From Octopus bimaculoides (lineage: Eukaryota), in NCBI RefSeq assembly GCF_001194135.2, contig NC_068987.1, positions 4,535,266 through 4,599,265 of the forward strand: a stretch of DNA of 64,000 bases, given 5' to 3'. Positions 1 through 64,000 of this stretch are shown piece by piece (positions within the stretch are counted from its first letter, which is position 1; the number at the start of each line of letters is the position of its first letter). The position numbers were made by a program, and so were the translations under genes. The notes beneath the pieces are model-generated. The model worked only from the letters and a program-made list of their open reading frames with translations, was not told the DNA's origin and searched no databases.

Positions 1-67
1 CAAAGACTGTTACTCAGAGTTTCACATTCCCATTCATCAGACAGTTTTGGTTCTGTCTGACGAATGG

Positions 68-700
68 GAAGTGGTGTCAAAAAGTTCCCGGACTAGTTCT
101 GTAGCATGCCAACAGATGCCAGCACACGGTTGCATGTGTAGTGAGAGCTAGCAGTGACCTTCATGAGGCAGTGTGCTGAGTGGCATCACTGTGTTTACTT
201 CACAAGTTATGAAATTTGTGTTTTTGTGGTCACATAGTTGCTGTAGTCTGTGATTTTTGTCAAGGACAGGAATTTGGCACAAAGAGCCAACATAAAATTT
301 TGCGTTAAACTAGGGAAGTTTGCCACAGAGACATTGAGCATGCTTCAGCGAGCTTATGGCAATGAGGCAATGGGTCATATGCAATGTTTCAAGTGGCGAT
401 GGGTGCTTCAAAAGTAGAAACATTCCTGGAAGGCTATGAGCAATCTGGAAGACCTGCCAAAAGCATCACCCACCCCAGAAATGTGGAGAAAATCCATCAG
501 CTTGTGTATGAGGATCATTGTATGACAATCAACGACATTGCTGATGTTGTTGGTCTGTCATGTGGGTCCATGCAGGAAATCTTAATGTCTGAATTCTTCA
601 CAACAACGATGCGCCCTGACACATGGCAAGCTGGATCTCAGTCAGAAAATCAACACACAGCAGCCTCGTAGAAATTGCCACTTCCTTCATGACAAAGACT
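68..700 (+). mobile_element. Decayed, internally deleted mariner (Tc1/mariner) element
   Basis: TIR-like start ggtgtcaaaaagttcccggact. Frameshifted translation RANIKFCVKLGKFATETLSMLQRAYGNEAM...EQSGRP...NVEKIHQLVYEDHCMTINDIADVVGLSCGSMQEIL matches the two HTH domains of mariner transposase. Confidence 0.85.
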
Positions 701-1273
701 CCCCATATAAAACTGATTTGAAGCACCCTCATAACAAGTACTGACAGGTTGAGTTTTTATAGCTTATAGCAAGTACTGTGGCCTCAACGAGAGGACCCAT
801 CATACCAAGTACTGGCAGTGTTAACTGGAGAAACCACTATACCAAGTGCTGGTGTCTACTAAAGCAAGGGACAGTGGACCAATGTTAAAAATCAACATCT
901 AGTCATATTCCGCTCAGCATTTTTTTTATAATTCAAAACTATTTCAACTGATTTTTGTCTTTCATTCTGTCAGGGTTAATTTTTAACATAGGCACAAGAC
1001 CACAAATTTTTAAACAGTATCTATAAACAAATAATTATTATAATGAATTGGTTGGCAGGGTTAAGAAAAACAATACCAGTAATATACTGCAGATGATACA
1101 GTCAACTATACTTCTTTTCCTACAATAATTGACATTTTATTCAAGAAATAATGATAATTACATAACAGTGACAAAATGAAGTCAAATGTTAATTATAATG
1201 GTGATAATTTTAATAATGATAATGAATATTATTTCTGGAATTAAAATAATAAAGTATGTCTTATTTTTATCAG

Positions 1274-1378
1274 AAACTGCCCAGGTCTTGCTGTAAGATG
1301 TCAAACAACAACCCTCTGGACCCGGAGTATGTTGAGGAGAATGAATGCATTAGCATGATCTCAGAATTCAACACTAAG
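1274..1378 (+). CDS. Tetraspanin, internal exon (large extracellular loop)
   Basis: atcag|AAA...AAG|gtaggt, 105 nt, phase 0-0. Encodes KLPRSCCKMSNNNPLDPEYVEENECISMISEFNTK, containing the tetraspanin PxSCC motif. Upstream exons lie outside the window. Confidence 0.9.
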
Positions 1379-1694
1379 GTAGGTCTACAGTTGTTATTAA
1401 TTTAATAGATGGACTTTTCTGTTGTAAATAATAGATGAGGGAGTTACAGCTTCTTGTTGAACAATCGGCACGAATGATTTGTTTCTAGTGATCAAACGTT
1501 TGTGTTGTACTTGAGCTCATTTCTGTCATCAAATCTTTTTGATTTCACCAAAAGGGTTTATTATCTTTGTAATAAATATCAAAGGTTTTTCTAAATCACA
1601 AAATGATTTTCCTAAACGATTTTTATAAATCTTAAAAATATTTTTGTAAGGTCCACTAACACTAACAGACCCGAATTCAACCTTTGTTTTGTAG

Positions 1695-1778
1695 GGATGT
1701 CGAGATGAAATGGCAAGCTGGATCAGCAAGCACTTGGATATTCTGATAGGTGTTGGCTGTGGTATTGCAGTGTTGGAG
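1695..1778 (+). CDS. Tetraspanin, internal exon (GC motif plus start of TM4)
   Basis: ttttgtag|GGA...GAG|gtaagt, 84 nt, phase 0-0. Encodes GCRDEMASWISKHLDILIGVGCGIAVLE, the typical EC2-terminal GC followed by TM4. Confidence 0.92.
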
Positions 1779-1920
1779 GTAAGTATTGTCTCCTTGGGGG
1801 CACAGTTGATAACATCACCAATCAGTGCAAAACTGTGACGCTCCATATTAACACACATTACTAACACTTTGTGCTGCCGTTGACACATCAGTAACACTAG
1901 TTAAAAAAAAAAAAAAAAAA

Positions 1921-2270
1921 TGCATGTGTGGTAAGAAGTTTGCTTTCCAACCACATGATTCTCGGTTCAGTCCCACTGCGTGGCACCTTGGGCATGTACC
2001 TTCTGCAATAACCCCAGGCTAATCAAATCCTTGTGAGTGGATTTGGTGGACAGAAATTGAAAGAAGCCCACCATGTGTGTCTCAGTGTGTTTATCCACCT
2101 CCACCACTTCACAACCGGTGTTGGTGTTGTGATGTCCCTGTAACTTAGTGGTTTGGCAAAAGAGACCCCAAGAATAAGAACCAGGCTAAAAAATAAAATA
2201 GCTACTGAAGTTGATGTGTTTGACTAAAATTTTGGCCGCAGTCTAATCCCTGAAACAAATAAAGGATAAA
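1921..2270 (+). mobile_element. SINE family B (tRNA-like head gtgtggtaagaagtttgcttcccaaccacatg...ggttcagtccc)
   Basis: Multi-copy. Homologues at about 13105-13235, 15068-15170, 21835-21965, 25243-25400 and 30145-30305 (+), and 47325-47660 and 58195-58415 (-). Confidence 0.8.
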
Positions 2271-2855
2271 AAATTAAACTTAAAGCTTGACTGCACTTAG
2301 AGGAAAGTTAAACCTTATTATAAGACTTCATATTAAAATCTGAATGTTGGCATTAGTTGTAGAAAATTGAAAATAAATGAACAGACCCTCACACACAGTT
2401 TATTTTGGGGTTTTCAACACACCTGAGACATATAGGCGCAGGTGTGGCTGTATAGGTGCAGGCATAATCCCTTGTGGGCAAGAAATGTAAAATAAAGTTT
2501 AGTATAAACAACACAGACATTTTGTAATTTAATAGCTTTCAATGTGATACCTGTTAAACAGAAATTATTTTTATTTAAGCAAAATTTAATAAAATCTAAT
2601 CATAAGCAAGTGAAATTATGCTAAATACAACTAGATTGAAAACCTTTTCCCCACTGGCCATATCAGCAATTCTGAAAACTTTTGGGTGCAAATTTTATAT
2701 GAGTTGAAGCTTATTTTTAACAAATTTTATCCTGAAAATCACCTGCGTAAATTACACAGGTGCACAAATTACATGGGTTTTTACAGTATATATATACTCT
2801 CTGAGTGGTTGGCGTTAGGAAGGGCATCCAGCTGTAGAAACTCTGNNNNNNNNNN

Positions 2856-3012
2856 ACAGTATATATATACTCTCTGAGTGGTTGGCGTTAGGAAGGGCAT
2901 CCAGCTGTAGAAACTCTGCCAAATCAGACTGGAGCCTGGTGTTGCCATCCGGTTTCACCAGTCCTCAGTCAAATCGTCCAACCCATGCTAGCATGGAAAG
3001 CGGACGTTAAAC

Positions 3013-3041
<29 letters not shown>
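2856..3041 (+). mobile_element. SINE/LINE-tail family C with (GAT)n tail
   Basis: Core gttaggaagggcatccagctgtagaaac...ccaacccatgctagcatggaaa...gttaaacgatgatgat. At least 10 copies in the window. Confidence 0.8.
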
Positions 3042-3043
<2 letters not shown>

Positions 3044-3044
<1 letters not shown>

Positions 3045-3400
3045 CATCATCCTCATTGTTTAACGTCTGCCTTCCAAGCTGGCATGGGTGGAACGGTTTG
3101 ACAAGAGCTGGCCAGGCTGGAGCCTGCCCCAGTCTTCTGTGACTGTTTTGGCAGCATTTTTACAACTGGATGCCCTTCCTAACACCAACCACTCAGCAGA
3201 GTGGACTTAATGCTTTTTACGTGGCACAAGCACAGGCGAGGTCAGTTTTGGCAAGGTTTTTACTGCTGGATGCCCTTCCAAATGCCGACCACTTTACAGT
3301 GTGGACTGGATGCTTTTTAAGTGGCACCTGCACTGACAGGATCACCAAGTAACTTTCAGGACAAAGATCCTTTGAGAGGGGAGGGGGCATTGGAGGAGGT
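3044..3400 (-). mobile_element. Family C copy, inverted
   Basis: Reverse-complement homologue of 2856-3041. Other - copies at about 13245, 13462, 14392, 15893, 25410, 52043 and 62095. Confidence 0.8.
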
Positions 3401-3417
3401 GATCAAAGGCTGGAGTG

Positions 3418-3418
<1 letters not shown>

Positions 3419-3482
<64 letters not shown>
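3419..3482. repeat. (CA)n microsatellite
   Basis: Direct inspection; about 50 nt upstream of the last tetraspanin acceptor. Confidence 0.95.
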
Positions 3483-3484
<2 letters not shown>

Positions 3485-3535
3485 CACAAACACATACACA
3501 CCCTGTCTAAGACGTCTTATTCTTCTTTCTTGCAG

Positions 3536-3601
3536 ATGTTTGGCTTGATCGTATCCATCTTCCTGTGCCGAGAAACGAACAGAGAGACTGCTTCCTGTTG
3601 A
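3536..3601 (+). CDS. Tetraspanin, last coding exon
   Basis: ttctttcttgcag|ATG...TGA. Encodes MFGLIVSIFLCRETNRETASC*, i.e. the end of TM4, a juxtamembrane Cys and a short cytoplasmic tail. Confidence 0.9.
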   Translation: MFGLIVSIFLCRETNRETASC

Positions 3602-3879
3602 TCTGCTATTGATGTTGTTGTTGTTGTTGTTGCTGTTGTTGTTGTTGGTGATATGTGGCCATTTTGCCTGTACTGTCGTGTTGATTCTGCCCCCACCACT
3701 ACCACTTCCAACCCAAACCTTTCTCTCGTTCCCTTCTTCCTTACCATCTTCCACAATTTAAAAAAAAATACAAAATACACACCAAAAAGAAAAAAAGAAA
3801 AAAAAACATTTTTTGCTTCATAAACTTCAATGTTTCCATTATTTTTTTTACTTCCTTTTTTTTTGTAAAAGAAAAAAAA

Positions 3880-3885
3880 AATAAA
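3880..3885 (+). promoter_or_regulatory. Possible poly(A) signal of the tetraspanin
   Basis: AATAAA about 280 nt after the stop, followed by a T-rich tract. The UTR may extend further across the gap. Confidence 0.3.
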
Positions 3886-5254
3886 CATTTTCTGGGTCTA
3901 ATTTTTTTTNNNNNNNNNNNNNNNNNNNNNNNNNNNNNNNNNNNNNNNNNNNNNNNNNNNNNNNNNNNNNNNNNNNNNNNNNNNNNNNNNNNNNNNNNNN
4001 NNNNNNNNNNNNNNNNNNNNNNNNNNNNNNNNNNNNNNNNNNNNNNNNNNNNNNNNNNNNNNNNNNNNNNNNNNNNNNNNNNNNNNNNNNNNNNNNNNNN
4101 NNNNNNNNNNNNNNNNNNNNNNNNNNNNNNNNNNNNNNNNNNNNNNNNNNNNNNNNNNNNNNNNNNNNNNNNNNNNNNNNNNNNNNNNNNNNNNNNNNNN
4201 NNNNNNNNNNNNNNNNNNNNNNNNNNNNNNNNNNNNNNNNNNNNNNNNNNNNNNNNNNNNNNNNNNNNNNNNNNNNNNNNNNNNNNNNNNNNNNNNNNNN
4301 NNNNNNNNNNNNNNNNNNNNNNNNNNNNNNNNNNNNNNNNNNNNNNNNNNNNNNNNNNNNNNNNNNNNNNNNNNNNNNNNNNNNNNNNNNNNNNNNNNNN
4401 NNNNNNNNNNNNNNNNNNNNNNNNNNNNNNNNNNNNNNNNNNNNNNNNNNNNNNNNNNNNNNNNNNNNNNNNNNNNNNNNNNNNNNNNNNNNNNNNNNNN
4501 NNNNNNNNNNNNNNNNNNNNNNNNNNNNNNNNNNNNNNNNNNNNNNNNNNNNNNNNNNNNNNNNNNNNNNNNNNNNNNNNNNNNNNNNNNNNNNNNNNNN
4601 NNNNNNNNNNNNNNNNNNNNNNNNNNNNNNNNNNNNNNNNNNNNNNNNNNNNNNNNNNNNNNNNNNNNNNNNNNNNNNNNNNNNNNNNNNNNNNNNNNNN
4701 NNNNNNNNNNNNNNNNNNNNNNNNNNNNNNNNTACAAGAATCAGAAATTTTGTCAAAAATGGTGGAATCCAGAAAAAAAAAAATAAAAGAAAATGAAAAA
4801 GATGATGAGGTGTCTTTGATGCTTCTTTCTGCCCAACAAACTTTTCCTTTCTTCAAAATAACTTATTTATTCAAATTTTTTTTGTCCCCTAACTCAATAA
4901 GTACTAAAACTTTTATCTAGCTAGAAATCCACAAAATATTGAAAATTGTGGTGGCCACTATGATGATTGTATCGGGAATCTGAATGGATTCGTATTTTAC
5001 AACAAATCTGATGGTTGTATGACTTCTTCCCTTTTCCTTATATTTTCAACCCTTAAGAAGTGTACTAGATAACTTATTTACCCCCACCCCAACAAGCAGT
5101 AACAAAGTGACGACCCATTAATCCAGCAATGGCTACCTATTCGACCCACTCAATTTTTCTCTCTCTTTCTATATTTGCCAACAACATCAGTTGATGGTGT
5201 GGCTGTTTGTCGGGTCTTGTCTGACCAGATTTTCATTATTGTATAAACAAAAGG

Positions 5255-5435
5255 ATTTAAAATATGATATATATATATAAATATGTATGTATATACATCA
5301 TATAATGTATAAATAAATATTTATATATATCATATATGTGTATGTTTGAGTATATATATATATCTTTATATCTTTCTACATATATATATATTTATACATA
5401 CATGCATATATATCTTTATAAATATATACATACAT

Positions 5436-5492
<57 letters not shown>

Positions 5493-5625
5493 CATATGTA
5501 TGTTTATATATATGTGTGTGTATATATGTAAATATATATATTATAGATAAATATATGTATGTGTATGTATATATATATACATATGTATATGTATATATTT
5601 ATGTGTATGTATGTTTATAAATATT
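5255..5625. repeat. (AT)n / (ATGT)n low-complexity microsatellite field
   Basis: Direct inspection. Confidence 0.9.
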
Positions 5626-5721
5626 CATATAATTATTGCTATCCTATTGTCTCTCATTTATTGACATTCATGTGGGTGCATTTGATTGGGTGGGTGTGTT
5701 CATGTGTGCATGTGTTTAGAC

Positions 5722-5756
<35 letters not shown>

Positions 5757-6871
5757 AACACACATACATACTCAGCAATATGTGTGTGTGTGTGTATATT
5801 AGCAATCTCATTTACATGTGCAATAGCTATTTTCTACAACAATCTTGTATAACATGAAGCATCTGAGAATGCTGAAACAAACTGCCGTGTACTCATTGAA
5901 GTTGGTTCTTATTTTGGGGGTTTTTGTTTGGAAGTACTCAACTCCTTGGCTTGCCAACTGCATGAAACAAGCTTTAATTCCTGAAGGTACACCTTTGTCA
6001 GTTTGGGTTTGAGAGAAAAGCAATGTTGCTGCTCAAATACTTGAATAAGGGAGCCATTTTCAGCAAATTACCATTGATGGAAAAATAATTAATGAATAAA
6101 TAAAAGCAGGAAGCTATGGTGAAGGCCCAGTGTATTTAACTAATGATTTAAAATCTCATTAGCAAATGTATTTAGGATCAGCCACCTCTTGAGTGTGTAT
6201 TATAAAGGATGCATCAGTAATGTAGTAAAGATGCTGGACTTTGGTGTAAGCCTGCAACCTTCTAAAATTGAAGAGTTTGATGTTTTTATGGCTTATGAAG
6301 TGTAAGAATGGTTTTAATCATAGCAAAGACAAGTGCATCTCTCCCTGCTTGACTCCCAGTTAGATAAAGCATGCAACATGTTATTGATGTATGTCTCAAC
6401 ATCGGTTTTGTCATGAAAATGCTGGAAAATGTTAATGAAATTTTGTGGACAAGCATATATTTGTAGTTGAGCTAATTTAATGAACATATGCTTCTTTTGT
6501 GGCATTTTTTGGAGGATCCATCTCAGAGAGAATACCATGTCCTAGGTGCTTCAATATCTTCCAAAACCACATTTGAGTCTTTGCAGCGAGTCCAGCAAAA
6601 TATGTCAGTGGAATACATAATAGGAAATTGTTGGCAACTGACTGTAGAGAAATTCTTTTGCCGTTGAGGATATAAAAGCTTTTATCCTTATTTCTTGTAA
6701 ATGTGTACATTGTTGGCATTTTCAGGAGTTTAAGAATTTCTTCATATTTAATCTGGCAGACAATTTCATGGAGGTTATACACCTGTTTGTTTTGTAATTT
6801 TTTTTTCCAAATATTTTCTTTGAAAATACCATCATATTCTTTAATTTATTATTTCTAAGTCTAAAGATAGC

Positions 6872-7090
6872 AATCTAGCAGAACCGTTAGCACATCGGAT
6901 AAAATGCTTTGCAGCATTTCTTCCAGTTCTTTACATTCTGAGTTCAAATACTGCCAAGGTAAACTTTACCATTCATCCTCTCAAGATCGATAAAAATAAG
7001 TACCAATCTTATACTGGGGTTGATATAGTCAACTTCCTTGTCCTTTCGAAATTGCTGGCCTTGTGTCAAATTTAGAAAGGGTTATTTTTA
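6872..7090 (+). mobile_element. SINE family A (gagctggcagaa...ttctgagttcaaat...gactttgcctttcatcc..., (ATT)n tail)
   Basis: Most abundant repeat in the window. + copies at about 11809, 12036, 12855, 13780, 31986, 37485 and 49848; - copies at about 16955, 19872, 21545, 24620, 24845, 32765, 37270, 37735 and 45040. Confidence 0.8.
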
Positions 7091-7234
7091 AGTATTTGAT
7101 TTTAGTGGGTACTTAAGGCAGTTCAGAAAATTTATCAAGTAAATTAAGGGCAAGAAGTTGAAGCATGAAAACTCTTTTTAAAGGGTTCAGTTTTTTTTAT
7201 TTTTTTATTTTTTATTTTGTGTGTGTGTATGTGT

Positions 7235-7270
<36 letters not shown>

Positions 7271-7991
7271 AATTTCAAAGAATCTATTAATTCTTTTGAT
7301 TATTTACTAATGATCTTTGGACACAATTACAACACCTGCTGCTTTGATGTATAAAATATTAAAATCTTATTGCTGGATCATTGATTGATTGAATTTCTTT
7401 AGTTTTTCTGCCATTTCCATCAGAAATTATTGAGAAACACCACTTCATTACAAACCAGAAGATTTTGAAGTAAGCACCAGACATGATATCTCTATGGACT
7501 GACAAGGTGCCAGTTGTCTTTTCTTTAGTACTATTATCGTTACAATGATCGTTAGGGTTTGCGCTTTAGGGAATTGAGTAGATGACGATGATGATGATGA
7601 TGATGGATTTTCATATTGTTTTTATTTATGCTTTTTTTAATATTTTATACGATGATAATGAAATCTACAGGTTTGTCATAGAAAACTTAGCCGCTACACA
7701 TGTCTGCACATTGAAATAAGCATGCGTGTGTGCAAACAGCTTGCAATGTGTGTGAATATAATGAAAATATGCACAAATTACCATCCCTTGGCACACATAC
7801 ATAAATAACCACACACATGCATACACACACTCGCACACACAATATAGCACTGGAACTTGTACGTTCTCTCAGAGTCTCAAAGTCTGAAATTGGTTGCCTG
7901 TGTTCTTCCCTTACATTTTCTCTCCTCCTCTCCCACCATTTCCTCCCTCCCTCTTTTCCTATCTGTTTCTCCCTTTCTATCCATCTATCTA

Positions 7992-8054
<63 letters not shown>

Positions 8055-8420
8055 TAATATATTTGCAACACAATTTCACTTACTTTACAAGCAACCCCAA
8101 CTTCTTCGTTTTTTGAACTCCTTTAAACTATTGAGTGTGGCAGGGGAGGGGGTAATTAATAGGATGAGGAGGAGGAAGAGGAGGAGGCGGCAGGAGAAAA
8201 TCCTCTGAGAGAGAAAGAGAAAGATTTTCTATAAATAATTGAGATAAATAACCCTGGCAAGATCCAAGAGCCCAAAAAGAACAACAAACGACTGTATTAC
8301 CCCTACCCCCACCCACTGCAACAAAGTTCTGGAGAGAGTTCTATATAATAATAATATTAATAATAATCCTGATACATATTCTCTTGTTTTCGTATATGCA
8401 CATGTGTATGTGTGTGTGTG

Positions 8421-8456
<36 letters not shown>

Positions 8457-9689
8457 TGGATATACACACATATATATATATATATAAATACACAAACATA
8501 TGTGTATATATATATATATACATATACACATACATATTTTGTTTTGTTATTAATGTTTTGTTCCTTGTTTGTTTTGTTTTGTTTGGGTGCTGTAAATTAG
8601 CCCCCCGCCCCCTCCCCACTTCTATACTTCAAGCCCAGATTTACTGGGCTGGGATAATCGACTCAACGTTATCAAATAAATTTATTCCCTTTTTTCGTTT
8701 GTTTGTTTTCTTCAATTGTTTTGTTGATTTTTTTTGTTTATGATTTTTTTTAAACTTAAAAATCTACTTTTGTTTTGTTTTTGTTTTTTCCTTTAAATAA
8801 AAGACTTATGGAGTTTTATGAATAGTTAAGTAAATAATTGCAAAGAATATTAATACCTGAAATCGATATATAAAATACTTGAACAAATTATTAAACATTT
8901 AATATATAAGAAAAACACAGAGAAAAAAAATGTAAATTAAATAAATATTAATTTGAAAGGCAGCATGCAAAAGTCTGAACTAAGTCTTAATTAAACATAA
9001 TTAATTCCCTCGTTATCGAATATATTCGATCCCAAAATACTGGCTTAAACAAAAGTTCAGGAACAAAATTAAAACTGACAACTTTAAAAAATTGCTTTAG
9101 ATGAATTTGATGACAACATAATTAAAATATAAATTAAGGACATAAAACTTTAATTAGGTATATGCAAATAACAAAAAATGCTTTAAAATGTATTTAACAT
9201 GTACTTTCCTAAAACTAATTAATTATGAAGAGTTAAACACATTTAACACCAAATTAACTTCAAAAACATTGAATTAGTCTCATATAGCCTCCCAAATCGT
9301 TAACCAATGTAACTCTTTAAACTCATATTTAAACACAATTGATGAATTAAAAGTCTGTCAGACACCAGATAAAAGGCTTTTGATCTAACTAATTAAACAA
9401 TATATATATATATATATATATAATCCAAAATTTATAGTATTAAATATCTATCATGGCTGATCTTACCAATCGGTTTTGCGTAAAGAATATAATGGAGTGT
9501 TAGGTAACAATCCTATTATATAACTTTACGCTCATCAGAGGTAGCCGATATGGAAGGGAATATGGCAACACACACACACACACATATATATAATGACCTT
9601 ATTTTATGCAGTACTCAGGTGAACTACAGCTCCTTAGAAAAGGCAACCAAAAGTGCATGAGCAGCGCATAGAAGAATGTGAGGGTGAGG

Positions 9690-10125
9690 AGATCAGGATT
9701 CCAGGAAGCATGGAAGTTTTGAAGAATGTTGTGTCCCAACGGTTAACAACTGATGCTGGTAGCTTACCCCCATGCTTCAGCAATTCTGAGTGTGAAAAAA
9801 ATGTTTCCAAAAGTCATGGGTGTTGTTTTGTTTTTTGGTTTGATAAGAATGCCCATAAATGTTAGACATGGAATTCAAAAAATACTCGAGGTTGTTGTTG
9901 AAAAGAGGATAATCTTATGGGCATCAACCAAGTCAGTTTTAATGTGTCCATGCCCAGGGAAGCAAGATGTTTAGGGTATGGTAGATGCCTGATGGCTGGT
10001 ATTTATCTGGTTGCACATTTCTGGACAGTTTCCAGGGGATTGTTATACTGAGCAAGATAGGGGTTCCAGACTGGTGGTGCAAACTCCAAGTGTGGACATA
10101 CCATAGTCATATACAGCTTCAAATA
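9690..10125 (-). mobile_element. CR1/L2-group LINE, 3' end of ORF2 (decayed)
   Basis: KLYMTMVCPHLEFAPPVWNPYLAQYNNPLETVQKCATR*IPAIRHLPYPKHLASLG...FFTLRIAEAWGKLPASVV is the classic CR1-type RT C-terminus. Confidence 0.8.
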
Positions 10126-10438
10126 GATAACTGAAGAGCAGTTAAGTGCATAAACTTTATTGAAAATATACAGAACTCTTTCAGGTTTGTTAAAATCTTG
10201 AGTGATTTTTTTTTTTAAATGTACACTATTGAAATCATATTAGCTAAGACTGATATAATTCCATAATAGTTGCCTTTGATAGGGCCCTCTCTACGAAGAA
10301 GGTGCTTAAGGACTTTGTCCACTATTCCAAGGAACATTGTAGGTAGGCAGAGAAAATGGATGCATATGTCATGGATGCATATATCATTATATATATATAT
10401 ATATATATAATGATATATGCATCCATGACATATGCATC

Positions 10439-10480
<42 letters not shown>

Positions 10481-11808
10481 ATATGTAAAAATCAGATCCA
10501 AGGATCAATGTGTAGGAAGTTAGTAAGCTTCAAGCAGTCTGTAGAAGGTATAAAAAAAACAACTTTAAGGAGCAATAGGGCTTATTGATGTAGAAGGTTG
10601 TGCATTTTTTCCATATCAAAGTTCAATAAGCTGAGGCCTTGTGACTAGTGAACCAGTCATCACCTCTCACCAAATACACATCACCCTGATGACCAACAGA
10701 CGCAAAATGCTAAGCAGATAAAAGCTGTATCTTAGGCAAGTATCTTTTAGCATTGCCTCGGGTTAAACAATGTCTTTTGAGTGAAATTTGGAAGGGGAAA
10801 ACTGCACAGAAACTCAGTGTGTATGTGTGGTTATATTGTATACAGTACATCTTCTGTATATGATCTACAGAGCAAATGTATGTATAATAATTTCTTACAT
10901 ATATATATACACACACACATATTTTTATGCGTGTGAGTAGATCCTTTGGTAAGAGATATAAAATATTGGTGAGAGAACATTGGTGGATAAACTGGTGCTT
11001 TTTGAATGAAGTCATTTGTGATATTTGTTCCACCCGAGTTGCGCAAAATCCCTTATCGCTCTTGCCATTGTAAATCCATGAACCAATGAATGGTCCACTG
11101 GGAACCTGTAACCAAAGACCGCTGCCATTCACAAAATAGGATATGAAATAAAAGTAAATAAATAAATAAAGCACCTAAGTATCTAGAAATAATAATAATA
11201 AAAAAAAAACAGGAAATTCTGAAATACAAAGAAGTTTTCCTGAAGATATAAGAGAACCTTAAGAATACAAGATACCCCTGAAATGGTATTAGAAAAATAC
11301 AAAGAATCCCGAAGCATCGTATAATTTATCCTAAAATAGAAATAAATTACAGGAGCAAATTAGTTTTAAGATGTATAAAAGAAGAATATTAGAATATCTT
11401 ATCATTTCTACAAAATTTCTTGACCGATTCTCATCCAAACTTTACTGCCACACTGACTTCTGACCTCTGACCCAACCACCTTAAAAAAAAAAAACCCACT
11501 GCCATANNNNNNNNNNNNNNNNNNNNNNNNNNNNNNNNNNNNNNNNNNNNNNNNNNNNNNNNNNNNNNNNNNNNNNNNNNNNNNNNNNNNNNNNNNNNNN
11601 NNNNNNNNNNNNNNNNNNNNNNNNNNNNNNNNNNNNNNNNNNNNNNNNNNNNNNNNNNNNNNNNNNNNNNNNNNNNNNATAAACAAAATCTAAGAAAGAA
11701 ATAAAGGTCAGAAACAAAAGAACAAATTAAAAAAAAAAGAAAAAAATTTCAAAGATTTTTATTATTATTATTTATTATTATTATTATTATTATTTATTAT
11801 TATTATTA

Positions 11809-12262
11809 AGATGTCAAGCTGGCAGAATCATTAGCACACCAGGCAAAATGCTTAGCAGTATTTTAGCCATTATTACGTTCTGAGTTCAAATTCCGCTAAG
11901 GTTGACTTTGCCTTTCATCCTTTCGGGGTCGATAAATTAAGTACCAGTGAAACACTGGGGTTGATGTTATTGACTAGTCCACTGCCCCAAAATGGCTGCC
12001 CTTGTGGCAAAATTTAAAACCATTATTATTATTATTAACATGGTGTGCTAGCAGAATCGTTAGCATGTTGCGAAAAATGCTTAGCAGCATTTTGTCTATC
12101 TTAACATTCTGTGTTCAAATTCCGCTGTGGTCAACTTTGCCTTTCATCTTTTCGGGGTCAGTAAAATAAGACCCCAGTACACAAGGGGTTGGTGTGATTG
12201 ACTATCTCCCTCCCCCACCCAAATTTCAGGCCTTGTGCCTATAGTAGAAAGGTTTCTTCTTA
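11809..12262 (+). mobile_element. Two tandem family A SINEs
   Basis: Two head-to-tail copies separated by (ATT)n. Confidence 0.8.
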
Positions 12263-14739
12263 TTATTATATCCCATGCTATAATAGTTAGCAGGGACATT
12301 GTTTTGAGGTTTGGTGGCAACAGGTCTCCTCAAATCTCAAGAGTCTTTCTTGGGATTCTTGCAGAATATAGAATGGTACTTTTCTGCTGGTCGACAATGC
12401 AAGTCTCAATTCTAATATGCTTTATTTATATAATTATTATTATTATTAATATTCTTATTACTACCTTGAAACAGTTATCTTGTATGTAAATGCTATGAAC
12501 TTCCTCTTGATTGCTACACTACTAACACTGTATGAAAAAAAAAGAAAGCTAACATGAATTTATGTCTTGCTTCATGAAATATTCAATTAATAAATTTTGG
12601 GTTCTATCATGCTTATGATTTCTAAAAAGAATGAAATAGTCTTATACATGATTACAACAAATTGGAAATTTTAAGAGCTTCATAAATAGGCAGACAACAA
12701 AGAGAATTAAATACATGTATTTTATGCATCATCTTATTCTTAAATTTCAGATTAAAAATTTTAATCCTACCAAATATTATGAAAAAATGATTATCTCCCT
12801 TGTAATAAATGGCCTGTAAGGGAAGATTTGTTTTATCATTATCATTATCATTTTTGAGGCAGTAAGCTGGCTGAATCATTAGTATGCCAGACAAAATATG
12901 TTGTGGCATTTCATCCAGCTTTATGTTCTGAGATCAAATTCTGCCAAGGCCAGCTTTGTCTTTGTCATTTCAGGGTCAATAACCACTGAAGTTAACTTCA
13001 CCTTTCATCTTTTAGGGGTCAATAATGATCAGTTGAACATTGGGGTCCATGTTATTAACTAACCCCCAAATTCCAGGCCTTGCATCTGTAGTAGAAAGAT
13101 GTTGCGTGGTAGGACGTTTGCTTCCCAACCACATGGTTCCAGGTTCATGGGTAAGTGTCTTCTATTATAGCCTGGGGGCCAACCAAAGCCTTGTGAGCAG
13201 ATTTGGTAGTTGGAAACTAAAAGAAGCTTGTTGTATATCATCATCATCGTTTAACGTCCACTTTCCATGCTAGCATGGGTTGGATGATTTGACTGAGGAC
13301 TGGCGAACTGGATGGCTGCACCAGGCTCCAGTCTGATCTAGCAGAGTTTCTACAGCCAACCACTTCGAGAGTGTAGTGGGTTCAGAATCACAAACTCAGG
13401 TTATGGTTGGTACCACAAATGTGTTAATGTTTCGCTATTGGAATTGGTTTTTTGACTCTTCATCATCATCATCATCATCATCATCAATGTCCATTTTCCA
13501 TGCTGGCATGGGTTGGATGGCTTGACAGGGACCAATGATTTTCAGGGCTGTGTTCAGTTCCAGCATCTGTTTCAACATGGTTTCTACAGCTGGATGCTCT
13601 TCCTAATACCAAACATGTTACAGCATGGACTGGATGCTTTTTTGGGCCACCTGCACTTTTGAGGTCACCAGGTAGTTTGCAGGTCTACAAGCCCAGTGGA
13701 GGGGGTCAGCTTCATGCTAGGAGATTATTATGAGAGAGTGGGGATGGGGAGCAGAACAGGTTCCTGTAGAAGGTTCTGCATAGCTACTCAAAAAATAAAA
13801 ACAAGCTTGAAGAATTGTACAAAATGCTTAGCACCATTTCTTCCAGTTCTCTTTGCCTTTCATCCCTTTGGGTTTGACAAAAGGAAGTACCAGTGAAGTA
13901 CTGGGGTCAATGTAATCAACTTGCTCCTTTCCTTCAAAGTTGCTAGCCTTGTGCTAAAATTTGAAACCATTTTTAGAAGTTTGGCAATATCCAGAATGGT
14001 TTAACTCAAACTTGTTTGTTTAGGAAATCGGCAAGTTCTTTTTAATCTTGTTTTGTTTTTAGTTAGGAGGTAAGCCAGTGCTTGTGGCTCATTATTGGCC
14101 CTCCAAGACTGAATGGAGGAAAATGGTATCCTCACACTTGGAAACTGGTTGGAATGCTTGTAAAAAAAATGGACTCTGCTAAAGGCTCCATCTTCAATGT
14201 AGCAGGTGGTGGTGTCAAATCAGATGACAGGTTTAGGTCTACCACCCAAGTAAGACATGGTAGGATTCGAACTAAGAAGACAAAGAATCAGAACAAACAC
14301 TTCAAGGCATCCACTTCAACGTTCTTACAGTTCTGCCACCTTATGTTGCTCTATGTTTCTATACACATTACATGTACATTCCATCACTCTCATCATCATC
14401 ATCATCATATGTCCGCTTTCCATGTTGGCATGGGTTGGATAGCCTGACTGAGGACTGGCCAGCCAGAAGGCTCAAATCTGATCAGGCAAGGTTTCTACAG
14501 CTGGATGCCCTTCCTGATACCAACCACTCCAAGAGTGTAGTGGGTGCTTTTTATGTGACACCAGCAGTGGTGCGGATGTATCTCGTCAGGTGATAAATAA
14601 TTACAATTCGTTAAAATAACTGTTCCGCAATGTAACTTCCCGTTTTGTAGAGAGAAAAACAGCCAGACGGAGGAAATATCTTCATTTAAATCGAAGATCA
14701 AAAATAAAATCACAGATGGCAAAAAGAGAAATGAACATA

Positions 14740-14976
14740 CACATCCCATGCTGGTGGCAAGTAAAAAGCGCCATCTGAGCATGGTTGATGCCAGTGTTGC
14801 CTGACTGGTCCCCCATGCCAGTGGCACATAAAAAGCACTCAGTACACTCTTAGAGTGGTTGGCATCCAGCTGTGGAAACCTTGTCAGATCAGATTGGAGC
14901 CTGGTGCAGCTGCTGGCTCACCAGTACTCAGTCAAACCATTCAACCCATGCCAGCATGGAAAGCAGATGTTAAACA

Positions 14977-15013
<37 letters not shown>
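14740..15013 (+). mobile_element. Family C copy
   Basis: Family C core with (GAT)n tail; inverted relative to the copy at 14392-14570. Confidence 0.75.
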
Positions 15014-15043
<30 letters not shown>

Positions 15044-15202
15044 NNNNNNNNNNNNNNNNNNNNNNNTAGCTTGCTTCTCAACCACATGGTTCCAGGTTCA
15101 GTCCCACTGTGTGGAACCTTGGCCAAGTGTCTTCCACTATAGTGTCAGGCTGACCAAAGCCTTGTGAGCATATATATATATATGCATTTATATATATATA
15201 TA

Positions 15203-15240
<38 letters not shown>

Positions 15241-18200
15241 TATATATAGTTATATATATATATATATATATATATAGTTAATTACCTTAATTGCTATTGG
15301 TTACAGTTAAGATCTTGTTAATTGGTAGACTGACATGAAGAAACCAGCAATTTTAACAGTATTGCCTTCAAGATTACATCTTTCTTTGTTTTTTCCTTCT
15401 CTCTCGGTGCTTCAAGAACTTTCCATTAAGTAATGATATACAATACTTCTTTATTCTATGTGGAAAGTTTGCTTATAGAAATAGTTGTAACCCATACAAA
15501 GTCTGTTTAGAAAGATTATTGTTTCTATTGTTTATGTGCAACAGAATAGATCGGTGAAAGCTTTATTTACTGTGTTATTTGTTTTGAGATATCTCTTATG
15601 AATGTATGGTGTTAAACAACACAGAAATATATCAGCAGCAGATGGAAATTGTTGAGCAATGGTGGTTGTATTGCAAAATGTGCATTTCTGCCTCCTTAGG
15701 CTTCATCAGTAGTAGGTATTCACTAGCAACTGCACGATAAGCCAAAAATCAGCTGCTAGCAAGGTTTCGTTTGCCTAGGAGTATAATAGAAGGCACCTGT
15801 CCAAGCTGCGGCACAGTGGTACTAAACCCATGGATAGGAAGCTAATTTCTTACGCATACAGTTACCCCCTGCACCTTTTCATACCAATGCATCATCATCA
15901 TTTAATGTCTGATGTTCAATGCTGGCATGGACTCAAACTGTGCGACAGAACCCAGCAAGCTGTGGGGCCACAATGAGCTCCAATGTCAGCTTTAGCATGA
16001 ATTCTACAGCTAGATGCCCTTCCTAATGCCAACCACTTAATTATAGAGTGTACTGGGTGCTTTTTCCAAAACGCTGGTGAATCATTACCTTATAAGGTGC
16101 ACTAGACTCCCCACCACCACCAAGTATCTGATGACCAATATTGATTATTTTGTAAAAGATATGTTTTATAAGAACACTTTGACATTTCAGTATTTATCAC
16201 ACGGAGGGAAGCATCTGAATCGCATGGGGTGGAGGGGGAGGAGGGAAAAACACAAGGAATGGAAAGCAACATGCAACAAAGGATGCAAAGCAAAAAAAAA
16301 AATAAAATAATGAGTGAGAGAAACAGAAAATTTTTTTTGTTTATTTCAGATAATAATAATAATAATAATAATAATCACAACAATTATACTGTTATAGTTA
16401 TTATTGTTGTTGCGGTTGTTGTTATTGTTATTGTGTTTATTCCAACAGTTGAATGAAATAGCTAAGCCATGGACAAACCAGCCAAGATGGAGAAGAATCA
16501 AATTTTAAAAGAATGTGGAGTGAGGTAATAATGTAGTTTAACTTTCTCACAAAAACAGTTCCTGACCATAAAGACATATATATTATATATATATATGTGT
16601 GTGTGTATATATTTCTTTAGTTATTTTGTAGTTTAACAATTACAGGAGGAAGATATGAAAATATATATAGGATCAGAAGAGAAAAAGAATTGGTTTCCTT
16701 CAGAGAAAAGAAAAAGGGACCTCAGATAACCACTCAATGAAAGATAAAACTCTCTCATTATATAAATTAATTAAAAAAAAAAATATGAAAGTGCTTTTAA
16801 AGCCTTGCAAAAAAGATTTGAAAACAAACCCACAATTGAAGACGAAGAGAAAGACACAATTCTACTTCAAGACATTGGCGTTGGCAATATCTATTCTTAA
16901 CCTCATCAGTAGATTTAATGTGGCCTAAAATTAAAACTGTTACATATTTTTCTTCACAATATTGGCAAAAGACCTGTCATTCAGGATGGATAGGAGGCTA
17001 TATGATTATATTGACCCCTGAGTCCAACTGGTACTTGGTTTATCAGCCTCCAAAGAATGAAAGGCAAAAGCTGGCCTTAACGGAATTGGAACTCAGAACA
17101 CAAAGTCAGAAGGAACGCCACTACATATTTGCCTTCAGTGTCTATGGTACAGTAGCTTCAACCATTCCCTTTTCAGCCAATGAGTATCGGTGGATGTATA
17201 TACTACAATTACATTAGATATTGTATTGAACATCAAAACAATTTAGAGGCAATATAACAGCTTTTAAGATGTTCAGATGTCAAATGGAGCATCCAAACAA
17301 TTTAGATATACGACAGTACTAAAAGATATTCTAACACTTAGAGCTGTTAGCTATCCTTTATTAAGATTTCTTTTAACATACACCAGGGCATTATATATAC
17401 ATACATCTCACCATTAAATTATACAGGTTATTGATTGCTTAGATATAATAATAACGATTATATATACATATACATACCGTAGATATATGACATGCATTAG
17501 ATATATCTAGTATGCAGATATACATATGACTATTATGTATATATCAACACTATTAATTGCTTAGATATACTACTGGTCATTACATTCACAACCACTGACC
17601 AGTAATATATACAGTTAGCCATTATATAAATATATATATATATATGCACACACATATATATATATCAACATTAGAGATATTTTGATAGCCAGGAGATATG
17701 TTGACTAAAGCATACATACATATTCTTAGCCAGTAAGATATATGATGTACGGACTACTGACCATTAGCTGAATAGGTAGATATACGGGCAAATAAGTTAA
17801 CAAGGGGTGTTGTTCTGAATTCAGAGTTAATTCGACATTTGCTTCTGAGAGAAAATAAGCAAAAACCTAGTGGTAATTGTTAGAGAGCCTCAATGAAAAA
17901 AAGAAGATAACGTCAAAGAAATTAAGAATTAATTTCATAAATTTAGTTTACATGCACAGAGGCAAGTCTGATCTTTGTAAGCAAAGAGACAACTATGGAC
18001 ATGTTTCAGTCTATTAGCCCTCCTCAGTGTGGTATTGTCTACTGAAACTGGTTTTGTTCAATTGCCAATATTTATATATATANNNNNNNNNNNNNNNNNN
18101 NNNNNNNNNNNNNNNNNNNNNNNNNNNNNNNNNNNNNNNNNNNNNNNNNNNNNNNNNNNNNNNNNNNNNNNNNNNNNNNNNNNNNNNNNNNNNNNNNNNN

Positions 18201-18731
18201 NNNNNNNNNNNNNNNNNNNNNNNNNNNNNNNNNNNNNNNNNNNNNNNNNNNNNNNNNNNNNNNNNNNNNNNNNNNNNNNNNNNNNNNNNNNNNNNNNNNN
18301 NNNNNNNNNNNNNNNNNNNNNNNNNNNNNNNNNNNNNNNNNNNNNNNNNNNNNNNNNNNNNNNNNNNNNNNNNNNNNNNNNNNNNNNNNNNNNNNNNNNN
18401 NNNNNNNNNNNNNNNNNNNNNNNNNNNNNNNNNNNNNNNNNNNNNNNNNNNNNNNNNNNNNNNNNNNNNNNNNNNNNNNNNNNNNNNNNNNNNNNNNNNN
18501 NNNNNNNNNNNNNNNNNNNNNNNNNNNNNNNNNNNNNNNNNNNNNNNNNNNNNNNNNNNNNNNNNNNNNNNNNNNNNNNNNNNNNNNNNNNNNNNNNNNN
18601 NNNNNNNNNNNNNNNNNNNNNNNNNNNNNNNNNNNNNNNNNNNNNNNNNNNNNNNNNNNNNNNNNNNNNNNNNNNNNNNNNNNNNNNNNNNNNNNNNNNN
18701 NNNNNNNNNNNNNNNNNNNNNNNNNNNTCTC

Positions 18732-18737
18732 TTTATT
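18732..18737 (-). promoter_or_regulatory. Possible poly(A) signal of TnI
   Basis: AATAAA on the - strand about 175 nt after the putative stop, directly before the gap 18083-18727. Confidence 0.3.
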
Positions 18738-18851
18738 TTTTACAAAACATAGCACTCAAGGGGGAGGAGAGAGAGGTGAAGGAGTGGAGAAAGGGGATCT
18801 GATGCAGGCTAGGATGACACTATGGAGTAGAGATGTCTTCTGAAGCTTCCA

Positions 18852-18885
<34 letters not shown>

Positions 18886-18911
18886 CCACTGGCCTGCTTC
18901 TCACCCTTACA

Positions 18912-18944
18912 TCAAACGCCGACTTCTTCATGCACCTCATTCCT
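18912..18944 (-). CDS. TnI: Troponin I probable terminal coding exon (frame uncertain)
   Basis: Acceptor ttttctgttttgcag|. Phase 0 reads RNEVHEEVGV*, phase 1 reads xE*. The upstream exon is missing (gap), so phase cannot be fixed. UTR-like sequence and an AATAAA follow. Confidence 0.5.
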   Translation of the reverse strand, partial: RNEVHEEVGV

Positions 18945-19827
18945 CTGCAAAACAGAAAACAAAAACACATGAATATCAAGAAAAACATTTTTGTTTTTAA
19001 TCTTAAAACAAGTAAAACGCTAGACATTTTTTTTTTTTTTTCTAATATATCAAACATTGTTATCTTCCACCAGGTCAAGAAATTGAAATATCAGAACTTA
19101 ATCTATGAGGCCCTTTTGAAGGGCTAGCATATGACCCCATTCCCCATTGAAGTCAGCTGCCATGGCTTTCCATCTAGCCCAGTCTGCTATTTCCTGCAGA
19201 AGACAGGTCTGAAACCCGACAACTGAAGAAGGCCACTTGGAAAATAATCCTGGCAGCTGAAACTAGCTCAAGATGGCTCTGGTCGGAAAGTGACCGCAAG
19301 TGACCGCATGAAGAAATAACTGACAACACTCACAGAGAATTAACAGAAGATTCTATTACAACACATAGGAGCTTTAACTGTGTTGGTCTTTTACAAAGAC
19401 TTACAACAATAATTAGATGCTAAGAGAGACATACTGCTTGGAGATAATGGTAAGCTTACTGATGCAGCAAACTGTGGCTGGACCATCACAACTGGAAAAC
19501 AACTGCACTATATTCGTCATAACAAAAATGTCCAGTCTACTACTGGTCATCTGTTTTAGTCGGCTGGATGTGGTGAGAATGGAGACATAACATGAGGCTG
19601 CCTCAACGTTCTGCAATTACTGCCAGAAGCAGCCTTTTTATAGGGCACAAGGAGAAGATCCTAGAAGATTGAATCACGCAATGGTTTTGACACTGATTGG
19701 TTACTTAATAGCAGCCAATCAGGTGCTACAGTCTATTACATTGACCCCCCCACCACCACCACTACCACACTTCTTTATTGGTATTTATTTTTGCCCGGTG
19801 TGGTAACTATTCAACCAGCTCACCACC

Positions 19828-19875
<48 letters not shown>

Positions 19876-20113
19876 GTTTCAAATTTTGTCACAAAATCAG
19901 CAAGACCAGGGGAAGGGGCCAAGTTGATTATATTGACCCCGGTGTTCAACTAGTATTTATTTTATTGACCCCAGAAACAATGAAATGTAAAGTCGACTCC
20001 GGCAGAATAAAAATAATAATAATAATAATAATAACAATTACAATTTTGAATATTGACATGAGGTTAGAGTGATTTGAACTCAGAACATAAGATGATAATA
20101 TCACCACCACCAC

Positions 20114-20254
20114 NNNNNNNNNNNNNNNNNNNNNNNNNNNNNNNNNNNNNNNNNNNNNNNNNNNNNNNNNNNNNNNNNNNNNNNNNNNNNNNNNNNNNNN
20201 NNNNNNNNNNNNNNNNNNNNNNNNNNNNNNNNNNNNNNNNNNNNNNNNNNNNNN
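20114..20254. other. Assembly gap (141 N) within TnI
   Basis: Run of N. Other gaps: 2846-2855, 3910-4732, 11507-11678, 15044-15066, 18083-18727, 22453-22670, 27141-27150, 45906-46222, about 58397-58552, about 59509-60339. Confidence 0.95.
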
Positions 20255-20940
20255 AAGAGAGAAAGAAAAATGAACATACAGAGAATACAAGATGTGTTGA
20301 ATATTCCAATGAAAGGTCGGGAGGTCAGTAAACACAGCATCTCCTTTGTACTTATATTAATCCTTTTATTATTTACATGAAGGTACATGGCTTAGTGGTT
20401 AGGGTATTGCATGCACAATTGCTAGATCATGGGTTCAATTCCAGGACTGAGCAGTTCAGCAAAAAAGACTGATAGAATAAGTACTAGGCTTACAAAGAAT
20501 AAGTCCTGGAGTTGATTTGTTTGACTAAAGGCGGTGCTCCAGCATGGCCAAAGTCAAATGACTGAAACAAGTAAAAGAGTAAAAAAAAAAGAGTAACCTG
20601 TCAACACCTGATATAAAACTATTGTCTTCTCCACACACATTCTGTTGAGGGTTTTTTCCATTTTCGTTTTCCTGTTCTTGTATGCAAGTTACCTGGCAAC
20701 CCCACTTGTGCCAGTGACACGACAAAAGGCAGTCCGTACACTCTGTAAAGTGCTTGAAACCATACCAAGGATGATACTGGAGCTTGGTGTGGCCCTGAAA
20801 AACCTTCATTCCTCCCTATCTTCAAACACATTTTGTGCCCCAGTCATCAATTTACAGATATACCAGTTAAACATTATGGGTAGGCTATAGACACAGCATC
20901 TCTTCTTTACACTTATGAGTTCACAGCTGTAGCCTACACC

Positions 20941-21330
20941 AGCGTCACATAACCAGCCCACTCAAAAGTACCTTGGACCATAGGGCGACATGCCGTGCTT
21001 GAGGAGACCTATTGAGTCAAGTACATCAAAATCAAATCAAATCACAATCAAATGGAAATTGTAGTTGTGATCCCTGTGCTGGTGGCACGTAAAAAGCATC
21101 ATCCGAACGTGGCCGATGCCAGTGCTGCCTTGACTGACTTCTGTGCTGGAGGCACGTAAAAAGCACCCACTACACTCTTGGTGTGATTGGCGCTAGGAAG
21201 GGCATCCAGCTGTAGAAACACTGCCAGATCAGACCGGAGCCTGGTGCAGCCTCCTGGATTCCCAGTCCCAGTTGAACCGTCCAACCCATGCCAGCATGGA
21301 AAACGGACGTTAAACAATGATGATGATGAA
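20941..21330 (+). mobile_element. Long family C copy with extended 5' part
   Basis: Family C core plus upstream module gaggagacctattgagtcaagt...(aaatc)n; reverse-complement homologue at 25410-25790. Confidence 0.75.
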
Positions 21331-21389
21331 TGACACCTGCAACAGGTAATAATAAATACAAGAGACATCAATGAATCGTTTTCACTTAC

Positions 21390-21431
21390 TTGGCTTCTGT
21401 TTTGGATACTTTTTTGAGAACAGGTTTGACA
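21390..21431 (-). CDS. TnI: Troponin I exon (inhibitory region)
   Basis: ctcttttacag|T...AA|gtaagt, 42 nt, phase 2-2. Encodes (F)VKPVLKKVSKTEA(K), the GKFVKPxLKKV inhibitory motif. Confidence 0.95.
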
Positions 21432-22397
21432 CTGTAAAAGAGGAAATTGAGAAATGATTAAGGTACGATTATAGAAAGAACAAAGTGACAAAAAAAAAAT
21501 AAAGCGAGAGAGAGAGAGAGAGAGATAATGTTAATGATTTCTGTGATAATTCTAATTTTGACACAAGGCCAGCAATCTTGAAGGAAAGGCATGTCAATTA
21601 CACTGACCCCCAGTACTTGATTGGTACTTATTTTATCGAACCTGAAAGGCAAAGTTGACCTCAGCAAGATTTGAGCTCAGAACATAAAGATCCAGAAGAA
21701 ATTCCACTAAGCTTTTTGTCTGGAATGTTAATGATTCTACTGCTGGCTCATCTATGGTAATAAGTGGTCTTGTGAAATCTCTTAGCAAACCCTAACAGGT
21801 GTAGTTATAGTATTTACATTTATTAGGCTGTGAGGTTCAGAAAATTGTTTTGCAGTCACATGGTTTCAGGTTCAATCCATGCAGTGGAACTGAAGAGTCT
21901 TTCTACTATAAGTCCATGCCAACCAATGCCTTGGAAGTGAATTTGGTTGACGGAAACTCAGTGTGGGAGTCCATCTTATAGAAATCTTTGTCTTTCAAGT
22001 CACTTGGTGACCTCACCAGTACTGGTGCCATGTGAGAACGCACTCTGTAAAGAAGTTGGTGTTGAAAAAGGCATTTGGCCATAGAAACCATGTCAAAGCA
22101 GACAGTGGAGCTTGGCAAGGTCCTTTGGTTGGCCAGCTCCTGTCAAACTGTCCAATCCATACCAGCATGGAAAACTCATGTTAAATGATGATATATATAT
22201 ATATAAAAGACCAACTAAAGAGGTCTTCAGTCCACTAGCTAATCATGTTTTGGACATGTCCATGAAAAAAATCATGAAGTCTGAGTAACAATGCTATAAG
22301 TGGCAACTATAACCTTGTATGCATTAAATATTTACTCTTCCAAAGATATTGAGTCTAGTTTCACTTTGTAAAATTACCATATACATAACACAACTCC

Positions 22398-22452
<55 letters not shown>

Positions 22453-22670
22453 NNNNNNNNNNNNNNNNNNNNNNNNNNNNNNNNNNNNNNNNNNNNNNNN
22501 NNNNNNNNNNNNNNNNNNNNNNNNNNNNNNNNNNNNNNNNNNNNNNNNNNNNNNNNNNNNNNNNNNNNNNNNNNNNNNNNNNNNNNNNNNNNNNNNNNNN
22601 NNNNNNNNNNNNNNNNNNNNNNNNNNNNNNNNNNNNNNNNNNNNNNNNNNNNNNNNNNNNNNNNNNNNNN

Positions 22671-22733
<63 letters not shown>

Positions 22734-22800
22734 TTCAAAAGTCATGTAGACAGAAACTGAAAATGAATTTAATAAAATATGAAGCAAGATTGATACTCAC

Positions 22801-22844
22801 AATTTGCCTCTGGTGTCATTAACCTTTATTGTGAGGTCATTGAT
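22801..22844 (-). CDS. TnI: Troponin I exon
   Basis: ctttgttttcag|ATC...TT|gtgagt, 44 nt, phase 0-2. Encodes INDLTIKVNDTRGK(F). Confidence 0.95.
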
Positions 22845-24278
22845 CTGAAAACAAAGAAAGGAATGGTAAGGGTTAAGAATAGCAGTGAAACCAGCCATTA
22901 CATTTCTGATAATCAAGATGGCTTAGAGATGATTGTGGTTTTAAAACACTTGATTAGGTTACCATCGCTAATATACAAATTTCTGTTATTCCTATTGCAG
23001 GCTTAAATATAAATATAAATAGCATAAATATGATAAGGAGGGGACAGTTGATTACACTGACCCCTAGTGCTCCATTGGGACTTATTTTATTGACTCAGAA
23101 AAGATGAAAGGTAAAGCTGACCTCAGTGGAATTTGAACTCAGAAAATAACCATAATATTCTTTGAACTGGTAGTTCAGCAAACCACAACAACAGCCCCAA
23201 TACCATCACACTTTCTTTATAAGTCCAGTGGCAACAATGAATGTGACAACAGAGACACATAGAGGATGCTACTGAAAAGCTTCAACTTTGACGCTGCAAG
23301 CTAAATGATGGTGGATGTTTTCCACAGACCGAGAGCAGATGAGGATCTCATTGTGTCTTGCTAAGCCCTCATCCATTGAAATGATGAGAAAGTCCACCAT
23401 CTTAGATTTAGAACAGTCAAGATTTATTAATTTTGGATTTAAGTTAGAGAGGTTGAAGAATATTTGATTAAAAATTCTGATATTGATTACAACACAGCAA
23501 ATTTTATTAATTCTATTTTCACATCCATCATCCATTCTATTCATTAAATATATGTCTGAGACTGTCTCTAATTCTATGACACAAATTCCTTGTTTTAAAA
23601 ACGATTGGAATTAAAAAACTTCCATCAAAATTTCATGTCGCTGTCATTTTACTACATTCTTCATTATTCTCAAAATTAAACGAAACAAGGAGCATTTCAC
23701 CAGAAAGGGTTAACGTGATCTTCATTAAAACCTAAATGTTATTTTACTAAATTTACCATTCCCAGATCAATTATTTTCAAATCATTTCTACAAATGTTTC
23801 TACAGCAGAAGCATAACCAGACAGCTTGCTGGTCACATATATTATTCACCAAATATTATGCGTATTATTTTCCTAAACATGATATATTTTATTTAAATAG
23901 TATTGAAGAGCAATTATAATTACATTAATTTCTTTTGGCTAAGCAGAAGAGTAGCAACAGATGTTTTTTTAATAAGTTTTGGAATTGTCTCGGAATCAAT
24001 AGCAGAAATGTTGAAATTGCTTGATATGAGCATGAAGCCAAAGGTTTTAGGCAAAGGGGAAAATAAGAACAAGTTATATTCAGCATTTTCTCAAAGGTGT
24101 GTAGATTGTAAAATGACATGGTTCCAATGAAGAATTGGAACAACAAATTTTTATAAGGCAATTTAGTGTGCCATAATCTCTTGAGTATCGCAGAAACAGA
24201 GAGAGAAGGAGAGACAGAAAGGGAGAGAGAGAGATACAGAGAGGCACAGAGAGAGAGAGAGAGAAAGAAAGAGAGTAC

Positions 24279-24379
24279 CTCAAATTCTTGTCTTCTGATT
24301 TTAAATTCACAATCATAGACTTCTTCTTCAAGCTCTGCTGTTTTCGCATGGAGTTTCTTTACCAGATCTTGCAACTGTG
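24279..24379 (-). CDS. TnI: Troponin I exon (IT-arm coiled coil)
   Basis: ctttttacag|CA...GAG|gtactc, 101 nt, phase 1-0. Encodes (A)QLQDLVKKLHAKTAELEEEVYDCEFKIRRQEFE. Confidence 0.95.
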
Positions 24380-26147
24380 CTGTAAAAAGATGTAGCAAAA
24401 TTGGTAACAAGAGCGGAATCGGTGACTGGTAAAAACATAGTCAGGTCTGGTTTACCTTACCTTTTATTTAATCTCTTTTTAGCTGCTCCTGCTTCAGCAA
24501 TGTTAAACATAAAGAATTTTTTTTAAAAAAAAACCTAGAACTTGGATTCATATTTTTTGGAAAATAACACTTTCAGAGCTGGAATTTAACAAATCTCTGG
24601 CATTTTATTTCTTAGGAAATAATATTCTTCAAATTTTGGAACAAATACAACAAATTTAGTGGCGGGTGGGGAGGGGGGTTTAATCAATTACTTTGGCTCC
24701 AGTGCTCAGCTGATACTTATTTAACTGACCCCAAAAAGATGAACAGCAAAGTCACCCTTGATGGAATCTAAGCTCAGAGCAAAGGGAACCAGAAAAATAC
24801 TGTTAAGCATTTTATCTCAAAGATTTTTTGAGATAATAATTTTGGTTTCAAATTTTTGGTACAAAGCCGATAATTTCAGGGGTAATTTGGTTACATCGAT
24901 GCCAGTGCTTGACTGGTATTTATTTTATCAATCTCCAAAAGGATGAAAGGTAAAGTCAATCTCAGTGGAATTTGAACTCAGAACATAAGGAATGCTGCTA
25001 AGCATTTTGTCCAGCATGCTAACGACTCTGCCCTACCTTAGGTAACAATATTAAAATGCAGAAGTTATATAATAATAATTTTTAGGTCTAGTAACATTAT
25101 CTGTAAGATAAAACGTGTTTTTAGTATCCACATCTATGTTACGTTTCAACTGGTTTCATCTCCATATCTTCAAGTGTCTTAATCCTGAATGTAAATAAGG
25201 CATCAGGTAGGATTTGTACCAAGAAATATCATTTCTAAATAGGCAAGGTGTGCATGGGTGTGTGGTGAGAAGCTTGCTTCCAACCACATGGTTTTGGGTT
25301 CAGTCCTATGGTGTGGCACCTTGGGTAAGTATCTTCTACTATAGCCCCAGATCAACAAAAGTTTTGTGAGTGGATTGGGTTAATGGAAACTGAAAGTTTA
25401 TCATATATTATCATCATCATCATCATCACCATCATCATTTAACGTCCGTTTTCCATGCTGGCATGGGTTGGATGGTTCCACTGGGGTCCGAGAAGCCAGG
25501 AGGCTGCACCAGGCCCCAGTCTGATCTGGCAGTGTTTCTACAGATGGATGCCCTTCTTAACACCAAACACTCCGAGGGTGCTTTTTATGTGCCACAGGCA
25601 CAGGGGTCAGAAGAGCTGGCATCAACCACGATCGGTTGGTGCTTTGTACATGCCACCAGCATGGAAGCCAGTCAAAGCGGCACTGGCATCGGCCACATTC
25701 AAATGGTGTTTTTTATGTGCTACCAGCATGGGGCTCACAACTACAATTTCCATTTGATTTGATTTTGATTTTGATGTTGATGCACTTGGGATTTGAACTT
25801 AGAACATAAACAATCATAACTAAATACTTAAAGACATTTTGTTTGGTGTTCTACCATCGCTGCCAATCCCCTGTTTTAATGTAGATATAAATATAAGGTT
25901 AATAACCTCAAAAATTACATCCATTGATTTATACTTATAGCAAACAATATTTCATCTTGGAAGATATTCAAATACAAACATTGTTATTTTCTGTTCAGTT
26001 TCAATAACTTGTTTTTAAGAGAAGAAACATTTCCTTAAACATACAGCTTTAGTTTGTGTCATGATTCACTTACATCACAACTATAGAAATCTGTTTTCAT
26101 TTTAGCTTTATTCATTACTGTGAATTTCATTATTTGGCACCACTTGA

Positions 26148-26340
26148 AAACTTTGCCATTTAAACTGGCCATCTCAGGCCCAAATATTCTATTTATTTTA
26201 TGCTCGAACCAGCCAGGTCCCGCCTCTCACACCTAACTTAAAATGTCGAAATCGCAAAGCTATGAGATAATGAATCATTAATTCAAAACAATGTGAATAA
26301 ATAAGCATTAGACAGAGTAATCTGAATGCTAAAGGTTTAA
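26148..26340. mobile_element. TTAA MITE, third copy
   Basis: Same internal sequence; ends aatgctaaaggtttaa. Confidence 0.65.
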
Positions 26341-28742
26341 GACATTCTTTGAATCTTTTGAGAATGTTGTGGCACCCTCCAAACACTGGACTAACTTCTT
26401 GGCAATTCTTGAAATAGTTTCTTAACAACTGATCTTTTGTTTTTGTAATTAATTATTTTGTAAGCGTTTTACTCAGTATAATTTACAGAAAGTATTGAGT
26501 AATTATTTCAGTTTGAAGTGTATAATTGCTTTTGTTATAACTTGACATAAAAACAAATATATGTATGTGTGTCTGTGTGTGTGTCTGTGTGTGTTTTTTT
26601 GTGTCCGTGCGTGTGTGTGTGAGTGAGCATTTGTGTGTGTGCCTTCAAGGCAACAGAAACCAGAGTGATGGTCAATCCCACATCTAGCAAACATATAACA
26701 TAGGACCACATGTAATCTGGACTAAGCTGGAGCCATCCAACAGCAAAGAGTTCTATACCTTATATCCTTGCAGAGATCGTCGCAAGTTAAGGTACGTATT
26801 GTGTTCACTACAACATGAAATACTGATTTTGTGATTTGGTTGCAACTGGTACTTACTACACCTCTACATGGGGGCCAACAAATCTGCTAGAAATAGTAAC
26901 CAAATTCTTTCATATATTCTAAATGCAGTGAAGGTCACGTCTAGAATGCATTTAATCCTGGGTCTGTCAGATCAAAAATGACCGTGGGTTAAACACCCCA
27001 CCATCATTACCAATAATAACATCCAACTACTCACATGCTATAGGTCTATTTCAGCTTGAGTAACGCTGAGCTTGAGCTAAGCAACAACATCAACAATAAC
27101 AACAAGAGAAATAACAATAGAAAGCATACAAGAAGAGACTNNNNNNNNNNGATAGAAGCAAGAAGACGGAATGAACAGGCTTTAATCACAAATCACAACA
27201 ATTGTTTCTGTGCAATGGTAACAACTGTTAGTTGCTGAGTTTTCCTTGTCATACTATTACATAAATTATTTTATAAATAATTACATAAATATGATCAGGT
27301 GTGCAGCTTTGAGGTATATATATATACATATGTACATATACACACATACATATGTGTTTATACACATGTGTTGGTGAATTTAGTAAGCACGTATAATTAT
27401 ACATTACATACTCTTTCAAATCATGTCTTTCATGTTCTGACTATAATTTGTTATGAATCAAAGACAGAGTAAAGACAATATTGTAAAGTCAGTTTACCAA
27501 AGTCAGATGAATGGAGGCTTACACTACGTTGAAGACTCTGTCCATATTCTTCAATAAATTCCTTGATGTATTTTATGGTAATATAAGATTACAGAAGTAA
27601 ACTTGCACAGAAAGACATACAAACTACTATGCAGTTGAATAAGTTGTAGATATGAAGTATTAGCTGTACTGCACTCTCAAATGATAGAATGGACTTTTGT
27701 TGACTTGGATGTCATTAAGAAAATGGAAGTGTGGTCAAGGAAGACACTCCCACAAAACAATGACCAGAATAATTTGAAAGAGCTGGACCTGCCCTGAGGT
27801 AAAACCCAGCATAAAGACAATACCAGATGGTTTTGTTGATGATGAACTGATTTCAAGAACAGCATAACAGAAAGAGCATTTTTAAGAGATAGCCATGGAG
27901 ATGCTTTAGCAAGTTTTTTTTTTTTTTTACCTCTGACCCAAGATGGGATAGAATAACAAAAGTTGTCATCTATACATGCAGTTACATCTGAAAAACAAAA
28001 GACATTCAGGAGTGGGGGGAAATGTAAGAGTTGGGGAAGTGGAATAAGAGAGTAAAATTAGGAATGTGAAATTTTTAGAGGAAAAGAAGTGGGGAGAGAG
28101 AGAGAGAGAGAGAGAGACCAATGGATAGAAAGACAAAAAGAGAGAAAAAGACAAATATATACGGAATGGGGAGGAGGGAGAGATTTTCACCAGGACATGC
28201 ATCAATGATTTGGGCTCATTGTTGACATTAAAAAAAGGGGGCAAGTTAAATAAAACCAAGTCAAGGCAAAGCAAATACTGACAGGGCTAAGATTAAGTTC
28301 ACTCTTAGCCATATTAGCTCCATCTTTCCATTTTTTAAGTTGTATAATTCTTTTTTTTTTTCTTTTGTTTAATGACACACAATGTAAAGAAAGTTTTGAC
28401 TTGGATCAAGGAAGGAAAAAAATTAAATTTTTGTAAAAGGGAAAAGAGATTTTATAAGAGTCTTTGAACAAGGACTGCATTCCAGGAGACGATGGGAAGA
28501 GAAAAAATAGATTAAATATAAAGACATGGGATTGGTTTAAGATAAATACAAAGACTGGAGATGGAAATAAAGGGAGGGAATTATAGCAAGATAAGGATTA
28601 TAGAAAGAGGAGAAAAATAAACATTTCAATCCAGTTTGCTGAAAGTTTTTCTAAGTAAAAACACACACATGGTATGGCACCATCCTGCAGGGAAGAGGTA
28701 TGCACATATCGGCATGCACAGCACACAGCAGGCAACGCCTAC

Positions 28743-28863
28743 CTTCATTTAGACCCTCGGTAATCAATGGCTCAACCCTCTCGCAAATGAAGCGTTCTTT
28801 TTCTTCAGCTTTCCGTTTAGCTTCATTTTTCAAGTCTTCAGCAGCCTTTTGCATAATAAGTTT
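28743..28863 (-). CDS. TnI: Troponin I exon (N-terminal TnC-binding helix and start of IT arm)
   Basis: tgtttctag|AAA...GAAG|gtaggc, 121 nt, phase 0-1. Encodes KLIMQKAAEDLKNEAKRKAEEKERFICERVEPLITEGLNE. Confidence 0.95.
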
Positions 28864-29888
28864 CTAGAAACAGACATAGCAACAACGATCTTCATATGAT
28901 GATAGAAACAAAATCAAGAGTTTGTAACAAAGGTCAGACATTGATCAAACAAGGAACAGCAATATTTAGAGGGAAAAAAACCAAATAAACATTAATAACA
29001 TGATTTCTGAGAATAGAAATCTGAAAAGATAACACGAAACCTGAAATTTGTAGAGGATTGTGATGTGCGTTAATGACTTTCCTAGGGAGAAAGTATTAAT
29101 GATGCGAGGGAATTGGTTCCATCTAAGACACAAAACCAAGTTTCGGCCTAACATTTACTGAAATTCATTGTTATAACATGAAGTCTTTAAATTATAAGAA
29201 ATAACTAAAACTTCAAAATAATGGCCACATATTTAGAGCTATAACGAAATATAAGATATACATTATTAAAAGGAGAATTGAAATATTAACTCTTTCTTTG
29301 TTAAGCTTGATATTTTCCCTGAGTCACAGTCTCATCTCTTATCGGACAATCTGATTACTAACCCAGCTAACACCCATCTTGGTATTTAATTCAACTGGTT
29401 ACATCTTTGCTAGTTTTATGTTGATTGGCCTTCACAGCAAAAAGGATGCTTCATCTTTTTACACATCAAAGATAACTAAACAGGTGACCTTTGACACTCT
29501 GCAGATTATCTCCTTACACAATTTTGTCAAACTTTGTTAAACTCCATCAAACTCCCTCGCTGCAGTGACTTGTTTTGTATCAGCAGTTATGTCTCCAACA
29601 TCTCATCAAGTTTTGTGAACCTCACCATTTGGTAAAGCCTTCAACACTCTTCTATACAATAAAGACCTCGCTGTCACTGCTGACTACACAGATACACTTG
29701 TTCAAACGACCCCCACCCCTTAATCTCCTGTAACTCTCTCATATAGCTACCATCAATATGCAATCACTCACAGTACTCCATAATTGACCCTCATAGTAGG
29801 CCCTCCATGTGGCATTTACATGAACGAGCCTTACAATAGAAGCCAATGCTTTGTTTTAAAATATCCCAATCATTTCCTTGAAAGGTTT

Positions 29889-30101
29889 TTAACCCTTTAG
29901 CATTTAACCCTTTAGCATATCTGGCCCAAATATTCTACTTGTTTTATGTTCAAACTGGTCAGATCCAGCCTCTCACACCTACCCTACAATGTTATTCTAA
30001 AAAATAAACATTCACATTATTGAAATTTCAAAACTGTGAGATAATTCAGGATTGATTCAAAATGTGCATTTGGCAGAGTAATCTGAATGCTGAAGGGTTA
30101 A
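29889..30101. mobile_element. TTAA-flanked MITE (piggyBac-like)
   Basis: ttaaCCCTTTAGCATT...AATGCTGAAGGGttaa terminal inverted repeats with TTAA at both ends. Homologous copies at about 26148-26340 and 55965-56192. Confidence 0.75.
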
Positions 30102-31885
30102 ATACATTAGTTTACTAAGAGCCTTTAATAACAGGACATTGGCTATATAGGCGTAGATGTGGCTGTGTGGTAAGAAGTTTGTTTCCCAAAGACCTGGTTC
30201 CAGGTTCAGTCCTACTGTGTGGTACCTTGGGCAAGTGTCTTCTACAGCAGCCTTGTGAGTGGATTTGGTAGATGGAAACTGAAAGAAGCCTATCATATGT
30301 GTGTGTGTTAGAAACAAATAAAAGTCTTTCTCAAGCAAATTATGTATTCAATGAGGTCCCCAAGAGCTTGCAAAGAGAAGTGGACAAGAGTTTATCTCTC
30401 TAACTTACAGTCGTTGGAACTCATCATTAAAGAAGAGGTCTCTTACTAACAGAGAGTGGCAAGGCTGCAATGGTTATGAAGAAGGCTTCTAATTAATAGC
30501 TCTTTGAAAACTCATTAGCCACTGATTCTCATTGTTTACAGTAAATCAAGCAAATATCGTAATAAATAACAAATAACAATATCTGAGTGTACCACCATCA
30601 CAAACAATAAAGCTAATGGTTTGTATTAGATTTAATGGTATAGAAGAGGAGTGGTGAGACTTGTTTAATCTGAGCAGAAAATAACTTTAATGGAAAAACA
30701 AATAACACAACATAAACATTAAATATTGAAAACAAAAATGTGCAATTAAACTATATATATATATATATATATACACATATATAAGATCACGTATATATAA
30801 TACAAATAATATATATAATATAAACAATGTGTATAAATATGCATACATATATTTATATTTATGTATATGTGTATATATACTTATATGCATATATAAACAC
30901 ACTTATATTATATATTTAATATTTATGTTATATATATGAGATTAAATTGAATAATACAAAAATACTCAATGATACAATACTGAAAACGATATCAAATCTA
31001 TATTACTAACTAGGAACTTGCCCAGTTGGAAGTGTGTTATGGTTTTTTTTGTTTTTAATTTATGAGAATTAATGCTGGAAAATATATACAAAAATACATC
31101 AATATATGAAAATGATATTAAATATTATTAACAACAACAACAATAGTAACAATAATAATAATAATAATAATGATAATTGTTATTATCATTATTATTATAA
31201 AAAATATTAAGAATCAATGAATTTATGAAATGTTTGAAATAGATTAAAAATTAAAAAATAAATAAAAGTAAAAATAGGTAAAGTTGTTTTTTTTATAACA
31301 TGCAACATGCAGAAAATGAAGAATATGTGGATATGATTTTTTTACACATTCTGCATACCATGGCCATATCAAATATAAGAATATTGGTGAAGGAACACCA
31401 GAGGGGTCAAAATGGGACCACATAGAAGAAGAAATTTTTTTTTTTTAAATGCCAGAGGTTTGTTTTAGGTTTTTACAATAATAATGGTACCACCATCATC
31501 ATCATCATCATCATCGTCGTCGTCATCAGAACAATTAAATGTAGCAGGAGGGTAAACAAAAGTGGTGAAGTTGTTACAATTCAAAAAAAAGGGAGCCAAT
31601 TATAATTACCCTTCCACCCGACCCACCCCGGTTTGGTGCAATCCTGTTTTTCTGAGTTCAGTTCCAGGTGCAGTCAACTTTGCTTTTCAATCACCAAAGG
31701 TGACAAAATATGCACCAATTAATATTGGTGCATACATTTATCTGTTTCAGTCATTTGACTATGGCCATGCTGGAGCACCGCCTTTAGTTGAGCATAATTA
31801 GTAATTCTTTGCAGGGGTCAATAAAATAAATGCCACCAATACACAGAAATTGGTTCAATGTATAACATCAAATAGCCTCCTCAAA

Positions 31886-31987
<102 letters not shown>

Positions 31988-32189
31988 GGCAATGAGGTGG
32001 CAGAATTGTCAGCCTATTGGACAAAACGTTCAGCAGCATTTATCTTGGATCTTTACATTCTGAGTTCAAATCCCAACGCAGTAAACTTTGCCTTTCACCC
32101 TTTCAGGGTGGATATAATCAACTTGCTCCCCTAAAACTGCTGGCCTTGTGCCAGAATTTGAAATCATTATTATTATTATCATTGTTGTT

Positions 32190-32630
32190 GTTGTTATAAT
32201 CCTCATACGATGATTGGTTTGATACAAGTTCTTAGTATGTAAAAATGGTTTTTGTTCGATATCGAAACCATATTGGAAATTTCCACCATCTTCAACACAA
32301 GAACAACAAATTCAATGACTTCTTGTAGAAGAATTTTGAGAGAAATGGTAATTTGTTATATCCATAACTCTTTGCAGGGTATGTTACGCAAGTGAGGTTC
32401 AGTAGTTGAAAGTGAAAAACAAAAATTAGTCATGGATCCAGTTGACCAAGAACATATTAGGCATCACCTTGTACAGGAACAAAAACAACAAGACTGGCAA
32501 GGGTGACGAGATCTTGAATAACTGAACAGGTATGAAGCTTAAGCAATCAGAGATGAGTAAAGCTTTGCTTATAAAGACAACAAAGGAGTTTTATGAGGGA
32601 CTGGAAAGATTATCTCAACTCAAATGTTTT
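32190..32630 (+). mobile_element. Internally deleted mariner remnant
   Basis: MDPVDQEHIRHHL (ATG at 32432) resembles a mariner N-terminus and FYEGLERLSQ resembles the C-terminal FY..GI.KL motif. Confidence 0.4.
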
Positions 32631-32939
32631 ATTTGGTTAGCTTTTGTGCCTTTAAACATCAGTTCTTCTTGTTTTCCCATGCTTTGATAGTTGATCTCTT
32701 CATAATACTAATACTACTATTGCTACTACTACTACTACTACTAATAATAATAATAATAATAATGACAGTGGTTTCAAATTTCGGCACAAAGCAAGTCATT
32801 TTTGTAGGAGGATGTAAGTCATTGGACCTCAGTGCTCAACTTGTACTTATTGACCCTGAAATAATGGAGGTCAAATTCAACTTTGGTAGAAATGCCACTA
32901 AGCATTCTGTCCAACACACTAACGATTCTTCCAGTTCAC

Positions 32940-33002
<63 letters not shown>

Positions 33003-33443
33003 GATGTTGGTGATAGTTTCTTAAATAAACTTAAATCATTATCTTTCAATATTTTGAGATATATTACAGTTGAGTAGAATAGGAAATTCTGATAATTATT
33101 CATTTTCTAAGACTATTAAGTAAGGGACCCCAAAGTAGTTAACATTGCATTGTGGGTAGAATTTGGATTACAAACTCAGTCTTAGTGAGAAGTTTCCTGT
33201 ATATTTAAGTGCCTCCCACAACAACAATAATAATGATGATAACGATGAAGATTATGATGGGGCTAAATATCCATAATAAAACTATTTGCATTAAGAAATT
33301 TGAGGTTCGTCAATAGTTTGCTGTATCTCATTCAATTTAGAATTACCTTCATAAAAATTAATATTATTTATACATTTATGGAATCATACATGTATGTCGA
33401 TCAGAACCAATAGGAATTTGGTATTCAGTTGAGATCACAGTAC

Positions 33444-33600
33444 CTTTACTTAGCTCTTCGAGTTTGTCAGGTAAAAGAACTATACGTTGTGAAAGTATTA
33501 TTTTCTTCCTTGTCTCCTCATCAGTGTCATCTAAGTCTAACTGACTGACATCAGTTAATTTTGTCATTTTCTCTCCTGCAGCACGGGCTTCATGAGAAGG
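33444..33600 (-). CDS. TnI: Troponin I candidate alternative (mutually exclusive) exon
   Basis: ttgtcttttgtttgtaatag|CCT...AAAG|gtactg, 157 nt, phase 0-1, open. Encodes PSHEARAAGEKMTKLTDVSQLDLDDTDEETRKKIILSQRIVLLPDKLEELSK. The 3' half aligns with the 28743-28863 exon. Confidence 0.7.
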
Positions 33601-36321
33601 CTATTACAAACAAAAGACAAACACTCATGCACCAGTGAAACTAAAGCAGCAAGCAAGGAACGGATCGATTATGCAAGACATAAATAAAATGATACAAATG
33701 GCAGAAGACAAGACAATACAGCGGGAAGACAAAACAGAAATTTTGTACCTTTTGGTCATTAAAATTATTACTTGCAATTGATGAGGGTTAAAAATGAATC
33801 TGAATGAAGTATAAAGGATGGGAAAGCCACTTCAGGAAAAGGAAAAGTTCAGGACACGCAAAAAATTTGTTATTTAATGTGGGAAGAAGAACACACAGAT
33901 AGCAAATGTAAGAACATCCAACACACAAACAGAACAGGGAATGGAATGATGTACAATACATATATGAATAAACAGCCCAAAATATATTAAGCAATCATTA
34001 ATTCTACTTTTTTATGTTTTTGTGTGTTGAAAGTGGTTGTAATAGAGAAGAGTCAAAGCGTCCAGTAACTTGAGTCAAATGAGTCTTGTCTGCAATCCAG
34101 TTTGGACTCTCAATTGCAAACTTCACTTTATTTAAATTTAACCAACAAACATCATACAGTTTCATTTTCCACTTTTACCCCATAAATCTGAAATCTTGTT
34201 CCAAGGGGGATGATATCAGTGAGTCAGAGGTTGGATTGGGTTGCATTGATAACTGACTTTAAGCCAAACTGTTGACTGGAACTTTTTTGGGGTGTTATCA
34301 ACAATGTCTGTGAATGCAACAGCAGATACTATGTAACAGGATATTCTCAATATGTACAATGTTTGTGTCATTATCCTCTTAAAGGAGACAGAGTTGGCAT
34401 GGCACCATCAGAAGAGGTTTACAAGATCTCTGCTTATAGAATCAGGGCAGGTTTGCAGCACAGTGTCTAGGTTGCATGTGGGTGGGGGAAATTTGATGTG
34501 AAAGGGTAGTGGTGGATGAGGAGCAAGCAGGTATCCATTACAACCTTGCCTGCAGCCGACCATCGGATGTGGTCAGCATTTGTGAGAGGCATGGTGAATT
34601 CATTGGTCAGAGCTGGCTGGCTCGACACACCCCTGATGAATTCTGTATAAGATGGATGAAGTACAAGACAGATGGAGAACAATATCATTTACACAGAAAG
34701 AAATAGTGTTGGTCGGGGTCAATAAGTAGATTGTTGATGCAGAAGAGGAAGAATGTTGGGGACAAAACTGAATTCTGGGGCTCATCAGAATTGAAAGAAT
34801 GTTGGTCAGAGAATGAGAGAGAGAGGTGAGGGGGAGCTTGCAATTTGTACATTAAGAAAAGTAAAAGAAAGCTGAGCTTTTGCTTACAGCCATGTTTAAA
34901 CGGATGGAGTGACAGATGATGATAAAGTTGATATATTAGTATACTGAAGAATAAGCATATGGTAGGAACACTACTGCCGAACGAAAGACTTACTAATCTT
35001 GTGTGTGTTACTAAACAGTTAATAGTTCACAGTGTTACTAATTAATAATTCATTACTTATGTAATGCAGTGGTGAATTATTAACTATTTTACACACACAC
35101 AAATATGACTGTAATCTTTCAGATGAAGACTAAATCGTTAACTATTTATGTGTGTCAGAATCAATAACATTTATGTGTTATTTTGTAAGATTCTTGATGT
35201 GAAATCGAGTGTGGTGAAACAGATATTGTTATACTTGGGGATGGTCATCTTTTGCCAATAAACACATGCAGTGTTTATTTGACCTTCACTTTTTTCCACG
35301 AAACAGTAAAGTAACATTTCAAATCGGTTCCAAAATATTTTTACGCTTGTTTGTTTTGGTGATGAAGTTTCCCATGTTCAAAACGTTTTCAATTTCCCCA
35401 AAACAAGCTTTAGGGGATGCACCTGCACTCCTTGCACCCCTTCTTCACAAGCCTTTGGTAGTATTTAGTCCTACACACCAGCATCTGCAGATTGTTTATG
35501 ACAAGAACTTGGCTAATCGAGTTGACCAATCACAAAGCAGTTTACAACATATATGTGGTGTTGACTTTCGGAGAAAGGTCAGCTAACAAGTGATCACAAG
35601 TTTGTATTGGGTCTCTTTAAATCATGTCTCGAAACACTCAGGAGTGATAACAGTTTTTATTGTAATTTCAAGTTCTGGATCAAATTCAGTTGTTTATTGT
35701 TCTTGTGTCTGCTTAGTAACTTTACATTGCTTTACATTGCCTTACATGTTCACCTCTGCCTTCATAGAATGTTATATAGGAAAGAAAAGGAGGGGAAAAA
35801 GACAATAAGTGCTTTTTCTACATAACTACATGATCTAATTAAACACAGAGCAATCACTACAATTAATTAATCCAATTGAAACTATCTTCTACATGTAAGA
35901 ACCAAAACAACAAACAACATAGCCGTCACTTGCAAGCGAGTATGACTCGGTAACAGACTTATTCTTTGGCTATTTGTTATGGATGTCTTATGTAGTCATG
36001 AGCACTCTCTCAGAACAACCAGGATATGACAAGTGGAGGAAGACAGAGCTGCTTCAACACTCATCTGGATCAGCAGATTGGAGTAACGTGAAATAAAATG
36101 AAATGCCTTACTCAAGGGCACAGTGCACAAGAATTGAACTCAAGATCTTATCACTGTGGGCCAAATACTCCAACCACAAAGCTAAATGCTTTTCTTTTCC
36201 TACATGTAACAGCACTAACAGTGACGAGCATGAAACTACTACATGTGGTCGTTTAATTTAGCAATTATCTGAAGCAAGCAGTTTTATAATTTCAATTCAT
36301 GAAGATTTAAATGAAGATGAC

Positions 36322-36414
<93 letters not shown>

Positions 36415-37269
36415 TACTACTACTATTATGTACATTTATTAAGGCACAAATAAGCAGGGTTAAGGGTCTTGCTATGGACACAAAGCAATATCTGTGGATC
36501 AAGAATTTAGTACGTTGCTCTGCTTTTAACTATTGTACCACATAACAAGAATAATATGTGGAATTTTCTAACAGACAGTTAGTACAAAGGGGTGTATCTA
36601 CTTCTTCATAATATTTGGCAGGATTAGAAATTTGATTTTAAAATTTAGGAGTAAAGAAATATGCATAGGAAATGCACAGAATATACTTATTTGATTTTTT
36701 TTTTGTCGTTTTTTTATTTTGTAGTTCATAAAATTTCTTGTCTTAGATAATCATGTATAGCACCACTTCATTCTTTTTAGAAATCATCAGCATCACATAA
36801 TTAAATATTAATTAAATATTTTATCAAGTGAGACCATTTCTTATAGAGGAAAATAATTAAAGTCTGAAAAAAATTCTTGGAATGGTTTTTTTCTTTTTTC
36901 TTTTCTTTTTTCTTTCTATTTTTTTTTTTTTTTGTTCTTCACCAAGTGTTCATTGTTTAGTTACCAAGAGAGAAAATTCTTAGTGTATATGTACAGAGTA
37001 ACTGTTTTCCTAGGAGTTTTACCTTGCAAAGGCATTTGACAATTATGATATTGATCATTATTTCTCCTGTTGATAGAATACCTTATTTTATCGACCCCAG
37101 AAGGACAGGGGACAAAGAAGAGGTGAGATGACAGAAATTTTACCCCTATGGCATTTGAATTTAGATTGTAAAAGGAGATAATTAAATATCACAAGGTATT
37201 TAGTCTCGCTCTCTACTGTTTTTGCAACACCACTACCCTTATGATAAATAATAATGATAATAATAAAAA

Positions 37270-37960
37270 TAATAATTGCTTTAAAATTTGACACAAGGCC
37301 AGCAATTTTGAGGAGAGGAAGTTAGTCAATTACATTAACCCCAGTAAATGACTGGTACTTATTTTATTGACTTCGAAAAGATCAAAGACAAAATCGATTT
37401 TGATAGCATTTGAACTCAGGACATAAAACATTGGAAAAATGCTGCAAAGCATTTTGTCTGGCACGGTAATAATTCTGCCAGCTCAAGGCGTCGAGCTGGC
37501 AGAAGCGTTAACATGGTGGGCGAAATGCTTAGCGGTATTTCATCTGTCTTTAAGTTCTGAGTTCAAATTCCGTGGAGGCTGACTTTGCCTTTCATTCTTT
37601 CGGGGTCAATAAATTAAGTACCAGTTGCATACTGGGGTCAATCTATGGCCGCCTTCCACCAAAAATTTCAGGCCTTGTGCCTAGAACAGAAAAGAATAAT
37701 TCTGCCAGCTCTTCACCTTAATAATAATAATAATAATCCTTTCTATTACAGGCACAAGGCCTGAAATTTTGAGGGGGAAGGCTTGTTGATTACGTTGACC
37801 CCAGTTCTCAGCTGGTACTTATTTTATCAACCCTAGAAGGATGAAAGGCAAAGTCGACCTCAGCAGGATTTGAACTCAAAATATAGAGAGCCTGAAGAAA
37901 TGCCATGAAGCATTTTGTCCATTGCAGTAACAATTCTGCTAGTTTGCTGCCATAACAATA
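37270..37960. mobile_element. Cluster of three family A SINEs (-,+,-), one nested
   Basis: A + copy (37485-37694) sits inside the head of a - copy, flanked by a 17-bp direct repeat. Confidence 0.8.
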
Positions 37961-38349
37961 ATAATAATGGTTTAACCATGTAAGGAAAGTAATGGTGCCA
38001 TGTTAAATTATGGTAAAACATGAATATGTGAAGAAATCATATAGTCTGGTTTCCTCAAGATTCAAGAATCTAAAAATCCGATAAAAAAAACCTCATGCTA
38101 AACATAACAGCTTGATAAGTAAGCATTCCAAATGTGAATCGAAGACAATGTGTTTATCTGTGGTTACATGAAGAAATACTGTGCAATAGCAGAATTAAGT
38201 AGGGAAGAAAAAAATAATAAATAAAGGAAATAAAGAAAGAGTCAGAAATTGAATGGCAGCGAAATAAATAAATAAATAGAAAATATGAAATATAATTAAT
38301 AGTACATAATTGGGATAAAAAAAGAGAAATGGATGAAATGTTAATAATA

Positions 38350-38350
38350 G

Positions 38351-38415
<65 letters not shown>

Positions 38416-38500
38416 GCAATAATAATAATAATAATGACTTGAAAAGTAAGAATAATAATAATAATGACTTGAAAAGTAAGAATAATAATAACAATAATAA
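38350..38500. repeat. (AAT)n with an embedded tandem duplication
   Basis: aataataatgacttgaaaagtaagaataata occurs twice. Confidence 0.85.
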
Positions 38501-38618
38501 TATATACGATGAGAATGAAGATGATGAAGACAGACTGGGCAGAAGTAAAGTTGCCAAATTAATGTTGTCATGCATCTGCTAAATGAAGAGCCTCCAAGTC
38601 AAGATGGAGAAAGAGAGA

Positions 38619-38619
<1 letters not shown>

Positions 38620-38684
<65 letters not shown>
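38620..38684. repeat. (GA)n microsatellite
   Basis: Direct inspection. Confidence 0.95.
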
Positions 38685-38688
<4 letters not shown>

Positions 38689-39079
38689 AAATGAGTGAGA
38701 GAGTAAGAGGACTAAGAAAAAGTGAATTTTATTAATTACAAGCAATATTTTGAATGTTGAAATATTTGTAGTCCCACATTTGTAGCCGTAAAATGTTAAA
38801 ATGTTGATAATGAAATATTTTTTGGTGAAGGTGATTGAAAAGATGAAATATATGGAATGTGAAGCATTCCCCACCTCAATTTGTGCCTTTGTTCATTTTA
38901 AGTCTGTTTTATTCCATGCTAGGAAATGTTAAATTGTGAGTTACTTTGAGGCAAGACTTTTCAGCTGGATGCACTACCTGTCATCAACCTTTACTTGTCT
39001 TCAAGTAGAGAATTTTATTCGTTTTCCAAAGGATTTTGAAAGCACAGAGCAAGCACTCATAATATTAACAAATATCAAT

Positions 39080-39560
39080 GCCACTGCTGGTTTGCTCAAG
39101 TGGTTACAATGTAGAATATGAACATTCAGGCACACTTGCAATCAACCAGCCAACACATGCATTACAAATACAGTTTGTAAGCAAAACATTACAGAAATGT
39201 ATTTTCATCAAGTGCAAACATAATTGGCCAGACATTGTTATTTGGGACAGACACGAAAAAGTTATGTGCCATCATAGAGATTAGGTGCTCTGCTGATGTG
39301 AATAGCTGTTTGAAAATTTTCTCTTTGAAAATAACTATGGACAACAGCTTTGAAATTTTTAGCTTCTATATCCAGATTATAATTTCACATTTATACCAGT
39401 AAGAATTGGTGCACTTGGTAAATGCCTAAGAGACAATCTGGAAAAGCTAAGGTCTTCAGAAAAAGAAATTAATACAACCAACAAACTCATAATTACAAAT
39501 ACAATCTGTCAGCACAACAGTATAAATATACAAAACTTTTTTTCATGATCACAATGTGAT
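39080..39560 (+). mobile_element. RLE-type (R2/R4/NeSL-like) non-LTR retrotransposon C-terminal fragment
   Basis: CKHNWPDIVIWD (RPDIVI motif) near 39213 and IPVRIGALG...NLEKL near 39393 are restriction-like endonuclease motifs, broken by stops and frameshifts. Confidence 0.7.
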
Positions 39561-40997
39561 ATTGGTTTTGTTACCTACATTTCAATGATGGGGCTAAAAG
39601 CCAGCTGTAAAACTACACCTCAGCTATGTATTTGCCTACCCATGCTAGCATGGAAAAACAGACATAAAACAAATGAAGAAAAAAAACAAACTAATATATA
39701 TACATTATATATATATATATATATATCCAAAAGTATATACTATCTCTCCCTTTCTCTCCCACATTCATACGCCAAAGTAAAGTGTAGAAAAAGATGGTGT
39801 CCATTAAAGTTACTTCCCTTGGAAGCTAACCTCTCCCTTAATAAAAATTGAAGAATTCTTCCAAAATCCTTTGGTAACTTAGGTGAGGCAACTAGATATT
39901 GTGTGAATTTACCAAAAGCCAATATCGTAAATGAGTAGCTAGCATAATGGCAGAAATGTGTAGATTGCTTCGTGGGGGTGAAAGGGTGGCAGAGACAATA
40001 GTTAAGGGGGAGTCTTCCACTAACATTAAAAATGTTTTTTTCAGTCAGACTTGCATGGCAAAACCAACAACTAACACCTCAACAAAGCATCATTTCTGTT
40101 ACACACACAGACACACACACATATACACATAGAAATTAGAATATTGTTTCAATATTGCTCTATATATCCTCAGACTCACACACATACACACACTACGAGT
40201 TTTACCTCAGTACATCTTTTTTGTAAGCAGAGAAACGGACAGCATATGCTTGATTCAGCATGGCGTGTATGTAGGTGTGGTGTGACCGTTGAGTTTATTG
40301 GTTCATTGGAAGTAAAAAAAAAAACCTTCTGGATAGAGACAGAGAGAATCAATGGCTAAGATTCCAAGGAGATGAGATGGTTTAAAAAGTGTCTGTGAAA
40401 TAGCACACATACATGCATACACACCCAAACGTATACACACACACATAAATATATGAACACATATTTATAAACACCCACACATATATATGTATATATAGAT
40501 ATATATATACACATATGTATACACACAGACACACACACATTTCAAAAGTTGACAAGTTCAAAGGAAGCTATGTCTGGCCACTTAGAATAAAGAGCTCAAA
40601 GATAAGTCTGAAAGTGAATAAAATATTTTATCCATAATCCTTAGTCTGACAAAATATATTTTTTATCACTTAAAACTCTTTGATAACTAAACTCATGGAT
40701 CATACACACACACACACCTATACATACATATGCACTCGCATATACACACATAGACATCATCATAGTTCTCATCATCACATACACACAAATACAAATATAT
40801 TCCATTTAATATTTATTCATATAAAAAATCTCAGCGTTTATAATCTACTTCAGATTTCTAAGAATGAAATCTGATTCATAAAGTTGAGAAAGAATGTCTT
40901 GCTATGATGATATGAAGAGAAATATATGCAAATACACCAGACAAGCCATTTCATACTTTAACTCTCAAAATATGGCTTATAAATATGTGCATGTACA

Positions 40998-41037
<40 letters not shown>

Positions 41038-41859
41038 TGGTAAGTTCAATACAAACCTTCCTTACTAACAAAAAACCTCTGGCCCACATTTGTTGAGGAG
41101 GCCAGCAAGTGTGTTACTATTGTTGATATTATTTGATCCCAGATCAACACTGATTATGCAAACCCATCAGGAAAGGCATGCAAGCCTTCAACATTCCTCT
41201 CCCTAATATCTTTTTTGTAATGCATCCTTTCGCTCTTTTTTTTTAAGGTAATATAGTTTGACTTGAGTGAGATTTGGCTGCTATTTCTAGCAGGTACAGC
41301 AACCATAGACTGGTGTAGGTTTTATAAGTGTTTGCATCCTCAATTTGAAGGAGGAAGGAAAGAAGAAAAGAATTGTATTGATCTTCATTCATGCAGTTAA
41401 TGTAAGCATTAGTACTGACCATTTCCATCTGCGTTCTTTTGCCAATTGTAGAAAATTCTAAAACCCACCGTTTTAGATTTAATTAACCAATTTAGGAACA
41501 TTCTATAGACACTAGATGAAGATGTCTTTTATATTTTGTTCAAATCTGGATTCTAAGTTTCAAAGATCTGAGTAAAAAATTAATGTTTCTGATTAGAATT
41601 TTTTTAAATTATATTTTATTTTCAAAAGGTATTTTTACTGTTTTATATATTCAATTCTTAGTTTTTTTTTTCTATATTCAGAGGAATAGAAAATTTTCTT
41701 CTTGTTGTTGTTGTTGGATATCCTTCCTATCACTGATCACCCAACAATAAAGTTGGACCCATTTTGTCACCCAGACATCTTAGGTTGGTTTATGGAATGG
41801 GTCTGCTATAGTTAAAACAAGTAGTTATTTATTTTGCTTAAGGGAGCAATATCAGAAAC

Positions 41860-41990
41860 TATAAAATTATTTGGAAGATACTAGAATACACTAAACCTTA
41901 TAATAAAGATAACCAAGGTTGTGATCTTTGTATTGCAGAAAAAAATAGTTACATATAAATTCTATCTTGAATATCCATTCAGAGCTCATA
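41860..41990 (+). mobile_element. Penelope-like element, GIY-YIG C-terminal fragment
   Basis: WKILEYTKPYNKDNQGCDLCIAEK from 41872 matches the W.IL...PY......C.LC..EK motif. Confidence 0.65.
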
Positions 41991-43881
41991 TTTTTGTCAC
42001 CAAAAATCAAAATATTAGTTGAAGTATTTCAAAATGCCTAATGATTGGACACCAGACAGTCTTGAAAATTTTCTTTTGTTAACTTTTATTTCTCATTCAA
42101 TATTTTTGTTAACATAACTCAGAACTTTTTGTTGGAATAGATAAGACTGCCTTGCATTATGTTTCATATATATCTGTGGTGGTGGATTTCATCTAAGCAT
42201 GCTGGCAATGAATACATGTAACTGATAATACCTGACGAGGCAGAAATGCATCTAATTTTCTCATTTGCCATTCCATCTCCCACAGATATATATGTAATGT
42301 TTTCAGACACAGTGTGCCCATAGGAGATACTTTCTCTGGATGAATACTGCAGTAAACTTTGCCTATCACAATGTAGCTTTTCTTGCATGTAATTATATAT
42401 ATATATATATTCTAGTTTTACTTATATCTATAAAGCAATCAGATTTCGTAGGATTATGAAAAAACAAAGGAGGGTAATCTGGTTTTATGTTGTGGGACTG
42501 GAAGTTCGTTGTTGATTTGGCACAAGTTGTGCAACCCTATTTGAGGTGACTTAAGATTAAAAGAGATCCAGTTTAATACAACAGGAGAAACCCATGTTTG
42601 CCAAATGTTTGCTTACATTAATCTTCTCTGACTAAATTGGTTTGTTAACTGCGACCATACCATCCCTACTGCAGAGCATGTTGTTCTAACATTCGAACAT
42701 CAACCCAAGTGATTTCCCCCACCTTTTTAATCATGGTAGAGAAATTTAATATTTAAATTGAATAGATCAAATAATAGTTCTGTTTTGCATATTAATGAGT
42801 CGATCATTTGCATTCTCCTTCATTATGAATTTTATATAAAAATAAAAATCAAACTGGAAAACTATAATGAAGACACACCAAACATCTCCATTAACATATC
42901 TATAAATACATAAATGTTAACAGGATTTTTTCTACACAGTGTTGCCAACATTGAGGAGAGTACTAAACAGACAGGTGTGTGTATGTGTGTAGACAGTAGT
43001 TCTCATCCAGAGTCCATATGACCCTTAGGGGTTACAATTTATGTGCAATAGATTGGACATACTTCTACTTGGCCAAAAATATTTTAAGAATTGTCTTATA
43101 AAATTCTGAGTAATATCTGGTTTAAAAAATATAATAAGGTCATTTAGACAGGGAATAGCTGTGAGGGGTCATTCTGAGTAAAACAAGAACAAAGAGGCTA
43201 TAGATAAAAAAAAATGATTGAGAAACGATTGCGTAGCATGATGTATTAATAAATTTATATTCTTTGAAGTTTTATAAAAGTATTCATCAATGAATGGTTA
43301 ATATTATTGGGTTTGAGAGAGATGGGGAGGAAGAGGGGAGGGATGGTTTGTGGTTCAAGATTTTCTCAACAGTAATAGTAACTTCAGTGAAGTGAAATTA
43401 CTTCCACTAGGAACAGAGATAAGTCCCTTGACTCAATTTCCTGGGAGCTGAGCTTTCCTCTACAACATTCACCATTAGAGAGTGAGTGTATGTGTACATG
43501 TGTATATGTGTGTGTGTGTCTGCATGTGATTGAGTGATAGAGACAGAGAATGTATGTATATATGTATGTATGTACGTATGTATGTGTGTTTATTATACAC
43601 AAACACAAGGCATCAGTCCTTCCGTGCCAACCCCCGAACCTACAAGAGTCATGAAGCAGAGGGAAAAGATCCAACATCATTCAGTCATGCAGAGAATGAA
43701 TGGAAATATTTAAATATTTAGAAAAAAAAGAGAGAGAGAGAGAGAGAGAGAACAACAACAACACATGCTGCTTGCTTTTGATGAGAGTAAACAGGAAACA
43801 GTGTGACCAGAACAAAATACAGTGAAAACAACATAGTGTGTCTGCAGCAGCCAGAGGGGCTGAACAGATATATGGCAGTAC

Positions 43882-43977
43882 CTTGAGTAGTTTCTTCTTC
43901 TCTGGAGACAGGCCACCCAAACCCTTTCGTTTGCCCTTCTTTTTCTTCTCTTCCTCCTCTAGCCTTCGCCGGGCAGC
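43882..43977 (-). CDS. TnI: Troponin I exon
   Basis: ctctctgcccag|GCT...AAG|gtactg, 96 nt, phase 0-0. Encodes AARRRLEEEEKKKKGKRKGLGGLSPEKKKLLK; the KRKGLGGLSPEKKK motif is characteristic of molluscan TnI. Confidence 0.95.
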
Positions 43978-44623
43978 CTGGGCAGAGAGGTTCTTATGTT
44001 ACACTTAGTAGACAGGTTCACGTTAACAGCGGATCTACTACATTCTGGGTCCCATTAAAGGGATGGGGCAAGAGACCAGACCGGACTGGGCTGGGATGGA
44101 CTGGGCTGGGCAAAGCAGAGTAGAGATGGCAAGGGGGAGAGGCAGTACAGTGAGGCCAGTTACAGAAGATTGATGATTGGCAAAACAAAAATGGATATAT
44201 AAATAAAAAAAAGTGAAAGGGGGGACGAATCATTAATATTTCTACAAAAATTATTGAATGGTATTCAATAGTTTCATGTATGTTGCTCATCAGTTTAAAA
44301 CTTGATGAAGCCATTTTGTCAGGGAAATAATTTATACAATAATCATAACATTTTTTTATGTATTTTTCACTTATAGTTTATGTATGTGTGTGTGTGCATG
44401 CATGTGTGTGCGTGTGTGTGTGTGATTGAGTGATTGATTATGAAAATACTTTGAAAATTATTTACAGCAAAAAAAAAAATGAAGAAATAGGTAAATAAAA
44501 ATAAATTTATCTGGGAAAGAATCCATATTAATTAAACATGTGATTATTATTATTATTACTATTGAATTTCCCTTTCGTCCTGTCCCCAACATTTTCAGCC
44601 CTTCTAGCAAATAGAAGATATTA

Positions 44624-44672
<49 letters not shown>

Positions 44673-44976
44673 GGATGATTATGGAGACATTCCTTCTAAG
44701 ATGTCAACAGTTTTTCCCCAGTCACGGAGAAACCGTTGACATGCATCAGCAGCTCACCAACCTCACAAACAGCTGTGGAGAAAAAACAGTCATCTAGAAT
44801 GGTAAATTGGTAAGAACGGAGAGATTTAAAAGATGCTTTGAGTATTTTTCCAATAAAAGTCAACATTCTGGAAATTCTCTTTGTACTTTATTAAGTAAAG
44901 GGAATTGCAAAAGTTGATCAGATGGGACAAAATGCAAAACGAACAGTGAAACACTTTCATGATGATAATAATGATG

Positions 44977-45040
<64 letters not shown>

Positions 45041-45223
45041 TGGTTTCAAATTTTAGCACAAGGCCAGTAACTTAAATATAGGTGGATATGTCAATCACAT
45101 CAGTCCCACTGTTCAAATAGTGCTTATTTTATCGACCCCTAAGGTCGATCTCAGTGGAATTTGAGCTCAGAACATCAAGAGCACTTAAAGAAATGCTACT
45201 AATGATTCTACCAGCTTGCCACC

Positions 45224-45268
<45 letters not shown>

Positions 45269-48200
45269 TTTATTATATTAATGAATATTTGTTTTGTGGT
45301 ATTGAATTTTTTTTCTGTTGGTGGTTTTTTTTTTATAGATTAATTAATTAATTTTTTTTCTTTTTTTTAATGTCATAGAATTTAATGTAGGCAATATGCC
45401 GTCACACTGGTTCCAGTAATTTAGCCAAAAATTTGCTACAAAAATCAAACAAAAAAAAAATATAAAAGAACTATCTATCATATTACTTGCTACATAGAAA
45501 GATTTCACTAAACTTGGAAAAAGTGGTGGGGAAAAAAACATTGGATAAAAGAAAGAAAAAAAATTTAAAAACAAATTATATTAAAAAATAATTAAAATTA
45601 AAAATGTAATTTCACGGCATCATTCAAAGGTTATATCATTGAGTCTGTGAGAATTGTTTAGATAACTTCAGCCAAATGTCATATCAGCCATTCCTTCATT
45701 TGAAAACCCAGCATGCAGAGCATAGAATACTTTCACACATAGATCTACAGCACAGTTTCCTAATTGGTTTTAACTTATTTTTGGTTCAAACACATTTTTG
45801 CTTTGTTTTTATTATTACTTTTTTTTTTTTTTTACTTTGAACTTTAAAAGTGGAAGAAAGAATCTAAGAATTTATTCAAAAGAGCCATTTATCCCAAAAT
45901 AGAATNNNNNNNNNNNNNNNNNNNNNNNNNNNNNNNNNNNNNNNNNNNNNNNNNNNNNNNNNNNNNNNNNNNNNNNNNNNNNNNNNNNNNNNNNNNNNNN
46001 NNNNNNNNNNNNNNNNNNNNNNNNNNNNNNNNNNNNNNNNNNNNNNNNNNNNNNNNNNNNNNNNNNNNNNNNNNNNNNNNNNNNNNNNNNNNNNNNNNNN
46101 NNNNNNNNNNNNNNNNNNNNNNNNNNNNNNNNNNNNNNNNNNNNNNNNNNNNNNNNNNNNNNNNNNNNNNNNNNNNNNNNNNNNNNNNNNNNNNNNNNNN
46201 NNNNNNNNNNNNNNNNNNNNNNATATATATATATATATATATATACATACATATATATATGTGCGTGTGTGTGAGAGAGAGAGAGCGAGAGATAGAGAGA
46301 AAATAAAGAGAAGAATAAAGAGCCAAAGGATTTAGCTTGAGGTATTTTGTTTCGTATTTTGTTTAAATATAAAATTCTTTGATATATCTGAAATTAGGAG
46401 TTAACAAATCAAGATCAGAAAATTTCTTTTCTGTCATTGTTGAAGGAGTGTATGTCATTTCATTTATTTCTCTTACTTTATGAATTATGAAAAATAAGTT
46501 TTTTTTTAAATACTTCTATATTTACAAATATAATATCTGTAATACTAAAAAATATATTTTACACTTCTTTTTTTTTTTCACTCTAAATTTTTAAATGTCA
46601 AGTTATTTGGTTCCACCATTTCAATATCATTCCATAAAAGAAAACTATTATTGAATATCAGATTAATAGAAAATGTGGAAGGGAATGGAGACTAAGAAGA
46701 TGAGGATAAATAAATAGATCGTTATTACATAATTGAGAAACTGGAAAACAATCAGTATGAGATCAGTGATGGAGTTGAAAAATCTCACAGATAGATAAGA
46801 TAAAATAGGATGGACAGAGTTGTTGTTTGCACCGTTCATAGCACTAGTAAAAGAGTGAAAAAGGTGCTTGGCATATCAAAATGGATCACAGAGCATCAGA
46901 AAGTTTATGCACCATGCTGGAGCTTGGTTTCAAGATACAAGTTTCTATTGTTTATATAAAGTAGTGGTCAGGACATAATCTTACTCTCTCTTATACTTGC
47001 TAGTTAATCCCAAATGCTAGTTAATCCCCAAATGCACTTAATCTTTCTCATTGCTTTTAGTCTCAACCTTTCAAGGAGCATTACCATTTAGACCACAGAC
47101 TCCCCATTTTTTCCAGCACACTTTACACCAAATAAAGATATGAAAATGCTTCAAATGCATTTATGCTTTTATTCTTTTATACATTTCAGTCCTAAGGCTG
47201 TGGCCATGCTGGAGCACTGCCAGTGGAAATTATCTGTCAGATTTCTAGATATTTAAAATATGGAAAATTTATAAGTAAGTCTTTAATCAACTAATGGAGT
47301 TATCAAGACTTTACCATTTTTCTTTAACATGTTTCAGCCATTAAACTGTAGCCATGCTGGGGCACTTCCTCAAGGGTTTAGTTGAACAAATCAATCTCTA
47401 ATACTTATTTTTTAAGCCTGGTACTGATTATATCAGTCTTTTTTGCCATCTGCTAAGTTACAGGCACACAAACAAACCAAAACCAATAGCCAAGTAGTGG
47501 AGGAGACAAACACAAAGATACACACAGACACACGGACACACACACATATCAGGGACTGCCACACAGTTTCCATCTACCAAATTCACTCAAGGCATTGGTC
47601 AACCCAGGGCTACAGTAGAAGACATTTCTCAAAGTTCCGTACAGTGGGGTAGAAACTGAAACCAGCATCTGGACCAGATTGCCGTTGTACGGCTTCTTCC
47701 CCCTTTCTCCCAGTTTTAGAAGATTGCTTCTGTAACTAACACACACACACACATACAAAACCACACACACATAAACAGCTCTATAGAACTTCAACACCAT
47801 GTTGTTTAATTGTCCATCTAAGTACCCACAGTAAATTATTTCTATTAGTCAACATCTTATAAAGTTTCACTAAATGATATTTCATGTAGTCTCTGACAAT
47901 AAGTCACTCCCCAAAAGGGGTTGTATTATTATTATTAATCCTGATACCAGTTGCCCTTGATGATGAACCAGGGCAGACATGGGTCTACATTTAATTTTAA
48001 TAAACTTCTATCTGCTCCTTTCAGTAGTTTTCTCCTAGTAATGACACTGTTCTGGCCACCCCTTACAAAACAGTTAGAAAAGTATTTCTATTGATGCGTT
48101 CAATTCAGTTACTGATAAAGATGACAAGAAATTGTACAATCAGTTCTTCCTCATCAATATTCATATATCTTTACTTTTGCAAAAGGAAGATAATGATATC

Positions 48201-49847
48201 AATGAGGAGATCGTATACATCATTGCATCTGGCCTTATTATGCATTCATGAATTAACCATATTTTCATCTTCGCTAATCTAACATCACACTTTGCTTTTA
48301 CTAACAGAACAAGATATATTTCTAGTCTTTATTTACTTTTAACGAATTAATCTTCTAGTATTTTAACATATTTTTAAACATGATAACTTCCATACAAATA
48401 AGGCCTGTGTAACACATGGTCTACTGAGATTACTTTATATCCCAGAATCATAAAATAATTCTTATTTATGAATTAAGCAACAGCTCATAAAAATAAATGA
48501 AGAAGATGTATATGTATATATAGGATATGTCTTCAATTACTGGATAGGAGCACACATTCTCTTAAAGAAAGATGAGAGGAAAGATAGGCTAAACTGGAAT
48601 ATGTCTGGTGAGAGAAAATGGAGAAAATATGGAGTGGAACTTCAAGTTGAAAGTTGATGTGTGTAAGATAAAATAGATTGAAAATAGCAATATTATGTGA
48701 GTTAAAAAGATTCTTTCTCTTTTCCTCTTCAAACAACAGGATTATGAGTGGGTGGGACATTAATACTTCGTATAAGGAAGGCAAAACAAATATTTGGGTT
48801 CCTATCAGAACCAAAAACACTAGATAGTATCTATGAATTTGTAGAAATTTGCTCTCACACAAAGAAACGAGGAAAACGGTTGATATATGTGAGATACCAT
48901 TTATTTCTGAGAAGATAAATATCAAAGCAATTACGTGTCATGGCAAGCTTGTGTGAAACAAGCTAGTGAGGCAGATAGTTATAGAAGAATAAATATTGGA
49001 AGGTGATTTCTTGGAAAAGAACTTCAAAACAGGCGCTATGAATTTACATAATTGAAATCAATGCTTTGCAATGTATAGAGAAAGTAGTCAAAGAATAATA
49101 CTATAAAATGAAGACCATTCTCAAAGAGTAAATGGAAAGTTTACAAGAATGTCTAAAGACTCTGAGCTATTATTAGAAAGTAGTTCTTTATTACTGTAGC
49201 AATACAAAGAGTGTGAATAGCTTAGATATAAGACATTTGTAGATGAATAACAGAAAGGAATGATAATGTGGAGAGACGAGTTATAGATGCCATACAGCCA
49301 TCAATAATCTTTGAGGAATTTCCTAAACAGTGAGATTTAAATGAATTCTATGGTTTACGAACAAAATTATTATAATGTAAGCACTGGCCAAATAACAAAT
49401 TAATACTTAACTATGTTGGTCAGTTTGTAATATTTAATTTAACTAATTAATTAGCATGGCTGAGTTAATTCAATATTGTAGTTTTGAAGTTAAGATCTAA
49501 ATTATAAAACCCTTTTAAATTTCCCTTAAACCTGTTGGTGGGACTTAATAAACAAATATTCTATATTGAGTCAATATAGAATGGTCAACTTTTGGTTTTA
49601 CTCCCAACTACACAAAATGTGAGCAGATGGAGAAATTAAGTAACGTGATAATCAGCTTTACTGATGTCTATTTTATTTATTAATGATTTGATGCAGACCA
49701 AAGAATTTATCATTAGCAATATTTTAATTACCACATCTGATGGGATAAAAGACACATGAGCATATTAGATACATCCCAATTCCAATAACGCATATGCAGG
49801 AAACAAACTTTTTAGAGTGTTACCATATGTAATATAGACCTAACTTT

Positions 49848-50095
49848 AAGGTGGTGAGCTGGCAGAATCATAAGAATGCTGAACGAAATGCTTAGCGGTA
49901 TTTCATCTGTCTTTTCATTCTGAGTTCAAATTCCGCTGAGGTTGACTTTGCCTTTCATCCTTTCGGGGTTGATAAATTAAGTACTAGTTGCGTACTGGGG
50001 TTGATAAATTAAGTACTAGTTGTGTACTGGGGTCGATCTAATCAACTAACCCCCTCCCCAAAAATTTCAGTCTTTATGCCTGGAGTAGAAAACAA
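49848..50095 (+). mobile_element. Family A SINE, near full length, with an internal duplication of about 35 nt
   Basis: ggggttgataaattaagtactagttg(c/t)gtact is repeated twice. Confidence 0.8.
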
Positions 50096-52040
50096 TATAA
50101 GCCTAATTTTGCATATAGGACCCAGGGTGAATTTTTGAGGCATTTTTTTTCGTTTTTTGAAGAAAATGTGTCTTATATGCCATCAAATATGGTAATAAAA
50201 ATCAATTGGTACTTGTTTAGTAAAGTTATTTAACCTCTTCAGAAAGAACATTATAACTGATCTGCTGTGATATTCTATCATATGAGGAATCATTAAGAAA
50301 GTGTGGTGAATTTAGTGAAGATAGTCTCTAGAGTTCTTGCAATCATCAGGCTACCATCAATTAAAGTTAATAAAATGGGTTTTGGTCTTGCATCCCCAAC
50401 TCCCTTGAAATCTACCATGTTGTACCCACTTCTTTAATTCTCATCTCCCTACCATATATATATATATATATATATATATACCCTGATGTACCATTATATA
50501 CAATACTTCGATTTTAGTCACCGCTGTTCTGGATGAACACTCTTCAGTTTCCAGGTATTCTCACGACACAATAACCTTTGCCTCTCAAAGTTTGGCCTTA
50601 AATACATCAGTCTCACCTCATCTTCCGATCTGAGAGGGCTACCACAGGGTCTGAGCAGTGCCTTTCTGCTTCAATCAATAATGACTTAGGAAAATAAAAG
50701 AACAGTTCTAGTCACACTTTGTATATACCATTTCGATGCAATGTTAAGAAGACATGTCTCAAAAAGGCACACCAAGAAATCCAGATAACAGCAAAAAAAA
50801 AAAGAAAAAGGCAACAAAAACGGTAAAAGAGTATGAAAAAGGAATAAAGGAAAAGAGAATAAAGATAATTAGAGACAAAATTTGAACTACACTAAATTAG
50901 TTGTTTGAAATCAGTGAGAAAAAGAGAGAGAAAGAGGGGAGAGGAGAGAGGAGGATGTTAAGACAAACCTAAAGCTGAACAATACTTCTATTACAAAGTT
51001 AGATCTAAATCAACAAATAAGTAAATGCAACAATAAGTTTTCTATGTCATTCTATCATTCGATAATGCAATTGAAGCTACTAAACTCGTTGCCACACGCA
51101 CAGACAGACACCTGATACACATCGACTCACAATCGTTGGATAAATAAAAGAAAAACATGCAGTTCTATCTACTAAGACACACTGGAAGATCATTACTCAC
51201 AATTCAAAATGTTTTTTTAAAAAAAAGGTCAAAGCAGAAAGGAGAGATTGCTTCACCAAGTTAATAAATATTATGAAATGCTATTTTTTTTTTAAAATAC
51301 AAAATAAAATATTAACAGCTTATAGTGCAATTGAGATGGCCGAGACAGCAAAAAAAAACAGTGGGTTGAATGCTTTACTACATCTAATTTAGCAACTTTA
51401 CTACTCAGAGTTTGCAACTGCCAAGATTACTTTCCATTCCATTTTAGCCAATATATTGAGAGATGATCAATGTGAACTCCATCAAAGCTGAGACTACTCT
51501 TGGTTGAGTTATATCACCATTCCATTTTCCTTTCCCTAAACTTAATTAGGGATAGTTATCTGTGAACGAATACCTCTGATTATAAAATATTCAAAGAATT
51601 CGCCATCAAGTTTCATCCAGTCACTTCAACACATTCTCTAAAAGAAGAAGGACTTGGGTTGAACCAAAATATTTCAAAGTCCACACTTTGGCACAAATAT
51701 ATTTCTTCTTATACTTTATTTCCAAAACTGGAAAATTCACCACCTTTTTTATATATTTCCAACAGGAATGGTTCTGTCATTTTTACAGCCAGTTATTTTT
51801 TTACTTAATTCTGCTTACTTGACCAGGAAACATTGGAACTGATTAGAAACACAAAATGGATCAACATAGTTCTTCCTTGTAAAAAATTCCACCCCCAATG
51901 AACTAGTAACAGCACCAGAGTTGTTACTTTTGAGATCTGAATTATCCAGCATTATTGTTATTTGGTGGATTGGAATAATACTGAGATGGCTTGGAATCGG
52001 GATTGCCAACCATATTTTATATTTGGAGTCTAACTAAAGG

Positions 52041-52073
<33 letters not shown>

Positions 52074-55000
52074 GTTGGCATGGGTTGGATGGCTTGGCAG
52101 GAACTTGCAAGCCCAGGGGCCACACCAGGTTCCATTGTCTGTTTTGGTTTGGTTTCTATGGCTGGATGCCTTTCCTACATTACAGAGTGTACTGAGTGCT
52201 TCTTACATGGTGCCAGCATGGTTGCTTTTTATGTGAAAATGTCAGATTCAAATAATAAACTTTGATGGATGCAGGTAGAACGCCCCTTCATTTGGCTTGT
52301 AGGTAAATGTTGAAGCTTCCATGAAGCTGCCTGCTCAGTCTTGGCGTCACTTTTGTGAACTGATATCATGAATAAGTTTGAACAAGTCTCTCTTCACTGA
52401 CAATAATAATGCTCCAAGTAAGACATGAAGACCACAACTTATTGTTCACCCTTCATTTTAAAACAATTATTAAAATTTTTGCAGACGTAAGAAACCAATA
52501 ATTGCTTGTTTCCTTGTTAAATATTTATTAATATCAGTGTGAAAAGGCAAAAGAAAAAAAAATACAAAGAAATTGACTATAAAAGTAAATCTACAAAAAA
52601 TATATTCATGTGACAACAAATATCTTGATAAATAATTAAATAATAAGGCAAACAACAAGAGAATATTCCAGAACAAATAAGAAAAATGATTGAACAAGAA
52701 GAAATATAAATTAACAACGGTTACAACTATTACCATTTTAAGATTTAGAATTTAAATGGGATTAGAGATGAAAGACTATAAATATATATAGTGAGAGAGA
52801 GAGCTAAAGATGTAAAGGAAGAGGGTGTAAGGTAGAAACCTAAGAAAGGAAGAAGAAGAATGAAGAAGAAGAGAAGAAGTGAATAATTCAAAGAATCTTC
52901 TATAATATCTTATTTGACTCTGATGAATGCAAATACAGCAGAACCATGATCAAAACATTCCAACCACGACCATCCTGTCTGTTCAGGGATTTCTACAACT
53001 AAATTATCTAATATATTCTTTTCTTTTTTTTATTTTAAGGTGTTAGGATGTAATTTGAGGGCAATTTGGATGCTTGTTCCAGTTGGTTGAGTGATGATGT
53101 AGAGGCTCCCTTCTTAGTTCGTTGATATGTATTATTTTCTGGTGCCTGTGTTACAGACGTGTTTAGGAAGGAGACCCAAAATTCCCTCAACATACCCCTG
53201 CACTTAACTGTAGGATATCAAACTCCACCTGTGTCACATATTGCTACAGCTTCATACATTGGAGGAAAACTGATAGCTTACTCTTTTAGGGGTTTGTTTC
53301 TATTTCTTCCCCCATTAAGGCTAAACCTTAAAAGATAAAAACATTTTTTTTTCTTTTGGTATCAGAAAATATTTTTAAAAATATAAACATCCAACATGGC
53401 ACAGTTTTCGGTTATCAACCAACAAGAGAGAGGAAGTTTGAAAGGTGTTGTAAGCAGGGGGGAATGAAGCTACCACTGAAAGCCTCTCCTTTATTTTCAA
53501 GCATTTTTCCAAAGAAAAACTTCCCCCTCCCCTGGTCAGCTGTCACTACCATCACCCTGCTATCACACTGTCATAGATAGTATTGGAGAGGAAAGAGCTG
53601 TTCGCAACAACATCAACAACCTGCCAAGCAGTAGTAGCAACAGCACAGGCTGACAGGCAATAACAATACCACTGCCATAAGCTCAATGACCAGTTGGCTG
53701 ACCAAACACCACCACCGATTTTCCACAGTGGTCGGCAACTCCATCACCTTTGAAGGTGGCACCAGCAGTAACAATACTAACAGCAGTCACAGCAAAGCAA
53801 CTGCAAGGACGAATTCTTTGACAAGTGCAGCAGAAATTGAAGAGCAATTAAAAGTGCAAAACAGGAGCTAAGAAAAGCCAGAAGCTTTGTACAGAATGCA
53901 AGTAGGAAAATCGCCATAGCCATAGATCTGGAGATGATGGAGAATGCCAAGAAGTGTACGATGACCAACAAGTGCATATGCATAAGCACAAAATGTCCAT
54001 GGATAGGAAATCCGTATTCGGGTGTAGAATCGATTGAATGCAGTGTGGAATTGGAAAAATAACATGGCATTCATGTAACAGAGGACAGTGGTGATCAGAT
54101 TCCTTTGTGAAAGCAAACCAACGAGCTACATCAATGCTCCAGTTGAGGGTGAGAACTTTATCCTCATTCTCAACAAGTAGTAAAGGTGAGGGTGGTAGAT
54201 ATGCCACTAGAAATAAAATAAACACCCAGTAACTAGTGGTAGCCATTTTGAATGACAAGAACGATGAGGTAACCATCTTGGTGATATAAATATTATGCCA
54301 GAATTTTAAAAAATGGTGGATTATAGGAACAGAACTCCTGATCTAGACAAGTCAGAAAAGGCTAAAAAATGTCCTTGACCTAATCAAGCTGCCAAACAGC
54401 AGTGGAAGGCAGGAGACACAGGTGCCACACATGTGATTTGACCAACTGCCTAAGGGCCTTCTGCCAATGGCAGAGGTCAAATGAGAGAAGGCTAACACCA
54501 CAACCACACCAACAAAAACAACAACATTGACAACACCAGCAGCAACAACAGCAACTGCAGAAGCGGTAACAACAGAATCCCACCTCCTCCCAACAATAAC
54601 AGAACTTGCTACCACAATCAGAAGAAGCCTCTCACCAGTGCTCTTCCCCCAAGTAAGCACGCACACACACATGAACTCACATTACTCTCTCTTCCACTTC
54701 AAACATTTGATTTCAAAACCTTTTCATGTGACAAGGTCAAGATGGTAGTCCCGACACAAGGGTAGAAAACCATTTATCAACCAGTCACGTAACCACACAA
54801 CTACCACCACCACCACCACAAAACAAGGACAGTCAAACCTACAACCATACCAGCAACAATAACAAAACCACAAACACCACAATTACAGTAAAACACACAT
54901 AAAAAGAACAGCAACATCAACTGCCAAACACGAAAATTACAGGGAACCATTGAGGTCCATAATACAACATGCAAAAAACAAAAACAAAAATACTAAAAAA

Positions 55001-55204
55001 GGGGAGCACTTTGAGGAACTCCCCACCAAAGTACTATCAAGTAGGCAGATTTTGTTGAAGATGTCATCTGACATCTACAAGATGCTGAGAGAAAAATTCT
55101 CATTAGACACATGAATGATACAAAACAGAGGAGGCAAGAGCCTTTTGGACATTTTAAGGAACTCCACCTTGCTGCGAAGACCAGATTACCCATTCTTCTC
55201 TTCA

Positions 55205-55527
55205 ACCATTAACTGGCACTTTGTCAGTTACAACAAGGGTTCCATTTGATCCAATCAGTGGAACCGCTTGCTCCTGAAATTAACATGCAAGTGGCTGAGC
55301 ACTCCACAGACACGCATACTCTGAATGTAGTTCTCACAGAGATTCAGTATGACATAGAATGTGATGAGGCTAGCCCTTTGAATTACAGGTACCACTCATT
55401 TTTGCTTGCTGAGTGCACTGGAGCAACGTGGAATAAAGTGTCTTGTTCAAGAACACAACATGCTGTCAGGTATTGAACTCACAGCCTTACAATCATGAGC
55501 CAAATATTTTAACCACTGAGCCATACC
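55205..55527 (-). mobile_element. tRNA-derived SINE (additional family)
   Basis: The - strand begins atggctcagtggttaaaatatttggctcatgattgtaaggctgtgagttcaatacc, a tRNA-like A/B box head. Related copy near 35940-36190. Confidence 0.65.
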
Positions 55528-55964
55528 TCAAAGAAAGTGACCACTCTCACTTCATTCTTTCCAACTAACCTGATCATTTATATGGCCCAGGGTCAGCTAA
55601 GAAGCAAAATCACTTACTCAGTGAACTCAGGTCAGTAGGCATAGATCAGGATTTCTAGGATGCACTCATGTTCATCTTTGAAGACAAGGTGTATATATCT
55701 TGTCATTAACCTAGAATCTGCAGTAGTGTGGAAATGTTGTTTCAAGAGAAAAAAAAACTGACTTCGAACTCAGTTCCTTTCATGGCATCATTTGTATATC
55801 ATTCTTTTATGAAGATATAACAATATATCCAATATGTTATATATATATAAAAAAAAAAACATAAATAGTGTACACCAAAAATTAGGAAAACAGAATTAGA
55901 GCAGACTACACCAAGCAGAAGATGTAACATTATATATCAGATACAGAAATGAAGAATTATCTTC

Positions 55965-56192
55965 TGAACCTTTTAGCATTTAAACCGACCATGTCTGGCT
56001 AAAATATTCCACCTGTTTTATATTCAAACCTGCCAGATCCAGCCTTTCACACCTACCCTACAATGCCATTGTGAAAACAAGCAATCACATCAATGAAATC
56101 TTAAAGCTACAAGATAATGCATGACTAATTCAAACCAATGTGAATAAATAAGCATTACATTTGACAAAATAATCTGAGTTCTAAAGGGTTAA
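55965..56192. mobile_element. TTAA MITE, second copy
   Basis: Same internal sequence as 29889-30101; ends ctaaagggttaa. Confidence 0.7.
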
Positions 56193-56199
56193 ATAACTT

Positions 56200-56480
56200 T
56201 ATATGTTTACTTATGTTTCGAATGGCTTGAGGAACTCTATCTGCATTTTGCAAAGGCTTGTATGCATAATTGATCAATTAATTAATAGAACAACCTAAAA
56301 CTATTCTCATCAGAGCCCTAAAGCTATTCTCATACTGTTAGCCGGATTTATCCCACGGAGTGCTAACTGAGGTATTCACCTAGATTTCATGAAGCATATC
56401 ATTTTTCCTGTCAGAGTTGACATGTATGAAATACTGTAACACAATCATCTTAATTCTGTGTTCTCTCATCCTTTAAATGA
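56200..56480 (-). mobile_element. Mariner remnant
   Basis: MKSR*IPQL at about 56364-56390 resembles the WVPHEL linker with a W-to-stop change. Confidence 0.3.
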
Positions 56481-57899
56481 TTTCTGATCTCCCACAGCTA
56501 TTTTCTGCAATCAATTCGAATCACAGTTTCAGAAATCTTTTATTTGCAACTAAAATCTAAACAAGTACAGTCCATATAAAATTGTATAATGCATTTGTAT
56601 GTATCTGTCTGTGCAAGTGTGTTATATTTATATATATATGTCTAAATTATAAATTATATATATATAATGTAAAATCTATTGTGTTGACTGTTGAAAGTTC
56701 ATTGTTGTAAACGTTGTTGGTAAACTTTTGGCTGGTAAATGTATTTATCTGTTAAATGGTGTAAGGTTGATATGACCACTCCCTCATCAACTTTGACACC
56801 TACAATTATTACTACAGTTTTTGCTACTTTAGCAAATGAAGTAAATTGATTGACTGCACCTCAAATTATCTCCTGCTCCAATTTGACAACTCCCACTTTC
56901 AATATATTTATCAGCAGACATATTTCTTCACAGTTTGATTTTGCTGATAAAAGGTTCAATAATGAATAATGCCTGATGAAATGGTGATGGTATGTAATAA
57001 TGCAAAAGTTGTGCAACACTATGTAATATTAAGCATTATTGAATAACTAGCCGCACTATGGAAACATATGTAGCTATAATCTGAACGAGCCATTTTTATG
57101 CTGTTACTATACATTTCCAAATGTTAGTTGGCATCATTGAATTAAACATTAAATTCCATGTACAGAATACCAGAATTATTTCTATTTTTGCAGAGCAGAG
57201 TTTCAAGACTATTAGATTACAGTGTTAAACTTCACTCATTGTTGAATGGCAGGTAATATTTAAACTTTCTAATTACATCTGATAGAGTCTTTGAGACTTT
57301 GTAACTGTTTTGTTTTGGTTATATTTCAGTTAATTGAAGCTGTTGATATCTTTGTATTTAAAACAATACGTGATATATGAGAATTTTGTTATTTGTTTCC
57401 AGCAATCTACTTCAATCGATCTATTTAAACATCATATAAAATATTATTTAATATTTAAGGAATTATTACTTGAATACATCGATCATCAGTTTTCCTAAGG
57501 AAGTCATTCTGAGTTCATTTATTGATTTCTCACTTTCTTTATGATCGTGGTATTTTTAACACAATTTATGAAAGCAGTCAGAAAAAAAAAATTAAAGAAA
57601 AGCAAAATTTATAAATTTGTAGTTGTGTCAGATAAGATCAAACTGTAACTTGTAAAAATATTTCTGTAGCACTTGCTAAAGAATTTGGTCTGAAAATTCC
57701 AATCATTGAAACTTAATGGATGGGTTCACAGTGGCACTATATTGACTTTTTTTTAATAGATTCTTTGTTTTTTGTTAAACTTTTTCATCTTCCTGAAACT
57801 ACAATGTTGAGGGACCTTATTTTGGATATATATGGACATTTCAAATATGCTCTTACATTGTTATTCTTAGCATAACTCTTTCCATGAACCTTTTGTCTC

Positions 57900-58130
57900 A
57901 TGGGCCAATCAGGTTACTGTAAAAATGCTTAATTGGACCAGACATGTCGCAAAGTTCACAGACAACAGGTGGACCCATGCAGTTGCTGAATGGTATCCAA
58001 GAGATGGAAAAAAGACTATTCAGAAGGCCTCCACAATGATGGTAAAACAATTTAGTTAAACAATTTGTTTAACTGTAATCTGATAGTCTTGGGCCAAATG
58101 GAAGAGAAAGGTACAACAAAATAAGAACTG
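57900..58130 (+). mobile_element. RTE-clade LINE, 3' fragment
   Basis: LNWTRHVAKFTDNRWTHAVAEWYPRDGKK matches the RTE W.GHVAR..DNRW...V.EW.PR..KR motif. Confidence 0.75.
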
Positions 58131-58365
58131 GAAGTGCATTGTGACTAGCAGTGTATAACATCCAATAGGTATGTCGTATGTATTCTTCTATTCTTGTATT
58201 TGTTTCAGTCATTTGACTGCAGCCATGCTGGAGCACTGCCTTTAGTCGAGCAAATCAACCCCAGGGTTTATTCTTTGTAAGCCTAGTACTTATTCTATCA
58301 CTCTCTTCTGATGAACCACTAAGTTAATGGTAGTGGGTGACAAACAGAAACACACAAACATATAC

Positions 58366-58403
<38 letters not shown>

Positions 58404-58552
58404 GACGGGCTTCTTTNNNNNNNNNNNNNNNNNNNNNNNNNNNNNNNNNNNNNNNNNNNNNNNNNNNNNNNNNNNNNNNNNNNNNNNNNNNNNNNNNNNN
58501 NNNNNNNNNNNNNNNNNNNNNNNNNNNNNNNNNNNNNNNNNNNNNNNNNNNN

Positions 58553-58592
<40 letters not shown>

Positions 58593-60779
58593 AAGATAGG
58601 TGTGTATGAATGTATGTATATATATATATATTACATGCACGCCAATCTTGATAAACTTTATTCATCAGAATGATATCCATAACATAGGATAAGCTTTTAT
58701 GCTGCAAGATAAATATTATTCCTAATTGATTTAGTTATAGGTTTAAACTATTTTAGCCAGTGTAGCAGAGAAGCCCAGCATGATGTGAAAAATAATATCG
58801 GTTACACACGAGGTAATCAAAAATAAATCTAAGTTTAGCTTGTTATGGAGATGTTAGTTTTGTCACTTGATAAATGTAAACAACAAAGTGAACCACTTCA
58901 TCAGAATAAATATGATGAGCTATAAGAATTGAGTTCATAGTTAAATCAAAGACAATACATGCAAAACTAAAATGATAATATTTGAAAAAAAAAAAGATAT
59001 ATCATTATATTATTTGCTAATTATTTTTAGTAAGTAGGAAAAATCTCTAAGAGTGATTAGTGAAAATAGGTGAATGGAAAATATATATTTTTGTAAAAAA
59101 AAAAATAAAATGTGAAAAAAAAAAAAATTAAAGAGTAGATCCTGCATAATGGTAATTCCAAATAGCAGATGGTCATAAAAGTTATACACTAACTGTACAT
59201 AGCAATAACAATATTTGTTAAGTTACAATACAAATCTCACAGACCAAAAATGATTTACCATTATTTAGTTTTTTAAAAATTAATAATAATAATAATAATA
59301 ATCATAATAATTAATATGCATAATTAATATATATTCAATCATGTTACTTTTATTATTTATATTTCGGTTTTGTTTGGGTTCTTTTTATTGTATATAAATT
59401 TTTTTTTTTGCTATTAGGGATTTTGTTTAATTCTATATTTTTTTTATTATTTTTGTTTAAATGTATTTCTTAAGTTTTTATGAATCGTCCCTTAAATGGA
59501 TTAATTTTNNNNNNNNNNNNNNNNNNNNNNNNNNNNNNNNNNNNNNNNNNNNNNNNNNNNNNNNNNNNNNNNNNNNNNNNNNNNNNNNNNNNNNNNNNNN
59601 NNNNNNNNNNNNNNNNNNNNNNNNNNNNNNNNNNNNNNNNNNNNNNNNNNNNNNNNNNNNNNNNNNNNNNNNNNNNNNNNNNNNNNNNNNNNNNNNNNNN
59701 NNNNNNNNNNNNNNNNNNNNNNNNNNNNNNNNNNNNNNNNNNNNNNNNNNNNNNNNNNNNNNNNNNNNNNNNNNNNNNNNNNNNNNNNNNNNNNNNNNNN
59801 NNNNNNNNNNNNNNNNNNNNNNNNNNNNNNNNNNNNNNNNNNNNNNNNNNNNNNNNNNNNNNNNNNNNNNNNNNNNNNNNNNNNNNNNNNNNNNNNNNNN
59901 NNNNNNNNNNNNNNNNNNNNNNNNNNNNNNNNNNNNNNNNNNNNNNNNNNNNNNNNNNNNNNNNNNNNNNNNNNNNNNNNNNNNNNNNNNNNNNNNNNNN
60001 NNNNNNNNNNNNNNNNNNNNNNNNNNNNNNNNNNNNNNNNNNNNNNNNNNNNNNNNNNNNNNNNNNNNNNNNNNNNNNNNNNNNNNNNNNNNNNNNNNNN
60101 NNNNNNNNNNNNNNNNNNNNNNNNNNNNNNNNNNNNNNNNNNNNNNNNNNNNNNNNNNNNNNNNNNNNNNNNNNNNNNNNNNNNNNNNNNNNNNNNNNNN
60201 NNNNNNNNNNNNNNNNNNNNNNNNNNNNNNNNNNNNNNNNNNNNNNNNNNNNNNNNNNNNNNNNNNNNNNNNNNNNNNNNNNNNNNNNNNNNNNNNNNNN
60301 NNNNNNNNNNNNNNNNNNNNNNNNNNNNNNNNNNNNNNAAAGTGCATGCATTGTTTTTTTTTTTGTTTTTTTATAATTAAACTATTCTGTTGCTCTACAA
60401 CACCAACAAAACAAAGTAAAACACCTCACATTTTACACAGCATAGAAAGGGTGCATCTAACTAAGAGATCAGCGACATAGCTTTCACCTAAGACTGATGT
60501 AGAAGTGCAACAAATATAAGGAAAGGATAGATGGGTGGGTGGGGGGTGTAAGAAGGAAAAATAATAATATCATAGACTAATATAACTGAATGATGAGTGA
60601 TGATAAACATTTACAAACTAAAAAAAAAAAGAGTTTTAAAAAATATGTAGTGATGTGATAATGGTGTTGTCTAATGAAAATGAAGAAAAAAAAAATAATG
60701 TAAATCTACCGTGAGTAATATGATGTATAATGTATGAAATTCTTTGAAAAATAATTGAAAATTAAATATGGATTCTTAC

Positions 60780-60827
60780 CTCTTCCTGTCTCTTTTTCCT
60801 TTCGGCCTCTTCGCGTTCCTCTTCTTC
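60780..60827 (-). CDS. TnI: Troponin I, N-terminal E/R/K-rich exon
   Basis: tgttgtgtag|GAA...GAG|gtaaga, 48 nt, phase 0-0. Encodes EEEEREEAERKKRQEE and joins in frame to the exon at 43977. Composition matches the charged N-terminal extension of protostome TnI. Confidence 0.75.
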
Positions 60828-63219
60828 CTACACAACAAAGTTTGCAAAACTTTATAGCAATGAACATAAATTCAATGAAGTAAATAGTGTCGATCACTTA
60901 CCTTTATTTTTAAAGTGTAATTTATATACAGACCATATCTTAGATGTAAGAAAATGTATTTGTCTTTTGTGTCTTTTAGATAGAAAAATTACTAAAGCAG
61001 TGATTACCACAACAAGATTAAAGAGAAAATGTTTAAGGAAATATTAAATACAATCTCAGCTGTGAATTTACTTAGTCTAAAATAATGGTGTATAAGTTGT
61101 GAGGTATACAATCCAGCCGTTTGCACAGGCATAAGAATACCCACATTTGTGAAGACATTGTATTTTAAAAATGACACAATTGTACAAACTGTTCACATTT
61201 CAAAAGAAGGAAAAAAAAACATCTGAAGCAAAAAAAAAAAAAATCTCCATAATTATGAATTAAGAAAGAATGTAGAAAACTAGATATAAATATTGAATTA
61301 ATCATACTAAGTGGAAACATTAAGATACTGACATAACTCTCAGCTGTTTTATGTAAACCAACTCGAACATATAACTAAATAATTATAATAAACAAACTGA
61401 AACCGAAAATTTAAATCTGATTAATTAAGTAATTCTTAATGAAAGAACTATTGACCCCTTCATTAACAAGCCCTTTAAATCGGTTCATTTGCATAATTAC
61501 ATCGCTCAATGATTATATCCCAAAATCTTTGAATGAGTATCATAAATTTAATAATGAGAATTTTCCTGCATTAGTTTTCAGATTAGATATTTTATATTTA
61601 TTTCAAAGAATATATTTTAAGTCATATGACATTCTGAGCAGCTAAAAATAAAATAAATAATGTCTGGAAATAATTTAATTTTACCAAAGTCTTCACCAAT
61701 GGCAGAGTCTTTGGTGCTGAAAAATAATACACAACAAAGAAAGTATGTGATTGTGCCCACAACCACCATAAACAACAATAGCATGCAGCATTCCTTGATA
61801 TCACAAGATAAACAAACTTTGTACATGCACAAAAGAGATGAAACAGAACTTTGCTACTGTTGTTTTGAAAATATCTTAACTGCTAACAAAACTTTTCATT
61901 TCAGATAAAAACAACATTAATAAGTGTAAAATAGTTTAATGATTAACTGTTTTTCTAAGTAAATATTTATTTACAACATAAGATAAACTAATTAATATTT
62001 ACATCAATTTATTTCCCCAACAAATTTACAAAACCTTTTTGTTAATCTTTTAAATGTTGGACAAGAACCACAATAAATTCCAATATCTTTGTCATCACCA
62101 TTTAATATCTTGTTTTCCAAGCTCGCATGGATTGGATGGTTTGACAGGAGCTAGAGAGCCAGAGGACTGCTCTAAGCTTCAATGTCTCTTTTGACATTGT
62201 TTCTACAGCTTGATGCCTTTCTTAACACCAGTATATATTTTAATATTTAACCAAAGACTACAGAATAAAATAGCTCAGTTAAGCCACAGTTGACGACGCC
62301 ACCAATTAAAGACAAATTGGCTATCCTCATTGTTTTGGGCTAGATTAACAATGAGAATAAAATAATTGCTTTATTCTAAAGAATAAACTTACTTCGTTAA
62401 AATTCATTATGATGGAATAATGATCATTCAATTTAATTTACTAATCTGTTTCTTTTCTTTTATTTGCTCTTTTATTTTATTTGCTATCTTTTTATACTAG
62501 TAATTTATAAATGTTAGCAGTAAGTTTCAGATAAATAAATTGACGGAATATTAAACTATTAAGTTCCAAAGAGATGGTGTTTCTTTCACCATTAATGCAA
62601 CAATCTGACTTCAGGTGGTGCTAAGTTCAAGACTACTTCTAGTTTTGGAGTTTGGACAAGGCAATTGGAATAAACTCTTGTGCGTTCTAGATTCTTTATC
62701 TCCAGAGTCAACAGAATTTTCTGCAATGGAAAATTCTGTTGAACTCAGCAGAATTTCATGACCTTTTCAATCATAATGTAAACTTGTATTATTTAACCCC
62801 AAGATGTGTTCTGGGGAAACCGACAATATGATCAACAGAATTCCACTCATGCCATCCTGACTATTCTAAATGTGTATTCAAGACTGAATTATCCAATGTG
62901 TTCTTCATTTTTCAAGATGATATGATATAATTTGAAAGCAAATTAATTGCTATTTCTAGCAAGCCATGTAACCACATAGAGGCTCCTCTTAGGGTTCAAT
63001 GTCACATAATTTCTACCTACAAACAGACAGAAAGAAATGCTTCTTGCAGCTCTTTAATCCTTTTTACATTCCTCTTCATTTTTCTAAATTGCATGGCTTT
63101 GATAAATTCCAGGCTCACATTATAATACTCTCTCTCTCTCTCTCTCTCTTTCTCTCCCCACCCCCCTCTCCCATACAGGGTGAGTCAAATACATGAAGAC
63201 AGCAAAACCAATACATTCC

Positions 63220-63620
63220 AGTTTATGTTCTACTGATGTATTTCTGGTTGGTCATTGAACTCAAACTAGAACTTTCTCTTGAAAAGCTGCCAACCTGCAG
63301 CAAGCTACCTTATTTGCTGTCAATTCAAACTGACGACATTCCAGTCTGCTATTTTAAAAGATTTCTTATTCTTGCTTCTAATCCTGTCCTTCTATGTTTC
63401 TTTATGATTCTTCTGATGTACATCTCAGATTATCCCTTTTGATACCAATCCACTTGAGACCATCTCTACGTCGGAATACAAACAAAAGTCGCTCACCCTA
63501 AAAGTTGAGGGTGGAGAGGGAAGTGTTTGCCTTGTAGTAAGTTTGTTGAAAGGTGAGTGAATGTTGGAAGAATCGCCAATGTGAAAGGACCAATTCTGAA
63601 TGTGCACCTATAAACAAAAG
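63220..63620 (-). mobile_element. LINE 5' part with start of APE endonuclease (decayed)
   Basis: NKKSFKIADWNVVSLN at about 63325-63370 matches the APE N-terminal (I/V)ATWNVRSL motif; in-frame stops follow. Confidence 0.55.
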
Positions 63621-64000
63621 GAGAAGGGCTCTTGCCCTGTTGTTCAGGCACCCGTGGCTTTTGTGGGTTTTTTTTTTACGAGGTCCTTAATGTGCCTCCC
63701 CTATTGGGAGTTTTAAATTGTTTCATTTTAATCATTATTATATTGTTTACACATTGTAAAACCCATTATATTGTCCTGTTTTTGTTTTTTATGTTGTTGT
63801 ATGTCTCTTAATGTAATTTTATGTAAGCCCTTGTGGCTAATAAACGAATTAATTATTATTATTATTATTATTATTTAAAAAGGATTGATGTAACTCTTCA
63901 CAAAGGTAAACAGTCAAAATGAAGAATGCGATTCAATTGTAATAGATATCTATTACAATCGAATCATGCTCTTCAACTTGACTATTATTATTATTATTAT

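What the first reader, a model, noticed from the sequence alone, without database searches (positions are those of the whole stretch)
33444..33600. Divergent mutually exclusive exon that would replace a TnC-binding helix of troponin I
Seen in sequence: an open 157-nt exon with a strong U-rich acceptor (ttgtcttttgtttgtaatag) and the same AG|gtactg donor as the exon at 43882. It is phase 0-in/1-out, like the canonical 121-nt exon 28743-28863. Splicing both in tandem would shift the frame, while either alone joins 43882 to 24379 in frame. Its 3' half (DEETRKKIILSQRIVLLPDKLEELSK) aligns with KAEEKERFICERVEPLITEGLNE, implying exon duplication. Its 5' half (PSHEARAAGEKMTKLTDVSQLDLDDT) has lost the amphipathic KLIMQKAAEDLKNEA helix and is acidic and 12 aa longer. 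Established: the homologous TnI segment binds the C-lobe of troponin C, and Drosophila TnI (wupA) uses mutually exclusive exons, but for the next exon downstream. Inference: this gene can make a TnI isoform that keeps the IT arm and inhibitory region but has altered or lost TnC anchoring, possibly a tissue-specific switch in thin-filament Ca2+ regulation.
Basis: partly seen in the sequence, partly recalled or inferred. Interest (0 to 1): 0.8.

Follow-up and report, generated by a model that had tools for sequence, protein, structure and literature searches.

The report
Real alternative exon in octopus troponin I
The 157-base segment is a genuine, spliced alternative exon of an octopus troponin I gene. 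It replaces the part that anchors troponin C, but it belongs to a separate transcript class with a very long unrelated N-terminal region, which is the only form detected in some samples.

Summary
The sequence observation is correct and public RNA data confirm it. Exon C' (33600..33444, minus strand) is spliced at exactly the predicted acceptor and donor. It joins exon D (24379) as predicted and never occurs together with the canonical exon C (28863..28743).

The predicted upstream junction is wrong. C' is not joined to the exon ending at 43882 (exon B); that exon runs only into C. C' is joined directly to exon A (60827..60780). It is strictly coupled to a far-upstream exon outside the window that ends ..CVIHLQSGKR. 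This corresponds to the roughly 500-aa Ser/Asn/Asp-rich region of the Octopus sinensis model XP_036360332.1.

Three samples, one from a second species, show only this isoform. Samples with very high canonical troponin I expression use it at about 1% or less.

The isoform lacks the universally conserved H1 motif (GLSPEKKKLLKxLIMQKAAEDLK). It keeps the H2 helix and the inhibitory peptide. The 3' third of C' still matches the troponin I linker motif (profile test p about 0.002). The 5' half is unrelated to C and predicted non-helical.

Best reading: a troponin-C-uncoupled, probably non-muscle, troponin-I-derived protein. That function is inferred, not shown.

The parts
33444..33600 (-). Alternative exon C' (157 nt, phase 0 in / 1 out). 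It encodes 52 aa, PSHEARAAGEKMTKLTDVSQLDLDDTDEETRKKIILSQRIVLLPDKLEELSK.
   Evidence: Sequence. Spliced RNA contigs cover exactly this span in X1, X4, X10 and X14. It is single copy in the window.
33601..33620 (-). Acceptor of C' (ttgtcttttgtttgtaatag).
   Evidence: Contigs and 4 raw reads switch to exon A sequence exactly here.
33438..33443 (-). Donor of C' (gtactg).
   Evidence: Contigs continue from 33444 into CACAGTTGCAAGATCTGG, which is the start of exon D.
28743..28863 (-). Canonical exon C (121 nt, same phase). It encodes KLIMQKAAEDLKNEAKRKAEEKERFICERVEPLITEGLNE, which is helix H1 plus the linker.
   Evidence: On its own it has cardiac troponin I as top PDB hit. It scores 65 bits against the troponin I segment profile.
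43882..43977 (-). Cassette exon B (96 nt, phase 0/0). It encodes AARRRLEEEEKKKKGKRKGLGGLSPEKKKLLK. It is joined A>B>C only, never to C'.
   Evidence: unbranched 154-nt contigs in X1 and X4 and a 126-nt contig in X7. The exon is absent from X14.
60780..60827 (-). Exon A (48 nt, phase 0/0), encoding EEEEREEAERKKRQEE. It is the real upstream partner of C', and also of B and C.
24279..24379 (-). Exon D (101 nt), encoding (A)QLQDLVKKLHAKTAELEEEVYDCEFKIRRQEFE, the H2 / IT-arm helix. It is the shared downstream partner of C and C'.
22801..22844 (-). Exon E, encoding INDLTIKVNDTRGK(F), the start of the inhibitory region.
21390..21431 (-). Exon F, encoding (F)VKPVLKKVSKTEA(K), the rest of the inhibitory region.

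Best explanation
The window holds the middle of an octopus troponin I (TnI) gene on the minus strand. Its pre-mRNA is spliced into at least three forms across this region: A-B-C-D, A-C-D and A-C'-D.

C' (33600..33444) is a real exon. It is used instead of C and never after B. It is strictly coupled to a large upstream exon outside the window, ending ..CVIHLQSGKR. That exon corresponds to the roughly 500-aa Ser/Asn/Asp-rich region with no recognisable domain in the O. sinensis model XP_036360332.1.

The product is therefore a long protein. Its C-terminal module keeps the TnI H2 (TnT-binding) helix and the actin-binding inhibitory peptide. The conserved H1 helix that anchors TnI to the C-lobe of troponin C is gone: exon B and the 5' part of C are missing, replaced by an acidic segment predicted to be non-helical. 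Only the last 21 or so residues of C' still resemble the TnI linker, so C' is most likely an old, strongly diverged duplicate of exon C.

Co-inclusion of C and C' is prevented at least by frame incompatibility.

Inferred, not shown: this isoform acts uncoupled from troponin C and Ca2+. It is made mainly in cells that do not express the muscle isoforms. It may act as an actin/tropomyosin-associated protein.
For: Junctions:
- A>C' and C'>D appear in contigs of X1, X4, X10 and X14 and in 4 raw reads of X23.
- Exon B contigs run A>B>C unbranched.

Coupling to the upstream exon:
- One 1865-nt contig in X14 (organism C, depth 37.9) and one 659-nt contig in X2 (organism A) physically link the upstream exon, A and C'. 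Exon B is absent from X14.
- X5 shows only upstream-exon>A (24.8) and A>C'>D (38.6).
- In mixed samples the depth of upstream-exon>A tracks C': 16.1 vs 19.8 in X1, 28.7 vs 27.8 in X4, 17.6 vs 19.2 in X10.
- In the same samples the Glu/Arg-rich extension>A junction goes roughly with A>C: 6.4 vs 4.8, 11.6 vs 12.4, 18.6 vs 10.5.

Abundance:
- X7 (canonical depth 1391) and X23 (canonical depth about 1000) show C' only as unspliced background or at about 1% or less. X8 (A>C depth 716) showed no A>C' or large-upstream-exon contig at exon A; its C' exon itself was not examined.

Protein features:
- The alternative isoform still scores 87 bits on Pfam Troponin, but only from residue 39. The canonical form scores 118 bits.
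- All 55 aligned non-cephalopod TnIs carry LIMxKAAExLK, and C' does not.
- C' residues 31-51 match the profile of the homologous TnI segment: 7.5 bits against shuffles at 0.0 +/- 1.4, with 4 of 2000 shuffles reaching it. Nematode TnIs have KILSQRIIALPD against KIILSQRIVLLPD in C'.
- Single-sequence AlphaFold2 gives one confident helix for the canonical peptide (pLDDT 90.8). For C', residues 1-27 are coil (pLDDT 64.9).

Conservation and literature:
- Organism C differs from the window in C' by one synonymous change and one Ile>Leu change.
- In molluscs the structural TnC-binding site of TnI is reported to take part in Ca2+ activation (PMC5963113, citing Tanaka et al. 2005).
Against: - Tissue identities of the runs are coded. 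'Non-muscle' is inferred only from the absence of the muscle-type junctions.
- Assembled contigs drop rare variants, so a minor B>C' or C'>C form cannot be excluded.
- Conservation is shown only in one very close species (2 differences in 157 nt), which is too close for dN/dS.
- No protein with a C'-like segment was found in 1.84 billion representative proteins or in metagenome contigs. Cephalopod coverage there is poor.
- No protein-level evidence exists.
- The 5' half of C' has a possible M-x2-L-x2-V-x2-L-x-L pattern, so some altered TnC binding is not excluded.
- What lies upstream of the large exon in C' transcripts is unknown, because it is outside the window.
Confidence: 0.7

Rival explanations
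1. C' is a simple mutually exclusive alternative to C within the ordinary muscle TnI mRNA (B-C'-D). It would switch TnC anchoring between muscle types.
For: The phases are compatible and B>C'>D would be in frame. The donor hexamers of B and C' are identical. Drosophila wupA uses mutually exclusive exons 6a-d (PMC8011728).
Against: Exon B contigs continue unbranched into C only, in X1, X4 and X7. C' contigs continue unbranched into exon A. All 4 raw junction reads in X23 are A>C'. C' is about 1% or less in X7 and X23, the two high-TnI samples in which it was examined.
Confidence: 0.04
2. C' is a young, lineage-restricted exonised piece of intron. It is transcribed and spliced but its protein has no selected function, so it is splicing noise or a neutral isoform.
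For: There is no detectable homologue of the C' peptide in large protein libraries or metagenome contigs. On its own it hits no TnI in the PDB. Its pairwise similarity to exon C is not significant. Many open AG..GT segments occur by chance in the intron.
Against: It is the only isoform assembled in three samples, at depths 5-38, including a second species. Its splicing pattern and reading frame are kept in organism C, with 1 synonymous and 1 conservative change. Its 3' third matches the TnI linker profile collinearly (p about 0.002). It is tightly coordinated with a specific 5' exon.
Confidence: 0.13
3. C' still binds troponin C, or another EF-hand protein, through a different amphipathic segment (GEKMTKLTDVSQLDL). 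On this view it marks a specialised contractile cell type rather than non-muscle cells: altered Ca2+ regulation, not loss of it.
For: There is a hydrophobic periodicity M12/L15/V18/L21/L23 in C' (sequence). The H2 helix and inhibitory peptide are retained. The low depth of the isoform fits a rare cell type within tissues.
Against: The hydrophobic moment of the region is lower than in canonical H1: 0.39 against 0.49. AlphaFold2 predicts coil for residues 1-27. The invariant LIMxKAAE motif and exon B are both missing. Samples exist with C' and no canonical isoform at all.
Confidence: 0.13

Closest known systems
Drosophila wupA (troponin I) isoform system
   Same: One TnI gene gives many isoforms through mutually exclusive exons (6a-d), optional exons and two start sites. 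Some isoforms have non-muscle roles in cell polarity, proliferation and nuclear localisation (PMC8011728).
   Different: From my own knowledge, not re-tested here, the fly mutually exclusive exons cover the H2 / IT-arm segment, and all fly isoforms keep H1. Here the exchanged segment is H1 itself. The choice is coupled to a roughly 500-aa non-TnI N-terminal region and to skipping of exon B.
Molluscan long and short TnI isoforms (for example scallop 52K and 19K TnI with a Glu/Arg-rich N-terminal extension)
   Same: The same gene shows a Glu/Arg-rich N-terminal extension form (..KREAEERRKR>A) and a short form starting ATG-TCT>A. A short form also exists in a relative (P0001).
   Different: From my own knowledge, those isoforms differ only in the N-terminal extension and keep the TnC-binding H1. 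The C' isoform replaces H1.
Octopus sinensis RefSeq model XP_036360332.1, 'uncharacterized protein DDB_G0287625 isoform X15'
   Same: It is the orthologous gene. It contains the Glu/Arg extension, the roughly 500-aa S/N/D-rich region ending ..CLIHWQSGKK, then A, B, C, D and so on.
   Different: This model joins the large region to A-B-C. That combination was not among the partners seen in the samples that carry the large exon, where it goes with A-C'. It carries no C' sequence. Whether sister isoforms X1-X14 carry C' could not be checked.
Vertebrate cardiac TnI H1 helix bound to the TnC C-lobe (PDB 1J1D/1J1E, 4Y99)
   Same: Exon C aligns to cTnI [37 protein letters not shown]. The C' isoform aligns well to cTnI only downstream of that.
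   Different: C' on its own finds no TnI chain. The conserved hydrophobic face of H1 is not recognisable in it.

Membership tests
Troponin I (Pfam PF00992 Troponin) | The Troponin domain scores above the curated cut-off. | tested here: met
   The alternative isoform scores 87 bits against a cut-off of 26.2, aligned from residue 39. The canonical form scores 118 bits. The top PDB hits are cardiac and fast skeletal TnI.
Troponin I (Pfam PF00992 Troponin) | Inhibitory peptide (RGKFxKPxLKKVSK) and H2 / IT-arm helix. | tested here: met
   Exons D, E and F are shared by all isoforms. G, K, F, K, P, L and K are invariant columns in alignment A1.
Troponin I (Pfam PF00992 Troponin) | N-terminal H1 motif (L/M)(S/T)PE(K/R)KKxLxxL(I/L)(M/R)xKAAExLK, which anchors TnI to the TnC C-lobe. 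| tested here: not met
   The motif is present in the canonical octopus forms and in nearly all of the 55 other TnIs aligned (two truncated entries lack it). It is absent from A-C'. AlphaFold2 predicts coil for C' residues 1-27.
Mutually exclusive exon pair from tandem duplication | Neighbouring exons in one intron with the same phase, each compatible with the same flanking exons. | tested here: met
   C' and C are 4.6 kb apart, both phase 0 in / 1 out, and both join A upstream and D downstream.
Mutually exclusive exon pair from tandem duplication | One and only one of the pair appears in mature RNA. | tested here: met
Tandem inclusion or double skipping gives stop codons. The limit of this test is that contigs lose rare forms.
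Mutually exclusive exon pair from tandem duplication | Detectable sequence homology between the two exons. | tested here: inconclusive
   Pairwise protein similarity is not significant: local p=0.31, global p=0.21, chosen 3' halves p=0.046. There is no nucleotide similarity. Only the 3' third of C' matches the TnI segment profile (p about 0.002).
Mutually exclusive exon pair from tandem duplication | The choice is independent of other splicing events (a simple switch). | tested here: not met
   C' always goes with skipping of exon B and with the large upstream exon. B and C go with the other 5' exons.
Non-muscle TnI isoforms (as in Drosophila wupA) | Expression and function in non-muscle cells. 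| not testable with these tools
   Run metadata are coded. The only available observation is that X2, X5 and X14 show the C' form without any muscle-type junction.

The most novel reading that the evidence does not exclude
Octopuses make, from their troponin I gene, a large non-muscle protein. A roughly 500-aa disordered region carries three (K/R)WP(P/H) motifs. It is fused to a TnI core that has exchanged its troponin-C anchor for an unrelated acidic segment. This would be a Ca2+/TnC-independent actin- or tropomyosin-associated factor produced by coordinated choice of 5' exon and internal exon.
Probability: 0.35. Interest if true: 0.7.

Novelty: new variant of a known kind. Interest (0 to 1): 0.55.

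Why it matters
Alternative splicing of troponin I is well known, but all isoforms I know of keep the H1 helix that ties TnI to troponin C. Here a robustly expressed isoform removes exactly that element.

In molluscs this element is reported to take part in Ca2+ activation (PMC5963113). The isoform links the remaining actin- and TnT-binding core to a large unrelated region, and some samples contain no muscle isoform at all.

If the protein is made, it is a natural 'TnC-less' TnI. It would also be an example of long-range coordination between the choice of a 5' exon and an internal exon more than 27 kb downstream.

It also shows that the orthologous O. sinensis RefSeq gene, named 'uncharacterized protein DDB_G0287625', is the troponin I gene.

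Tried and rejected
I used short stretches and loose ends instead.
- The search for C'-like proteins found nothing. The word-index search found only a short canonical TnI, P0001. A full HMMER scan of 1.84 billion representatives found only canonical hits, including O. sinensis XP_036360332.1. The metagenome contig scan had no confirmed hit.
- A third word-index search was swamped by low-complexity words and returned nothing.
- An exact look-up of two guessed O. sinensis C' isoforms found nothing, which is uninformative.
- Genomic loci of relatives were only 1.5-kb contigs around exon D, too short to reach C or C'. The locus of XP_036360332.1 is not on record.
- DNA runs of other species holding C' were sought, but only organism A came back. 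Exon-versus-intron conservation and dN/dS could therefore not be done.
Only the two exon peptides were folded.
- I looked for a transposon origin of C' and found no other copy in the window.
- I looked for competing RNA structures that could enforce exclusivity. Only complementary (ATT)n/(AAT)n microsatellites were found. I do not consider these evidence of a selector mechanism.
- Literature searches for cephalopod or mollusc TnI H1 alternative exons found nothing specific.

Full report
**1. What is in the sequence**

The finding lies on the minus strand.

- 33600..33444 is 157 nt and open only in frame 0. It encodes 52 aa, PSHEARAAGEKMTKLTDVSQLDLDDTDEETRKKIILSQRIVLLPDKLEELSK, plus one base.
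- It is preceded by ttgtcttttgtttgtaatag and followed by gtactg.
- The canonical exon 28863..28743 is 121 nt with the same phase.
- The exon ending at 43882 is 96 nt (43977..43882, phase 0/0). The exon starting at 24379 is 101 nt.
- In silico, either middle exon alone keeps the frame. Both together, or neither, give stop codons.

These features are not rare by chance, however. The 15-kb intron contains 83 AG..GT-bounded, phase-compatible open segments of 100-219 nt. Sequence alone would not establish an exon.

**2. RNA evidence: the exon is real, but its upstream partner is a different exon**

Public RNA runs hold the exon. I call the exons A (60827..60780), B (43977..43882), C' (33600..33444), C (28863..28743) and D (24379..24279).

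- In runs X1, X4 and X10 (organism A) a 214-nt contig covers exactly 33444..33602.
- On the downstream side it continues with CACAGTTGCAAGATCTGGTAAAGAAAC, the start of exon D. The predicted junction 33444>24379 is confirmed and C is skipped.
- On the upstream side it continues with GAGGCCGAAAGGAAAAAGAGACAGGAAG(AG). That sequence is not exon B. It maps to 60809..60782, inside a 48-nt exon A encoding EEEEREEAERKKRQEE.
- Four raw reads of run X23 show the same A>C' junction.
- Exon B is a symmetric cassette exon. Its contigs run A>B>C without a branch in X1, X4 and X7, so B>C' was not assembled anywhere.
- A>C, skipping B, also exists.
- The C' contigs cross both of their junctions unbranched.

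**3. Coupling to a far-upstream exon**

Exon A has three upstream partners, all outside the window:

- ..TTAAACC ATG TCT|, a start codon giving a short N-terminus;
- ..KREAEERRKR|, a Glu/Arg-rich N-terminal extension;
- ..CVIHLQSGKR|.

The third partner matches ..AHCLIHWQSGKK|EEEEREEAERKKRQEE in the 915-aa O. sinensis model XP_036360332.1, 'uncharacterized protein DDB_G0287625 isoform X15'. There it ends a roughly 500-aa Ser/Asn/Asp-rich region. That region has no Pfam domain other than the C-terminal Troponin domain of the whole model.

Evidence for the coupling:

- In organism C (run X14), one 1865-nt contig of depth 37.9 physically links at least 1134 nt of this upstream sequence, then A, then C', then 526 nt downstream. 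Exon B is absent from that run.
- In organism A, run X2 has a single unbranched 659-nt contig joining the upstream exon, A and C'.
- Run X5 shows only upstream-exon>A (24.8) and A>C'>D (38.6).

Contig depths in the mixed samples:

| Run | Upstream exon>A | C' | Glu/Arg extension>A | A>C |
|---|---|---|---|---|
| X1 | 16.1 | 19.8 | 6.4 | 4.8 |
| X4 | 28.7 | 27.8 | 11.6 | 12.4 |
| X10 | 17.6 | 19.2 | 18.6 | 10.5 |

The upstream-exon junction tracks C', and the Glu/Arg-extension junction goes roughly with A>C.

Runs with very high canonical depth use C' at about 1% or less, or show it only inside unspliced intron contigs. These are X7 (C depth 1391) and X23 (C depth about 1000 at 6% sampling). 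X8 (A>C 716, A>B 300) and X3 (A>C 348) showed no A>C' or large-upstream-exon contig at exon A, the only place they were examined; X3 does hold the C' exon's words.

C' therefore defines a separate transcript class rather than a switch inside the muscle mRNA.

**4. What the alternative protein keeps and loses**

- The A-C'-D-E-F product still scores 87 bits on Pfam Troponin, but only from residue 39. The A-C form scores 118 bits from residue 14.
- Exons D to F encode the H2 / IT-arm helix and the inhibitory peptide (INDLTIKVNDTRGKFVKPVLKKVSK). These are invariant or nearly so across TnIs.
- An alignment of the exon-C-homologous segment of 55 non-cephalopod TnIs shows the conserved L(I/L)(M/R)xKAAExLK motif. 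Exon B adds the equally conserved GLSPEKKKLLK. Neither is present in A-C'.
- Exon C alone finds cardiac TnI as its best PDB match, aligned to [37 protein letters not shown], the H1 helix. C' alone finds no TnI.
- The 5' half of C' has net charge -3, against +2 for the 5' half of C. Its helical hydrophobic moment is lower.
- Single-sequence AlphaFold2 gives a single confident helix for the exon C peptide (pLDDT 90.8). For C', residues 1-27 are coil, with short helices at 28-37 and 44-50 (pLDDT 64.9). This is weak evidence because the peptides were folded in isolation.

**5. Origin of the exon**

- There is no nucleotide similarity between the two exon regions and no other copy of C' in the window.
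- Against a profile of the homologous segment from 55 non-cephalopod TnIs, C' scores 7.5 bits. Shuffles give 0.0 +/- 1.4, and 4 of 2000 reach that score.
- The match is collinear and end-anchored: RKKIILSQRIVLLPDKLEELS against profile positions 21-40.
- Nematode TnIs read QKILSQRIIALPD at that place.

I conclude that C' is probably an old duplicate of exon C. Its 3' third has kept the linker motif and its 5' two-thirds have been replaced or have diverged beyond recognition. This is an inference.

**6. Conservation**

- Organism C has the same splicing pattern. It differs in C' at 33514 (synonymous) and 33501 (Ile>Leu).
- Organism B holds an identical unspliced copy.
- These species are too close for a selection test.
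- Nothing C'-like was found in large protein and metagenome collections, whose cephalopod content is poor.
- DNA runs of other species were not retrievable.

**7. Mechanism**

Shown:
- coordinated splicing of large upstream exon - A - C' - D;
- exclusion of B and C;
- an intact reading frame;
- loss of the H1 motif.

Inferred:
- exclusivity of C and C' is enforced at least by frame incompatibility, presumably followed by nonsense-mediated decay;
- the protein cannot be anchored to the TnC C-lobe in the usual way. In molluscs that site is reported to take part in Ca2+ activation (PMC5963113, citing Tanaka et al. 2005), so the protein would act independently of TnC and Ca2+;
- samples showing only this isoform lack muscle-type TnI and are therefore likely non-muscle.

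Drosophila wupA gives a precedent for non-muscle TnI isoforms (PMC8011728).

**8. Novelty**

TnI alternative splicing, including mutually exclusive exons and N-terminal extension variants, is known. I found no description of an exon that replaces H1 and is coupled to a large non-TnI N-terminal region. Automated RefSeq isoforms of the O. sinensis gene may already contain it, and I could not check that. I rate it a new variant of a known kind, of moderate interest.

Noticed in passing
outside the window, upstream of 60827 on the minus strand; seen through loose ends at 60827/60828: Exon A has three alternative upstream partners. One is a start-codon exon (..AAACC ATG TCT). One is a Glu/Arg-rich N-terminal extension (..KREAEERRKR). 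One is a large exon ending ..CVIHLQSGKR. In O. sinensis XP_036360332.1 the large exon is a roughly 500-aa S/N/D-rich region carrying three similar motifs: VCNKWPPEKAT, VVKRWPHAQTA and VRGRWPPEVDL.
   Followed up: partly
window 43882-43977 (minus strand): Exon B, which encodes the conserved GLSPEKKKLLK, is itself a cassette exon. A>C transcripts that skip it are abundant: X3 347.9, X8 716. A relative's transcripts show both forms (P0001 without B, P0009 and P0010 with B).
   Followed up: partly
window 31886-31987 and 32940-33001: An (ATT)n and an (AAT)n microsatellite lie about 1 kb apart in the intron between C' and C. They are perfectly complementary over 62 nt. This is probably a low-complexity coincidence.
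   Followed up: partly
window 21099-21491, 25423-25638, 2866-3026, 3043-3235, 13237-13656, 14390-14989, 52071-52218, 62092-62230 and others: A SINE-like interspersed repeat family has at least 10 copies in the window on both strands, at 70-86% identity. Some copies carry chance ORFs of about 100-130 aa.
   Followed up: partly
window 62082-62195, 63108-63221, 63792-63905: RNA depth is very high, with many mismatches and 'goes back' joints. This looks like multi-mapping repeats and microsatellites rather than exons of this gene.
   Followed up: no
window 2846-2855, 3910-4732, 11507-11678, 15044-15066, 18083-18727, 20114-20254, 22453-22670, 27141-27150, 45906-46222, 58417-58552, 59509-60338: There are eleven runs of N (assembly gaps), several flanked by dinucleotide repeats. 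The window comes from a gapped scaffold assembly.
   Followed up: no
O. sinensis XP_036360332.1 (P0002): The orthologous troponin I gene is named 'uncharacterized protein DDB_G0287625' in RefSeq. The name presumably comes from the Asn-rich low-complexity region. The only Pfam domain is Troponin, at residues 776-901.
   Followed up: yes
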